Shown: positions 1 to 56,930, counted from the first letter of the stretch. The stretch: DNA of 56,930 nucleotides from a virus (IMGVR_UViG_3300025267_002563:1-56930); one strand, 5' to 3'. Made by a program: numbers and translations. The notes: generated by a model not told the origin, from the sequence alone.

Positions 1-3000
1 AGCAGCAGCGTTCGTCGCTCCAGTAGCAGCGATGTTCGTTGTGTTCGTTGTGATAGCAGCAGCGTTCGTTGCTCCAGTGGCAGCGATGTTCGTAACATTA
101 GTCGCTATGTTAGTTGCGTTCGTTGCGGCAGCAGCAGCATTAGTAGCTCCTGTAGCAACGATGTTCGTAACGTTAGTCGCTATGTTAGTTGCGTTCGTTG
201 CGGCAGCAGCAGCGTTCGTCGCACCTGTTGATGCTATATTAGTCGCATTAGTAACCGTCAAACCAGACACTATGCTAATCTCACCAGTGGCCGATGTAGC
301 TTGTGTGGTACTGTCTCCGAAAATCAATGACTTAGAAGATGCAAGGCTAATATTTTCAGTAGAATGCCAAGCATCTGTAGCATCTAACCAAGTCCATTTC
401 TTATCACTATCAGTAGATTTTACAACAATTCCGCCATCATTCACTGCGGAGTCATTTCCAATAGGAGTACCGCTGTTAGAAGCCAATTCTAATTGTTTGT
501 CGGCAATAGTTACGGTAGTACTGTCTAGATAAGTTAAAGTTCCACTTACTGTCAAATTACCTTGGGCGATAAGATTGTTGAATGTAGCATTATCGGAAGT
601 ATCGATATAGCTTCTGAGAAGGTTATAATTAGATGCACCAGTAGACGCAATGTTGGTCGTATTCGTTGCAATCGCAGCAGCGTTCGTCGCACCAGTAGAC
701 GCAATGTTGGTCGTATTCGTTGCAATCGCAGCAGCGTTCGTCGCACCAGTAGACGCAATGTTGGTCGTGTTCGTTGCGATCGCAGCAGCATTCGTTGCAC
801 CAGTAGAAGCTATGTTCGTAACGTTGGTTGCAATGTTGGTAACGTTCGTTGCGATAGCAGCAGCGTTAGTTGTTCCTGTACTTGCAACGTCCGCAGCTAA
901 AACACCGGATATGTCGTATACAGCATTAGGAGTAATTGCCCTATCTATTGTTCCATCTGTAGCCGAATCTTGTAACTGTATTATACCGCTAGCAGAAGTA
1001 GTCGCGGTTAAAGCATCAAACGTTGTGCCATTTAGTTGAAGACCACTTCCTGCCGTATAAGTTGTGTCACCATCAACGGCAGATCCATTAAAGTAAAGCG
1101 CACCACCAACATTATATAGCTTGTCAGTTGTACTAGCGGGAGTATTACGCTGAAGTGCAACACCAGTGGCCGCTGTTATAGCTCCACTTGCAGAGACAGC
1201 CCCATCAGCCGTTACGCTTGCTAAAATAGTTTCAGAACTATCTTGCCACTCTGTTAAATTTGCTGTCTGACTAGATGCTCCTTGCACAATAAAACCAACA
1301 TCTGAATTAGCATTTGGCTTAACTTCTAGGGTTGCATCAGGAGATAGATCTGACGCTCCTACATTCCCAATGGCCAATTTTTTAGCTGAAGTATCACCTA
1401 CAAGAACATTTTGAATATGTAGCTTATTACTATTAACTCCAATAATACTTGGGTTTGCTCCGTCAGTAACTATCTCGATATTATCATCACCACTAATAGT
1501 TTTACCTGCATATTTTCCTATAAATATAGTGTTATCTCCGGTTGATAATATTCCAGCACCATAACCTATATTAATTGCATAGTTCGCACTTGAATCAGCG
1601 CCGCCTCCAGCGCTTGAGCCTAGATTGACTTGCCACGCCCCACTCCCATAAGCTCCCGCATTAGCTCCAATGTGAACACTATCCCTACCTTCAAAGTTGC
1701 TTCCTGCGCTAGTGCCAAGACCAACACCATTAATACCAGTTGCAAATTTTCCAGCAAGATATCCAACGTATGTAGAATAATCAGAACCCTCTAAAGAACT
1801 AAAGCTACCAGTTCCTAAGCTCCTACCCGCATAATTACCTATTAAAGTAGTAAATCGCGAAGAGATTCCCGTTCCAGCATAAGAACCGATTACAACATTA
1901 TCACGAGCAACCTCATAACTACCACTACCAGCATAATTCCCTATATAAATACTACGGTCGGTATCATTTCCCGTAGAACCAGCATAATCACCAATCCTAA
2001 TTTCTTTGTTAAACAAAAGTCGGCCATCATTATGTAAATCAACATCTCCCCCATAGGAATGAAATGTACCGTCATTACCTATACCTGCCAAAGTAGTTAG
2101 CGATGAGTTTGTCCACACGGTAAGATAGCCTAACTGAGTTACCGCTCCCTGTATCTCTACAACATTCTCTGAAGCTGTTGTGCTTGCAATTGCTAGTGTG
2201 GCATCTGGAGCTACTTCATTAACACCCAGCTTACCATTAATATATAGTTGAGATCCAAAAATACCTGACAATCCTATATTTGCCGTAGCCGAACCATTAG
2301 CTAATACATACGCACCTGCTGGAGCCGATGCATAATAACCTAATGCTACCCCACTTTTACCCGCCGATGCTCCATAACCTAAAGCTGTATAATATGAAGA
2401 ATTTACCGCAGTAAGCAATGCAGAAGAGTATCCACCAACAGACACTCCATAGTCACCTCTTAAATAGGTGGTGCCGCCTATAGATACGGTATATTTGCCC
2501 GATGTACCCGCTGTAGATGCTGAATTTTCACCTATAGCAATAGCATAATCACCTCTTGAATTTCTTAGAGCATTATGACCTATAGCCACAGCTCCTGCAC
2601 CACCTTGCCTAAGTGATGCATCTGCAAGAGATGAGTCAACCTTTCCAACTATAGTAGATGTCGAATTTGGTCTAGTATTTGAACCTATACTAACAACGCC
2701 TTCAGTTAAGCCAACATCACTAGACATCAATCCAGAAGAACCTATAAAGATAGTATCAGAACCAATGGTTCCAGTTCCAGCGTCCTTACCAATAAACAGA
2801 TTATGGTCCGATACAGCTCCGCTTCCAGCTCCATGCCCAATAGAAATAATATTTCCATATCCTGAATGACTATAAGATGATATTGGATTTCCACTAAATA
2901 AAAGATGACTTCCGTATGTGTCTGATTCTATAAAAGATAACTGAGTTGATCCTGAAAAAGAACCAGACTCAATTCCAGTTCCAGCGTTAAATTGAATATT

Positions 3001-4497
3001 ACTCACCGTACCACCAGCAGTTGCCATTCCAGAAACAATCGAAATGTCGCCTGTGGGAGAAGTATCCATTACAGTTGAATCAGAAAAGTGAATTCCTACA
3101 TTGGAACCACCTTTAATTTCAAGAGAAGAAGTTGCACCAACATTATCAACTCTAAGACTTCCTCCTTGTCCGAGTATTGGAAAACCAAACTGGTCAACCC
3201 CACCAACGAGCCGCACACCAGAACAATATAAAATCCCATTGGATCTCATCCAAGCGGATAAACTTCCAGTTGTACTATACCACTCAGTTAAATTGGGTAC
3301 ATAATTTACGGCGCCAGCGCCCGCTGTATCTGGAACTCCCGTTCCTCCACCCGATGATGGTAACGGGGGTCGTATAACCAAAGCGGTATCTACTTGACTC
3401 TTTGGCACTATTGTAACAGTAGTACCAGATGGATAATTATCCATATTTCCATCTGTGTCACCAATTACCATCATTTTATTTTCAAGGTCGGCCTTGATAA
3501 TGGCAGGGTTTTTGAGAGAGTCTTCTCTGGTCCAATATTGTGAATCTAAATCGCGTCCACCACCGGGATCGTTGTAGTTACATATATACCCAAAACTTCC
3601 ACCGCCAGCACCATCTCCGGTATGCATCACGCGGTCTCCAACCTGATACGTAAAGAGATCTCCCTGATAAGAATTTATAGAAAGTGGTCTACTTCCACCA
3701 CCAAGATACAACCATGCGTTCTTATTCAAGCCATTACTTGTCTGCCTTCCACCAATATACTGCATTCCTGACTGAGTGCCGCTTCCAACAGCATTTCCAA
3801 TTTTAATTGTTCCAGTATTGGTTGGCGTGATAAGATCTATAGCATCCGAAAATGTTATAGCATCAAAATTGCCAGTATTAGCTGTATTAAATTCTGTTCC
3901 AACAAGAGTTAAGCCAGTTCCAGCAGTATAGGTTTGTACGAGCCCAGAAACTGTTGTAATATTAGCAGCATTCGTCGCTCCTGTAGCAGCAATATTCGTA
4001 ACGTTAGTCGCAATATTGGTAACGTTCGTTGCAATCGCAGTAGCGTTAGTCGCTCCTGTAGATGCTATATTAGTCACATTAGTGACAGTCAATCCTGAAA
4101 CAGTAGCAATATCACCGGTAGGAGATGTGATTTGAGATGTACCATCACCAAAAGTAATAGAATCAAAATTTCCATCAGCACCCGATCTTAATGGCGACAT
4201 AATGGTAGCGGGAAGAGTAACAAACACAGTAGAATCACCAACTAAAGTAAGTTTACTGTCATCGCTATTAGAACTTGTAAATACCGTATCTCTTGATAAA
4301 GTATTAGCACTAGAATTGTATGTGCCCTTGCCTACCTCAAAAGTAATACCTTCTTCGATAGTATAATAAGTAGTATTTCCATTGCCAATACCAGAGAGAA
4401 CAACACATCCACTTGTAGCTCCTCCTAAAGCAATGGGACCGGTGCCAACGGTGGAGCTATTCTCCTTGGCACGATCTAAAAACACTATATCACCCAT
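1..4497 (-). CDS. Long tail fibre / adhesin-like virion protein (>1499 aa, runs off the left edge; absent from the ORF track)
   Basis: ATG at 4497 with GGGAGA RBS; begins MGDIVFLDRAKENSSTVGTGPIALGGA. In-frame spot checks at 2530 (YAIAIGENSA, YadA-head-like xAIG repeats) and at 1-60 (TNAAA repeats). Not translated end to end, but the track lists no stop-terminated ORF in this frame. Confidence 0.85.
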   Translation of the reverse strand, partial: MGDIVFLDRAKENSSTVGTGPIALGGATSGCVVLSGIGNGNTTYYTIEEGITFEVGKGTYNSSANTLSRDTVFTSSNSDDSKLTLVGDSTVFVTLPATIMSPLRSGADGNFDSITFGDGTSQITSPTGDIATVSGLTVTNVTNIASTGATNATAIATNVTNIATNVTNIAATGATNAANITTVSGLVQTYTAGTGLTLVGTEFNTANTGNFDAITFSDAIDLITPTNTGTIKIGNAVGSGTQSGMQYIGGRQTSNGLNKNAWLYLGGGSRPLSINSYQGDLFTYQVGDRVMHTGDGAGGGSFGYICNYNDPGGGRDLDSQYWTREDSLKNPAIIKADLENKMMVIGDTDGNMDNYPSGTTVTIVPKSQVDTALVIRPPLPSSGGGTGVPDTAGAGAVNYVPNLTEWYSTTGSLSAWMRSNGILYCSGVRLVGGVDQFGFPILGQGGSLRVDNVGATSSLEIKGGSNVGIHFSDSTVMDTSPTGDISIVSGMATAGGTVSNIQFNAGTGIESGSFSGSTQLSFIESDTYGSHLLFSGNPISSYSHSGYGNIISIGHGAGSGAVSDHNLFIGKDAGTGTIGSDTIFIGSSGLMSSDVGLTEGVVSIGSNTRPNSTSTIVGKVDSSLADASLRQGGAGAVAIGHNALRNSRGDYAIAIGENSASTAGTSGKYTVSIGGTTYLRGDYGVSVGGYSSALLTAVNSSYYTALGYGASAGKSGVALGYYASAPAGAYVLANGSATANIGLSGIFGSQLYINGKLGVNEVAPDATLAIASTTASENVVEIQGAVTQLGYLTVWTNSSLTTLAGIGNDGTFHSYGGDVDLHNDGRLLFNKEIRIGDYAGSTGNDTDRSIYIGNYAGSGSYEVARDNVVIGSYAGTGISSRFTTLIGNYAGRSLGTGSFSSLEGSDYSTYVGYLAGKFATGINGVGLGTSAGSNFEGRDSVHIGANAGAYGSGAWQVNLGSSAGGGADSSANYAINIGYGAGILSTGDNTIFIGKYAGKTISGDDNIEIVTDGANPSIIGVNSNKLHIQNVLVGDTSAKKLAIGNVGASDLSPDATLEVKPNANSDVGFIVQGASSQTANLTEWQDSSETILASVTADGAVSASGAITAATGVALQRNTPASTTDKLYNVGGALYFNGSAVDGDTTYTAGSGLQLNGTTFDALTATTSASGIIQLQDSATDGTIDRAITPNAVYDISGVLAADVASTGTTNAAAIATNVTNIATNVTNIASTGATNAAAIATNTTNIASTGATNAAAIATNTTNIASTGATNAAAIATNTTNIASTGASNYNLLRSYIDTSDNATFNNLIAQGNLTVSGTLTYLDSTTVTIADKQLELASNSGTPIGNDSAVNDGGIVVKSTDSDKKWTWLDATDAWHSTENISLASSKSLIFGDSTTQATSATGEISIVSGLTVTNATNIASTGATNAAAAATNATNIATNVTNIVATGATNAAAAATNATNIATNVTNIAATGATNAAAITTNTTNIAATGATNAAA
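636..800 (-). repeat. 54-bp tandem coding repeat (18-aa unit TNAAAIATNTTNIASTGA) in the tail fibre; degenerate copies at 1-260, 800-890 and 3960-4090
   Basis: GCACCAGTAGACGCAATGTTGGTCGTATTCGTTGCAATCGCAGCAGCGTTCGTC repeated about three times. Confidence 0.9.
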
Positions 4498-4525
4498 GAT
4501 TTAATCTCCCTCGATTAAATTAAAA

Positions 4526-4801
4526 CTATATAGCCGGATCTGTAATCACGGGAGCAGCATCAAGACTGTTCATAGCCTGTTGTCTAGCTAATTTTGCTTC
4601 ATAAGATACAGTATTTTCTACCAAATATTTTCGTACTATTTCATTAGCAAACTGATACGGAGTTTGTGGATTATCTATACTATCCTGCGGATTATCAGAA
4701 TTAGGATCTGAAACTGTTGCATTATATTGATAGTTAGCACATAAAGCCGTTAGTATTCGCTCTACCTGTTCATCAGGAATTTCAATTGCAAAAGTTGCCA
4801 T
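4526..4801 (-). CDS. Hypothetical protein, probably virion-associated
   Basis: 91-aa ORF with AAGGAAGG RBS between capsid and fibre genes. Confidence 0.7.
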   Translation of the reverse strand: MATFAIEIPDEQVERILTALCANYQYNATVSDPNSDNPQDSIDNPQTPYQFANEIVRKYLVENTVSYEAKLARQQAMNSLDAAPVITDPAI

Positions 4802-4835
4802 TACTTACCCTTCCTTTAATATAAAAAACTGTAAG

Positions 4836-4871
4836 AAAAAATCCGGTGGCAGCGAGTGCCACCACCGGATA
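4836..4871 (-). terminator. Intrinsic terminator after the major capsid gene
   Basis: Minus strand ATCCGGTGGTGGCACTCGCTGCCACCGGAT followed by TTTTT. Confidence 0.8.
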
Positions 4872-4904
4872 AATATCCCGTTTTCCAAATTTAGTTAACG
4901 TAGT

Positions 4905-5912
4905 TTAGAAAGCTCCTAGCAAGACACGTCTGGTATCAAGTACAGCAAAGCCATGCTCACCCCATCCGTATAGTCCTGCGCGTCTTTGACGATGCAGAGT
5001 ATCGTCTTCGAAAACCTCTACAGGAGCACGAACCGGCATAACGAAACTATCGCTATTCCGAAGGTCAAGACCAACTACCAATTCGGTTTTACTACTGGGG
5101 AATGAACCAGAAAGATCAGAACTATAGAAATTCTGATACTCTTGACTTTCTCCAAGCTCATCTAAAGTATGAAGGTTTACATTGAAAATGCGCGTCAACA
5201 AGCCACTATCGCTAACGATAAGTTCGCGTCGAGTTGTTGGATCAACTTCATCCACACCCCAGTTACGAATATCTTCGATACCTTCAGGGCTAAGATAAAG
5301 ATCAGTCAACTCACCACGATTAATTGAGGTGGAATTACCTCCTCCGTTTCGTCTCATAATAACTTTCAGGAGAGAAACCAGTCTCTTGCTGAACTGACCA
5401 GCGGAGGCATCTGCATCGTAAATCATAACGTTGCGATCAGCACCAGCAGAGATCAGGGTGTGCCATCCATCGTCGTTCATTTTCTTAGTGAACTGACCTT
5501 GAAGGACATCCATAGCACGCCCAACAACATCCCACCTTGCATCACGGGCATATTTAAGCAACCAGTCAATTGAGGCACCAACGTCATATGTCGGAACCAT
5601 GACATAGTCACCTTCTACGTGTCGCTCTGGAATACGACCATGATTAGGAATTGTGTAAGCCACAAATTCCTTTTCAGTACCGGGCGCTAAGAAATCGAGC
5701 GGAAATTCCGAGGTAGCACCGGGCGCTAAAGTAATCGCCTCAAATACACCATCAAGAATATCTCCACTCATAACGCCCTTGCGAAGAGGAAGCTCTAGTG
5801 CTTTCGCTAACTCACGAGTAGCTGCAAGAGATTCCTCTCGATTCATAGAACCAGCTCTGGTAAGAAGCTCGTTCATTTCTGGAGTAGGTTCAAAATACTT
5901 TTTAGTAGACAT
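4905..5912 (-). CDS. Major capsid protein (probably HK97 fold)
   Basis: 335 aa; gene order terminase-portal-protease/scaffold-decoration-MCP; strong RBS and downstream terminator. Confidence 0.8.
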   Translation of the reverse strand: MSTKKYFEPTPEMNELLTRAGSMNREESLAATRELAKALELPLRKGVMSGDILDGVFEAITLAPGATSEFPLDFLAPGTEKEFVAYTIPNHGRIPERHVEGDYVMVPTYDVGASIDWLLKYARDARWDVVGRAMDVLQGQFTKKMNDDGWHTLISAGADRNVMIYDADASAGQFSKRLVSLLKVIMRRNGGGNSTSINRGELTDLYLSPEGIEDIRNWGVDEVDPTTRRELIVSDSGLLTRIFNVNLHTLDELGESQEYQNFYSSDLSGSFPSSKTELVVGLDLRNSDSFVMPVRAPVEVFEDDTLHRQRRAGLYGWGEHGFAVLDTRRVLLGAF

Positions 5913-5939
5913 GTAATCTCTCCCTTTATATATTATTAA

Positions 5940-6443
5940 TTAAGTAATGTTGATTTCAACCTTGGCAAAACCATCCGCATCTAAGGTACTAAGAAATCTA
6001 CCAACTTTAGGTGTAATTGGTCGAGGAATTGTACCATCAAAGACAGTCATAACTCCCTCTATTGCCGTTGCAGAAATAGTACCAACACGAGTAACGTAAG
6101 CATCGGCACCAATGGTCGGAGTGCCAGAAATCTGATCAGTTACAACCGTACCACGACGAAGCAAGAGAACCTTACTTCCCTTTTGAACTTCGTCTTTAGC
6201 ATAATTAATATGCTGTCTGGTAAGATCTAGGTTAACAACATCGTTTAATAACAATCCAGCCGGATTAGTACCACTAACAGTAGTGGCAATTCCAGCGGGC
6301 GCCTTTACTAATGCACTTGAGTCATCCATAGCGGCACCGGAACCTCCAGTGTCGTGAATAACTACAATACCTCGCTCAGCAGTTTCGTTCATGAAATAGC
6401 TAAGATCGGTTAAATGTTCAACTCTATCTGGTCTTAAAGCCAT
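5940..6443 (-). CDS. Capsid decoration / cement protein
   Basis: 167 aa, Gly/Thr/Val-rich, between scaffold and MCP. Confidence 0.6.
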   Translation of the reverse strand: MALRPDRVEHLTDLSYFMNETAERGIVVIHDTGGSGAAMDDSSALVKAPAGIATTVSGTNPAGLLLNDVVNLDLTRQHINYAKDEVQKGSKVLLLRRGTVVTDQISGTPTIGADAYVTRVGTISATAIEGVMTVFDGTIPRPITPKVGRFLSTLDADGFAKVEINIT

Positions 6444-6461
6444 TTTGTCTCTCCCGATTAA

Positions 6462-7163
6462 TTAATTATTGTTGTCTAAAATAACGGTTTGTACCCAATC
6501 TTGAAGACCGGCACGAACTACCTCCAAACCTTCGTCAGAACCAACACTTACATCCGATTCAACGGAAAGTGGGGTAGCGTCTTCGGCCTGAACAGTTTCT
6601 AAAACTTCTTCATCAACTTTAGCCTCAACCTCTTCGGTAGCTGCAATTTCTTGTGTTTCGTCAACAGCTTCAACTTCAACAGAAGCTTCGGCTTCGTCAT
6701 TTTTATCATCGCTTTGTTTCTTTTCAACATCGGTATAAGCAGCTAAAGTTTCCGATAAAGCAGTAAACTGTTCGTCAGAAAGCGAACCAAACGTTTCCAT
6801 TTTAGCTTCTGCTTCCTCATCAGTTAAACCAGCCTCAACTAGCATGGCTTTTCTAGAACGTGCTTTTTCAGCATCTTGCATCTCTGCAATTTTACTACCA
6901 AGACCATTACGATCTGTTGTCATTTCTTCTAAAGCAGTAGTCAGCTCAGAAATGTTCTTTTGGGCAGTTTCTAATTCCGTAGTTAAAGTTTCAATTTGCT
7001 CAGTTGTAGCAGCAAGCTGTTCGGCCTGCTCCTTAATGCTCTGCTCATATTTTTCGACATTAGCTTCTCCGAGCTTGTCAGCTAATTCTTTATTTTCTGC
7101 CTGAGCAGAATCCAGAGCAGATTTCAAATCAGTGATTTGATCACTTAAAATTTCGTTAGACAT
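6462..7163 (-). CDS. Nested in-frame scaffolding protein (internal start MSNEILSDQ)
   Basis: CAGGAGAG RBS just upstream of the in-frame ATG at 7163, where the coiled-coil domain begins. Confidence 0.55.
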   Translation of the reverse strand: MSNEILSDQITDLKSALDSAQAENKELADKLGEANVEKYEQSIKEQAEQLAATTEQIETLTTELETAQKNISELTTALEEMTTDRNGLGSKIAEMQDAEKARSRKAMLVEAGLTDEEAEAKMETFGSLSDEQFTALSETLAAYTDVEKKQSDDKNDEAEASVEVEAVDETQEIAATEEVEAKVDEEVLETVQAEDATPLSVESDVSVGSDEGLEVVRAGLQDWVQTVILDNNN

Positions 7164-8033
7164 ATTAGTACTCTCCTGTAAATCAGAATGATTGTAGTTG
7201 TCTACTTTTGTTAGTACACCATTTTCATTAAAAAGGGTATTTTTACACGAAAGTGAAGCACTATTAAATTCAAATACTTTATCTTTATCAAAAATAATAC
7301 TTTCAGGATTAGCCGGTCTATCAACAAATCCTTTACCACTAAAGGTTATATTTCTTAAAAGCCTACCAACCTGATGATTTTGATATGCACCTGTTCCACC
7401 ATAAGCTCTAAGGTGTTCCGTTAAAAATGCGGTTTCATTATTACGAGCCACAACATGATGTTTGTTATCAGGACCAATAACCGCGTAATCAAATCCATTA
7501 AAAATACACTCCATAGAGACATATTTATCTCCAGCTTCAATTTTTTCTATAAGGTCCAAAGCACGTTTACGATAGGCTGGATCTTGCCATTGTTTATAAA
7601 TAACAGACGACACTAATATATGATAGTGGTCTGGAAGTTCTTTAATGGCTAAATTTTCATTAATTATATTAAAACTTTCATCAACAGCCCAATTATCAAT
7701 AATTCCACCTACTATCTGTCGTTCGTCATGTTCTAAATTTGTAGGCTTATATTTGGGAGTGTCCTTAGATCCCCACACCTCATCTTTATCAAAAACATCA
7801 TCATTCTTATTCCATGAAGTACTGACCAAAATTGAGTACACATGATAAATATCGTCATCGTCTTTGGCTGCAAGAGAGACTGTAGCTGGAAGAAATTTCG
7901 TTAATTCATTCTTAGTAACAGGCTTGTCAGGCAATAGAACGGGAGACTCATAAGCTATAGACGCATTTGCTATAATAACATCTTCTAAACCGGCGTCTTT
8001 TTCAGCTTTATAGACTTGTATTTTTTTACTCAT
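6462..8033 (-). CDS. Prohead protease fused to a scaffolding domain
   Basis: N-terminal WNKNDD...NLEH...VSMEC...GKGFVDRPANP protease-like motifs; acidic coiled-coil C-terminal half. Confidence 0.7.
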   Translation of the reverse strand: MSKKIQVYKAEKDAGLEDVIIANASIAYESPVLLPDKPVTKNELTKFLPATVSLAAKDDDDIYHVYSILVSTSWNKNDDVFDKDEVWGSKDTPKYKPTNLEHDERQIVGGIIDNWAVDESFNIINENLAIKELPDHYHILVSSVIYKQWQDPAYRKRALDLIEKIEAGDKYVSMECIFNGFDYAVIGPDNKHHVVARNNETAFLTEHLRAYGGTGAYQNHQVGRLLRNITFSGKGFVDRPANPESIIFDKDKVFEFNSASLSCKNTLFNENGVLTKVDNYNHSDLQESTNMSNEILSDQITDLKSALDSAQAENKELADKLGEANVEKYEQSIKEQAEQLAATTEQIETLTTELETAQKNISELTTALEEMTTDRNGLGSKIAEMQDAEKARSRKAMLVEAGLTDEEAEAKMETFGSLSDEQFTALSETLAAYTDVEKKQSDDKNDEAEASVEVEAVDETQEIAATEEVEAKVDEEVLETVQAEDATPLSVESDVSVGSDEGLEVVRAGLQDWVQTVILDNNN

Positions 8034-8041
8034 AGTATATC

Positions 8042-10297
8042 CTACGGGTTTTGCACAAACACTAACAATCTACCATTTTTTCGATAAACTCCCCTTCTGG
8101 AGTAATAATAAATTTCTCCAGTATAAAGGTCTTTATAGGCAAATTTACCTTCGGTAGTATAATGTTCAGCATAGAAAGAAGCACGTATATTTCTAATTTC
8201 TTCAATACTAAGTTTTCTATTGATATCAGATTTAGCGTCAGATATCCATTCTTCACATTTCTCAATTACACCATTTGACAACTTTGCGTTTAATATTACT
8301 TGAATCGTTTCTGCTGTTATGGGTTCGAGATAATCTAAAGAATATAAAATAGAAAATTTAATTTGTTCTGCCTTATTGTATTCTTCAGCAGTTAAGCTAC
8401 GCATGTTCTTTTTGTTGAATTGTTTTAGAATTCCCGGATTTAAAATTTCAGCTATTTTAGACTGTGCTTCCTTAGCCCAAAGCTCAACAGAAGCCTTGAT
8501 CTTAGGCTTAAACTCTTTTGGCTTTCTAGGCTCAATATCTCTTGAATTTTTGGGTCTTCCGGGCTCGTTCGTGTTGTCTGGTTCGTCCACAGGTTCTGAC
8601 GGAGGAGTTTCTTTTGGTCGTCTGAGTTCTAATGCAGATTCATCACCATCTTTATCTTTCAACTTTACACCAACCTGACTGGGAGAAACCACACCCGTTT
8701 GCAATGCAATCTTCTCTAATCCATGCTCTTTATCTACAGAGTGGTATGGACTAACCTTTTCAAGGTTTTTACTATCTCTACTTCTATTTTCCGACATAAC
8801 CCTTCTTTGCTCAATATCTGGTTTAGCCTTAATATGCCTTTGAACAAACTCATCACTAACAATATTTCTATCAGCCATTGCTAATAATAGATTGGTCATG
8901 GCCGCAGGATCATCAAGATACATAAAGTCAAATTCTACTTGAGCAGGAAATCTAAAACCCATTGTCTCTTGAATAATTTTAATCTGATGATTCCAAAAAG
9001 ATAATACTATATTCCGAACATAGTTTAATCTCTCGGTTAAAGTTTTTAAAGAAATAAAGTTATTAGTTGTGCCGCTAGCTCCAAATGTGCCGGTTAGAGT
9101 CGGAGGAATGCCCAAACAAGCATAGATAGCCATAAGGGTAGGACGATACTTTTCCTCACCTAAAAACCTTTGTACATCAGTGCCAGTTTCAAGTAACTCA
9201 ATATCTGGACCCCAAACAATATCCGTTGTTCCACCACCTACATTTGATCCTAAAATGGACTGTAAAGCAGAAGCAGCAGCGGGAGTTGGTGCTAGCTTGT
9301 GATCTAAACTACCAAGCTTGAAAATTCTTATTTTAGATATAGCTCCATCCAAGGCTGTTTTATCTGCAAGTTTAAGTCGTTCATATAGAATGAGATCGTT
9401 AAAACATGCATAAGTCATGGGATCAGCCCATTCTTGCCAATCGTCTTTTTTGTAAAAATAAACAAATGTTTTATCGGGAGGGAGTAAGACACCCTGTTTA
9501 TTTTCCGCTGCCTCTAAAATTTCTTTAGGAATTTGAGATAATAGTTCTCTTTCTCGAGCATTAGTAGAATTACGCAACTTTCTAATCATATTAGCAATAT
9601 TAGATGGTAACTTTATCATATATTTACGATCCCCAACAAGCGAAGCAAGAGCGCCTCCAACAACTTCTACTGTTAGGGGATCAATAAAAGAATACTGCCA
9701 AGGAATCTCGCCTTTAGAAAAGCTAGAAAGCTTAATGTCTGCATTCATATCAGGAGAGGCAACTGATCGTTGCATTTCTAACCTTTTTTGCTTATTAATT
9801 TTAGCAGTATGCATTCTTATAGGTACATTTGCCTCTCGAAACAAAAGGTTGCATAGCCGTTCAGAAGTTTCCTTCCCCTTTACACGACTAAACCAATCGT
9901 TATAGAACCTTTCTACACGCTTATTTTGATGAACTAAGCGTACACCTTGGCAAGCAAAATCCCCCATAAGATCAATAGAATTTCGAATCAACCCTATCCT
10001 TCTATACGCTGTCCTTGCAAAAGCTATAATATCCTTATGTTTTTCAGGAATAGCTTGGTCCGGTCTGAAATAATCATAATCAGAACCTCTTAAGCCGGGT
10101 CTTCCACTGAGATGAGTAGTTAAATCCGAGAAATTCCTAGTTCGAGAACCTTGAGATGCGGTAGCAGCTTCTTGAATAGCATTGGTATAGACCTTCAAAG
10201 AAGCATTACGTTCAGCCTTCGTACCATCCCAACTCACATAAGCTGGACCATCTGGAGGGAAGTTTACTTTTGCATTTGGAGAAGATTTTTTTGTCAC
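8042..10297 (-). CDS. Portal protein
   Basis: 751 aa directly downstream of the large terminase; LGIPPTLTG motif resembles portal proteins. Confidence 0.7.
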   Translation of the reverse strand: MTKKSSPNAKVNFPPDGPAYVSWDGTKAERNASLKVYTNAIQEAATASQGSRTRNFSDLTTHLSGRPGLRGSDYDYFRPDQAIPEKHKDIIAFARTAYRRIGLIRNSIDLMGDFACQGVRLVHQNKRVERFYNDWFSRVKGKETSERLCNLLFREANVPIRMHTAKINKQKRLEMQRSVASPDMNADIKLSSFSKGEIPWQYSFIDPLTVEVVGGALASLVGDRKYMIKLPSNIANMIRKLRNSTNARERELLSQIPKEILEAAENKQGVLLPPDKTFVYFYKKDDWQEWADPMTYACFNDLILYERLKLADKTALDGAISKIRIFKLGSLDHKLAPTPAAASALQSILGSNVGGGTTDIVWGPDIELLETGTDVQRFLGEEKYRPTLMAIYACLGIPPTLTGTFGASGTTNNFISLKTLTERLNYVRNIVLSFWNHQIKIIQETMGFRFPAQVEFDFMYLDDPAAMTNLLLAMADRNIVSDEFVQRHIKAKPDIEQRRVMSENRSRDSKNLEKVSPYHSVDKEHGLEKIALQTGVVSPSQVGVKLKDKDGDESALELRRPKETPPSEPVDEPDNTNEPGRPKNSRDIEPRKPKEFKPKIKASVELWAKEAQSKIAEILNPGILKQFNKKNMRSLTAEEYNKAEQIKFSILYSLDYLEPITAETIQVILNAKLSNGVIEKCEEWISDAKSDINRKLSIEEIRNIRASFYAEHYTTEGKFAYKDLYTGEIYYYSRRGVYRKNGRLLVFVQNP

Positions 10298-10366
10298 TTT
10301 GTTATCCTATAGAAGTAATAGTAATTGAATTAGAATCAATACCTATTGTAGATTACACCAACTGTT

Positions 10367-12439
10367 TTAATTTCTCTTAATTGCAAAGCAAGTATTGTGA
10401 TTCATGTTTGCCGCCCACTCTTGACCCACATACATCTTGTTTGAAGGGCTTGTTTGAAACGTGCCCGGTTTAATGACAGTTCCAATATTGCTGTATGCAG
10501 GAGCAGGTATTTCTCTTTGTAATTGTCTAGCTATCATATTGGCAATAACTAATGCGCTATAACGATCTTTACGCATACGCCCCTTTTTGCCAATATTAGT
10601 TTTAATTTCTGGTGTATCAAATCGCTCTCGACCACCAGCAGTTACAGAAACTACAACTGTCACTAGCTCGTCTTTCAGCTCTTCAACTTCCATAACTGCA
10701 TCTTCTAAAGTATCATATAACCGTAAAGCATTAGATTCTCCTACTTTATCTTTTAATTGTTTGAAAGATATCTTGTCTTTTTCACTCATCAAACTAAGAC
10801 TTAAGGTATCAAATCTTGGCAATAGCAATACCTTATCTTCCATATCTTTTCTAAGCCCATGATTGGCTTGAGATGTCCATTCTGCTTTAGCAAAATTAAT
10901 TAATTCAACAATATGATCTCCCGCAATCCTATCTGTATCTTTTTCTTTTTTATCTTCAATAATAGGAAGTATGGGACGTTCACCAGAGAAAAGCTTATCA
11001 CTATCTCGCAAGCCTTCAGCGATAGCATAACCACCACCCTGTGAATCTATACCTATACGAACGCAAGGAAATACTTTATATAATTCTCTAATTTTTCTAC
11101 AACAAAAACTGTAATAATCATTTTCTTCTGTTAGTCCAATACGTTTACGACTCTGAAAGTCCTTTTTATTGGTGGTCCACGTATATACAACCCTATGATG
11201 CTCTGGATGTATTTCAATAATAATCAAAGCAAAATTATCTTGCTCAGATGCAGGATCAATACCAAACACATACTTCAAGTCTGGATTACCTCTGGTCATA
11301 GGATCGAAAGGGTTAACGCACCAATTACACCATCCCGCAGTAGAACAATTTCTATCATGAGCTACGCAACCTTCAATTAAACTTCTTTTAAAAAAGCCTT
11401 GACTATCAGAAGTAAAACATGCTCCATATTCCATTTGATATATACCATTATGCATGGTTGCTCTAGAACGTGCCACCTGTTGATCATCCATAAATCCTTC
11501 GGGAATCAGCTCATAAGGGATACGCACAATTGAAAATGATTTCCAATCTAAACGCTTCATATATTCAGGAACTTCATCTGATACGTCATCTCCAGCTTCT
11601 TCTGCTGCTTTTTGAAAATCACCTTTGGTCTGAATAGTCGATTTATATTTCTTCCAATAAGAAGCAAAGTGTTCAAAGCCATAACCACAAGTTCCAGCAA
11701 TAATAGACTGATTGGTTTGGCGATCTTTATAATCAACTTCCATAGTCTCATCCCATTTGCCAGAATCCTGCAATAACTTTCTTCTAGCTGCTTGCTTAAC
11801 ATTGTCGGTAGGATTTGCAGAAACCGCCGCAAAACCAGCAACAACAGTCTCATAGATCTCTACAGGAATACTATTAAATTCGTCAGCAATAATAGTATGA
11901 GCACGCAAACCTCTTATCTTACTTCCATCTCCTAAAGGAACTGCCATAGCCCAGCTATCATTAATGCGCATAGTACATCTATCTACATCACGACGTGGAC
12001 CGCTATTATCGGAACATACACTACGTAAAATAGGAGCATTACGCCATATAGTATCCATATATTCAAAAATAACTTTACTTTGTCTAAAGGCCGCACCTAC
12101 GATAACAATCTTAGTATCAGGAATGAGAATGCATTTTAAAATACCATATACCGCTAAGAGATAGGATTTACCAAATCCACGAGACGCAATATACATTGGA
12201 AAAGCGCGATTCCAAAGCTCTTGCAAAATCGCTACTTGTTCTGGTAAGAGTTCTACATTTAATAACTTTTTTACAGTCCATTGAAAATATTTAGGTTTTT
12301 GCATTAAACCCAAAATATGTAGATGTAAATTATCCTTTTGTTTTTGTGTTAAATCAATAAGAGGATTTTTGATACTATTAAGATCAGATTGAGCTATATT
12401 AAGCCAAGCATGTTCTGCATGTTCTACGTTATAAGTCAT
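10367..12439 (-). CDS. Terminase large subunit
   Basis: Walker A ASRGFGKS, GLRAHTIIADE Walker B, nuclease GIDPAS motif, C-terminal KDRYSA. Confidence 0.9.
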   Translation of the reverse strand: MTYNVEHAEHAWLNIAQSDLNSIKNPLIDLTQKQKDNLHLHILGLMQKPKYFQWTVKKLLNVELLPEQVAILQELWNRAFPMYIASRGFGKSYLLAVYGILKCILIPDTKIVIVGAAFRQSKVIFEYMDTIWRNAPILRSVCSDNSGPRRDVDRCTMRINDSWAMAVPLGDGSKIRGLRAHTIIADEFNSIPVEIYETVVAGFAAVSANPTDNVKQAARRKLLQDSGKWDETMEVDYKDRQTNQSIIAGTCGYGFEHFASYWKKYKSTIQTKGDFQKAAEEAGDDVSDEVPEYMKRLDWKSFSIVRIPYELIPEGFMDDQQVARSRATMHNGIYQMEYGACFTSDSQGFFKRSLIEGCVAHDRNCSTAGWCNWCVNPFDPMTRGNPDLKYVFGIDPASEQDNFALIIIEIHPEHHRVVYTWTTNKKDFQSRKRIGLTEENDYYSFCCRKIRELYKVFPCVRIGIDSQGGGYAIAEGLRDSDKLFSGERPILPIIEDKKEKDTDRIAGDHIVELINFAKAEWTSQANHGLRKDMEDKVLLLPRFDTLSLSLMSEKDKISFKQLKDKVGESNALRLYDTLEDAVMEVEELKDELVTVVVSVTAGGRERFDTPEIKTNIGKKGRMRKDRYSALVIANMIARQLQREIPAPAYSNIGTVIKPGTFQTSPSNKMYVGQEWAANMNHNTCFAIKRN

Positions 12440-12893
12440 GAATATGCCTCATTATTCTAAAGGCCATCTCTTCTGCACGTTTGCTATCTCCACATGCTAT
12501 TACGTGAATACCATGTTCTATCTGAGCACTTGTAAGCACTCGCATTATATATTTGCCCTTAATGCGTAATTCTTTCCATTTCGCTTTAGGAACGCTAGAT
12601 CCAACTGGATATTGTTCTATTTGATGCCACCCAAACTCCAATAGAAGAAAGGGGTGGGGAAATGAGGACATTGCTTTTAGTTCTCGCAAAAATCGTTTTT
12701 CCCCACAGTTTCCAGCAAGTTCGGAAACTGATTCCTTTCTTTCTATACACAATATGTGCTCTTTATCTTTTATGCTATAGTCGCCAATATCAAGCTTAGT
12801 AGTTTCTGTACCTATGCAATAAGCATTTTCATCATACCACCATCCATGTCCTTGTTTTTCTCTTGTGTCTCTAACAACGGTAAACCTACTCAT
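12429..12893 (-). CDS. ERCC4/XPF-family nuclease
   Basis: DTRE...GDYS...IERK motif. Confidence 0.85.
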   Translation of the reverse strand: MSRFTVVRDTREKQGHGWWYDENAYCIGTETTKLDIGDYSIKDKEHILCIERKESVSELAGNCGEKRFLRELKAMSSFPHPFLLLEFGWHQIEQYPVGSSVPKAKWKELRIKGKYIMRVLTSAQIEHGIHVIACGDSKRAEEMAFRIMRHIHDL

Positions 12894-13165
12894 TCACGAG
12901 CACCCCACTCTAAAAGCTTTAAGAAAAATATTTCATAATTTTCTTCATGCCCCTTAATTTTGCGATGACAAGACTTACAAAGAGTAATGCCGTTATTAAT
13001 AGAATAATGAAGAGCCGGATGGCTCTCCCATCTTTTTATATGATGCACCTCTAGTCTCTTTCTAGAGTGACAACCGGGCCATCTACATTTATTTTTATCC
13101 CGCCTACGAATATCTTTACGCCATTGCGCATAAGCAGGATCATTCCAATTTCTGTGCTTCATCAA
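12890..13165 (-). CDS. HNH endonuclease
   Basis: RRRDKNKC..C...LEVHHI...NGITLCKSCH. Confidence 0.9.
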   Translation of the reverse strand: MMKHRNWNDPAYAQWRKDIRRRDKNKCRWPGCHSRKRLEVHHIKRWESHPALHYSINNGITLCKSCHRKIKGHEENYEIFFLKLLEWGARE

Positions 13166-14243
13166 TATCGTTATCCACCATGAGTTTAACTAATTCTTCA
13201 AAGGTTACTTTAGGTTCCCAACCAAGTTGATCTTTAGCTTTCTTTGGCAATCCTAATAAATATTCCACTTCTGCTGGTCGATAAAATTTTGGATCAATGA
13301 CTATATATTTTTCCCAGTCATGTATAAAAATATGAGTAAATGCAGCCTCAAGTAATTCTCTGATAGAGTGCGTTTTGCCGGTAGAAATAACATAATCTTC
13401 AGGATTTTCCTGTTGCATAATAAGATACATGGCTTCAACATAATCTTGTGCATGTCCCCAATCACGACGAGTTTCGATATTACCCAAACGAAGCTTTGGA
13501 AATTGAAAGTTTTGATCTCTAGATGTTCGTCCCGGTATATAGACTTCGTCTTTATCAAACACTAAATCTTTATATGTAATATTGTGTTTATTTATCCACA
13601 CAAAAAATTCACCAATCCATTTAGTAATTTTCCGCGTAACAAAGTTCTCTCCACGCCTTTCGCTTTCATGATTAAACAATATTCCACAACATCCAAAAAC
13701 ATCATAAGCTTCTCTATAAACCCTGACTAAATTATGTGCAGCTACTTTTGCTATAGCATATGGAGATTGAGGCTCAAAGGGCGTTTCTTCATTTTGATAT
13801 TTTATTTCAACTGTTCTTCCATCATACAAATCATTTAACTCTGTATAATTTTTACCAAACATTTCACTTGTAGAAGCTTGATAAAATCTTGTAAAAGGTG
13901 AAAAACGCCGAATAGCCTCTAAAAAATGCAACGGCCCTAATGCATTAACTTGAAAAGTAAAGTCGGGTTGTTCAAAAGAAGTAGCCACATGAGATTGTGC
14001 AGCAAGGTTATAAATTTCATCCGGTTGGTATTTACTAACAACATCATAAACACATCCAGCATCTGAAATTTCGCCTTCAGTAATAATAAAGTTCGGATGA
14101 TTAATACATTTAGTAAGTCTACTAAAATTATCGGTGCTAGTACGTCTCTTTAATCCTACAACTTGATAATTTTTACTTAGCAACAATTCTGCTAAATAGG
14201 AACCATCTTGTCCTGTCACGCCAGTTATTAAAGCTGATTTCAT
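13140..14243 (-). CDS. gmd: GDP-mannose 4,6-dehydratase
   Basis: ALITGVTGQDGSYLAELLL, YNLAAQSHV, YQASTSE, SPYAIAK, LFNHES, RDWGHA. Confidence 0.95.
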   Translation of the reverse strand: MKSALITGVTGQDGSYLAELLLSKNYQVVGLKRRTSTDNFSRLTKCINHPNFIITEGEISDAGCVYDVVSKYQPDEIYNLAAQSHVATSFEQPDFTFQVNALGPLHFLEAIRRFSPFTRFYQASTSEMFGKNYTELNDLYDGRTVEIKYQNEETPFEPQSPYAIAKVAAHNLVRVYREAYDVFGCCGILFNHESERRGENFVTRKITKWIGEFFVWINKHNITYKDLVFDKDEVYIPGRTSRDQNFQFPKLRLGNIETRRDWGHAQDYVEAMYLIMQQENPEDYVISTGKTHSIRELLEAAFTHIFIHDWEKYIVIDPKFYRPAEVEYLLGLPKKAKDQLGWEPKVTFEELVKLMVDNDIDEAQKLE

Positions 14244-14302
14244 TTTTTACAATCCTGAAAATATTTATAAAATGGAGAATCACTCGGAAACATGGGAGGC
14301 AC

Positions 14303-15211
14303 TTATGAGCCCTTTTCTGTAACAATTTCTACATTTACAGCGCCCTGTGTTAAAATATCAACTAAGAGCTGTTTTTGATTTGGACCACTTTCTTTCTCTG
14401 AACTTGAAGACGTAGTTGGTGGAACAATATGAAAGCGATTAACTGTGTCATAACCATTTGGAAAACACAAAATATATGTTGGGTCGCAATGAGTACATGG
14501 CTCACGTATTTCCAACAACTGAGGCTTAGGACTATTAAAATCAATCGGAGCCACATAATATGCAGTATATTCTAATTCGTGTAAAAAGTCCAGTATCATA
14601 TCTAAGTGTTTATATTGTGGGTCAAATCTAACCACTAGGTTTGGAAGATCTCTTACAATAGTATTTTGCGCTCCATGTAATACAGCCAATTCATAACCGT
14701 TTACATCTACATTTATTACTCCACAATGGGTATCTCCCACTATTTCGTCTACTGTCTGAGTTTGCATTCTTTTTATTTCTTTTCTCCTCCACAAGCTTTT
14801 CCAAAAGCCCACATCTTGCCATAGTTGAGAATCCTCATGCGTGCGTGTAGAAAATGCACACTTAAAGTTTGAGTGGGAAGCAACCGCATGAACAGCTTTA
14901 ATATTTTTAAAACCGTTTTTCTTTATACTAAGATTTAAACAGTCAATACTTTCTTTGCAAGCATCTATACCTATAAACTCATGCATTCCATATGACGCAA
15001 GATATAAAGTATGTGTACCTATATGACATCCCACATCAACAATAGCTCCTAAAAAATTTAAACCAAGCTGAATTGCTACCGTAGCCTCTCCATGAAGAAT
15101 TTGTTTTTCTTCAATTAAGGCTTCTACAATAGAATCGGGTTTGTCTATATCTCTATTTTCTATTGGAAAGAAGTATTGTACATCATCAATGTTAACAGAG
15201 CCCTTGTTCAT
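14303..15211 (-). CDS. FkbM-family SAM-dependent methyltransferase
   Basis: IVDVGCHIGTHT motif and VDVNGYELAVLHGA. Confidence 0.8.
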   Translation of the reverse strand: MNKGSVNIDDVQYFFPIENRDIDKPDSIVEALIEEKQILHGEATVAIQLGLNFLGAIVDVGCHIGTHTLYLASYGMHEFIGIDACKESIDCLNLSIKKNGFKNIKAVHAVASHSNFKCAFSTRTHEDSQLWQDVGFWKSLWRRKEIKRMQTQTVDEIVGDTHCGVINVDVNGYELAVLHGAQNTIVRDLPNLVVRFDPQYKHLDMILDFLHELEYTAYYVAPIDFNSPKPQLLEIREPCTHCDPTYILCFPNGYDTVNRFHIVPPTTSSSSEKESGPNQKQLLVDILTQGAVNVEIVTEKGS

Positions 15212-15571
15212 CTATTCCTCCAATAATTTTTTAGCTTCTTCATCGCTCACGTTTTCAACACCTGCCAAAATCGCCTCCACAGCTCCTGTAGTAGGCTCAA
15301 AAAGCTTTTTGACTTCTGTTTGACCACTAGAACGTTCTGCTAGATATATAGTCATATGGCGCAATGTCGGATGATTCCAAAGAACCGTTGCTGTTACCGT
15401 AATATCTAACCACTCTTCGATATCGCCACTAAACTCAACCGCCGTTAACGAGTCTAAGCGATAGTCTGCAAACGGCTTATCAAGTTCAATAGACTCCCTT
15501 GACACTTCTGCAACATCTACTAACCATTGAACTATCCATTCCTGAACTTCTTCCTGAGTTTTAGATGTCAT
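15212..15571 (-). CDS. Acyl carrier protein (PKS-type phosphopantetheine-binding domain)
   Basis: PFADYRLDSLTAVE with attachment Ser, LWNHPTL; GAGGAG RBS before ATG 15571. Confidence 0.85.
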   Translation of the reverse strand: MTSKTQEEVQEWIVQWLVDVAEVSRESIELDKPFADYRLDSLTAVEFSGDIEEWLDITVTATVLWNHPTLRHMTIYLAERSSGQTEVKKLFEPTTGAVEAILAGVENVSDEEAKKLLEE

Positions 15572-15572
15572 A

Positions 15573-16370
15573 TTACTCCTCAATAAAGGTGTCTGAATTT
15601 AACATTGGCTGATCGACAGTGCCGTCTTCATATTCGTGATACTGAGCAAGCTTATCCATTGCCTTTTCAGCCGCTACCCGATGAACTTCCATATCAAATC
15701 CTTCTTGCTGTCTAAATTCCTTACTGTCTAACTGACGCAACCACGAAGTAAAATTCGTCTTCGCATCATCGGCATTTCTTTTCCTCTGTTCCCTTGTACC
15801 TTTAAGATCTTTCAAAAGCCGCTCTTTTTTTGTTAACAACTTTTCGTGCTCATTAATGTACGCGGACTTAGATGATATAGCCGCGCCTAGTTGAGTTTGG
15901 AATGAAGCTAGCGCTTGCGTGTCGCGCGTTGCTGGCGGTTTATCCATTTCGTCTTCAATAAGTTTATTTAATCTAGCGATGTTTCTTAAAACTTCTTGGC
16001 GGTCTTCCATGCCTCTATTGATAAGCACCTCTGTTCTAATAACCTCTAGTATTTCCATTTCCTCTGTATGAGTAACGTCCTCAGAGAATTGTTTAAAGTA
16101 GTCAATCCACTGGTGTTCGAAAAAAATTAATTCGGGATCTCCGAACTGTTTTTTAAGTTCCTTATAATAATAGCGGTCTCTTAGCCCTACAAGAAGATGT
16201 TCATCGTCACTCATATTGCGCATTTTGAGATTTTCTTTGTCGATAAACTTTTGTACCGGCGTTTTAGTCCTATTTAAAGTTTCAGCAATTTCTTCTATGG
16301 AAATATTGAAACAATTTTGCCGAATAAAGTTCATTTCGTCAATCGACAGTTTTCCACGCTTCTTCGTCAA
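15573..16370 (-). CDS. Hypothetical protein with N-terminal HTH-like segment and coiled coil (possible small terminase)
   Basis: SIEEIAETLNRT helix; probable TTG start at 16370 after AAGGAGA. Confidence 0.45.
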   Translation of the reverse strand: MTKKRGKLSIDEMNFIRQNCFNISIEEIAETLNRTKTPVQKFIDKENLKMRNMSDDEHLLVGLRDRYYYKELKKQFGDPELIFFEHQWIDYFKQFSEDVTHTEEMEILEVIRTEVLINRGMEDRQEVLRNIARLNKLIEDEMDKPPATRDTQALASFQTQLGAAISSKSAYINEHEKLLTKKERLLKDLKGTREQRKRNADDAKTNFTSWLRQLDSKEFRQQEGFDMEVHRVAAEKAMDKLAQYHEYEDGTVDQPMLNSDTFIEE

Positions 16371-16962
16371 TGTTATTCTCCTTGAATATTTGTATGATAA
16401 CTTCAATAAGTATATCGCGTTTAACCTTTGCTAATTTGAGATTATTTACCAGCCTAATCCAATCTTCTCTATATTGTACTGGAATAGATTTATCAACTAG
16501 GTTAAAAATTTGTTTTTTATCTATCATATCCTCTATAGCATCGGACTGTTTGATATCTAGGTCTAGTTGTGCAGTGTTCATGATATTGCGTTTTGCAGTG
16601 TTTCTTTTTAACCATCCCATATACAAATCACATTCTTCATGATTATCATATGCCCTACATCCATATCCTTTATCGTTTTCAAAAGCTATATCGAAATATG
16701 GACAGGAATCGCAAGGCTTATCCGGCCTTCCAAAGTTATTTCTCTTAAAGTTATAAAGACGGTTTCTAACATGTGTCCAAAGAAAGTTTTCTAGAGGTCT
16801 GATGCCATCGTAATTTTCAATACCTTCCCAAGCAAATAAGCGTGCCTGTTGTTTCATATCTTCTAATGCATGATAACCAAACTTAAATTTATTTGCTAAT
16901 CGATTCGCTATGTTGTTTATTATCTGGATCACCTGTTCTTCCGTCATACCCTGCGGAATCAC
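16339..16962 (-). CDS. Sigma-factor-like protein (region 2) with Cys-rich insert
   Basis: EDMKQQARLFAWE...FLWTHVRNRLYNFKR; CDSC...C...C. Confidence 0.65.
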   Translation of the reverse strand: MIPQGMTEEQVIQIINNIANRLANKFKFGYHALEDMKQQARLFAWEGIENYDGIRPLENFLWTHVRNRLYNFKRNNFGRPDKPCDSCPYFDIAFENDKGYGCRAYDNHEECDLYMGWLKRNTAKRNIMNTAQLDLDIKQSDAIEDMIDKKQIFNLVDKSIPVQYREDWIRLVNNLKLAKVKRDILIEVIIQIFKENNIDEEAWKTVD

Positions 16963-17152
16963 CTTGTCTAATCTCCCGTGCTTCTAAATTTTCAATATTT
17001 AAATGGGGGTCACTAACTAAAATAGCTGCTTCTACATTAAAAGCGTCCATGCTCAATTCGAGGCCTATAATATTTTCTACCTCTTCTCCGGTATCTGCAT
17101 CAACTACTTTCGTTGTATCTCCCGTCCCTTCCGATACTATCTTTAATCTCAT
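16889..17152 (-). CDS. Hypothetical protein
   Basis: ORF with AGGAG RBS in the same operon. Confidence 0.6.
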   Translation of the reverse strand: MRLKIVSEGTGDTTKVVDADTGEEVENIIGLELSMDAFNVEAAILVSDPHLNIENLEAREIRQGDSAGYDGRTGDPDNKQHSESISK

Positions 17153-17276
17153 TTTGTTCTCCTAAAAGGTCTATGATATCTTTTTCGGTGGAAATACTTG
17201 CTTGAGTCATTACGGCCTCGTCTAAACCGCTAGCAGCAATGGCTATGGGTTCTGTAGCTTGAATAATTTTTTTCAT
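17100..17276 (-). CDS. Hypothetical protein (probable start MKKIIQ)
   Basis: AAGGAG RBS before ATG 17276. Confidence 0.5.
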   Translation of the reverse strand: MKKIIQATEPIAIAASGLDEAVMTQASISTEKDIIDLLGEQNEIKDSIGRDGRYNESS

Positions 17277-17353
17277 TCTTATGATCTCCTTGACTATAAT
17301 ATTATATATGCAAATGACCACTTTATTAATACACAAAATAGGCTCTCTTGTAA

Positions 17354-17551
17354 ATGAATAATAAATGGACTACTGAAGATAAGCGATTTATTAGGGAAAA
17401 TGCTCATCATATTAAAGATAAAGATTTAGCTAAAGAATTAAGCTTGCGTAATCAACGCACTATTTCATTAGATGCTGTACGTAAGCTTAGACAACGTCTT
17501 GGTATTGTTAAAAAAAGCGGACGAGGCAGATGCGAACTGGAGGAAAAATGA
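17354..17551 (+). CDS. Small HTH/Myb-like DNA-binding protein
   Basis: KWTTEDKRFIREN...DLAKEL...AVRKLRQRLG. Confidence 0.6.
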   Translation: MNNKWTTEDKRFIRENAHHIKDKDLAKELSLRNQRTISLDAVRKLRQRLGIVKKSGRGRCELEEK

Positions 17552-17844
17552 GCTGGTGTGAGTTCAAAGATAGTGAGGTACATGGAAAGGGTATCTTTGC
17601 GACGGAAATTATACCCGAAAACAAAGTTCTTTTCGAGACCCATAAAAAGACAAGCGGCGCTTTTGAGTGGCTTAATCTAGTGCCGAACTGTTCTTATAAC
17701 CATTCGGGCAAACCCAACTGTCGATCTCTTACTCTGGGAAATTTTAAATATTTAGTGACTCTTAGGGAAATTGAAGAGGGGGAAGAATTGGTCGTGGACT
17801 ATAGAAAAGATAGGGACTTAGAGCAACCGAAGAAGGGGTGGTGA
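17548..17844 (+). CDS. SET-domain protein
   Basis: SEVHGKGIFA, YNHSGKPNC, IEEGEELVVDY. Confidence 0.9.
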   Translation: MSWCEFKDSEVHGKGIFATEIIPENKVLFETHKKTSGAFEWLNLVPNCSYNHSGKPNCRSLTLGNFKYLVTLREIEEGEELVVDYRKDRDLEQPKKGW

Positions 17845-17983
17845 GTGTTATCACTATCTTTAGGATAAAAGTGGACATTTGGTTTGATGGGTTTTAGTTT
17901 GTTTGAACCACCTCGGCTTTTTTCCTATTTTATACGAGAATTCACTTGAATTAGAAAACCCCACCCTATATATGCGATCTGTA

Positions 17984-18037
17984 GCTGCCTCGACAGCTCA
18001 AAACGGCCCAACTTGCTGCCTCGGCAGCTCAAAACGG
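17984..18037. repeat. Two 23-bp direct repeats, each internally palindromic
   Basis: GCTGCCTCGACAGCTCAAAACGG (17984-18006) and GCTGCCTCGGCAGCTCAAAACGG (18015-18037). Confidence 0.85.
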
Positions 18038-18047
18038 TTCGCTCACC

Positions 18048-18127
18048 CTAAGCTATACCCACCAAAGGACTTAGGGCGACCGAGCCCCGGCCCCGGCGAC
18101 GTAACTCCTTACAGTGTATAGAGTTAT
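18048..18127. repeat. 80-bp bipartite element, copy 1
   Basis: Two 27-bp imperfect palindromes (about GTAAnYCCTT-N7-AACGACTTAC) joined by a 26-bp GC-rich linker. Confidence 0.85.
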
Positions 18128-18234
18128 GGCTATTCTGTTATTCTTTCAGAATTATTTCATACTGCTATTGCAATGAGACGATAATAGTATATAATGAGAG
18201 CATGACAAACAACAATCACACAAAAGGAGTTGCC

Positions 18235-18348
18235 ATGATTAATCTTAGCAGAGTTTTGTACGGCGTATATCTTCTGGTTTCAATCTTCATTCCCGCAAGC
18301 ATTGTACTGATTGCTTCCGCAGTTCTCACTAGCCTTATCACCCAGTAA
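18235..18348 (+). CDS. 37-aa hydrophobic peptide (not in track)
   Basis: AAAGGAG RBS; MINLSRVLYGVYLLVSIFIPASIVLIASAVLTSLITQ. Confidence 0.55.
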   Translation: MINLSRVLYGVYLLVSIFIPASIVLIASAVLTSLITQ

Positions 18349-18359
18349 AGGAAACTACA

Positions 18360-18611
18360 ATGGACTTTAATTTTGATGCAAAGAAAAGAGTACACCCTAA
18401 TACAATCAAGTGGGCACAAGCCCATGATATTGAGATTGAGGTAGGCAATAGGATTGTTGAGGTATGGCATAGGTGTGATAGTGTGAATGATGGGCTATCT
18501 GTCATATGTCACAATGAGAACGAACTAGATGAAGCTCTCGATAGATTACATGATGAGTTTACAAAAGACATGATTCTATCCGTACACGACGATCCACACT
18601 GGAGAAATTAA
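18360..18611 (+). CDS. Hypothetical early protein
   Basis: ORF with AAAGGA RBS. Confidence 0.65.
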   Translation: MDFNFDAKKRVHPNTIKWAQAHDIEIEVGNRIVEVWHRCDSVNDGLSVICHNENELDEALDRLHDEFTKDMILSVHDDPHWRN

Positions 18612-18612
18612 A

Positions 18613-19074
18613 ATGTACTCAGCAAAAGACCTACAAGACTTTGTCAACTTAAAGAATGCTCAACAACAATTAAACAATCAAGCAAAAGTAATACAGCAAG
18701 AAATAGTTAAGCTACACAATAATGCCAACGCTATTAACAATAGGCTTAAAGAAAATCAAATTAAGCTAGAACAATATAAAGAATTAGAAAACGTTAAAGA
18801 AATGTTTAACCTTATAGAACCCGAAGAACGTATAGATAATATTCGACCAAATTATGTAACAGAAGAACAAAAAAAGACTTTACTTCTTAAACTGTTCTCA
18901 GAGTATAGAGCATTAAACCCGCGATCAACCCGAGTTCCATTCGCTTGGTTGAAAAAAACTTTAGATAATCAATATAATATAAAAACAAGAAGTGTAAGTA
19001 ATTTCTTTACCAAGCTTCTTCCTCAATATAAAAAAACAGGGGGAAAAAGAAACCGATGTGTGGTTGTGCCATAA
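18613..19074 (+). CDS. Hypothetical coiled-coil protein; stop codon lies inside element copy 2
   Basis: ORF track; GGAGA RBS. Confidence 0.7.
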   Translation: MYSAKDLQDFVNLKNAQQQLNNQAKVIQQEIVKLHNNANAINNRLKENQIKLEQYKELENVKEMFNLIEPEERIDNIRPNYVTEEQKKTLLLKLFSEYRALNPRSTRVPFAWLKKTLDNQYNIKTRSVSNFFTKLLPQYKKTGGKRNRCVVVP

Positions 19075-19150
19075 ACCCTTACTATCAAACGACTTACGAC
19101 GAGCGCGGCCCGGCCCCGGCGACGTAACTCCTTATACAGTAACGACTTAC
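19071..19150. repeat. 80-bp bipartite element, copy 2
   Basis: ATAAACCCTTACTATCAAACGACTTAC-linker-GTAACTCCTTATACAGTAACGACTTAC. Confidence 0.9.
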
Positions 19151-19200
19151 AACTACTTTGGAAATCTTTGGGAATCTCTGGGAATTAGTGGCCATAGCTA

Positions 19201-19229
19201 TTGACAAATGACGATATATAGTATATACT
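19201..19229 (+). promoter_or_regulatory. Sigma70-type promoter
   Basis: TTGACA-17 bp-TATACT. Confidence 0.8.
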
Positions 19230-19271
19230 AAGAGCATGATAAGAAACAATGATAACACGAAAGGAAATGAG

Positions 19272-19469
19272 ATGACTAAAATCACATTCAACAATGGCGG
19301 AAACGTATTTGGTATCGAAGTAGTAAAGGTACACTTTCGGCACTTTGTTGCAAAGTTTGATGGTAAGGTTATTGAAGGTACTCGCTGGCATAATGACGGC
19401 GGTTGCGAATCGAAAGCTCAAGAGATTATGAAAAAAAGAGCTATTGACAACCAATCGCAATTTTGCTAA
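19272..19469 (+). CDS. Hypothetical early protein (MTKITF...)
   Basis: ACACGAAAGGA leader/RBS. Confidence 0.6.
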   Translation: MTKITFNNGGNVFGIEVVKVHFRHFVAKFDGKVIEGTRWHNDGGCESKAQEIMKKRAIDNQSQFC

Positions 19470-19786
19470 AATAAGAGAATGACAAACAACACTAACACTC
19501 GTAGAGAATGGAGGTTGATATGGATTATCACGAAGCATGTGAAGCGATTGTATCACGACAGGAAGCACGACTTGAACTAGAGGCACACGATGCCCCCTTC
19601 TATGAGTTCACGCAAGAGCGTGGCGATAGGGAGGAGTACTATGGTTATGAGATACTTAACTTCTTAGGATATTAAAATTAAAATGGATTGGAACTTTATT
19701 TCCTTTATGGTTGTGTGGGTAGTGCTTGTGGTTATGGTATGGCGCGGCATATGGAAGGCAACACGGGAAGACAGAGACATCTGGTC

Positions 19787-19866
19787 ATAACCCTATACTA
19801 CCAAAGGACTTAGGGCGACGGCGCCCCGGCCCCGGCGACGTAACTCCTTACACAGCAACGACTTAT
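19787..19866. repeat. 80-bp bipartite element, copy 3
   Basis: Same 27+26+27 layout. Confidence 0.9.
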
Positions 19867-19906
19867 AACTATCTCGGTAATCTTTAATAATAAGTGGCCT
19901 ACCCTA

Positions 19907-19935
19907 TTGACAAACGCCGATAACTAGTATATACT
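19907..19935 (+). promoter_or_regulatory. Sigma70-type promoter
   Basis: TTGACA-17 bp-TATACT. Confidence 0.8.
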
Positions 19936-19959
19936 AAGGGCATAACAAGGAAAGAAACA

Positions 19960-20064
19960 ATGACACTCGCACAAGTTAAACTCTACATCAAGTACAGTAC
20001 AGTTCGTCCGACTCACATCAGTGTTGCACGTTGGAGTGCAATGGTTCGTCAAGCAAAGGGATAA
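19960..20064 (+). CDS. 34-aa basic peptide, paralog A1
   Basis: MTLAQVKLYIKYSTVRPTHISVARWSAMVRQAKG; paralog at 22165. Confidence 0.75.
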   Translation: MTLAQVKLYIKYSTVRPTHISVARWSAMVRQAKG

Positions 20065-20068
20065 GACA

Positions 20069-20179
20069 ATGCGTAACGTTATCTGGATCATCAAAGAAGT
20101 AGCTATCATGTTTGTCTGGACCAGTATGATACTGATCACATCTGCCATAGGGGCACTGGTACTACTAAACAACATGTAA
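20069..20179 (+). CDS. 36-aa membrane peptide, paralog B1
   Basis: MRNVIWIIKEVAIMFVWTSMILITSAIGALVLLNNM; paralog at 21328. Confidence 0.7.
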   Translation: MRNVIWIIKEVAIMFVWTSMILITSAIGALVLLNNM

Positions 20180-20291
20180 GATACGCTCAACTGGAGCCGT
20201 AAGGCTAGGGCTAATCGCCACTGAATGAGAGTCTTACCCATGGTAGACTTCTGCGAGATACGGTAGGTGCTCAGGGCACGCGAGTTATTTT

Positions 20292-20371
20292 ATAAGTGCT
20301 GATGTGGTAACGACTTAGGGCGATGGAGCCCCGCCCCGCTCGCCGTAACTCCTTTGATACTAACGACTTAC
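20292..20371. repeat. 80-bp bipartite element, copy 4 (solo 27-bp sites follow at 20471-20497 and 20594-20620)
   Basis: Same 27+26+27 layout. Confidence 0.9.
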
Positions 20372-20759
20372 GACGATTCCGCAGAGCAACTCATGTGCCA
20401 AACACAATCTAATCTCATAATGAGAATCCTTCCCTGCCACTTTGACAGGAGAAAAGCCGACTAATTTCTCCTAAGTATATGATATCAAACGACTTAAATG
20501 CGGTTTGCCATTTTGGCATAGGGGTGCTAAAATCTGCCATTATGACGTTAAGGTAATTTAATGAAACGTTACTAAAAAACTATTTTCAAGATTTTAACTC
20601 GATGGTACGAAACGACTTACGACAACACAAAAATCATTTATTCTGAATGGCACGAATAGTGCACTATATACTATTATGAAAAGCGTTAACACAAGTTCGA
20701 CTGGAATCGCAAGATTAGGTTTAAGAGACACTGAACGAACTACAACCACAGGAGAGAAA

Positions 20760-21065
20760 ATGGACCATTTTGACACGGAAATTACTTGCGAAGAATTCTA
20801 CTGTGACGAGGACCGACTCGCATGGGAAGAAAGAACACTATTTTTTGAAGAAAAGGAAAAGAAAATGAATCTAGAAAAAAGAAGTCAAAAAACAAAAGAA
20901 GATTGGATTAAGATTTTAAATCACCTTAAAGCTAAGGGTTTTCGCGGAGTAAGAGCAGAAAAAGAAGCTGCTAGATGTCTAAAGGAAATTGAAAAAAATG
21001 AGCTAAAAAAAGCTCATAAAGAATACACTGAAAATTTGGATAAACTAAAAAATCTTTGGAGTTAA
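20760..21065 (+). CDS. Hypothetical protein with acidic N-terminus (DHFDTEITCEEFYCD), paralog C1
   Basis: CAGGAGAG RBS before ATG 20760; N-terminus shared with the 24133 ORF. Confidence 0.65.
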   Translation: MDHFDTEITCEEFYCDEDRLAWEERTLFFEEKEKKMNLEKRSQKTKEDWIKILNHLKAKGFRGVRAEKEAARCLKEIEKNELKKAHKEYTENLDKLKNLWS

Positions 21066-21070
21066 TTAAA

Positions 21071-21301
21071 ATGTCAAATAAAGTTGAATTAAACAGAATG
21101 TACAATGTTCGGATAGTAAGCCCAAAAGGTCGGGTTGAGAATCACCAGCAAGTGTCTGGAGAGAGACTCGCAAACGATCTGAAATGTGGAGGTTTTCACT
21201 ATAATAGATTTAATCCGTTTTGTGAGATTTTAAGTTGGGAAGCGGTTCCCGAGATCACAGCGGAAATGGTAACAGGTCATGGCCGTTGGGGTTGTGAATG
21301 A
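21071..21301 (+). CDS. Hypothetical protein
   Basis: GGAG RBS; ORF track. Confidence 0.6.
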   Translation: MSNKVELNRMYNVRIVSPKGRVENHQQVSGERLANDLKCGGFHYNRFNPFCEILSWEAVPEITAEMVTGHGRWGCE

Positions 21302-21327
21302 CAATTAACTTTTTTAAGGAAAATAAA

Positions 21328-21438
21328 ATGAGAACTCTATTTTATTGGATCAAGGAAATTGTAATAATGTTTGTTTTTACAAGTATGATCTTGATTGCTT
21401 CCGCCGTGGGAGCTTTGGTACTTGTATCTAATATGTAA
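21328..21438 (+). CDS. 36-aa membrane peptide, paralog B2
   Basis: MRTLFYWIKEIVIMFVFTSMILIASAVGALVLVSNM; TAAGGA RBS. Confidence 0.7.
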   Translation: MRTLFYWIKEIVIMFVFTSMILIASAVGALVLVSNM

Positions 21439-21585
21439 AAAAATGATCTGGGGGGTTGACTTTCACAATTACTATGGTAAAATAAAAGCACAGAACCAAG
21501 ACCTAACTGGACCCTACGGGGTAGAGCTTAAAAGCTACTGAATAGGTTTTACTTTTACTTTCTTTACTTTTTAGGAGATGCAAAG

Positions 21586-21771
21586 ATGTCAATTCAAGTT
21601 ACTAAGAATGACGAAACAAACACAATGACCATCGTGCTGCCCTTGTCGGCCAAGGGAACGCTATCGGCTAGCGGCAAGAATGAAATTCTAGCTACCACGC
21701 GCGGCAATCAGCAGATTGCGTTGAATGGGCGAGTTGTGTCGGTTGGAGTAAACGTATATACTAAATCATAA
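21586..21771 (+). CDS. Small hypothetical protein (SASGKNEILATTRGN motif)
   Basis: AGGAGA RBS; own promoter near 21457-21483; terminator hairpin near 21849-21877. Confidence 0.75.
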   Translation: MSIQVTKNDETNTMTIVLPLSAKGTLSASGKNEILATTRGNQQIALNGRVVSVGVNVYTKS

Positions 21772-21992
21772 ATAAAGGGAAATAGGTGAAGCAGGTGGGA
21801 TGGGATAAAGCTCTGTTGCTCAATGTCCCATCTTACCCAGCCCTACTAAAGCCCCCTATATGGGGGTTTCCCTTTTTAAGGTAGAAAAATGACATTTCAT
21901 TCAAGAATAACTAGACTACAGAGATGGCTGATCGTACTGGCATTGTGGATTATGTTAGGATCTTATATTTTTGAGCTATACATGAGATACTC

Positions 21993-22072
21993 CTAAACCC
22001 TTACGTAGTAACGACTTACGACGACGGGGGCGGGCCACGCTCGCCGTAACTCCTTTCATACCAACGACTTAC
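21993..22072. repeat. 80-bp bipartite element, copy 5
   Basis: Same 27+26+27 layout. Confidence 0.9.
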
Positions 22073-22112
22073 AGCTATCTCGGAAACTTTTCAGAATTGT
22101 TGATTGTAGGTA

Positions 22113-22140
22113 TTGACTTTTGTCGATAAGTAGTTATAAT
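22113..22140 (+). promoter_or_regulatory. Sigma70-type promoter
   Basis: TTGACT-16 bp-TATAAT. Confidence 0.8.
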
Positions 22141-22164
22141 AAGAGCATCACAAGGAAATAAACA

Positions 22165-22269
22165 ATGACACTCGCACAAGTTCAACTCCGAATTCGCTTC
22201 ACTCAGGTTCGCCCGGCTCACATCAGCGTAGCTCGTTGGGCTGCAATGGTTCGCCAAGCAAAAGGATAA
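22165..22269 (+). CDS. 34-aa basic peptide, paralog A2
   Basis: MTLAQVQLRIRFTQVRPAHISVARWAAMVRQAKG. Confidence 0.75.
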   Translation: MTLAQVQLRIRFTQVRPAHISVARWAAMVRQAKG

Positions 22270-22278
22270 GGGTCCAAA

Positions 22279-22533
22279 ATGTTAGATTTAATGGCAGAAA
22301 TTACTTGTATGCCAAACGCAAGTAAACGTACTAAGGATAGAATTAGGGAACACGGTCCCGTGTTTAAATTGGAAGCGTTTGACAATCCAGCTTGCATGGA
22401 TGGCGTTCCTAGTGTATTCTTAAGATCTGAAGACGGATGGTTTGGATGGTTGATCAGCGACGAGATTTTTTGCCGTAATGCTCCCTCACCCTCAGACAAT
22501 ATGATTGAATGTAACAACCTGTTGAGAAAGTAA
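22279..22533 (+). CDS. Hypothetical protein
   Basis: ORF track; TAAGGG RBS. Confidence 0.65.
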   Translation: MLDLMAEITCMPNASKRTKDRIREHGPVFKLEAFDNPACMDGVPSVFLRSEDGWFGWLISDEIFCRNAPSPSDNMIECNNLLRK

Positions 22534-22609
22534 AATTATCTGCTACAGGGGTTGACAAGTAGGAATTTTGTGGTATAATAAAGAGACACTTAACACGAAG
22601 GAAAAAATT

Positions 22610-22954
22610 ATGACTTACGAACTGACCGAACTTGAAGCGACTATTTCCGAATGCTTTGAATACAATGGTAAGAGCTTGGCGGAATGGGATGAAGAGAACA
22701 AAAAAATCCAAAAGGAACTTGAAGAAAAATATATGCGTGAACAATTCGCCAAAGATTATGAGCAAGAACGGCAAGAAAATATCAAGTTATACCGTGAACA
22801 AGCCGATGAACTAAGTAGGTACGATTCGATAGGTCAGTTCGTTGACTTAGCTGGTGAGTTTGATAGGTCAAAGGTTCATGTGGATGAAGACGCTCGGTAT
22901 CGGGCACAATTAAAATTTGCAGCAAGAACCAATTTGGATATGGAAGATGAATAA
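22610..22954 (+). CDS. Acidic hypothetical protein
   Basis: Promoter TTGACA...TATAAT at about 22552-22579; AAGGA RBS. Confidence 0.7.
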   Translation: MTYELTELEATISECFEYNGKSLAEWDEENKKIQKELEEKYMREQFAKDYEQERQENIKLYREQADELSRYDSIGQFVDLAGEFDRSKVHVDEDARYRAQLKFAARTNLDMEDE

Positions 22955-23108
22955 AACTACGGTGAGATATATCGGCGTATTGCTTATTATTTGGGGGTTG
23001 ATTTTCCTGAACGGTTGTGTTACAACTACAAAGGTTGTGGTACGACACGCATTCCCAGACGATCACATTAACTACGAAATTTCACAGGAAGTATCACGAG
23101 CATATTGA
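22947..23108 (+). CDS. Small putative lipoprotein
   Basis: Hydrophobic stretch followed by lipobox-like FLNGC. Confidence 0.55.
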   Translation: MNKTTVRYIGVLLIIWGLIFLNGCVTTTKVVVRHAFPDDHINYEISQEVSRAY

Positions 23109-23241
23109 GCCCCGGTCAAAGAGACGATGTTTGATAGGTTAGTGGATATGGTGCGGTAACCTAGCCACAAGTAGCCACTGCAAACATTCTCGGTGCAAGT
23201 CCGATGTGGGGCATCCTACACTTTATTTTTTGGAGAAAACT

Positions 23242-23508
23242 ATGAGCCACGATCCAACCGAAACTATTCGCAGAAGCGAAGTCACTAGAATCAACACGGA
23301 GGTAGAGAGTTCAGACGAGGATGCGGAACGAGTACGGCTGGAAGCGGAGTATGGACAAGTGTGGAATACACAACAACTTCAAAAAGATTTTGTAGCGAAG
23401 AGTTTTGCGGCCCCATATATTATTGTGGAACGTAAAGCTGATAATGTTGCCGGTACGCTAGAATTTCAACACGGTCCACGTTATTATTTTAACTTCAAGG
23501 AAAACTAA
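23242..23508 (+). CDS. Hypothetical phage protein (GTLEFQHGPRYYF)
   Basis: GGAGA RBS; ORF track. Confidence 0.7.
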   Translation: MSHDPTETIRRSEVTRINTEVESSDEDAERVRLEAEYGQVWNTQQLQKDFVAKSFAAPYIIVERKADNVAGTLEFQHGPRYYFNFKEN

Positions 23509-23944
23509 AAATGAATTTCCCTTATGGTAGCAAGATTGAGTTTGATGGTACGGAATTGACTTTTACAAAAATTGAAAACACCAAGAGCGGTGGTGTGGTT
23601 TGTATTTTCTCTGATAAAAATGGGAAAATAACTAAGCTCACACAAAAACAAGTAGAGGAGATTTTATGCCCTTAGTTTGGACTATTTTATGGTTGGGTGC
23701 TGTGATTGGAGTATGGACTACGATTATATACGTTAGCTATAACGATAAGGATTTTTAGTGATAACTTGTAAAGCTATGCGACCAAGTACCGGAAGCGTTA
23801 TTAATGTGGAAATTCCAACAGAAATTGGAAATGATCCCTTTGCAATTGCACAGTGGATAGGTGAAAAGTTTAATTGGCAATTTATTCCACTTGGAAAATA
23901 CCACATCAAATTTCTTAACCTTAGAGATGAATTGTAAACTTGAC

Positions 23945-24024
23945 GTAAACCCTTACGCTGTAACGACTTACGGCGATGGGGGCGGGCCGCGCTCGACGTA
24001 ACTCCTTATGTAGTAACGACTTAT
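23945..24024. repeat. 80-bp bipartite element, copy 6
   Basis: GTAAACCCTTACGCTGTAACGACTTAC-26 bp-GTAACTCCTTATGTAGTAACGACTTAT. Confidence 0.9.
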
Positions 24025-24064
24025 GACAATGTGGGAAATCTTTCAGAATTATTGATGGTGGGGG

Positions 24065-24092
24065 TTGACTTTGGTCGATATATAGTTATAAT
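24065..24092 (+). promoter_or_regulatory. Sigma70-type promoter
   Basis: GGGG-TTGACT-16 bp-TATAAT. Confidence 0.8.
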
Positions 24093-24132
24093 GGGGGAGT
24101 AAGAAGAAACAACCCACGACCAAGGAGCAATC

Positions 24133-24303
24133 ATGTTTGATCACTTTGATTCGGAAGTTAGCTGCGAGGAATACTACTGCGACGATTTCGACACATGGGC
24201 AAATGAAGTCGATGAGATTCCCGATGAGGAACTCGAATGTGTTGCGGACTTTTTGGATAATTATCCATTGCAGCACTTGACAGACCCAGAATCTGTGGTA
24301 TAA
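24133..24303 (+). CDS. 56-aa highly acidic protein, paralog C2
   Basis: AAGGAG RBS; MFDHFDSEVSCEEYYCDDFDTWANEVDEIPDEELE. Confidence 0.7.
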   Translation: MFDHFDSEVSCEEYYCDDFDTWANEVDEIPDEELECVADFLDNYPLQHLTDPESVV

Positions 24304-24322
24304 TAAAGTACAAGGAGAAACC

Positions 24323-24586
24323 ATGTTTGATTACAAAGACCACAAGTGCCGCATAGAGTATGATCGGGAAGAGGACAATATCAAGGCATGGCATATAGTC
24401 AAGAAGCCCAACGGGCAGGAGGTGTACGCTGACATAAGCCCTTACAATGATGATGAAGAACTGATGAAAATGTGGATTGATGCGGGCTATCCACAACGAA
24501 TAGGAAGAGCCCCGCTTGATAGGAATGAGTTGTTATGTTTAATGGAAAACCGAACCATCTACCAGAGGGAAAAATGTCAAAGCTAA
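24323..24586 (+). CDS. Hypothetical protein
   Basis: AAGGAGA RBS; promoter at about 24277-24304. Confidence 0.7.
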   Translation: MFDYKDHKCRIEYDREEDNIKAWHIVKKPNGQEVYADISPYNDDEELMKMWIDAGYPQRIGRAPLDRNELLCLMENRTIYQREKCQS

Positions 24587-24744
24587 AAGTAGGACAAGAA
24601 GTAAAATTTGTGTATCATAATAAAGTAAGGCAAGGTAAAGTTGAACGATTGTTCAATAACACACCCTACCCTGCTTTTTGTGTGGACCATGGCGACCACT
24701 ACAAATCGTACCGACGCAGTAAAGCTAAGTTTCTGGCCAAGTAA
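24574..24744 (+). CDS. Small SH3/KOW-like basic protein
   Basis: LKVGQEVKFVY...GKVERL; terminator hairpin at 24783-24815. Confidence 0.55.
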   Translation: MSKLKVGQEVKFVYHNKVRQGKVERLFNNTPYPAFCVDHGDHYKSYRRSKAKFLAK

Positions 24745-25039
24745 CTACTACTATACATTTTCGTCAGAGCTTAGATCATAAAGCGCAGCCTCTTATTCAA
24801 GGGGTTGCGTTTTTTCCAACACGAAAGGTCAAAACTATGAACGATTATTCTGATGACTTAAGTAATTATCAAGGAAAAGGTTGGCCGATTGAAGAGGAAG
24901 TTTTTTACGGGAATTTAGAAAATTTACAGGAAAAGGTAGAATTTAAAGATGCTCAAGAGGATAATGCCGATACTTGAATTTTTGGCTATTGTGGTATGGG
25001 GTGTGCTAGCGATAATGGCGATGATACATTATCCTTGAC

Positions 25040-25119
25040 GTAAACCCTTATGGCATAAGGACTTAGGACGACGGCGCCCCGCCCCGCTCGTCGTAACCTC
25101 TTACTGTGTAACGACTTAC
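25040..25119. repeat. 80-bp bipartite element, copy 7 (solo site at about 25322-25348)
   Basis: Same 27+26+27 layout. Confidence 0.9.
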
Positions 25120-25149
25120 AGCGATTCTATTTTATTGTAAAGTTTGGGG

Positions 25150-25177
25150 TTGACTTTAGCCGATGATATAGTATAAT
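25150..25177 (+). promoter_or_regulatory. Sigma70-type promoter for tRNA-Asp
   Basis: TTGACT-16 bp-TATAAT. Confidence 0.8.
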
Positions 25178-25185
25178 GACTACAT

Positions 25186-25259
25186 GGGGTTGTAGCTCAA
25201 TTGGTTAGAGTACTGGACTGTCGATCCAGCGGTTACGGGTTCGATTCCCGTCAGCCCCG
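25186..25259 (+). tRNA. tRNA-Asp(GUC); CCA not encoded
   Basis: Acceptor GGGGTTG/CAGCCCC, anticodon arm CTGGA-CTGTCGA-TCCAG, T arm ACGGG-TTCGATT-CCCGT. Confidence 0.9.
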
Positions 25260-25447
25260 CTATTGTCTTGCCCGAGCTAGGCCCGTTAGGTTGTAAATAG
25301 GTTATAGCACGCGAGTTTTGCGTAAAGTGTTAACACGGCATGACTTACGACAAATGAAATTGCTCTAAGTTTTTTCTCAAGTTGGGGGTTGACTTTGGAC
25401 GATAATAGGTTATAATGAGAGAAACACAACACACGAAAGGACACAAC

Positions 25448-26224
25448 ATGGTCAAGTTCTCAAAAGCTAATGCAAAAATTGAAGCGTTAAAAGAGGTTCC
25501 TTCTTTACAAAAATATCTCAAGGGAAAAAAGGTTTATTCGTTTGATCTTTTGTCGGGTTATTCGTGTCCATTTGCAAAGCAGTGTCTGAGCAAGGCAACG
25601 GTCAATGACGAAGGTAAGCGGAAAATCAAAGATGGTCCCGATACTGAATTCCGGTGCTTTTCAGCAAGTCAGGAAGTACAGTATACCAATGTTTACAATT
25701 TACGCAAAAATAATTATGATGCGTTGCGTGGGTTGGACGTAAAAGAAATGGTCAAGGAAATTCTATCAGCTATGCCGAAAGATATGGGTGTCTGTAGAAT
25801 TCATGTGGCAGGCGATTTTTTCAACGAAGATTACTTTTATGCTTGGTTGGTAGTTGCTAACTTAAATCCACATATTCTATTTTACGCCTATACAAAATCC
25901 TTGAGGTACTGGATAGCTAATATGGATTTTGTCAACGAACGGCCTAATTTTGTCTTGACCGCAAGTTATGGTGGCAGAGAAGATGGGTTGATCGGTAGTC
26001 ACAACCTCAGATCGGCCAAGGTGGTATTTTCAGAGCAAGAAGCGTATAGCCAGAATCTGGAAATTGACCACGACGATAGTCATGCCGCAGATCCGGCTAA
26101 AAAGAATGATGATTTTGCTTTACTGATTCACGGCACACAGCCCAAAGGTAGTGAAGCAGCGGTGGCTCTAAAAGAGCTAAAGGGAAAAGGGTCATATAGT
26201 CGAAAGAAAAAGGTGGCTGCATGA
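25448..26224 (+). CDS. Gp88-like phage protein (Cys-rich, radical-SAM-like)
   Basis: SCPFAKQC...CFSAS...RIHVAGDFF...YAYTK; promoter at 25389-25416. Confidence 0.7.
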   Translation: MVKFSKANAKIEALKEVPSLQKYLKGKKVYSFDLLSGYSCPFAKQCLSKATVNDEGKRKIKDGPDTEFRCFSASQEVQYTNVYNLRKNNYDALRGLDVKEMVKEILSAMPKDMGVCRIHVAGDFFNEDYFYAWLVVANLNPHILFYAYTKSLRYWIANMDFVNERPNFVLTASYGGREDGLIGSHNLRSAKVVFSEQEAYSQNLEIDHDDSHAADPAKKNDDFALLIHGTQPKGSEAAVALKELKGKGSYSRKKKVAA

Positions 26225-26415
26225 CATGGGGTGAACTGTTAAAGTACATGAAAGAGAAAAACATGGAAGACTCGGATTTTTTACGAGAGACTGTCTATGT
26301 TTGGAATGTGGAAAGGGGAGAGTTTTTACCGGCTGACCTACTTGAAACTGGAAAAGATGACGATATCATTGGAGGAAACCGGCTTTTTATCTCAATTAAG
26401 GAGGAACAGTCTTGA
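26221..26415 (+). CDS. Hypothetical protein
   Basis: ATGA overlap with the upstream gene. Confidence 0.6.
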   Translation: MTWGELLKYMKEKNMEDSDFLRETVYVWNVERGEFLPADLLETGKDDDIIGGNRLFISIKEEQS

Positions 26416-26486
26416 TAGGGTATGTGCTGTTAATAGTGATAGGAATTTTTGTTACAATCATGTGGATTAACGACACGGAATAAATA

Positions 26487-26678
26487 ATGTTAAAGTTAAG
26501 AAATAAAGAATATAAAATAAAATATAAACATGAGGATGCCGGATTTGATTTTGGGGTTTACATCACCTATATCGATGGTGAATATGAAAAAATGGTATAC
26601 TTTACAAAACTTGAACACCAAATTAAATTTACGGACCTTTTAAAAGAAGCAGGCTATACATATGTGGAATCGACGTAA
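26487..26678 (+). CDS. Hypothetical protein; stop codon inside element copy 8
   Basis: ORF track. Confidence 0.55.
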   Translation: MLKLRNKEYKIKYKHEDAGFDFGVYITYIDGEYEKMVYFTKLEHQIKFTDLLKEAGYTYVEST

Positions 26679-26754
26679 ACCCTTACTGCCAAAGGACTTA
26701 GGGCGACGGCGCCCCGCCCCGCTCGCCGTAAACCCTTACCACATAACGACTTAC
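26675..26754. repeat. 80-bp bipartite element, copy 8
   Basis: Same 27+26+27 layout. Confidence 0.9.
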
Positions 26755-26878
26755 GGCAATCTTATTTATTTCTAAAGTTAGGGATTGACTTTGCCGATAA
26801 GTATAGTATAATGAAAGCATCAAAGGAAACACCGATTAGTAAAGTTTCCAGTTTTTCACTTTTTTAAGGAGAGTTGTT

Positions 26879-27055
26879 ATGAAGGCTATCAAAGGAAACC
26901 TGCGTTTCATTCCCCGTGCTATTATTAACACGGAGCGCACCGACCGCCCACAGTGGGCAAAGATTGTAATCGATGGAAAGGTGGTACACACCGGACAACT
27001 TCGGTATATCAAGAGAATCGCCAAGGCCAAGTATAATTTGGATCTGGATATTTAA
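26879..27055 (+). CDS. 58-aa basic protein (not in track)
   Basis: TAAGGAGAG RBS; promoter at 26785-26812; MKAIKGNLRFIPRAIINTERTDRPQWAKIVIDGKVVHTGQ. Confidence 0.7.
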   Translation: MKAIKGNLRFIPRAIINTERTDRPQWAKIVIDGKVVHTGQLRYIKRIAKAKYNLDLDI

Positions 27056-27077
27056 GCGGGTCTCTCCTTTCGTGTGG

Positions 27078-27133
27078 TCCTCTGCGAGCGTTTTAGTCTG
27101 ATCAAAGCTAACGGCGCTCGCAGGGGATTTTTT
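27078..27133 (+). terminator. Long GC-rich hairpin plus T tract
   Basis: TCCTCTGCGAGCG...CGCTCGCAGGGGA then TTTTTTT. Confidence 0.75.
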
Positions 27134-27225
27134 ATCTGGAAAAATTAATGCTGGAGGGGTTGACTTTCCGATAATAAGTAGTATAATGAAAGCATAACAA
27201 GTTCACTTTTTTGAAAGGAAGAAAA

Positions 27226-28170
27226 ATGTCTCACGAAGTTGAAAGAATGGTTTTTGCCGGTGCAACCCCTTGGCATGGTTTGGGAACCGAAATTGACAGC
27301 GCAACCAATTTCTGGGATGCGTTCCGATTGGCCGGTTTGGATTGGGAAGTTGCGACCGAACCCGTTTTCCGCAAGGATGGTCAAGAGGTCAAAGCTCAAG
27401 CTGCGGTGCGAACCTCAGACAATCGGGTTTTGGGCGTTGTAGGTCCACGTTGGACCCCCTTACAAAATAAGGATGCGTTCAAGGTGTTTGAACCGCTCGT
27501 AGATTCCGGTGATTTGATTTTGCATACTGCCGGATCTTTGCGAAATGGCGAACGTATTTGGGTTCTGTGCCAGTTGGGTGCGGAAAATAGCGAAATCGTA
27601 AAAGATGATGAAATCGCAAAATTTGTCTTGCTCAGCAATGGGCATGATGGCAAGCTGGCGGTTCATCTAGGATTTACGCCGATTCGCGTGGTTTGCGCCA
27701 ATACTGAAGCAATGGCACGAGGTTCTAAAGCCTCTAAATTGATTCGGGTGAGGCATCACAGATTTGTCAAGAATAACGTGGAAAAACTCCGCGATATTAT
27801 GAATCTGGCAAACCAAGAGTTTGAGACGACTGCCGAAAATTATCGATTCTTGGCATCGCGTCAAATTAACTCGAAAGATTTGCGTAAGTATGTTAAAATC
27901 GTTTTCAATGTCCAAGAGCAGGAAGACAAGGATATTTCAACGCGAACTGAAAATATTATCCAGAGCGTTGAAAATTTGTTCTTGACTGGTAAGGGCAACG
28001 ATTTGCCGGGCGTCCAAGGTACTTACTGGGCAGCATATAATGCCATGAGTGAGCATCTTAATTATAATAAAGGGAGAAGCAACGAAAATCGAATGGATTC
28101 TCTCTGGTTCGGACAAAATGGAAATTTGAACCAGAAAGCCCTTGACACTGCGTTGGCTCTCGCAACCTGA
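27226..28170 (+). CDS. DUF932-family phage/plasmid protein
   Basis: PWHGLG...AGLDWEV...PLQN..AF...TAGSL..G...LLSNGHDG...TPIRVVCANT; promoter at 27160-27187. Confidence 0.85.
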   Translation: MSHEVERMVFAGATPWHGLGTEIDSATNFWDAFRLAGLDWEVATEPVFRKDGQEVKAQAAVRTSDNRVLGVVGPRWTPLQNKDAFKVFEPLVDSGDLILHTAGSLRNGERIWVLCQLGAENSEIVKDDEIAKFVLLSNGHDGKLAVHLGFTPIRVVCANTEAMARGSKASKLIRVRHHRFVKNNVEKLRDIMNLANQEFETTAENYRFLASRQINSKDLRKYVKIVFNVQEQEDKDISTRTENIIQSVENLFLTGKGNDLPGVQGTYWAAYNAMSEHLNYNKGRSNENRMDSLWFGQNGNLNQKALDTALALAT

Positions 28171-28231
28171 TAGGAATCTGTTTAATCGACACGTCAGTCA
28201 GGCTAGCTAAGTGCTGACCTCTGTTCGAACT

Positions 28232-28265
28232 GCCCCGTTCCCAAATCTGGGAGCGGGGTTTTTTT
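28232..28265 (+). terminator. Intrinsic terminator
   Basis: GCCCCGTTCCCA-AATC-TGGGAGCGGGGT followed by a T run. Confidence 0.85.
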
Positions 28266-28272
28266 AATTGAC

Positions 28273-28352
28273 CTAACCCCTTACTATCAAAAGACTTAGG
28301 GCGACGGCGCCCCACCCCGCTCGACGTAAGTTGTTACTATATATAGACTTAC
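28273..28352. repeat. 80-bp bipartite element, copy 9 (solo sites at 28386-28412 and 28468-28494)
   Basis: Same 27+26+27 layout. Confidence 0.9.
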
Positions 28353-28762
28353 GGCAATCCCCCAGTGCAAATATCATGCCGAACTGTAAGTTGTTGATAT
28401 GTATAGACTTATGAAGATTTTCTCAAGTTTAGGGGTTGATTTTGACGATGTGTATTGTATAATAGACGTAAGTACTTATGCTGTAAGGACTTATGAAAAA
28501 AAGTAGAGAAAACAAACCGATTCCAACATTCCTTTGAAATTTATCGATCTTTTGAAAAAAATAAAGTTTTTCTTGCCGGGCTGTGAGATGTCTCAGCTAT
28601 ACTAGGCCCTTGCAGTCTGTGATAGTCTATAGCACGCGAGTTTTTCCTACAAGTTTAAACTGTCAAATATTTTTACAAAATAATGAGATTGTATTTTCTG
28701 AACTAGACCTTTGAGTCCACGATAGTCCATAGCACGCGAGTTTTCCCAAATAGAGGTATTCA

Positions 28763-29065
28763 ATGGCTAAAAGTTTAAAGAAATCCGCCGAAGATAATGT
28801 ACAAAAGATGAAAGAATTTTCTTTCGATGTACAAAAAGATTTAATTTGTCAGGAAGTTTTAGAGACACTAGGAGTAGTCAATGATTTGCATAAAGTATCA
28901 GCAAAAAATGTATTTGATAATAAATGGAGAATAGATGTCTGGACACAACAATGGTTAGAACATGCTTGTGGTCCCTCTTATAACATAAAACATAGTTATT
29001 TTTGTACAATAAAAGACAACTGTATCTCTGGGTGCAATCCAGAAATTTTACCCCTATATAAATAA
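28763..29065 (+). CDS. Hypothetical protein
   Basis: AGAGGT RBS; NVFDNKWRIDVW. Confidence 0.7.
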   Translation: MAKSLKKSAEDNVQKMKEFSFDVQKDLICQEVLETLGVVNDLHKVSAKNVFDNKWRIDVWTQQWLEHACGPSYNIKHSYFCTIKDNCISGCNPEILPLYK

Positions 29066-29160
29066 AAGTAGGGTATAATATACTATAGGTAATTTGGAGA
29101 ACCTTAAGAAATCTGAAATGTTTCAGATAAGGTTTTTCTCTCACAGTATGGAGAAATGTA

Positions 29161-29340
29161 ATGGGTACAAAGATTAATTCACTGTTTAAGTCAAGAAGGT
29201 TTTGGGTCGCTGTAGCAGGCGTGGTAATTGTAGCAAGTGAAACTGTTAGAGGTACTATAGGTATTTCAGCAGAACAAACCACCAACGTGGTTCTCGTACT
29301 TGGTTCGTGGATTGTAGGCGATTCTTTACGTACTACTTAA
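29161..29340 (+). CDS. 59-aa two-TM holin-like membrane protein (not in track)
   Basis: GGAGA RBS; MGTKINSLFKSRRFWVAVAGVVIVAS...VVLVLGSWIVGDSLRTT. Confidence 0.65.
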   Translation: MGTKINSLFKSRRFWVAVAGVVIVASETVRGTIGISAEQTTNVVLVLGSWIVGDSLRTT

Positions 29341-29532
29341 ATAAAACTTTTCTTCGCATCCTTCCTTAGATCAGCGGGAAAAAGTTTCAGAGAAATTAAC
29401 AAGAATAAACTTGCAAACAAATAAAACGTAGTACCAAGGAAAATCCTAAAGTATCTGAGCATGTATTTTCCTTTCTAGCCTAATGAGTCTGAGATAGTCT
29501 ATAGCACGCGAGTTTTTATAATTTTATTAATA

Positions 29533-29760
29533 TTAAGGTACATTAAGAGCGTTAGTTTTCTGAATAATTACCTGAAGACCATAATGGAACATACCTGCTT
29601 CTTCTAAGTCAAGTGTCAGAGAGTTTCCCTCACTATCTTTTATAATAACTTTAAGCCCATCTATAGCTACACTTGCGCTCTGCTTCTTTCCGGTATATAA
29701 TTCAGCAACTTCTGTTTCTTCATAATATTTTACAGTACTTTTATGTTGTCCATCTTCCAT
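29533..29760 (-). CDS. Hypothetical protein
   Basis: ORF track. Confidence 0.5.
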   Translation of the reverse strand: MEDGQHKSTVKYYEETEVAELYTGKKQSASVAIDGLKVIIKDSEGNSLTLDLEEAGMFHYGLQVIIQKTNALNVP

Positions 29761-30795
29761 AAGAATTTCGGTCTTCCCCTATATAGAAAAAGTGAATTTT
29801 CCCCGTAAAAAACCGCTTTTGCGCTCTCTTGAGTTTGGAGTCTATGAAGCGGAAAACATAACTCATTAAGGTACTCAAGAAACCTTACTATTTTTGTCTG
29901 TACTTGAATTAAGTCTAAGAAATAGCAATCATAACCGGGAGCAACAATTCAAGAAATCTTTATAACCCTTATATAGTATATATTACGTTTCTTTATCACA
30001 TATCAGAGATAAACACTGAAAACCGGTAAATATTAACATAACAATAACTCTTTCTTGAAAAGTAAACGAATTAAAATTCCAAAAGAACATTATCAAACAT
30101 AAATAGAAACCAATTAAGCTGATTAGGCCATTCAGAGATGCCATTTAAATAAATCCTAACTTTAATAGACTCATATTATATACCTTGTACTTAAGTATAC
30201 CTTCGGCGGAACGGTTTTACGGTAAAAAAATTTCAAGATTTCCCAAATAGTTTAAAACTTAGTAACTTTCCGGCGTTTTTCATCTTTTTTATTTCCCCCT
30301 CTTGACTTTCCTGTATATACGGGTATAATAATAGTGGGTAAAGCTCCCAAAGGATGCGAAATTTAACTGTAATGTGTGGGTTTTGAGCCCAATTATTCAA
30401 TAAAATTTAGCAATGTCAGCTTATTGTTAAGGAAGGAGGTTCAAAATACCGATAATAGATATATAGGAAGTGAGCTAGTTATGTTGTTTAGTGCCCTTAT
30501 ACAGTTTATATTTGCCTATCTATTATTCTTTATATCTCTTATACTGTCTATATGTTATTTTATAGTATATTTCTTGGTTTATGGAACTAAAAAAAATAAG
30601 AAAATCCCTCGATCTCGCATTACTAGAAGGCATAGAATTAACAAGTATAGAGTCATCAGAAACCCTAATAAAGACCTCTAAACAAATAGACTATAATTTA
30701 AGCTATATATATAGTCCATAACCTTATTTAATAATTAAACTTAATTAGAAGTAAATTCGACACAATTAAAGCCAAGATAATGAGACCTACAATAA

Positions 30796-31269
30796 ATGCG
30801 TAGTGTATATGGAATAGGCTTACCAAGAACAGGCACTGCTAGTTTAGCGGAAGCTCTCAACTTGATCGGAGAACCAACAAAACATTATTGCGTTGTTCAC
30901 GATGATATGTCAAAATGTCATGACGATATTATATCATGGGTAGACAATTCTTTTTATCGTTACTTACATCAGATTATTCTCAAACCAATTCCAAACTCAC
31001 TGTTTATTTTAACCACAAGAGATTTAAATAGTTGGAAAAAATCTATTGCTCGATTTCCTGAAATGCCTTCCGATCTACCCCCCGTAAACGAATATGAGAA
31101 ATCAGTTAGACAAATATTCCAACAACTAAAGATGCAAGATCAACTATTAGTTATCAACATATTTGAAGATCCTGATAGTCTAAAAAAAATCGTTAAATTT
31201 ATAGGGAGTGAATACAAAAAAACTAAATTCCCGCATATCAAAAAAGAGAAAGTGCAGGTAGTCGTATGA
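30796..31269 (+). CDS. Sulfotransferase-family (P-loop-like) protein
   Basis: GIGLPRTGTASLAEAL; FILTTRD..SW..S. Confidence 0.8.
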   Translation: MRSVYGIGLPRTGTASLAEALNLIGEPTKHYCVVHDDMSKCHDDIISWVDNSFYRYLHQIILKPIPNSLFILTTRDLNSWKKSIARFPEMPSDLPPVNEYEKSVRQIFQQLKMQDQLLVINIFEDPDSLKKIVKFIGSEYKKTKFPHIKKEKVQVVV

Positions 31270-31652
31270 TCTGGGTAGACAAAGCAAAAAAATATTTATG
31301 GGCGATTTCTGCTAGAAATATAGATGCCATGGCAGAATTATTTGCTGATGACATTACATTTGCTAATTGGGGAGTTTATGTTCAAGGCAAAGATGCGGCT
31401 GTTAAAGCTAATCATGATCATATCAAATTAGTAAAAGAAACTAAAATTGAAATTAAAAATACGGCATATAAAGACAAATACATCTGTATCGAATGTGTCC
31501 TAACTCATGCCTACAGATTTAATACAGTAGATGCTTTTGATACCGCCAATGTCAAACCAGCTAACACTTCCATTACAACGTCTTTAGTCTACATAATAGA
31601 ATTTAATGATATGGGTAAAATTAAATCGATTAAAACTTACAAACTAAGATAG
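31266..31652 (+). CDS. NTF2/SnoaL-like protein
   Basis: DAMAELFADD...GKDA...IIEFNDMGKIKSI. Confidence 0.75.
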   Translation: MIWVDKAKKYLWAISARNIDAMAELFADDITFANWGVYVQGKDAAVKANHDHIKLVKETKIEIKNTAYKDKYICIECVLTHAYRFNTVDAFDTANVKPANTSITTSLVYIIEFNDMGKIKSIKTYKLR

Positions 31653-31664
31653 GAGAACTTCTAC

Positions 31665-31895
31665 ATGAATAAACACACGTTACTACAGATTATTGATTGG
31701 GCTAAGTCTAAGAATTGTGACATAGAAAAAACAGGTAGGAAATATGAAGTCTGGAATAAGGACGATCATTCAGTAACTGATACGTGTTCTACTTTGCAAG
31801 AGGTCATCGACTCCGTACATCAACTCGGAGATTTAATAGATCACAATAAAAACTATTCACAAGAAATGCAAGACGATTTAGAACCCATAGAATAA
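31665..31895 (+). CDS. Hypothetical protein
   Basis: AGGAGA RBS. Confidence 0.6.
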   Translation: MNKHTLLQIIDWAKSKNCDIEKTGRKYEVWNKDDHSVTDTCSTLQEVIDSVHQLGDLIDHNKNYSQEMQDDLEPIE

Positions 31896-31909
31896 AAGAG
31901 GTAATTAAA

Positions 31910-32239
31910 ATGATAATTTTAACCATTGAAGCCATTACACAACTTAAAAAGATTTTAGAAAATAAACAAGACCAATATGTCAGAGTAGCTATTGCTGGAG
32001 GAGGTTGTTCTGGATTTGAATATAAGCTAGATTTAGTAGATAAAAGCGAGTATTCTAACAAAATCTATAACAAATATGACAAAAAGGGAGTCACAGTCCT
32101 TGTAGATAAAAAAGCCGAATTGTACATAGACGGTACAACTCTGGATTGGTATGAAGATACAATCAAACAAGGTTTTAAATTCGAGAACCCTAATGCAGTC
32201 AAAACCTGTGGATGTGGAGAAAGTTTTGGTATATCGTAA
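31910..32239 (+). CDS. iscA: A-type Fe-S carrier (IscA/SufA/HesB family)
   Basis: GGGCSGFEY and FENPNAVKTCGCGESF. Confidence 0.9.
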   Translation: MIILTIEAITQLKKILENKQDQYVRVAIAGGGCSGFEYKLDLVDKSEYSNKIYNKYDKKGVTVLVDKKAELYIDGTTLDWYEDTIKQGFKFENPNAVKTCGCGESFGIS

Positions 32240-32600
32240 AGGCGTAACATTAATAGAAGTATTAATTTCTATGGGTATCTTAACCGTTGGCTTACTGAGT
32301 GTAGCGGCTCTGTTCGTCGTAGGAGCGTCCTACATGCGTCAGGGGGAAATACAAGATCGGGCATCTATAGTCGCAGAGGAGGCATTTCATGACATTGTAG
32401 CGCGTGGTTTGCTCAATCCTGATAAATGGATCATGTATAATCCTGATGAAGGTAAATTTAATCGGTCTGTAACAAAAACAATAAGGGAAATGTATATAAA
32501 CGATCAAAGAAATCAAATAGAAGAAGTCGTAGGATCAGTGTTCGTACTTGATCCTGTAGTAGTAGGAAGCGTAACCTTTGATGAAGGAGTTGTCAAGTGA
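32151..32600 (+). CDS. Protein with type IV prepilin-like N-terminal methylation motif (true start probably near 32210-32230)
   Basis: RKG-VTLIEVLISMGILTVGLLSVAALF. Confidence 0.75.
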   Translation: MKIQSNKVLNSRTLMQSKPVDVEKVLVYRKGVTLIEVLISMGILTVGLLSVAALFVVGASYMRQGEIQDRASIVAEEAFHDIVARGLLNPDKWIMYNPDEGKFNRSVTKTIREMYINDQRNQIEEVVGSVFVLDPVVVGSVTFDEGVVK

Positions 32601-32892
32601 AAGAATACAAAATGGATATATTAGCTATGGTTAGTATAAACCTAATTGTGATAGTTGCTTTAAGCGTATTGATTTATAACTGGATATAATTATCAGAAAG
32701 ATTAATTAAAATGCTTACAAAAAAAAGACAAGCCATAGAATTTATTTGTGTTAACGTAGTCGGTGCTATTATAGCATCATTAATAGTATATCGCTGGGTT
32801 ATAAAGTAAAGGAAGGATGAAGTGTTAGAAATTCTTATACTTTGGGCAATTGCGGCATTTTTTGGAAGTTATTTCATTAAAAAGGATGAATA

Positions 32893-33690
32893 ATGATAGC
32901 TAAACTTATATTCCCGCTTTTTGAATGTCTATTGATGTGGTTGTTGATTACTACTGTAGTTACTAATAATGTCAACTTTATAAGTGTAGGAGTAGTTAAA
33001 AATAGAATAAAAGAAGATAGTATTTATGCAGATATTATAAATCATTGTAAAAATCCTACGTTAGAAATACTTGACAGAATAACTTGCGCACATGAGACAA
33101 CTCATATGATTAATGCGGAGTTAAGAAATAAGTTACAAAAGGGTAGGAAAATTAATGCCTTTTACTTACCCGAAGGAAATGCCTTTATTATAGAAGAACC
33201 CAATATGACTAAGGCAAGAGTCGGAGAATTTATTCCTAAAGAACTTAGGTGGAAAAGATATGATACTTATATTACACAGGCTAGAGCATGGAATGATCGT
33301 CCACTTTATTTAGTAGATGAATGGGATGCATACGTTAACGGTGGAATGGTGGCTGTTGACGATAGTATCAACCACAGACACGTTCAGGGATGGACAGATG
33401 CGGTCTCTGGATCGTTAGAGTTCTCGGTGTACTGTGTTGCTATGTGTATGGCAATTGAAAAGTATGATAATGACTACTGGGAAGAAAATGATCAACTAAG
33501 AAACTTTATGAAATGGAATTTACAAAGATCACTGCATACATACAATGCAGGAAAAGATTATCAATATTTTAAATGGGAGGAGCAAGAGAAATATTTAGAT
33601 AGATTTCTCAACAGTCCGTCTCAAGGGGCTGAAAATCTTAGATCCTTTATACGAGAACATTTTGAGGGGATATGGTTAAATGAAAAATAA
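32893..33690 (+). CDS. Secreted or membrane-anchored protein with HExxH zincin-like motif
   Basis: N-terminal hydrophobic helix; AHETTHMIN and a downstream DEW. Confidence 0.55.
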   Translation: MIAKLIFPLFECLLMWLLITTVVTNNVNFISVGVVKNRIKEDSIYADIINHCKNPTLEILDRITCAHETTHMINAELRNKLQKGRKINAFYLPEGNAFIIEEPNMTKARVGEFIPKELRWKRYDTYITQARAWNDRPLYLVDEWDAYVNGGMVAVDDSINHRHVQGWTDAVSGSLEFSVYCVAMCMAIEKYDNDYWEENDQLRNFMKWNLQRSLHTYNAGKDYQYFKWEEQEKYLDRFLNSPSQGAENLRSFIREHFEGIWLNEK

Positions 33691-33901
33691 AAACGAAGCA
33701 TATAAAAGTTCAAGGTCATATGAGATATATGGTCGAGTGTACGATTGTTATTTTTATAATAACGGATATGATGAAGGAGTTAGTGTATTTAATGATATAG
33801 GCAAATTTTTATTTAAATTTGATGAAAAAATTAGCGAAGCCCAAGCTGTTGTCCTGCTTAAAGGATATGTAACTGGCATAACTCATACTTATAACTCATA
33901 A
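33680..33901 (+). CDS. Hypothetical protein
   Basis: GAGGGG RBS. Confidence 0.55.
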   Translation: MKNKNEAYKSSRSYEIYGRVYDCYFYNNGYDEGVSVFNDIGKFLFKFDEKISEAQAVVLLKGYVTGITHTYNS

Positions 33902-33928
33902 AAACCCTTTTAATGGAGAAATAGTACA

Positions 33929-34390
33929 ATGGCCTTAACCCATACAAATAAAGTTAGATGGAGATATACTGCTGGAGGAACTGAAATAAGCGATGAGCTT
34001 ACAACTACGGAGACTGATGGCGCAGAGATAAGCATATCTCAACAAATTGTAACTAATCATACAGCAGAAACATCAGGTATTCTTTTAGAATACTTTGAAT
34101 TTACAACCGCGAACAGAGCAAAATCCCTTTATTTAAAACTTGATGGATTTAACGGTGATGTTTATGCCACGGGTACTGACGGCGCAGGTGGTGGTTCGTC
34201 CAAGATGACAGGTCTGTTCGACGGTGAACCATATGTTTGGTCTTATAATAATGGCAGTGGTTTTCCAGCGGGGTCTGAAAATGTTATGCGTGGTAGCACT
34301 ACCGGACTTGTTGTACATCCTCTCGCGGGTGCGGGAACTACTACAACTGGAACATTTGATCTTAGGGTTCTTTATGATCCAATAGACTAG
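33929..34390 (+). CDS. Hypothetical Gly/Thr-rich protein (virion-like composition)
   Basis: GGAGA RBS; composition. Confidence 0.6.
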   Translation: MALTHTNKVRWRYTAGGTEISDELTTTETDGAEISISQQIVTNHTAETSGILLEYFEFTTANRAKSLYLKLDGFNGDVYATGTDGAGGGSSKMTGLFDGEPYVWSYNNGSGFPAGSENVMRGSTTGLVVHPLAGAGTTTTGTFDLRVLYDPID

Positions 34391-34656
34391 TGAGGTTAAA
34401 AATGTTACATATACCTACGGTCTCTTTGGAAGTATCGCAGGCTATTATCGCATCCATGGAGCATGATCCAGACTATTTTCATACTTTCTCCGATAAATTA
34501 CACAATAATAATCCGTTATTTTATTATATGATCGCAGCAGCAAAGGAAGCTAAATCAGAACAGTTTTCAACAGGATATGTTAAAGGAGTGTGTACATCAT
34601 ACGTACTCATTGAGGCTCAAATGGAAGCTGATGCGATGAATGCTCAATGGGGGTGA
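34390..34656 (+). CDS. Hypothetical protein; stop overlaps the tmRNA 5' end
   Basis: ORF track. Confidence 0.55.
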   Translation: MRLKMLHIPTVSLEVSQAIIASMEHDPDYFHTFSDKLHNNNPLFYYMIAAAKEAKSEQFSTGYVKGVCTSYVLIEAQMEADAMNAQWG

Positions 34657-34989
34657 CATTGGATTCGATTACTAGTGAAAATATTAACTGCATTGACTGG
34701 TTAATCGGTTGGCCAGTATAAAAGCCGATTAAACATTTTTAAGTGCCGAAACCAGTTTCGCGCTTGCTGCTTAGGTGGCTGGGGTTGTGTAAACCTTATT
34801 ACCCAATTGCACTGATTCAGGTAATTCTGATAGGGACGATAAACCCGAATTAATATATTCTGATAGCACTAATGTACTTGACTCAGATAATTCTGATAGT
34901 TTTGTTTGTTGTACAAATACAATAAACTAACAATGTAGATGTTATTATGGAAACTAAGTAAGACCGGGGTTCGATTCCCCGCACCTCCA
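34649..34989 (+). ncRNA. ssrA: tmRNA; tag reading frame AETSFALAA-stop at 34745-34774
   Basis: 5' GGGGGTGACATTGGATTCGA; 3' GACCGGGGTTCGATTCCCCGCACCTCCA; acceptor stem with G3-U wobble (Ala identity); tag ends in ALAA. Confidence 0.93.
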
Positions 34990-35092
34990 CTGAAATTTGG
35001 GGTATAATAAGATAGTGCGCCTGTGCAGGGCACTCTTCAGTTACGCCTATGTAGGGTAACGTTTATTTTCTTGCTTTTTTAAGGAGAATACT

Positions 35093-35527
35093 ATGAATAA
35101 TTCATTAACCTTAGTTAAAAAAAATGATCAATTTAGAGAACTATTCTTTCCGTTCTCTATCGGGTTTGACGATTTCTTTGATAGATTAAGTTCTAGTGTT
35201 TCCGATAACCCTTCTACTTTTCCTCCCTACAATATTCTTAGGGATGATGTAAAGACCTATATTGAAATAGCTCTTGCTGGCTATAACAAAAAAGATATAG
35301 ATATTGTAATCGAAGATGGTGTTCTATCTATTTCTGGTCAAAAAGATCAAAAATCCTCTGATGCTCTAACCTACAGAGGGATTGCCAATCGTAAATTCAT
35401 TAGAAAATTTAGCTTGGGAGAGCATGTGGAAGTTAATTCTGCTGAAATTAAAGACGGTATGCTGACGGTTGAGCTAGAAGAGGTATTGCCTCCAGAAAAA
35501 CAACCAAAACGTATCGAAATTAAATAA
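35093..35527 (+). CDS. Small heat-shock protein (Hsp20/IbpA-like)
   Basis: FPPYNI...IEIALAGY...YRGIANRKF...A..KDGML. Confidence 0.92.
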   Translation: MNNSLTLVKKNDQFRELFFPFSIGFDDFFDRLSSSVSDNPSTFPPYNILRDDVKTYIEIALAGYNKKDIDIVIEDGVLSISGQKDQKSSDALTYRGIANRKFIRKFSLGEHVEVNSAEIKDGMLTVELEEVLPPEKQPKRIEIK

Positions 35528-35572
35528 GAAAGGGAATGTCCTTTCTAAACTAGCTTTGTTTGCCCTGCACAG

Positions 35573-36976
35573 GTGACTATTATGTCAAATCAAACTACCA
35601 CAGAAGAATATAGATATGGATTTCATGATAATAATAAAAATATTGAAACGTTTAATAAAGGACTTAGTTATGGTGTAGTAAACCGTATTTCTGAAATTAA
35701 ATCTGAACCCGAATGGATGAGAGAGCGACGATTAGAAGCATTAAAAATTTTTAATCAGAAAAAAATGCCTGAATGGGGAGGTGATATGAGTGGTATTGAT
35801 TTTAACAATATCATTTATTATGTTAAACCATCAGATAAACAAGAAAAGGATTGGGATGATGTTCCCGATGAAATTCGTAATACCTATGATAAGTTGGGCA
35901 TACCAGAAGCAGAGAAGAAATATTTAGCGGGAGTAAAGGCACAATACGAGAGCGAGGTTGTTTATGGTAGCTTGCAAGAAGATTTAGTAAAAAAGGGAGT
36001 AGTTTTTCTTAGTACAGATGAAGCGTTAAAACAATATCCTGATTTAATGAAAGAATATTTTGGAACCATTATACCATCGGTAGATAATAAGTTTGCCGCA
36101 CTAAATACCGCTGTATGGTCAGGTGGAAGTTTTATTTATATTCCCAAAGGAGTAAGTATAGATTTTCCTCTACAGGCATACTTTCGTATTAATTCTGAAA
36201 ATATGGGACAGTTTGAAAGAACGTTAATCATTTGCGATGAAGGATCTCAAGTTCATTATGTTGAAGGGTGTACTGCCCCTGTCTGGTCATCAGACTCCTT
36301 ACATTCTGCCGTTGTTGAAATAGTAGTTAAAAAACATGCTCGTTGTAGGTATACCACTATTCAAAACTGGTCAAACAATGTATATAACCTTGTTACAAAA
36401 AGGGCGCTTGCTTACGAAAATAGCTTAATGGAATGGGTTGATGGTAATTTAGGTTCTAAGCTAACTATGAAATATCCTGCAATATATATGATGGAGCCGG
36501 GAGCAAGAGGCGAGGTGCTAAGTATTGCATTTGCCAGTAAAGATCAACATCAAGATGCGGGAGCTAAAGTTGTTCATTGCGCTCCCAATACTTCTAGTCG
36601 TATCATTTCTAAATCTATTTCTAAGAATGGTGGAAGGTCTTCATATAGGGGTCTATGTAGGGTTCAAGATGGAGCAACTGGTTGTAAATCTAGCGTTGTA
36701 TGTGATGCTCTTATTTTAGATGAGGATAGTAGATCAGATACCTATCCATATATAGAAGTAGAAGAACAGGATGTTACAATAGAACATGAAGCATCTGTAA
36801 GTAAAATAGGTGAAGAGCAACTATTTTATCTAATGTCACGAGGTATGAGCGCAGAAGAGGCCGCTGCTATGATTGTTAGTGGGTTTATTGAGCCATTAAC
36901 TAAGGTTCTTCCTATGGAATATAGTATAGAAATGAATAGATTAATTGAACTACAGATGGAAGGATCTGTGGGATAA
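35573..36976 (+). CDS. sufB: Fe-S cluster assembly protein SufB
   Basis: [51 protein letters not shown]. Confidence 0.95.
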
Positions 36977-36998
36977 TTAATTAGTCTTGTACGGCTTT

Positions 36999-37250
36999 TT
37001 ATACAAACAATACCCCAGCTACACCGACTCCTACACCGACTACGGTGCCACAGCTATTGATACAGGGTGCAATTCCTGTAAATCTAGGATCGTATTTAGT
37101 AAACACGGTTCCTGTAGTAGGCAATTCAGAAGAATATGTATTTATTTGATAATTTGAACCTAACGGAGTGTTTCCTTTAGGAGATCCTACTAAAATACCC
37201 CCGTTATCTACGGGATTGGCCGAAATACATTTAGTAATAACATCTGACAT
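36999..37250 (-). CDS. Hypothetical protein
   Basis: AAAGGA RBS; isolated minus-strand gene. Confidence 0.55.
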   Translation of the reverse strand: MSDVITKCISANPVDNGGILVGSPKGNTPLGSNYQINTYSSELPTTGTVFTKYDPRFTGIAPCINSCGTVVGVGVGVAGVLFV

Positions 37251-37310
37251 GTAAAATTCCTTTCTAGAAAGCGATCTAAAAATAAATACACCAAAAATGG
37301 ATTCAAGGGG

Positions 37311-37338
37311 TTGACTTTGGCTTGCCGATATGTATAAT
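37311..37338 (+). promoter_or_regulatory. Sigma70-type promoter
   Basis: GGGG-TTGACT-16 bp-TATAAT. Confidence 0.75.
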
Positions 37339-37394
37339 AGAGTAAGCGATTATGAACCTCCTGAACCCTTTGAATTTGAGCTAGGAGTTGGTAA

Positions 37395-37667
37395 ATGAAA
37401 GATATTGAACTTACGTCTCATCGTCCTTCTACAGGAAGTATGTTGACATTTAAAATTCCACAGAAAATATTAAAACAAGCGTTAAAACTGGAAGATAGAT
37501 TAGCAGGCACCTTAGATATTTTAGCATATATTATGGAGAATGCTCCAAGCGATAATTATAGAGACTGGGAACTTGATATGAGACCATTACTCGATATAGA
37601 AACGTTTCGACCTCATATTGTAGATTTATTTAGTTCACGCATTGAAGAGGAACATGAAGATGAGTAA
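37395..37667 (+). CDS. Hypothetical protein
   Basis: AGGAG RBS. Confidence 0.65.
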   Translation: MKDIELTSHRPSTGSMLTFKIPQKILKQALKLEDRLAGTLDILAYIMENAPSDNYRDWELDMRPLLDIETFRPHIVDLFSSRIEEEHEDE

Positions 37668-37839
37668 ATATACTATTAATTGTTCTTGGGAAATGTTTGG
37701 TCACGTTGACGTTGAGGCAGATTCCTCCGATGAAGCTATGGATAAAGTAAAGGATGAAATGAAATTGTCAGATATTAATTCGGAATATGTTTCAGATTCT
37801 TTTTTTTGTTGCGTGGACAATTCAACCTGCGGAGAATAA
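37660..37839 (+). CDS. Small acidic hypothetical protein
   Basis: GAGGA RBS; VDVEADSSDEA. Confidence 0.6.
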   Translation: MSKYTINCSWEMFGHVDVEADSSDEAMDKVKDEMKLSDINSEYVSDSFFCCVDNSTCGE

Positions 37840-37840
37840 A

Positions 37841-38059
37841 ATGATTAAAACAAAATTAAAATTTATGCAAATTGGTGGTGTTGAAGAAGTTAAAAACGGT
37901 AAAGAAATTGAGTACGAGATTGTCGAAACAAATAATGCCAGATGGTTATGTGGAGATCGTATTGATCGGGAAAGTCTTATTAGAAAATGTCGTTGTGATC
38001 AATATGATATCAAAATTGTGCCTGACGGTTATCCCTCAAGTATTACTCTAACCATTTGA
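37841..38059 (+). CDS. Hypothetical protein
   Basis: GGAGA RBS. Confidence 0.6.
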   Translation: MIKTKLKFMQIGGVEEVKNGKEIEYEIVETNNARWLCGDRIDRESLIRKCRCDQYDIKIVPDGYPSSITLTI

Positions 38060-38543
38060 GAGGATTAAAATTAAAAAGTTCTGGAGATTGTGGGCAAAAA
38101 GTCTAGGAGACAAATCTAGTGAGTTAGACATGGAGGCTGACGTTGTGGCGACTATGAGAACTATCATAGTTCTAGTAAATATTATTACGTGTTGTTGTAT
38201 TGTTGCAAATATAATAAGGAAATGGTAAGATGAATGATAAAGAACTAGTCAGGTATGCTTTATCAACTCTAGTGGCAAACCTAGATGAGATTTCAATGGA
38301 GCATATTCATGGAGAAGATTGGACTGAAAAAGATACTGAACAAATAGCTGATAGATTAAACGGTTTGATTGAAAGGATTCAAAATGACACTTAAAGTCTT
38401 TTGTCCTACGTGTGAAGAATGGATTAGATCTAAAGATATGGAGTTTTTAAATATAGAAGAAAACTTATACGGAGAAGATTTAGTTACTTTCGTTTGCAAT
38501 ACCTGTAATAACGAACATAAGTCTTTAGTAAGAGGAAAATGAG

Positions 38544-38867
38544 ATGAGTAATATAAACTATACAGGTAGCGTTGGTCAGTATAAACAAGTGTCTGATACT
38601 GTTAGCGATTTAAACATAATGATTGTCGAAGCTCCAGTCGATAATAAGTTTAAACGTCGATTGGCAGACATTGTATATGACATTGAAAGAGAAGAAACCT
38701 TAAAGGGTATATATCAGTTTCTAACTGAAATTACTAATGGCATGTATCACAAAGAAGGAACAGGGATGTCTAGTCAAAATGCAGAAGTTGTACAGGATGC
38801 ACATAAATATCGTAATAAATTAGAATATCATTTTGCACAGGAGATTAGTCCAGTTGAATCCGACTGA
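38544..38867 (+). CDS. Hypothetical protein
   Basis: AGAGGA RBS. Confidence 0.6.
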   Translation: MSNINYTGSVGQYKQVSDTVSDLNIMIVEAPVDNKFKRRLADIVYDIEREETLKGIYQFLTEITNGMYHKEGTGMSSQNAEVVQDAHKYRNKLEYHFAQEISPVESD

Positions 38868-39252
38868 ATTAAAATTTGCGAAAACACATGAATGGGTATC
38901 TATCCCAGAAGATGTTGATTCTCCTATAGTCACCGTTGGTATTAGTGCGTTTGCTGTTGAGGCACTAACCGATTTAGTATTTATTGAACTACCAGAGGAA
39001 GGACAAGAAGTAGAAGTAGAAGAATCTTTTTGTGAGGTAGAATCTGTTAAGGCTTTCAGCGATATTTATTCTCCCATAGCTGGTGTAGTAATAGGAGTTA
39101 ATACAAATCTTCCTGATAACTTGGAGGTATTAAATACAGATCCTTATGGAGAAGGTTGGATAGCTAAAATTCAATTGTCTAATATTTTAGATTTAGAAAA
39201 CCTTTTAAACTATAGGGATTATCAACAACATTGTGAAGAAGAGGAACATTGA
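38854..39252 (+). CDS. gcvH: Glycine cleavage system H protein (lipoyl carrier)
   Basis: KFAKTHEW, GISAFA, EVESVKA with lipoyl Lys, NTDPYGEGW; probable TTG start. Confidence 0.92.
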   Translation: MNPTELKFAKTHEWVSIPEDVDSPIVTVGISAFAVEALTDLVFIELPEEGQEVEVEESFCEVESVKAFSDIYSPIAGVVIGVNTNLPDNLEVLNTDPYGEGWIAKIQLSNILDLENLLNYRDYQQHCEEEEH

Positions 39253-39253
39253 A

Positions 39254-39733
39254 ATGAAAAAAAATCCGGTATATTTTTATGTATTAATTCTAGCTTTTGT
39301 GGTAGCACTGGCTATACTTTGGCCAAAGACAACCACTAAAAGGTTATTTACTAAGGTCCATCCGGCACGCGAAACAACTCAACCAATGCCTATGCCACTC
39401 TATACGCCCCCTTCTAGAGAGGTAGCCTCTTTTGAACATTATGAAGTAAACAAAAAAACTAATCAGATATTATTTTTTACTTCTAATAGTTGTAGACCAT
39501 GTGCCAAAATGAAAAAATTAGTTTGGCCCGATCCAGCGGTACAAATAGCAGTTGGAGAATATGATGAATCACCAGTAACGGTTAACTCATCTAATCCAGA
39601 AGATGAAACTAAATTTAATGATTATCATATTAAATACGTACCGACTATTATTATAGTTGATGAAGAAGGCGAAGAACTTAAACGTTCAACTGGATATATG
39701 GATGTTGATCAATTGGTTAACTTTCTCAAGTAG
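39254..39733 (+). CDS. Membrane-anchored thioredoxin-like protein
   Basis: N-terminal TM; CRPC; YVPTIII. Confidence 0.8.
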   Translation: MKKNPVYFYVLILAFVVALAILWPKTTTKRLFTKVHPARETTQPMPMPLYTPPSREVASFEHYEVNKKTNQILFFTSNSCRPCAKMKKLVWPDPAVQIAVGEYDESPVTVNSSNPEDETKFNDYHIKYVPTIIIVDEEGEELKRSTGYMDVDQLVNFLK

Positions 39734-39740
39734 ATATATT

Positions 39741-39965
39741 ATGTTGATAGATGAATTTGAAGAAAAAGATAAAAACAAGGAAATAAAAACTAAGGTCTAT
39801 TTAGAAGAAAACAATAAGAGTATTGTGATCTATCAGTATTTATTTAAAAAAGATAAAGTAGAAGATATCAACTGTATAAGATTACCTATTATGGATTTTG
39901 CTCAAATAACAAAAAAAACTCTTGCTTCTTACGTAATGTCTAAATATGGTGATGAACTAAAATGA
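39741..39965 (+). CDS. Hypothetical protein
   Basis: ORF track. Confidence 0.5.
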   Translation: MLIDEFEEKDKNKEIKTKVYLEENNKSIVIYQYLFKKDKVEDINCIRLPIMDFAQITKKTLASYVMSKYGDELK

Positions 39966-40513
39966 GAAACCGACTCAAAAATACAATGTGTTACTTGTGT
40001 GGTGCTATGGATAGAGTATCAGACGGTGGTGTAGGATGGCGAAACATGATTACACCTGTACTAAGGGACATGGGTGTAGGTGTTCTAGACCCCTGTAACA
40101 AACCTACAGATTTTGCTCAAGAAAATAGAAAGTTCAGAGAAAAAATTATTGTACTCAAATTAAATAAACAATTTAATCAAGTAAAGGAATTAATGAAAGA
40201 TGTAGCAGCAATCGATCTGCGAATGGTAGACATTGCCCACTTTGTTATTATGTATATGGATGTAGATGTTCACATGTGTGGATCGTACCATGAAGCATCG
40301 GTAGCTATACAACAAAAGAAACCATTATTAATTGTATGCAAACAGGGCAAAGAGAATGTTCCTAATTGGTTATTTGGAGTGATGCCACATCAGCATATGT
40401 TTTCGGATTGGTTAGAATTAATTGGGTATTTAGGAAATGTTCATTCTGGTAGTGATCCCAATCATTACAACAGATGGCGATTTTTTGACTTTGAAAAAGT
40501 ATATAGGAAATAA
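39962..40513 (+). CDS. Nucleoside 2-deoxyribosyltransferase-like protein
   Basis: YLCGAMD...WR...DP...DLRMVD...GSYHE...KP. Confidence 0.7.
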   Translation: MRNRLKNTMCYLCGAMDRVSDGGVGWRNMITPVLRDMGVGVLDPCNKPTDFAQENRKFREKIIVLKLNKQFNQVKELMKDVAAIDLRMVDIAHFVIMYMDVDVHMCGSYHEASVAIQQKKPLLIVCKQGKENVPNWLFGVMPHQHMFSDWLELIGYLGNVHSGSDPNHYNRWRFFDFEKVYRK

Positions 40514-40514
40514 A

Positions 40515-41243
40515 ATGTACAAAAAACTAACGCGAGATCAGCAAATCAGTCTTTGTAATAAAATGAATTCTGGAGACAGGCAAGCTAGAGAAGACCTGAT
40601 TTATAGTTGCTTGCCTTTAGTAATTAATATTGCTAATAAATTTAGATATAATAATAAGCATATTGATTTAGACGATATGGTTCAGGAGGGCAATATAGCT
40701 TTAATAAAAGCGATAGAAAACTGGGACGCACATAAGAGTGCTATTACTACAGTGGTTACTTGGTATGTCAGAAATGCCCTTATTAATATGATAACAGATG
40801 CACAATATTGTATAAAATATCCTTATACGATGTCTAGAAGGGCGACAGAGGAACTTAGAAAAATCAAAAGTTTAAATTCTAATAATATTGATTATTTGAT
40901 ACAAGAAACAGGGCTGAGTAAAAAAAGAATTAAACAGCTACTTACTGTTTCGCCAAAAGGTTCTTCTAGGCTAAGCATGACAGAAGCTGCAATACGAAAG
41001 CGTATAGACCCCGAAGAAGTACAACTTAAACCATGTATTGGAGATCTAATTAATTTAGTAAACGATTATCTTGATGGTGAACAAAAAACCATATTTTGTC
41101 AGTGGGCGGGTATAAATAGAAAAAAAATAGGAAAAAAACAAATTGCAAAATCTCTAAATCAAACTGAACAATATGTGTATGATAATATAAAAGGTGCTAC
41201 TAGAATCTTATCCAGCGCAGCACAGGTGCTACCAAATGCCTAA
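40515..41243 (+). CDS. Sigma-70-family RNA polymerase sigma factor
   Basis: AREDLIYSCLPLVINIA...DDMVQEGNIALIKAIENWD...WYVRNA; C-terminal HTH. Confidence 0.88.
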   Translation: MYKKLTRDQQISLCNKMNSGDRQAREDLIYSCLPLVINIANKFRYNNKHIDLDDMVQEGNIALIKAIENWDAHKSAITTVVTWYVRNALINMITDAQYCIKYPYTMSRRATEELRKIKSLNSNNIDYLIQETGLSKKRIKQLLTVSPKGSSRLSMTEAAIRKRIDPEEVQLKPCIGDLINLVNDYLDGEQKTIFCQWAGINRKKIGKKQIAKSLNQTEQYVYDNIKGATRILSSAAQVLPNA

Positions 41244-41508
41244 ATTTTATATACAAGACGGTGTTGAACAGACTGTTCTTAGTGCTGATAGTGCATTACA
41301 AGCGTGTTTTTTCGCTATTAAATATAGATTTGAAGGTATCCCAATAAACGGTTATTACCTCGTTTCAGAACTTGGTTTTGAAAACCATGAAGACGATACT
41401 GTTTTTTCTTCTGATGAAGTTATTTCTGGCTTTTTAGATGTAATGAATAGTTTAAAACCTAAAAAAACCATAAAAAAAAAGCGTAAAAAAGATGATGAGG
41501 GGGATTGA
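41236..41508 (+). CDS. Hypothetical protein
   Basis: AGGTG RBS. Confidence 0.6.
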   Translation: MPKFYIQDGVEQTVLSADSALQACFFAIKYRFEGIPINGYYLVSELGFENHEDDTVFSSDEVISGFLDVMNSLKPKKTIKKKRKKDDEGD

Positions 41509-41532
41509 CTTTGGCCGATTAAGGTATATAAT
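41505..41532 (+). promoter_or_regulatory. Sigma70-type promoter for the rIIA-rIIB operon
   Basis: TTGACT-16 bp-TATAAT. Confidence 0.75.
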
Positions 41533-41591
41533 AAAGGAAACTAACGACGAGTACGGTTGTTGAGGACAACTTCATATCAAGGAGATCAGGA

Positions 41592-43730
41592 ATGAAAATT
41601 ATTGAAAACAACAAGAATGTAGTTCGGTCTGGCGTACAGAGATCAACTGAATGTGGCATGGTTCTCAACGCAAAAACGTTTGAGATGCTGGCACGGCAGT
41701 ATTCTAATCCTATTAAGGCTATTCTTCAAGAAATTGGCGCGAACGCTGCCGATTCTCATATTCGGGCAGGTATTCCCGAACGATCCTTTGATGTTAAACT
41801 TCCTAATGCCCTAGATCCTCATCTCCGTATACGGGATTATGGAGTAGGCATGGGGCGAGAAGTTATCTACAATACTTATATTCACTATATGAAGTCTGAT
41901 AAAACGGATACGAATAGTGAAACTGGGTGCTTTGGCATTGGTTCTAAAACCCCTCTTGCCTACACAGACTCATTTAATATCAAAACTTACACAGATGGTA
42001 AGATGCATTTGTATACTCTAGGGTATAATGAAAATGGTATCCCTGAACTTAATGAATTTGCAGCGCATGATACTGACGAAGAGAATGGAGTTGAAATTTC
42101 TTTTTCTGTTCGTCAAGACGACTTCAGAAAGTTTGAAGAAGCAGCAGCAAGGGTATATTCATTTTTTAATACTATTCCAAATGTAACAGGCAATCCATCA
42201 TTTGAATTTAAAAGGTACAAGAAGGTTTTACAAGGATCTAACTGGTATGTGTATCATACCGATGATAGAGATTGGGATTCGTATGTATTGATGGGCAATA
42301 TAGCCTATCCTATTACATCTGAAGACTTATCCTTGACATATGGGAGTAAGATGTATGGTATACTTGGTGCAGGTGTTGTGCTTACTATACCTATTGGTAG
42401 TGTTAGTATGACTCCATCCCGAGAGTCACTAGAATTTAATCATAAGACAATTGAATTTCTTACACAAGAGCTTAAAAATGTAGGAGAGGAGATAGCGGAA
42501 CAGGGAAGAAAGCTAATTGATGGTGCAGATAATATGTGGGATGCCCGTCTTATTGTTCGTAGCTTAACTAAGACTCTTGGTTATCGGGCTACTGACTTAG
42601 TTAATCTAAATCAATGGCGCGAAGAGAATCTTCCTCATTATGTTAACATGGATGTTTCTGCTAAATTTTTTCATGAACGTGGTAAAGTTAAAAGACGCAA
42701 TGATCCTCAAAATACTGTGCCTATTGGAGATAAAAGAGTTCTGTTTGTTATTAAAGATATGAATACTAAGTTTGATATTAGATGTCGGTATCTTGTATCC
42801 TCTAAAGAAAAGACCGTTTATTTAATTGAAGAATATCGTGATGGAAGTATAGTTCCGTTAAGTAAGTGTAAATCATTGTATGATTATATCAAAAGTCAGG
42901 TTGGTTGTTCAGAAGAAGTAGCTAAAGAATTAATTTTTAAAGTAAGCGAACTTGAACACCCAACCCGTAAACGTGCGGCTCACACGGGAGCCGGTAGAAA
43001 AACTACTACGACTGTAATGGAGTTTCTTATAAATGGCAGTCAGCGAGATTACGGTAAGAAGAGAGATGCAAGATACTGGAAGCAGGTGGAGATTGATTTG
43101 AAGGATGAAGCTGATACTCACTATTATATTGAGTGGAATAATTATGAGTATAGTTCAGAAGGTTATGGGATAGAGTTTCTTTCTCTTATTAGATGTTTAA
43201 ATCAACTAGGTATTAGTATTCCTGAAATTTATGGTGTAAAGAATGCACAACAAAATAAAATTTCAAAACAATCAAACTGGAAACTCTTTCTACCCCGAGT
43301 ACAGAAACTAATTAAAGAAAAGTACGACAATGAAGAATTTAAAAACTCTGTCAAACAAAATAAAATTTTGCAGAGGCTTGACATTGCGTCAGATATGCGT
43401 ACAATTAAAGAGAAGACAACGAAACTGATTGAAGATAAGGATTCTCCATTTAGTAAGTTAATGAATGCAGTCTTTGTTGAGGAGGAAAAAGCCGAAGAGT
43501 CCGATAATATGGAGTGGGTTTTAAAGTTGGCGCGACTGGCTCGATTTCCACTAACTTTAGATCAAGGTTCTAAGGAAAATGATGAACTTGATGATCTTGT
43601 AAAAGAATGCGAGGAACGTTACGCTCTTATTTTGGAGTTGATTCGCACGCGATGGATTCGAGAGGAGTCGATTGCGAATCAAATTATTGAAACTATTAAT
43701 GCTTTGGATTTCTATCACAACAACAAGTAA
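41592..43730 (+). CDS. rIIA: rIIA-like protein (GHKL ATPase N-terminus)
   Basis: YSNPIKAILQEIGANAADSH, IRDYGVG, GCFGIGSKTPLAYTD, PSRESL. Confidence 0.85.
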   Translation: MKIIENNKNVVRSGVQRSTECGMVLNAKTFEMLARQYSNPIKAILQEIGANAADSHIRAGIPERSFDVKLPNALDPHLRIRDYGVGMGREVIYNTYIHYMKSDKTDTNSETGCFGIGSKTPLAYTDSFNIKTYTDGKMHLYTLGYNENGIPELNEFAAHDTDEENGVEISFSVRQDDFRKFEEAAARVYSFFNTIPNVTGNPSFEFKRYKKVLQGSNWYVYHTDDRDWDSYVLMGNIAYPITSEDLSLTYGSKMYGILGAGVVLTIPIGSVSMTPSRESLEFNHKTIEFLTQELKNVGEEIAEQGRKLIDGADNMWDARLIVRSLTKTLGYRATDLVNLNQWREENLPHYVNMDVSAKFFHERGKVKRRNDPQNTVPIGDKRVLFVIKDMNTKFDIRCRYLVSSKEKTVYLIEEYRDGSIVPLSKCKSLYDYIKSQVGCSEEVAKELIFKVSELEHPTRKRAAHTGAGRKTTTTVMEFLINGSQRDYGKKRDARYWKQVEIDLKDEADTHYYIEWNNYEYSSEGYGIEFLSLIRCLNQLGISIPEIYGVKNAQQNKISKQSNWKLFLPRVQKLIKEKYDNEEFKNSVKQNKILQRLDIASDMRTIKEKTTKLIEDKDSPFSKLMNAVFVEEEKAEESDNMEWVLKLARLARFPLTLDQGSKENDELDDLVKECEERYALILELIRTRWIREESIANQIIETINALDFYHNNK

Positions 43731-43741
43731 AGGAAAGTAAG

Positions 43742-44581
43742 ATGATTCCGCATATGATCTCAGGCGATGGAAACATTACAATCGTTCTCAAGGGTGAGCA
43801 GTTCTATATTAATACTGATGACCCAACCTATGAAAGTGTACTTCAAGCGTTGAAGGACGGCGCGACAGAAGACGAGATGTTTGTTTTGATTGATAAAGTC
43901 TCTACGGTGAAACAATATACGCTAGGTAGTGATATTGAAGTTAAGGATGGTTGTATCTTCTTTCAAGGAGAAGCGGTCCACAATACTGTAACAGAACGTA
44001 TTCTAAGGTTTTTGGAAGAAGGTCTTCCCGTTACGCCCCTTGTTAATTTTCTAGTTAAACTTATGGAGAATCCAAGCTATGCTTCTCGAAATCAATTGTA
44101 TGATTTTCTGGAGCATAAAAATCTACCTATTACTGAAGATGGAGATTTTCTAGCTTATAAGGCAGTTACGTCCAACTATCTTGATAAGCATAGTCGTACA
44201 CTTTCCAATCAGGTAGGTGAGACGTTACGTATGGCACGCTGGGGCGTAGACGATGAGCGTGATCATGGATGTTCATCAGGTCTTCACGCTGGTGCGTTAG
44301 AGTATGTTCAAAGCTATGGTTGTTTTAGTGATCGAGAAGATTCAGATAAATGTATTATTGTTAAAATTAATCCTGCACATGTGGTTAGTGTTCCCAAGGA
44401 TTCTTATTGTCAAAAACTTAGAACCTGTGAATATCAGGTATTAAAGGACTATGAAGGTGAGATGGAGCATAATCTTTACACTGACGAAGGAGATGAGTGG
44501 GATTATGGTGACGATCCTATGGACGATGTTATAAGTTTAGGAGATGTTATTTCAGATGACGATGCATATCGTTGGAACTGA
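43742..44581 (+). CDS. rIIB: rIIB-like protein
   Basis: LMENPS...LYDFL...ITEDGDFLAYK...CSSGLH...KLRTCEY; follows rIIA. Confidence 0.85.
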   Translation: MIPHMISGDGNITIVLKGEQFYINTDDPTYESVLQALKDGATEDEMFVLIDKVSTVKQYTLGSDIEVKDGCIFFQGEAVHNTVTERILRFLEEGLPVTPLVNFLVKLMENPSYASRNQLYDFLEHKNLPITEDGDFLAYKAVTSNYLDKHSRTLSNQVGETLRMARWGVDDERDHGCSSGLHAGALEYVQSYGCFSDREDSDKCIIVKINPAHVVSVPKDSYCQKLRTCEYQVLKDYEGEMEHNLYTDEGDEWDYGDDPMDDVISLGDVISDDDAYRWN

Positions 44582-44664
44582 GCGGGAGTGGTGGAATTGG
44601 CAGACACTTAGGACTTAAAATCCTATGCCGTAGCGGCGTGCGGGTTCGAGTCCCGCCTTCCGCA
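44582..44664 (+). tRNA. tRNA-Leu(UAA), long variable arm; CCA not encoded
   Basis: Acceptor GCGGGAG/CTTCCGC; TAGGA-CTTAAAA-TCCTA; GCGGG-TTCGAGT-CCCGC. Confidence 0.93.
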
Positions 44665-44667
44665 ATC

Positions 44668-44740
44668 GCCCTCGTAGCTCAGGAGACAGAGCAACGGTCT
44701 TCTAAACCGTAGGTCGTAGGTGCGATTCCTACCGAGGGTA
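44668..44740 (+). tRNA. tRNA-Arg(UCU), atypical D and T loops; CCA not encoded
   Basis: Acceptor GCCCTCG/CGAGGGT; ACGGT-CTTCTAA-ACCGT; GTAGG-TGCGATT-CCTAC. Confidence 0.85.
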
Positions 44741-44789
44741 CTGTTGTATTTTCTAATGTAGATTGGTGAACTTTTAAAAAGGAGTTTAA

Positions 44790-45191
44790 ATGTCAGTTAT
44801 GTTTAGTTTATTGTTTGTTTCAGTTTTAGCTCTTGCAGAGGAAAAGGAAAAGCTGGTTGAGAATCCTAATATCATGGAGATGCATCAAATTGCGAATGAA
44901 AAACGTGGTAAGTGTAAGCAATGTAAAAGACCTCCACTGGAATTAGATGAAGAGTGTTGTCAAATGGCACAAGAGTGGGCAAATCATATGGTAAAGGTTG
45001 GCAAACGTTATCATGGTAAGAATGATCAGATTATTTCATCTGGCTATAAGGATACGCCAGCCGCTTTTTCAGCATGGATGAATTCTAGCGGTCATCGTGC
45101 TTGGATATTGACTCGTAAATGTACCAAAGCTGGATGGGGTTATCAAGTCTCGGAGAAGGGTACGAAGTATTGGGTTGGAGTGTTTCGTTGA
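44790..45191 (+). CDS. Secreted CAP/SCP-domain protein
   Basis: Signal peptide; AQEWANHM; AWMNSSGHRAWIL; GWGY...YWVGVF. Confidence 0.85.
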   Translation: MSVMFSLLFVSVLALAEEKEKLVENPNIMEMHQIANEKRGKCKQCKRPPLELDEECCQMAQEWANHMVKVGKRYHGKNDQIISSGYKDTPAAFSAWMNSSGHRAWILTRKCTKAGWGYQVSEKGTKYWVGVFR

Positions 45192-45364
45192 AAATTGGAG
45201 ATTCAGTTACTACTCATGATAATGAAAGCGGAGTGATTGTCAGCAAATGGGCAGGAACTAGATATAGTTGGTGGGTTGATATAACTTTTACTTATGATGA
45301 AAAAGAATATACAAGCACCATTCCATATCGTGAGTCAGAATTAACCTTGTTGCAACCAAACTAA
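45188..45364 (+). CDS. Small SH3-like protein (probable TTG start); stop lies in RNA unit U1
   Basis: LKIGDSV...GVIV...YRESEL. Confidence 0.55.
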   Translation: MKIGDSVTTHDNESGVIVSKWAGTRYSWWVDITFTYDEKEYTSTIPYRESELTLLQPN

Positions 45365-45472
45365 GTTTACGGATCTTAAGTGAGTAACAAGTGGGCTCAA
45401 ACCGAACCTTCCTACATTAAAACCAAGTTTACGATGTTTCTTGAGTGAGTAGGGAGTAGCTGCAAAAACATC
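45346..45472 (+). ncRNA. Predicted pseudoknot RNA units U1 (45346-45404) and U2 (45408-45472)
   Basis: P1(8 bp)-A-rich 6 nt-P2-loop(PK)-P2'-GA-P1'-N6-CAA-PK'. Confidence 0.75.
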
Positions 45473-45509
45473 TCCTTCCAGTCCTACTAATAGAATATAG
45501 GATGTTGCA

Positions 45510-45755
45510 ATGATAAATGATCATGACCTATCAGAAGATGAATACCTTGTACAATTAAAACAATTAATTTCACTACAAGAAGAAAGACAGGAAATGAAAG
45601 ATATAGACAAACAAATTCAACTGGTAGATATTGAAATTGAAGCAGCAGAACATGCTATTGAGAGAGCGATGGGAATAGTGGAGAAAGAAGAATTGGTTCA
45701 GTCTGTCTCTATTCTTCAGCAAGAACGACGTAAATTATTAGACAAATATAATTAA
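45510..45755 (+). CDS. 81-aa acidic coiled-coil protein embedded in the RNA array
   Basis: AGGA RBS; heptad pattern. Confidence 0.65.
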   Translation: MINDHDLSEDEYLVQLKQLISLQEERQEMKDIDKQIQLVDIEIEAAEHAIERAMGIVEKEELVQSVSILQQERRKLLDKYN

Positions 45756-45773
45756 ATATACGTTAAAGATTAT

Positions 45774-45957
45774 CTTCCTACAACAAAGTCAAGTAGCGGT
45801 CTTGGGCGAGTAGGAAGAGTCGTCAAACCGTTCTTGTTACAACAAAGCTAAGTAAGCGGTCTTAAGTGAGTAACAAGCAACATCAAACCGTCTTCCTACA
45901 GCAAAACCAAGTTTATGATGTTTCTTGTGTGAGTAGGGAGCAGTTACAAAAACATCA
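45774..45957 (+). ncRNA. Predicted pseudoknot RNA units U3 (45774-45830), U4 (45833-45890), U5 (45892-45957)
   Basis: P1 CTTCCTAC/GTAGGAAG, CTTGTTAC/GTAACAAG, CTTCCTAC/GTAGGGAG; PK CGGT/ACCG, CGGT/ACCG, TGATGTTT/AAACATCA. Confidence 0.8.
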
Positions 45958-45990
45958 TTTTTAAATTTTAACAGTGCAAATCCAAAATAG

Positions 45991-46001
45991 TGTGGTATAA
46001 T
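45991..46001 (+). promoter_or_regulatory. Extended -10 promoter; predicted start about 46008 coincides with the 5' end of U6
   Basis: TGTGGTATAAT. Confidence 0.65.
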
Positions 46002-46008
46002 GAAATAG

Positions 46009-46186
46009 CTTGCATCAAGAAAGTAAGTACGGGTCTTATCGAGGTGTGAGGCTGTACAAACCCACTTTCCCTATTAAAACTAAGTTATGTAGTTCTTAGG
46101 TGAGGGGAAAGAACGATCAAAACTACACTACCCACAACATACAGCATGTAAGACCTCTTGGCTAAGTGGGGAAAAGATCAAAGGTC
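46009..46186 (+). ncRNA. Predicted pseudoknot RNA units U6 (46009-46063), U7 (46065-46127), U8 (46128-46186, degenerate)
   Basis: PK GGGT/ACCC, TGTAGTT/AACTACA, GACCT/AGGTC; G-U pairs in P1 indicate plus-strand RNA. Confidence 0.75.
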
Positions 46187-46341
46187 GTTTTATAAATCAA
46201 ACCACAACAGGAGGCAGTGAATGAAGTAGACAACTCAGGAAAGTTTTTGTTTATTTACATTTTGTACAAAATCTGTTTGTAAATCGACAACGTAGTCGTT
46301 AAAGATTTTGTCATAAGTTTTAACAAACGAGGAGCATTACT

Positions 46342-47598
46342 ATGACTAATGATTGGATTATCTACAAACGAAATGCTAAGTTCTGGGGTATCGAATTTAC
46401 AGCCGAGTTTGGATGTGCATTGAAACGCACTAATTCTACGCTTAACCGAATATCTAGACATGTTAGAAAAAGTATTAAGTCAGGCGATATTACTAACGTA
46501 ACTAAACTAGGTTATGTATCTCTAAGGGATGGAGTGATGATTGATGGTGAGCTAAAACATGAGCTTACCAAAGCACAATTTAAAAACTCCATTCAACATA
46601 TTTTCGATGCAGACTCAACAAATGAGTCTCTCAAACGAGAATGCGTACTATATGTATTAGAACGATACGCAGGTTATTTCACAAGAAATGGTCAAGGTAA
46701 AGTTCCTAACATTTCTTTTAAAGGCAAAGGGTTGTATTACAAAGACAATTTTGTTGCCATTGATCAGAAGGCGAAGTATATCACGCTGCCCACAATTTAT
46801 GGTGTTTTTAAACTTCGTTATAACTGTTCTTTAAAAGAAGAGTTTGTCACTAAGCCTAAGTTTGGAGGACATTTGATAGTGCGGCAGAAAGCATTTGTTG
46901 TTGCTGTAGATGTACCTTTTGTCTTAAAGTATGAAGTAGCAAGCACTCTCAGTTTTGACTTAAACAAAACGGCTGAAGATAACGTTGTTTGTAATGACGG
47001 AGAAATTATTCCTAGTTCAGCGTTAATGGTTGATCTTGTCAAAAAAATTAAGAAAATTAATGAAAGTCTTGATGGTGATAAGAAGCTACCAGTTTCTCAA
47101 CGCAAGTTACGAAGTAAGCAACGACGACCGTTAAGACTAGAGTGGAAAAGACTGCACAAACAGCTTAAAAACGAATGCAGAAAAGTAGCTCTGCGCTTAG
47201 TAGAAAAAGCTGAAGAGTCAAAATCGTTGATGTGTATAGACAGTGTAAAAACTGGACAAACAATGGGAACGTTTGGTCAAGATCATATCATTCCAGAACT
47301 TCAGAAAGAATGTGAGAATCGTGGCATACCTTTCTACGTTGTGCCGTGCAGAAACACTTCTCGAAGATGTCCTGAGTGTGGACACATTCATGCCGATAAC
47401 CGTAAAGACACAAAGACATTTAAGTGTGTTAGTTGCGGACATGAGGCTGACGCTCAACTCAATGCAGCGATTAATATTGCACATATTGGTCAAATGTTGT
47501 ATGATGGTGGAGTTCCTTACGGGAATTATGCCAAGAGAAATGTAGAGAAGTTGATCTCATCATATCAAAAGGAGAGTATTCCCGTCTCTTCCGAGTGA
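46342..47598 (+). CDS. TnpB/Cas12f-like RuvC + zinc-ribbon protein with altered catalytic residues; no tnpA in the window
   Basis: RuvC-I SFDLN; RuvC-II position reads MCIDSV (usually E); NTSRRCPECGH...FKCVSCGH zinc ribbon; RuvC-III reads DAQLNAAINI (usually D at the Q position); GAGGAG RBS. Confidence 0.85.
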   Translation: MTNDWIIYKRNAKFWGIEFTAEFGCALKRTNSTLNRISRHVRKSIKSGDITNVTKLGYVSLRDGVMIDGELKHELTKAQFKNSIQHIFDADSTNESLKRECVLYVLERYAGYFTRNGQGKVPNISFKGKGLYYKDNFVAIDQKAKYITLPTIYGVFKLRYNCSLKEEFVTKPKFGGHLIVRQKAFVVAVDVPFVLKYEVASTLSFDLNKTAEDNVVCNDGEIIPSSALMVDLVKKIKKINESLDGDKKLPVSQRKLRSKQRRPLRLEWKRLHKQLKNECRKVALRLVEKAEESKSLMCIDSVKTGQTMGTFGQDHIIPELQKECENRGIPFYVVPCRNTSRRCPECGHIHADNRKDTKTFKCVSCGHEADAQLNAAINIAHIGQMLYDGGVPYGNYAKRNVEKLISSYQKESIPVSSE

Positions 47599-47618
47599 TG
47601 AGAGGCGTCAAACGGGAA
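47556..47618 (+). ncRNA. Predicted pseudoknot RNA unit U9, overlapping the 3' end and stop codon of the TnpB-like gene; followed by a hairpin at 47619-47648
   Basis: P1 CTCATCAT/GTGATGAG; P2 GGAGAG/CTCTTCC; PK TTCCCGT/ACGGGAA. Confidence 0.75.
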
Positions 47619-47654
47619 GGGTCAAGGTCTTTCATCGGGCCTTGATCTTCTTCC

Positions 47655-47896
47655 CTCATTTCAACAAAGTAAGTTATGGTTCTTATCGAGAAATGAGAGA
47701 GTGCAAAACTATCTTTCTACAACAAAGCCATGTAGAGGTCTTGAGCGAGTAGGAAGGCAATACAAACCTCCCTTTCTACAATAAAAGTAAGGTAGTGGTC
47801 CTTTACTGAGTAGAGAGAGCCTCCAAACCACCTTTCTCCAACAAAACCAAGTTTTGATGCTTCTTGTGTGAGGGGAAAGTGAGAGCAAAAGCATCA
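47655..47896 (+). ncRNA. Predicted pseudoknot RNA units U10 (47655-47712), U11 (47713-47770), U12 (47772-47831), U13 (47832-47896)
   Basis: PK ATGGTT/AACTAT, GAGGT/ACCTC, GTGGT/ACCAC, TGATGCTT/AAGCATCA; same linkers and CAA. Confidence 0.8.
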
Positions 47897-47955
47897 TTTA
47901 TGGCATGTCTTAGCCATACTAGATTGTTGCAGTCTAATTTGCCGTAGGATTCATC

Positions 47956-48312
47956 ATGGACAATGCAAAACTAATAGAATACAATCTACAGATTAAAGTT
48001 GGATGTCCTAACTGTGATTCAACTTTTGATTTTTTCAACTATGGAATTCCAGAAGAAGTTCCTACATATGTTCTCTGTGAAAATTGCAATATTCCTTTAT
48101 GTGTAAAACCCTTTGAAATTATTATCAAACCCAAAATCTTTGCACCAACCAGTATAATAAAAGAAGCAAAGAAGGTTGTTAGGTCTTACGGCTTTAAAAT
48201 AAAACAAATTAATGAAATTTTAAATGACCTTGATACTACAAGTATGACTCTTGAGACGTTAGTCAAAACAATCCTCTCGAAAGTAGATCAAAATGAATAC
48301 GCTACGACCTAA
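47956..48312 (+). CDS. Zinc-ribbon protein with a RuvA-domain-III-like C-terminus
   Basis: CPNC...CENC; EAKKVVRSYGFK...LETLVKTILSKV; overlaps the start of ruvB. Confidence 0.55.
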   Translation: MDNAKLIEYNLQIKVGCPNCDSTFDFFNYGIPEEVPTYVLCENCNIPLCVKPFEIIIKPKIFAPTSIIKEAKKVVRSYGFKIKQINEILNDLDTTSMTLETLVKTILSKVDQNEYATT

Positions 48313-49198
48313 TAAACTATCAGACATTCTTGGGCAAAAATCGGTAATAGAAGTTCTTAATATTAATATTAAAAGCGCAAAGCATAGAAATGACTGCTTA
48401 CCTCACACTCTTTTCTACGGTCCTCCCGGCACAGGCAAGACTACCCTAGCCACTGCTATGGCTAATGAAATGGGCTGTTCCATTCAAGTAGCTAACGGAG
48501 CTAATCTGCGTAGCATTAAAAATCTCATTCCGTATGTTATGAGAATAGAGGAACATTCTATTTTATTTATTGATGAAATACATCGAATGACAAACATAGT
48601 AGAAGAATTTCTTTATCCAGTTATGGAAGATTTTAAAGTAGACATGTCTATATCTGGCAAAGAAATGTTAGGAGAAATTATGAGTGTTGACATTCCTAAG
48701 TTCACATTAATTGGAGCAACCACAGAATATGGATCTCTTTCTAAACCCTTAATCGATAGATTTGAACATAGACATACTCTCGTGCTATATAATAAAGTAG
48801 AGCTTAAACAAATAATAGATTATAATTCTGAAAAATTGAATCTTAAAATGTCCGAAAAAGCATCAAACTTCGTTACCACAGTATCTCGTGGAACCCCCAG
48901 AACAGCCAATGCTCTGCTTCAATGGGTAAGAGACTATGGAATCGCCCATGGTCTCGAAACACTCTCAGAAGGCGACGTAGAGGCTGCTATGGCTATGAAA
49001 GGAATCGATAGGGAGGGTATGACAAACGTGGATCGTAAGTATCTCAAAGTTTTAAGAAAAAGTGGACAACCCTTGGGAATAAATACAATATGCTCAATTA
49101 TGGGAAGTGATAGAGAAACAATTGAGGGTATAATTGAACCGTGGTTGTTACGCAATAATAAAATCCTTAAAACATCTAAAGGAAGGGTTGTTGTTTGA
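48293..49198 (+). CDS. ruvB: Holliday junction branch-migration ATPase RuvB
   Basis: LRP..L..ILGQ, GPPGTGKTTLA, LFIDEIHR, LYPVMEDF, FTLIGATT, SRGTPRTAN, IEPWL. Confidence 0.93.
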   Translation: MNTLRPNKLSDILGQKSVIEVLNINIKSAKHRNDCLPHTLFYGPPGTGKTTLATAMANEMGCSIQVANGANLRSIKNLIPYVMRIEEHSILFIDEIHRMTNIVEEFLYPVMEDFKVDMSISGKEMLGEIMSVDIPKFTLIGATTEYGSLSKPLIDRFEHRHTLVLYNKVELKQIIDYNSEKLNLKMSEKASNFVTTVSRGTPRTANALLQWVRDYGIAHGLETLSEGDVEAAMAMKGIDREGMTNVDRKYLKVLRKSGQPLGINTICSIMGSDRETIEGIIEPWLLRNNKILKTSKGRVVV

Positions 49199-49689
49199 AT
49201 ATCTTTGCATTGTCGGTTAATCCAAGGGAAGCGGCGATATGGCATGTTGATAAACATATAGTCAAGATGCCACTGGAAACCGCTCAAATTCTCTGTACGG
49301 TACGTCGAAGGTATTATCATGACGAAACCGCTCCGTATAAAGCTACCCATCAGAATCATCCATGCTGTGAGTGGGCATCTAAAAGTGTACAAAATTATGT
49401 CTGGTTGTGTATATTAGGAATAGAGTTATGTAAAGAATACACATATCGCTATAACAAAACTCACAAATGTCAAGCAATTATTGAGGAATGCCTAGAGAAA
49501 ATCCCCAAGAAAATGCAGAACACCGGACGAACACGTTTCGTTCAAGCAATGCCAAATCATTGTAAAATGGACGATTCGGTCTTAGCATATCAAAATTATT
49601 ATATTAAAGAAAAATCACACCTCGCTGGCTGGCGCAACCGAGAAATCCCTAACTGGTGGTCTACGTGCATACCTATAGAGCAAAAGTAA
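49195..49689 (+). CDS. Pyrimidine-dimer DNA glycosylase / T4 endonuclease V-related protein
   Basis: MNIF..S..P..AA..H.DKHIVKMPLETAQIL...H.NHPC..W...EYTYRY.K.H. Confidence 0.7.
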   Translation: MNIFALSVNPREAAIWHVDKHIVKMPLETAQILCTVRRRYYHDETAPYKATHQNHPCCEWASKSVQNYVWLCILGIELCKEYTYRYNKTHKCQAIIEECLEKIPKKMQNTGRTRFVQAMPNHCKMDDSVLAYQNYYIKEKSHLAGWRNREIPNWWSTCIPIEQK

Positions 49690-49967
49690 AAAGAGTTGTT
49701 GATGGAGATACCGTAGATTTTGACGTTGATCTTGGATTTCATATAAGTATTAGCATACGCACAAGACTTTTAGGGGTTGATACTCCTGAAAGAGGTCATC
49801 AAGATTTTGCAAAAGCGACAAATGTTTTAATAGATTTACTTAGTACACGCACAAATGAGGAAGGCTATATTATGATAAAAACAGAAAAAACAGGTAAATA
49901 TGGACGATGGTTGGTAGATATAGAAGGAGTCAACGAATCTCTAGCGAAAGTATGGCCCTATGAGTAG
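49656..49967 (+). CDS. Thermonuclease (SNase-like)
   Basis: RVVDGDT, RLLGVDTPE, GKYGRWL. Confidence 0.9.
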   Translation: MVYVHTYRAKVKRVVDGDTVDFDVDLGFHISISIRTRLLGVDTPERGHQDFAKATNVLIDLLSTRTNEEGYIMIKTEKTGKYGRWLVDIEGVNESLAKVWPYE

Positions 49968-50148
49968 TATTACGAAACAAATTCAGACAGTAGAAGATAC
50001 GTTATATGATGTTGAAATTGCTATGGATGTTGCAACAACCACTAAAGAACAAAATGAGTTAGGTAGGAAAAAAACCAAGCTCACAAAGAAAATTAAGAAA
50101 TTGCAAAGAAAATTAACTCATGAAAATAGTAGTAGCCTACGATCTTAA
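49960..50148 (+). CDS. Small coiled-coil protein
   Basis: Overlapping start and stop with neighbours. Confidence 0.55.
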   Translation: MSSITKQIQTVEDTLYDVEIAMDVATTTKEQNELGRKKTKLTKKIKKLQRKLTHENSSSLRS

Positions 50149-50593
50149 CAAAACAATAGGAATTGACGGCAAGCTACCATGGCATCTTAGTAAAGATTTT
50201 AGATTTTTCCAACAGCTTACGTTACATAAAACCGTCATAATGGGAAGGCATACGTGGGAAAGTTTACCAATTAAACCTTTGCCACATCGAAGTAATATTG
50301 TCCTAGCGAACGACAACCATTCTCTTAAAATGCGCCAAGAATATCCAGACATAAGCACCTTTCCTAGTTTAGAAAAGGTTTTACCATATACCGACAAAAA
50401 CACATTTATTATAGGAGGTAGTCAGGTATATCGAAAGGCACTGGAGATTGATTGTATTGATGAGATATATATAACTCTACTGCCACAGATATATAACGGA
50501 GATTGTTTTTTTCCATCGGTTCAAGGGAATTGGATTCTTAAGGAGAGGTGGGAAGAAGATTATTATTACAGATTTAGATTAATAAAGGAGTAA
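50120..50593 (+). CDS. folA: Dihydrofolate reductase
   Basis: IGIDGKLPWHLSKDFRFF, VIMGRHTWESL, PLPHRSNIVL, IIGGSQVY, GDCFFP. Confidence 0.93.
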   Translation: MKIVVAYDLNKTIGIDGKLPWHLSKDFRFFQQLTLHKTVIMGRHTWESLPIKPLPHRSNIVLANDNHSLKMRQEYPDISTFPSLEKVLPYTDKNTFIIGGSQVYRKALEIDCIDEIYITLLPQIYNGDCFFPSVQGNWILKERWEEDYYYRFRLIKE

Positions 50594-50597
50594 CATT

Positions 50598-50996
50598 ATG
50601 AAGAAATTGATTTTAGCCCTTAGTATTTTAACCGTATTTGCATGTACAACGGTAGTGTCTGGACAGCTATTCAAGCCATCAAAGCCACTCAAGTCTATAC
50701 TGGTTACTGAAACAACTGAAACAACTGAAACTACAGATCAGACCATTACGATTATCGAGCAAAGAACAAAATGTGGCTGCGTTCCACTGAGATGTACCTG
50801 TGCTATTCTTAAATGTGCTGGTTGCGGACTCGACAACACAGTTCAAATTATTCGGGGTAGACCACTTCGTAGATTGCTCAGACAAATTCAGGAAGACCAA
50901 CCAGTTCAGCGAGTACGTGGTGGTCTTAGAAATTTACTGGGCTTAGAGCCTGATATTATTATTGTTGAAAGCATTACAGAGGAGCAAGAATCATGA
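50598..50996 (+). CDS. Secreted hypothetical protein (Cys cluster)
   Basis: AAGGAG RBS; signal peptide. Confidence 0.65.
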   Translation: MKKLILALSILTVFACTTVVSGQLFKPSKPLKSILVTETTETTETTDQTITIIEQRTKCGCVPLRCTCAILKCAGCGLDNTVQIIRGRPLRRLLRQIQEDQPVQRVRGGLRNLLGLEPDIIIVESITEEQES

Positions 50997-51391
50997 AAAC
51001 AATGTTTATTTTATTAAGTTGTATTATAATGTGTACTGTAGGAATAAAAAACGCAGAAGGTTGGTGGACGACTCACACTGAATCAATTGGTCCTACTTCT
51101 GCGCCCGTGTCACCGTGGGCTCCCAACAAGCCGAATAATGTAATCGTTAAGCGTCCAAATATTGCAGTTACCGAAACAGCCTCTAAATATAAGAAAAATC
51201 AACCATATCCTCAACCCAATAGGGGGATTATCAAACGTCCTGTTCCACTGGAAGATAGAAAAACTCTTCCATACCAAGAGCTTCCTTACGTAACGCCATC
51301 GTTACTTCGTATTGAAAAAATGCCCTATTACGAAACAATACCCTACAGTCCGTTTATTCCCCACTTTGCCATTAACGATAGAAGTCACTAG
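50993..51391 (+). CDS. Secreted Pro-rich hypothetical protein
   Basis: GAGGAG RBS; signal peptide. Confidence 0.6.
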   Translation: MKTMFILLSCIIMCTVGIKNAEGWWTTHTESIGPTSAPVSPWAPNKPNNVIVKRPNIAVTETASKYKKNQPYPQPNRGIIKRPVPLEDRKTLPYQELPYVTPSLLRIEKMPYYETIPYSPFIPHFAINDRSH

Positions 51392-51394
51392 ATT

Positions 51395-51709
51395 ATGATC
51401 AAACTGTATGATTGGGTACAAAGGACAAAAACCCCTTTGGTTGGTAGCGAGCCATTCGACTGATACCCTTGGTCTATTGCACAGGTTGTGCAAATTTATC
51501 CAGATAGTATTAATGTGGTTTTTGCGTGTAAGTGTATGACTCATGATGAAACTGGCTGGAAATGCTGGAAGAACGGTGAGTATGAAAAGCTCAATGTAAA
51601 TACCCTTGAAAACAAATTACAAGAACACACACTACATTGCCCTTATAAAGGAACTACTAATGAAATTAAAACGTGGACAAAAAAGATGCAAGAGTTGCAA
51701 AAGTATTAA
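51395..51709 (+). pseudogene. Reading frame interrupted by one in-frame TGA (51461-51463); the track shows only the distal part, 51488-51709
   Basis: MIKLYDWVQRTKTPLVGSEPFD-TGA-YPWSIAQVVQIYPDS in one frame. Confidence 0.4.
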
Positions 51710-52082
51710 TGCGTCTAGACAACGCATCTGTATCAATTGTAACAAATCATTTCACGTTAAAAACAAACCGATTAAAAATGAAATTAAAGATTGGCAAAAT
51801 TTAGAACCGGGAGAAGCTTTTAGAGTAGTCAACGGAACTGGTCCCTACTATGTTTTAAACAGAGATTGTGGAGAAGGTCAAATTGGCGATAGACTATTTA
51901 CAGGAGCAAAGGGACGTTACATTGTTAAAGAAATAACCGATACAGGAATTGATGCTTGGAGTGTGTCTAAATTTGGGACATCTGGATATGCATTTGTTTA
52001 TATGGGTAAGCCTGATTATTGTGAAAAATTAAATATACATAGGCGACCACATAGAATTGTTAAAATTAATATAAATCGTTAA
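51660..52082 (+). CDS. Zinc-ribbon-containing hypothetical protein
   Basis: CKSC...CINC; AAGGA RBS. Confidence 0.7.
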   Translation: MKLKRGQKRCKSCKSINASRQRICINCNKSFHVKNKPIKNEIKDWQNLEPGEAFRVVNGTGPYYVLNRDCGEGQIGDRLFTGAKGRYIVKEITDTGIDAWSVSKFGTSGYAFVYMGKPDYCEKLNIHRRPHRIVKININR

Positions 52083-52092
52083 GGAGAATCAC

Positions 52093-52692
52093 ATGGCTGT
52101 AACAGCTACTGCTACCCCATCATTAAATATTTCTTACAGTATTGTCGATACCAATACAGATACAAGTTTTACTGAATCGGCAGTCATTGGATATACCACA
52201 TTAACGTATGATAACGGTACGGGAGTAGGGGAAATTAATGCAGGCGTTTCGACCACTGGTACTTTGCCAAGTGGTGGAACTGGTGTATTTGATTTCAATA
52301 ATTACACAAAGAATCTATTTAATAGTACTATGACCATGAATTTTGCCTCTAAGGGGTCTGTTGCATCTCCTAGCAATCCTGAATATGGAATCAAAGGTAT
52401 TATTATAACAAATACGTGGTCTATCACTGGCACCGGTGCTATAGCCACGGCAGATTTTCCATATTTTACCATTGCCGCTACCGGCATAGACGGTTTTAGT
52501 GGTTTGTTTAATAGTGAATCTGGTAATATAAAAATTGTACCCACGGGAACTTGGGCTTATATGGATTATATTGGCAAAACGCCTATCTACAATGTAGATA
52601 CTAACACATATAATAATAAAATCTCTCTAATTGATTCTGGATCGGGAGTGCCATATGAAATATTGGTTGTAGGAGTAACCGGAACAAATTAA
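52093..52692 (+). CDS. Gly/Thr-rich hypothetical protein (virion-like)
   Basis: AAGGAGA RBS; composition. Confidence 0.65.
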   Translation: MAVTATATPSLNISYSIVDTNTDTSFTESAVIGYTTLTYDNGTGVGEINAGVSTTGTLPSGGTGVFDFNNYTKNLFNSTMTMNFASKGSVASPSNPEYGIKGIIITNTWSITGTGAIATADFPYFTIAATGIDGFSGLFNSESGNIKIVPTGTWAYMDYIGKTPIYNVDTNTYNNKISLIDSGSGVPYEILVVGVTGTN

Positions 52693-52713
52693 GACTATAG
52701 GAACGGCAGCTAC

Positions 52714-53619
52714 ATGTCTCAGGAATATATCCATCTTGACGATCAAAGCATACAAACTGGTGGAACGAGCTTAACCAGTGTTGCTATTTTGGAAGATAGA
52801 ATAGATAATATACTATCGTTTTCGTGCAAAGACCTAACTGTCGAGCAAGTCAAACAACATCGCAATAAAATATGGATCATAGGAAATATAACAAATCTAT
52901 ATCGTTTAGATCCTAATCTCATCAAGGAACTCTTCTCACACAATTCCTTTATAAAAATAGAATTTGATTATAATTTCTGTCCTTACAGAGGAGAGATTCC
53001 TCATCAAAAATTAGCCAATCAACCGTGCAAGTGTCCGCACGAGATCATTCTCAACCCTGTGATGTCATCGACATACGATCTGATTATCAAAAATGCAAAG
53101 CACTGTTTTTTCATGTCAGAGAGACAGAGAGCAACCTATGCAATACATATGCCCCTAATGAGGTTTGATAAAACTTCTGTATTGTCATCTTGTTTTACAA
53201 AAGATTCTTTAGATCTTATCGAAATACATGCTCTTAATCATAAAAACGACCAATATGCTATACTGGAGGGATATGGAGGATGGCATAGTCAAGCTAAGGG
53301 CGTAACAGAAGCAAAGAATTTTTGTGTTACAAACAATATTCCGTATCAGATCTTACCTAATCAACCATATGAGAATCATATTAAAACTCTTTCTAGATTC
53401 AAAGGGCTGGTGTTTATGCCTATTATTGATGATACCTGTCCAAGATGTGTGATTGAAGCCAAATTGCTTGGTCTCGACATTATAACAAATGTAAATTCTC
53501 AACATACTACAGAAGGTTGGTGGAATTCTACAAGAGAGGATATAAAAACATACTTAGAACATAGACCCAAACACTTTTGGAGCGTGTTAGATGAAAATTG
53601 CCATATTGATGCCAGCTAG
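52714..53619 (+). CDS. Putative glycosyltransferase (GT-B-like C-terminus)
   Basis: GLVFMP..DDTCPRCVIEAKLLG; located in the sugar cluster. Confidence 0.55.
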   Translation: MSQEYIHLDDQSIQTGGTSLTSVAILEDRIDNILSFSCKDLTVEQVKQHRNKIWIIGNITNLYRLDPNLIKELFSHNSFIKIEFDYNFCPYRGEIPHQKLANQPCKCPHEIILNPVMSSTYDLIIKNAKHCFFMSERQRATYAIHMPLMRFDKTSVLSSCFTKDSLDLIEIHALNHKNDQYAILEGYGGWHSQAKGVTEAKNFCVTNNIPYQILPNQPYENHIKTLSRFKGLVFMPIIDDTCPRCVIEAKLLGLDIITNVNSQHTTEGWWNSTREDIKTYLEHRPKHFWSVLDENCHIDAS

Positions 53620-54307
53620 AAATTCTGCGAAGACTATAAAAAAATCTCTAGACTCCATTGTTGGCCAAACCTTTTTTCAGAACCCGAATAATACTTACGA
53701 TATATATTTAATTGACAATATGTCGGATGATGAACTGGGCAGTGAAAGTACTGCTAGAGAATATTTACGAGATTATAAAAACATAATTTATATGCAGTGT
53801 GAGATATTAGGTATTGGGCCACCATTAAACATGGGTATTTTTTCCATAATGCAAGACAATGAGATAGAATATATCTTTAGGTTAGATCCTGATGATATAT
53901 GGCTTCTAGATAAAGTACAGCTTCAAGCAGAGTTTCTATCTAACAATAAAGACATAGACATTTGTGGAACAGGTATGAATTTTGTAGATTTAAATGGTCA
54001 TTTTATACAGAAGATACTTTACTGGGAAAAGGACACAGATATAAAACAAGCATTACTCAATGGTTGTAATCCTATTGCACATCCTTCGGTTGCATATAAG
54101 AAAAAAATATTTTTGTTTTGTGGAGGATATAATCAATTCTATGAAGGTGCTGAAGATTTAGACTTATGGATTAGATGTAGTAAGAAGTTTAAGTTTTATA
54201 ATATTCAAAAGCCATTAGTAAACTATTCGTTTAATCCTAAGTCTCAGACAGATCGTAAGAAACAAGCTGAAAAACTACATAGTAAAATGATTAGCTGGTA
54301 TGAATAA
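53591..54307 (+). CDS. Family 2 glycosyltransferase
   Basis: ILMPARN, IDNMSDD, RLDPDD, HPSV, AEDLDLW. Confidence 0.9.
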   Translation: MKIAILMPARNSAKTIKKSLDSIVGQTFFQNPNNTYDIYLIDNMSDDELGSESTAREYLRDYKNIIYMQCEILGIGPPLNMGIFSIMQDNEIEYIFRLDPDDIWLLDKVQLQAEFLSNNKDIDICGTGMNFVDLNGHFIQKILYWEKDTDIKQALLNGCNPIAHPSVAYKKKIFLFCGGYNQFYEGAEDLDLWIRCSKKFKFYNIQKPLVNYSFNPKSQTDRKKQAEKLHSKMISWYE

Positions 54308-55049
54308 CTTTGTGACTGTCAGGACTGAGGGAGGGCTAGGGAATATACTGTTCCAAGTTGCCACAGGATATTCTTATGCTAAAAGAACTAATAAAGACTT
54401 TATATTATTTGATGCTCTAAATACAATGTCAAGCCATGAACATATGGTAAGTTTTTATAACAATCTATTTCGAAACATATCAAGAAACTCACAGCCTCTA
54501 TCATCTACTGTTAATATATATAGAGAACCAAGTTTTCAATATAATACAATTCCTATAATAGATGACAGTGTCTTACTAGATGGCTATTATCAATCGGAGA
54601 AGTACTTTCACGATTACCGACAAGAACTGTTTGAGCTTTTTGATATACCTCAAAATACACAGGGCGTCAAGGCTTGTTCAATACACATCAGAAGGGGAGA
54701 CTATTTACAAAAAGCAAATTTCCATTCTGTATTAGATATGGATTATTATAATAGAGCGATGGGTATTATAAATGCCGATAAATACATCATAGTTTCAGAT
54801 GATATAAACTGGTGTTTTGAACAATTTAAAGGTAGTCAATTTGATTTTTCTAATCATACATCAACCTATCAAGACTTAATATTGATGAGTAATTGTGCTG
54901 ATAATATCATTGCTAATTCAAGCTTTAGTTGGTGGGGTGCTTGGATGAATAGAAATATTAATAAAAGAGTTGTTGCTCCAGCTAAATGGTTTGGAAGTTT
55001 GGGTCCGTCAAAACATGATTTATACGTATCAGATTGGATAATAATATGA
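54300..55049 (+). CDS. Alpha-1,2-fucosyltransferase (GT11)
   Basis: GGLGNILFQ, GYYQSEKYF, IHIRRGDY, IIANSSFSWWGAW. Confidence 0.92.
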   Translation: MNNFVTVRTEGGLGNILFQVATGYSYAKRTNKDFILFDALNTMSSHEHMVSFYNNLFRNISRNSQPLSSTVNIYREPSFQYNTIPIIDDSVLLDGYYQSEKYFHDYRQELFELFDIPQNTQGVKACSIHIRRGDYLQKANFHSVLDMDYYNRAMGIINADKYIIVSDDINWCFEQFKGSQFDFSNHTSTYQDLILMSNCADNIIANSSFSWWGAWMNRNINKRVVAPAKWFGSLGPSKHDLYVSDWIII

Positions 55050-55876
55050 GCGTGTTAATACTAGGAAAGGGATATATAGGAACCTTGGTGTCGCAAGAAC
55101 TAGGATGTCAGATTAAATCTCAAAAAGAATTAGAATATACAGTTGCAGAAAACTTAACCGATTATCTAAATAAGAACAATATTACTTGGGTAGTCAACTG
55201 TTTTGGTTTTACAGGAAATCCCAATGTTGATCAGTGTGAACAGAACATAGATTATAAAATAAAAACATGGGAGTATAACGTGCAGGTTCCTTTAATGTTG
55301 GCGACCGTTTGTAAACAATTATCTATTAACTTTGTCAACATCAGCTCTGGATGTATTTATAATGGTTATGAGAAAGATTTTACAGAAGATGATCCATCAA
55401 ATTTTGGTGTGTGGAATAAAGAATCTAGTTATTATTCAAAATCAAAACATGCTTGTGAATTAAATTTAACAAATTTTGATTGTTATCAGTTAAGGATAAG
55501 AATACCATTTTGTTCCAGAAATGAACGTAAAAACTATCTATCTAAATTATATAATTTTACTAAGGTAATCCCAGACAATAACTCGATCACTAATGTCTAC
55601 GATTTAAGTCAATTTATAAAACGGTTGATACATAAAAAACCAGAAGCTGGTATTTATAATGTAGTAAATGAAGGTAAAACAAATGGAGTAGAGGTTAAGT
55701 CTATGTTGGGATTTTACGAAACAGATATCGTATCAGAATCCTATCTTAATTTAAACTGTAAAAGATCAAACTGTGTCCTATCTACACAAAAAATAACGCG
55801 ATTAGGATTACAACTACCCCCAGTCGAAGAAAGTTTAGAACGAGATATAGCACAGTTTTTTATAAATAGGTCTTGA
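55046..55876 (+). CDS. RmlD-like NDP-sugar reductase/epimerase
   Basis: LGKGYIG, GFTGNPNVDQCE, SSGCIY, YSKSK. Confidence 0.8.
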   Translation: MSVLILGKGYIGTLVSQELGCQIKSQKELEYTVAENLTDYLNKNNITWVVNCFGFTGNPNVDQCEQNIDYKIKTWEYNVQVPLMLATVCKQLSINFVNISSGCIYNGYEKDFTEDDPSNFGVWNKESSYYSKSKHACELNLTNFDCYQLRIRIPFCSRNERKNYLSKLYNFTKVIPDNNSITNVYDLSQFIKRLIHKKPEAGIYNVVNEGKTNGVEVKSMLGFYETDIVSESYLNLNCKRSNCVLSTQKITRLGLQLPPVEESLERDIAQFFINRS

Positions 55877-55880
55877 AAAC

Positions 55881-56825
55881 ATGAATCAACAAGTTTTAAT
55901 AACTGGTGGTAGTGGTTTCATTGGTACAAACCTATCGCAATACTTACTTGAAAATACCAACTATAATATTGTTTGCCTTGACAAAAAAAAAGAAGATATA
56001 GGTGACACTAGACGATTGCGTTTTGTTTCTCATGATCTTAGGTTTGAATTTAACAAAGGCATTACTAAAAAAATTGGGCCAGTTCACTACATTATTCATT
56101 TAGGCGGCACTTCAAATGTAGATCTTAGTATTGAAGATCCTATGAATACTATATTAAAGAATATTGTTGGTACTGCAAACACTCTGAATTATGCTAGGTC
56201 TTCTTGCAATCAACTCAAATTGTTTATATTTCTTAGCACAGCGGAAGTTTTTGGAACAGATGTAAATAAATATTTTAAAGAAACAGATAGATTTAATCCT
56301 TTAAATCCGTATGCTGCAACCAAAGCTAGTGCAGAATGTTTATGCTCGTCTTTCGCACATACGTATAACATACCACTAGTTCTCTGCAAAACATCTAATA
56401 TTTATGGGCCGCACCATTCATCTAAACGTTATATTTCGGTTGTAATTGATAAAATCCTAAAGGGAGAAGAGATCTCAATTTATTGTGATGTTGATGACAG
56501 TGAGGTATCCAGTAGACAATATTTATATTCTGAAGATATTTGCAATGCGTTTTTATTTTTAATGTTAAATGGTCAAGCAGGAGAAAGTTATAATATAGCA
56601 TCAGAAAAATCTATCTCTAATGTAGACTTGGCATTAACAGTGTCAAGTATTATGAAACAACCTGTAAATTATAAAAAGGTTTATAGCAATCCTTCATGTC
56701 GATACAAATCAAAACACTTACTATGTACAGATAAAATAAGGTCTCTAGGCTGGAAAGAAAATTACTCTTTAGAAGAGGGGCTTAAAAAAACTATAAACTG
56801 GTATAGCGAACACAAAACTAGCTAG
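55881..56825 (+). CDS. NDP-sugar 4,6-dehydratase/epimerase (RmlB-like SDR)
   Basis: ITGGSGFIG, STAEVFG, NPYAATK, NIYGP. Confidence 0.88.
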   Translation: MNQQVLITGGSGFIGTNLSQYLLENTNYNIVCLDKKKEDIGDTRRLRFVSHDLRFEFNKGITKKIGPVHYIIHLGGTSNVDLSIEDPMNTILKNIVGTANTLNYARSSCNQLKLFIFLSTAEVFGTDVNKYFKETDRFNPLNPYAATKASAECLCSSFAHTYNIPLVLCKTSNIYGPHHSSKRYISVVIDKILKGEEISIYCDVDDSEVSSRQYLYSEDICNAFLFLMLNGQAGESYNIASEKSISNVDLALTVSSIMKQPVNYKKVYSNPSCRYKSKHLLCTDKIRSLGWKENYSLEEGLKKTINWYSEHKTS

Positions 56826-56838
56826 GGAAAGACATTCT

Positions 56839-56930
56839 ATGAATAGAAAAGAAAAAATTTTTAAGTTTTTGAATGATCTTGAAATTGAAGAAGCTAAACA
56901 GCTTCCTCAGTTTTGTCATAACATTAATAA
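56839..56930 (+). CDS. Start of the next gene (partial)
   Basis: AGGGA RBS; MNRKEKIFKFLNDLEIEEAKQLPQF; open to the edge. Confidence 0.55.
   Translation, partial: MNRKEKIFKFLNDLEIEEAKQLPQFCHNIN

Follow-up and report, generated by a model that had tools for sequence, protein, structure and literature searches.

Phased double-palindrome elements as putative operators and unit boundaries in the early region of a marine phage family

Promoter-early stem-loop (PeSL) cassettes have been described in T4-type phages (Arbiol et al., 2010; PMC2839356). PeSLs combine a stop codon with a polyG/polyC stem-loop and a sigma70-like promoter, and one such stem-loop lowered reporter expression like a strong terminator (PMC2839356). 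The element analyzed here resembles them in having many copies among small ORFan early genes that form a hyperplastic block, in its module order (upstream stop codon, G/C-rich dyad, A/T-rich stretch, strong sigma70-like promoter), and in that related genomes gain, lose and replace cassettes beside the modules (PMC2839356). It differs in that its G/C part is enclosed by two strongly conserved 27-bp pseudo-palindromes with a fixed spacing of 52/53 bp, a feature not described for PeSLs, and in its distance of 30-60 bp, in whole helical turns, to the -35 box downstream; the stem-loops of PeSLs are found at five different positions in or around the promoter (PMC2839356). Furthermore, the hairpin stability of the phage element is weak, and the phage family that carries it is unrelated to T4.

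Phase-dependent upstream sites include the NtrC-type paired dyads at sigma54 promoters, CRP class I sites, Fis at rrnB P1 and phi29 p4. The element is similar to such activator sites with respect to its paired dyad-symmetric sites a whole number of turns apart, its site centres at about -79/-132 relative to the start site (plus 10 or 20 bp), and the bent A/T-tract DNA between sites and promoter. However, unlike at NtrC-type sites, the promoters after the element are mostly sigma70-type and the phages encode no enhancer-binding protein (no bEBP gene, PF00158, in five relatives), and in contrast to activator sites the element also closes the upstream unit. To our knowledge, no described consensus matches a 27-bp site with four conserved patches. 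The host-takeover module of the Bacillus phage SPO1 is comparable in being a compact array of small early genes whose units each have a very strong promoter of host type and a strong Shine-Dalgarno sequence, but SPO1 has no sequence relation to the element-bearing phages, and we know of no conserved double-palindrome element in its module.

The window, i.e., the whole stretch of 56,930 nt of virus DNA that was analyzed (IMGVR_UViG_3300025267_002563:1-56930), is a piece of about 57 kb from a marine phage with a CheckV completeness of 37%. The nine 80-bp copies of the original observation were found again, in register, each built from two 27-bp sites around a 26-bp linker, with a site spacing of 53 bp in 9/9 copies. 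The linker is composed almost wholly of G+C. All nine elements are co-oriented, restricted to 18.0-28.5 kb and mutually 62-83% alike. The overlap with upstream stop codons noted originally was also found, the TAA being positions 2-4 of the first site for the ORFs ending at 19074, 19790, 21996 and 26678. The elements and solo sites are as follows:

18048..18127, + strand: double-site element 1, first site degenerate
19071..19150, + strand: double-site element 2, site 1 contains the TAA of ORF 18613-19074
19787..19866, + strand: double-site element 3, site 1 contains the TAA of ORF 19683-19790
20292..20371, + strand: double-site element 4, a reverse sigma54-like motif comes next and a sigma70-like promoter is missing at the usual distance
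20594..20620, + strand: solo 27-bp site, matrix score 16.9
21993..22072, + strand: double-site element 5, site 1 contains the TAA of ORF 21889-21996
23945..24024, + strand: double-site element 6
25040..25119, + strand: double-site element 7, a promoter and then tRNA-Asp (25186-25260) lie after it
26675..26754, + strand: double-site element 8, site 1 contains the TAA of ORF 26487-26678
28273..28352, + strand: double-site element 9, canonical terminator 28232-28259 just before
28386..28412, + strand: solo 27-bp site, matrix score 12.6, between element 9 and its promoter
28468..28494, + strand: solo site, near-perfect palindrome, begins 4 nt past the -10 box of promoter 28436-28463

The 18 paired sites of the window were used to build a weight matrix (threshold score 12), which scored above 12 at 21 places, namely the paired sites and the solo sites at 20594, 28386 and 28468. 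All of these fall within 18048-28494, and the + orientation scored higher at each except the near-symmetric solo sites 20594 and 28386. Shuffled windows (n=20) gave 0 or 1 match each, a control that is partly circular because the matrix derives from the window's own sites. Independently of the matrix, the half-site AASGACTTA occurs 20 times in the window against 1.42 expected, a number reached in 0/100 shuffles, and 18/20 of these copies are on the + strand at 18065-28493. Where at least five solo sites had been proposed, we found the three above threshold and one weaker half-site at 20488-20496.

The relatives of the window are phages of 150-223 kb with terminases 47-58% identical, and those carrying the element appear to be a family of large, uncultured marine phages with 8 to 10 or more copies each. 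At least one double element was present in 45/94 IMG/VR stretches (145 elements in total) and at least three in 25/94. In five related records of 149-223 kb, a relaxed site pattern gave 15-38 matches per record compared with 0-1 for the reversed pattern, and the matches were confined to a single 10-20 kb block per record, with one outlier near 91.1 kb in G003. The block lies at most about 10 kb from the terminase in G001, G003, G004 and G005; the terminase was not found in G002. Beyond the relatives, the closest terminase match is to Bacillus siphoviruses at 24% identity. The length of exactly 80 bp holds for all nine window copies but not family-wide, as the spacing among 192 raw pairs in relatives is 53 bp (138 pairs), 52 bp (48), 49 bp (4) or 55 bp (2).

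REP, BIME and REPIN sequences are extragenic imperfect palindromes, occurring as doublets at the 3' ends of genes in bacterial chromosomes. A selfish palindromic repeat of REP/REPIN or MITE-like type that has colonised the intergenic parts of the early block would fit a multicopy, extragenic, imperfect palindromic doublet of about 80 bp, and a TnpB-like gene is present in the window at 46342-47598. Nevertheless, this origin is highly improbable: the copies lie in one block, in a single orientation and in fixed phase to promoters, no RAYT gene or hairpin covariation accompanies them (Y1_Tnp, PF01797, 0/5 records, i.e., the window and four 98-100% complete relatives), and true double elements occur in only 3/38 bacterial-genome stretches, all three short MAG contigs. 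Moreover, the sequence divergence between copies in the window is set against arm positions that stay the same in phages with a terminase identity of about 50%.

The 27-bp site has an invariant core, TAA..CTT-N7-AAG..TTA, flanked by GnC. Among 129-130 unique sites, positions 2-4, 9-10, 18-19 and 24-26 are constant at 94-100%, and the mismatched arm positions 5/23, 6/22 and 8/20 are conserved too. The 7-bp centres vary across the window's 18 sites and show no consensus in 135 elements, so that dyad-symmetric conserved contacts enclose a variable centre. At every variable arm pair the Watson-Crick fraction was equal to or below the shuffled value (z -2.3 to +1.0). None of the top 30 mutual-information column pairs joins a site arm to its complementary arm, and the non-adjacent pairs among these 30 lie only within the linker (34/45, 34/46, 35/47) or the variable centre of site 2. 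RNA fold z-scores for elements 1-9 were -1.96, -0.06, +0.15, -0.53, -2.40, -1.83, -1.46, -1.07 and -0.98. With arm conservation that involves no compensatory changes, and with RNA folds that are not unusually stable, the pattern points to a protein site on double-stranded DNA rather than a hairpin. A REP/REPIN-type hairpin kept by compensatory changes was rejected, as no site pair exceeded the shuffled expectation. An RNase III processing site as in a T7-type early region, where a conserved, stable hairpin with an internal loop lies in a polycistronic early RNA, was likewise discarded: there was no unusual fold stability, covariation or Rfam match for the element, and each unit has its own promoter.

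A PeSL-like terminator-promoter cassette is a possible alternative. Here the GC linker and complementary inner arms would fold in the upstream transcript and attenuate read-through, the conserved arms would be only part of the hairpin, and the main evolutionary effect would be homologous cassette shuffling. The location of the element, which follows one unit's stop codon and precedes the next unit's promoter, agrees with this, as do a perfect GC palindrome in the linker of many relatives (e.g., GCGGGGC-N-GCCCCGC), modest covariation of the linker dyad (z up to 4.6), and linker folding slightly better than that of shuffles (-10.1 vs -8.6 kcal/mol), so that the linker may act as a hairpin. Furthermore, the only strong canonical terminator between units of the 10-kb region is the one at 28232-28259, ahead of element 9. 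However, the linkers of the first three window elements are direct, not inverted, repeats (GGCGAC...GGCGAC), and a hairpin followed by a T-run, i.e., a canonical terminator, was found inside 0/133 elements. A separate canonical terminator lies just upstream of 8/133 elements, compared with 9/600 random windows. Since it is the arms, with their conserved mismatches, that are best conserved, and the fold energies of the nine window copies are not unusual, we regard this explanation as rather unlikely.

The sigma70-like promoter noted originally is present 30-83 nt past the element in 8/9 window copies, element 4 being the exception. Each unit of the window has its own consensus promoter. Promoters and sigma54-like motifs following the elements are listed below:

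18168..18195, + strand: sigma70-like promoter, 40 nt past element 1
19201..19229, + strand: sigma70-like promoter, 50 nt past element 2, with three 10-bp GGGAATCTCT-like units in the spacer
19907..19935, + strand: sigma70-like promoter, 40 nt past element 3
20386..20399, - strand: sigma54-like motif GGCAC-N5-TTGC, 14 nt past element 4
22113..22140, + strand: sigma70-like promoter, 40 nt past element 5
24065..24092, + strand: sigma70-like promoter, 40 nt past element 6
25150..25177, + strand: sigma70-like promoter, 30 nt past element 7
26785..26812, + strand: sigma70-like promoter, 30 nt past element 8
28367..28380, - strand: sigma54-like motif GGCAT-N5-TTGC, 14 nt past element 9
28436..28463, + strand: sigma70-like promoter, 83 nt past element 9, one solo site between

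Among unique elements, 75/138 have a sigma70-like promoter within 160 nt and no such promoter was detected within that distance of the other 63. A forward sigma54-like motif occurs 37-38 nt past 4/140 elements, in a few relatives, which is a further resemblance to the phase-dependent activator sites. The gap between element and -35 box is quantised: of the 66 elements with a promoter within 70 nt, 16 have a gap of about 30 nt, 31 of about 40, 15 of about 50 and 4 of about 60. The Rayleigh R at period 10 is 0.86 (n=66), or 0.80 after dropping spacers at least 70% alike (n=42 left), compared with 0.04 for 2000 random anchors, and these statistics, together with those for conservation and covariation, are inflated because the compared elements are related sequences. 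The element thus keeps a face-of-helix relation to the promoter, which would be meaningless for an RNA hairpin. The spacers are diverse in sequence, yet carry phased A/T tracts or 10-bp units, and part of the quantisation could have arisen as 10-bp repeat units were gained and lost, instead of through selection on phase. Seven good promoters of the window's early region lack any element; therefore, the element is not required for having a promoter. The solo site at a promoter start (28468-28494) recurs in the relatives L080 and L051, although this arrangement represents one orthologous place and 3/102 solo sites.

Two genes beside the element block are relevant to what may bind it:

15573..16406, - strand: conserved HTH + coiled-coil protein, 265-277 aa, adjoins the element block in all relatives
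16339..16962, - strand: sigma-like factor gene, flanks the element block in the window, G001, G003 and G004

The HTH + coiled-coil protein is, speculatively, a candidate binder or a small terminase subunit; its fold matches to small terminases (E 0.63 and 0.92) are not significant. No candidate was confirmed in the search for an element-binding protein among the phage genes. HU/IHF genes (PF00216) were not found in the five relatives, and the widespread protein families of the early region look acidic or membrane-anchored, not DNA-binding. The constant proximity of the block to the sigma-like/terminase module, the possible small terminase encoded beside it and the location of elements at the 3' end of units with strong promoters could instead indicate a DNA-level role apart from promoters. 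The elements might then be bound by the small terminase or used in packaging, form topological barriers or gyrase sites where highly transcribed units meet, or mark stages in a stepwise entry of the DNA. Such a role is quite unlikely, as it leaves the phasing to the -35 box unexplained. In addition, eight to ten double elements over 10-20 kb are unlike known pac/cos regions, and no connection with genome ends was seen (the records have the class 'linear', and no end repeats were found).

The elements had also been proposed as an integron-like recombination array. Integron attC sites and tyrosine-recombinase core sites have inverted arms around a short centre, as do the 10-bp arms and 7-bp centre here, and cassette stop codons may lie inside attC. 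Cassette content and order do differ between the window, L083, L080 and L051, with some junctions on element/promoter modules. Of the 12 indel edges relative to L083, 3/12 are within 10 nt of a module edge, and 8/12 coincide with gene boundaries, over 100 nt away from the nearest element. The genes of the early region mostly lack homologues in G001, G003 and G004. Metagenome contigs yield element-to-element joints, including joints that go back, although their sides span only 21-43 nt at 85% likeness, and joints with such short sides often come from repeats or other organisms. A tyrosine or serine recombinase was not matched in the window, in line with the original statement on recombinases, nor was a Y1 transposase, and the four 98-100% complete relatives did not supply any of these either (Phage_integrase, PF00589, and Resolvase, PF00239: 0/5 records, with control genomes matched). 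Tyrosine recombinases require matching crossover regions, so exchange between copies would be blocked by their differing 7-bp centres. Direct repeats 53 bp apart also make no sense as recombination partners, and promoterless attC cassettes under a common promoter are ruled out by the promoter in each unit. Because recombinases are absent from four complete relatives and the centres vary, the integron-like reading is rejected, and site-specific exchange or excision of cassettes at the 27-bp sites, whether integron or lox/dif-like, is hardly tenable. Homologous exchange between the repeated modules of about 160 bp would explain the cassette differences and the reshaping of the hyperplastic ORFan region, as demonstrated for the PeSLs of T4-type phages (PMC2839356).

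Phased operators for a dimeric protein, the other proposal made originally, agree with the conserved arms without covariation, the whole-turn promoter distance and the solo site on a transcription start. We give a probability of roughly one half to the element being a putative phased double operator or upstream element that also serves as unit boundary for early genes. Judged from these sequence patterns, it would be a platform on double-stranded DNA for docking of a sequence-specific protein, with two pseudo-dyad 27-bp sites on the same helix face, five turns apart. An A/T-tract spacer of three, four or five helical turns would join this platform to a strong sigma70-type early promoter, so that the bound protein would always meet RNA polymerase from the same side. 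A single protein, either phage-made, brought in together with the DNA or provided by the host, may occupy all nine or more platforms. As one solo site lies over a transcription start, shut-off is more likely than the alternative, activation. Collectively, the platform protein would switch the early transcription units together, and a bound GC-rich platform at the 3' end of a unit would form a boundary against upstream read-through, while the repeated element-plus-promoter modules supply homology for cassette exchange as a by-product.

The 80-bp element is a real, strongly non-random, family-wide regulatory DNA element. We give about even odds (roughly 50%) to the reading that it serves as a phased double operator or upstream element, which would also bound the early transcription units. 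A repeat finder aligned nine copies of about 100 nt in register between 18047 and 28371, and each, when cut at the predicted coordinates, consists of a 27-bp site, a 26-bp linker of nearly pure G+C and a second 27-bp site. This bears out the nine double-site elements of the original prediction, here numbered 1 to 9 from left to right. Each site comprises two inverted 12-mers of the form GTAAnnnnTTAC, 15 bp apart, and its outer four bases are likewise palindromic. Across all 56,930 bases, a weight matrix built from the window's own 18 paired sites scored above its threshold of 12 only at these 18 and at solo sites at 20594, 28386 and 28468. All matches are confined to 18048-28494 (the element block), and the + orientation scores higher at every one save two near-symmetric solo sites. 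Solo sites do exist, although the predicted number of at least five was too high, as three to four were found. The half-site AASGACTTA occurs 20 times compared to 1.42 expected, a count reached in none of 100 shuffles, and 18 of the 20 lie on the + strand within the block. All four overlaps that had been named between an upstream stop codon and the first site are correct, and a sigma70-like promoter, expected after most copies, is present downstream of eight of the nine elements.

An exact-match search of IMG/VR with one site variant gave 94 stretches, with at least one double element in 45 and at least three in 25 (145 elements in total). The two sites are spaced by 53 bp in 138 of 192 raw pairs, by 52 in 48, by 49 in 4 and by 55 in 2. 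The 135 unique elements give the consensus G.C gTAAacCCTTac...gtAAgGACTTAg GgCga..ggGgCcgGcCccg.tcG.C GTAActCCTTa......AAcGACTTAc g.CaAtt. Five related contigs (virus records G001 to G005) span 149-223 kb, four of which are 98-100% complete, and in four of the five the terminase is 47-58% identical to that of the window. A relaxed site pattern occurs 15-38 times per record in these relatives and 0-1 times for the reversed control. The matches fall in one 10-20 kb block per record, with one outlier (G003, near 91.1 kb), and the block lies no more than about 10 kb from the terminase in all four records with a detected terminase. As in the window, a sigma-like gene and a conserved 265-277-aa gene border the block in G001, G003 and G004. 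G003 carries eight double elements, seven of them co-oriented with a promoter 40-50 nt downstream, and G001 carries eight on a single strand.

Among bacterial genomes the exact site was found in 38 stretches, with double elements only in three short MAG contigs (L132, L133 and L144). The other matches are single sites in unrelated contexts and thus give no clue to the host. Loci with the 27-mer in Treponema MAGs (L129, L131, L135, L142, L143, L149, L152, L153, L156, L158, L159, and further L161, L162 and L164-L166) have it in the opposite-strand reading, recurring on many contigs of two MAGs as a leader with the Shine-Dalgarno sequence AAGGAG, four bases, ATG (GTG in two, TTG in one) and a long poly-G run. 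These contigs look like a phase-variable multigene family, and the recurrence is probably a chance match multiplied by the repeat family.

The record is a single contig of 56,930 bases with a CheckV completeness of 37%. Window DNA, whole or in part, occurs in at least 16 marine metagenome runs (20 of 24 among the runs listed, all of them marine DNA runs stored as contigs), and the listed runs that contain it include no RNA run. No near-identical match to the region was found among 50,697 phage records. The window encodes a large terminase (24% identical to Bacillus siphovirus terminases, with no isolate phage close), a capsid-like protein and rIIA, as well as two sigma-like proteins, a TnpB-like protein and a RuvB-like ATPase. 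The sigma-like genes lie at 16339-16962 (-) and 40437-41243 (+), and the first is kept in G001, G003 and G004, each time at the edge of the element block. The gene of a small SET-domain protein (17530-17844, +) stands at the start of the rightward early arm. The TnpB-like protein (46342-47598, +) has a Cas12f1-like TNB domain and a 44% identical copy in G003, and its gene has no adjoining Y1 transposase. Auxiliary metabolic genes at 35573-36976 (+) and 38833-39733 (+) encode SufB, which is 64% identical to Staphylococcus and Listeria proteins from phage records, the glycine-cleavage H protein GcvH and a thioredoxin-like protein. The many auxiliary genes also include those for Hsp20, DHFR and sugar enzymes, and a sulfotransferase, glycosyltransferases and a GDP-mannose dehydratase are encoded elsewhere in the window. 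Rfam detected only a tmRNA and three tRNAs in the window, with no match at the elements. The tmRNA gene (34649-34992, +, 97.7 bits) has the tag peptide AETSFALAA, and tRNA-Asp, tRNA-Leu and tRNA-Arg sit elsewhere.

The palindromes could in principle be a double-stranded DNA site or a hairpin of RNA or DNA. Site positions 2-4, 9-10, 18-19 and 24-26 are 94-100% constant, and conservation within sites is just as high at 5/23, 6/22 and 8/20, where a hairpin would contain mismatches. At the variable site positions the Watson-Crick share never exceeds the shuffled expectation (z -2.3 to +1.0). None of the top 30 mutual-information pairs connects an arm of a site with its complementary arm, and the few non-adjacent pairs are located within the linker or within site 2 at its variable centre. 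The RNA folds of the nine copies are not unusually stable either (z -2.40 to +0.15). Based on this conservation, the lack of covariation and the ordinary fold stability, we conclude that a protein of two-fold symmetry likely recognises the 27-bp sites in double-stranded DNA. The linker is always G+C-rich and frequently a perfect palindrome in relatives, with modest dyad covariation (z up to 4.6) and folding slightly better than shuffles; three linkers of the window are direct repeats, not inverted ones. It may add a hairpin or a stiff G+C spacer.

The main rival is that the element is an attenuator like the promoter-early stem-loop (PeSL) cassette of T4-type phages. Among the papers searched for the motif and similar elements, the PeSL paper was the sole relative found, and terminator and promoter activity as well as shuffling were shown for that cassette (PMC2839356). 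The PeSL cassette is the nearest described counterpart, with the same genomic setting and the same layout of stop codon, G/C dyad and promoter (PMC2839356). The element departs from PeSL in four respects: its double palindrome is conserved, it keeps to a fixed upstream position counted in whole turns, its hairpins are weak, and its phage lineage is unrelated to the T4 type. A hairpin followed by a T-run was found inside none of 133 elements, and a terminator lies just upstream of 8 of 133 (likewise of element 9 in the window), compared to 9 of 600 random windows. We consider the attenuator unlikely. Readings as an integron attC, a REP/REPIN or an RNase III site each failed a defining feature that was tested.

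The preferred reading as a phased operator or upstream element draws on the position of the promoters. The distance from the element to the -35 box of the next sigma70-like promoter falls in the narrow classes 29-31, 38-43, 49-52 and 60-64 nt. Computed for a 10-bp period, the Rayleigh statistic reaches 0.86 among the 66 elements with a promoter within 70 nt, 0.80 for the 42 that remain after dropping spacers at least 70% alike, and 0.04 for a control of 2000 random anchors. The spacers vary in sequence yet hold phased A/T tracts. Since the two sites are 53 bp apart, their centres lie near -79 and -132 from the start site, or one or two turns farther. Phase-dependent upstream activator sites include NtrC-type enhancers and those of CRP class I, Fis and phi29 p4. 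The geometry of the element resembles such sites. The strongest case for the element acting on DNA together with RNA polymerase comes from the face-of-helix rule in the promoter distances. Gain or loss of 10-bp units could account for part of the phasing. The spacer between element 2 and its promoter (19151-19200, 50-nt class) holds three tandem 10-bp units (CTTTGGAAAT, CTTTGGGAAT and CTCTGGGAAT), and units of this kind make up the difference between the 30-, 40- and 50-nt spacer classes. A solo site lies directly on the start of the block's last promoter, as also in two related loci (L080 and L051), which hints at repression.

Elements 4 and 9 are without the usual promoter. Each is followed by a sigma54-like motif, a good match to the promoter consensus (GGCAY-N5-TTGC), and the positions of these motifs are listed here with those of a second repeat family:

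Sigma54-like motifs and second-family repeats in the window
20386-20399, - strand, sigma54-like motif 14 nt after element 4
28367-28380, - strand, sigma54-like motif 14 nt after element 9
25277-25333, second repeat family copy
28584-28644, second repeat family copy
28684-28744, second repeat family copy
29456-29516, second repeat family copy
20255-20291, second repeat family copy

Related loci totalling 880 kb contain the sigma54-like motif 84 times, compared to 10 times for shuffled sequence, and the motif is not enriched over the whole window (7 matches, 6.3 expected). Among 140 unique elements it lies in reverse orientation at +13/14 of 10 and at +55/56 of 5, and in forward orientation at +37/38 of 4. 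As the matches are often on the opposite strand, the predicted start would be at the edge of the element. Fixed-distance matches were also seen in L004, L015, L022, L025, L055, L071 and L085, and forward and reverse copies face each other in L022, L004 and L085. The second family (repeat families D9, D11 and D17) ends in ATAGCACGCGAGTTTT with CTAGRCC about 30 nt upstream, and its copies precede gene starts and also sit immediately ahead of element 4. The family may represent promoters used by a phage sigma factor, or the end of a small RNA.

Four proteins are the most widespread in the early region: one that is acidic and about 110 aa long (22610-22954), one of the GP88 family, one with DUF932, and a small one that is basic or membrane-associated. 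None of these four has a recognisable DNA-binding fold. Conserved early proteins are also encoded at 25448-26224 and 27226-28170. Pfam detected no classical repressor when about 50 proteins from the window and 10 G003 core proteins were searched, and the five relatives have no genes for an enhancer-binding protein (bEBP) or HU/IHF. The conserved 265-aa protein adjoining the block (15573-16406, -) has an N-terminal helix-turn-helix pattern, long coiled coils and a predicted fold with a mean pLDDT of 82. It has no significant PDB match (best E 0.18; small terminases 0.63 and 0.92) and belongs to no named Atlas cluster. Marine data contain it very frequently, and its 250 relatives are all unnamed. 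We regard it as a candidate for binding the element, and as a candidate only.

The elements had also been proposed as recombination sites of a shuffling cassette array. Four loci (L083, L080, L051 and L069) are 65-90% identical to the window, in patches. Comparison with L083 shows six indel or replacement events with 12 edges, of which three (23942, 26672 and 26820) are no more than 10 nt away from the edge of an element or promoter, one (27126) sits 34 nt ahead of a repeated promoter, and eight coincide with gene boundaries, at distances of 100-700 nt from any element. The order of the window is reversed in L051 for gene 18613-19074, whose homologue there comes after that of 19520-19675. Such indels, replacements and reordering mean that the block is plastic, as the proposal held. 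The role as recombination site did not hold up, given variable centres, edges mostly far from elements, and no recombinase. The 7-bp site centres vary from copy to copy, and the predicted absence of a recombinase from the window was confirmed and extends to the four complete relatives, with no integrase, resolvase or Y1 transposase in either. Metagenome contigs from four runs break at elements and include short-sided element-to-element joints, which are ambiguous as they do not separate circles from repeats or relatives. To judge from the aligned loci, the cassettes vary as expected from homologous exchange, both between repeated modules and at gene ends, rather than from cutting at the sites.

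A further reading, which we hold to be doubtful, is that the elements are nodes of a phage-specific, enhancer- and insulator-like nucleoprotein hub governing the early units via one protein. One putative protein on every double site would gather the early units into one structure, the fixed helical phase would allow control of promoters from several sigma classes (sigma70-type and, in some relatives, also sigma54-like), and each unit would be walled off from its neighbour. If true, such a hub would control early genes globally in a way that is not known from any phage. The lineage itself is abundant in the ocean.

To our knowledge, the early 'host-takeover' genes of large uncultured phages are nearly all of unknown function and timing. 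Here, one conserved 80-bp module marks early transcription units across a family of abundant marine phages. It offers a sequence handle for spotting early genes in metagenomes, a bait with which to catch the regulator, and a ready-made collection of strong and putatively insulated promoter cassettes. Regulatory repeats can also double as cassette-exchange seams outside the T4 group. Should the phasing result from RNA polymerase being contacted about 80-150 bp upstream of sigma70 promoters, this would be an unusual kind of long-range control for bacteria.
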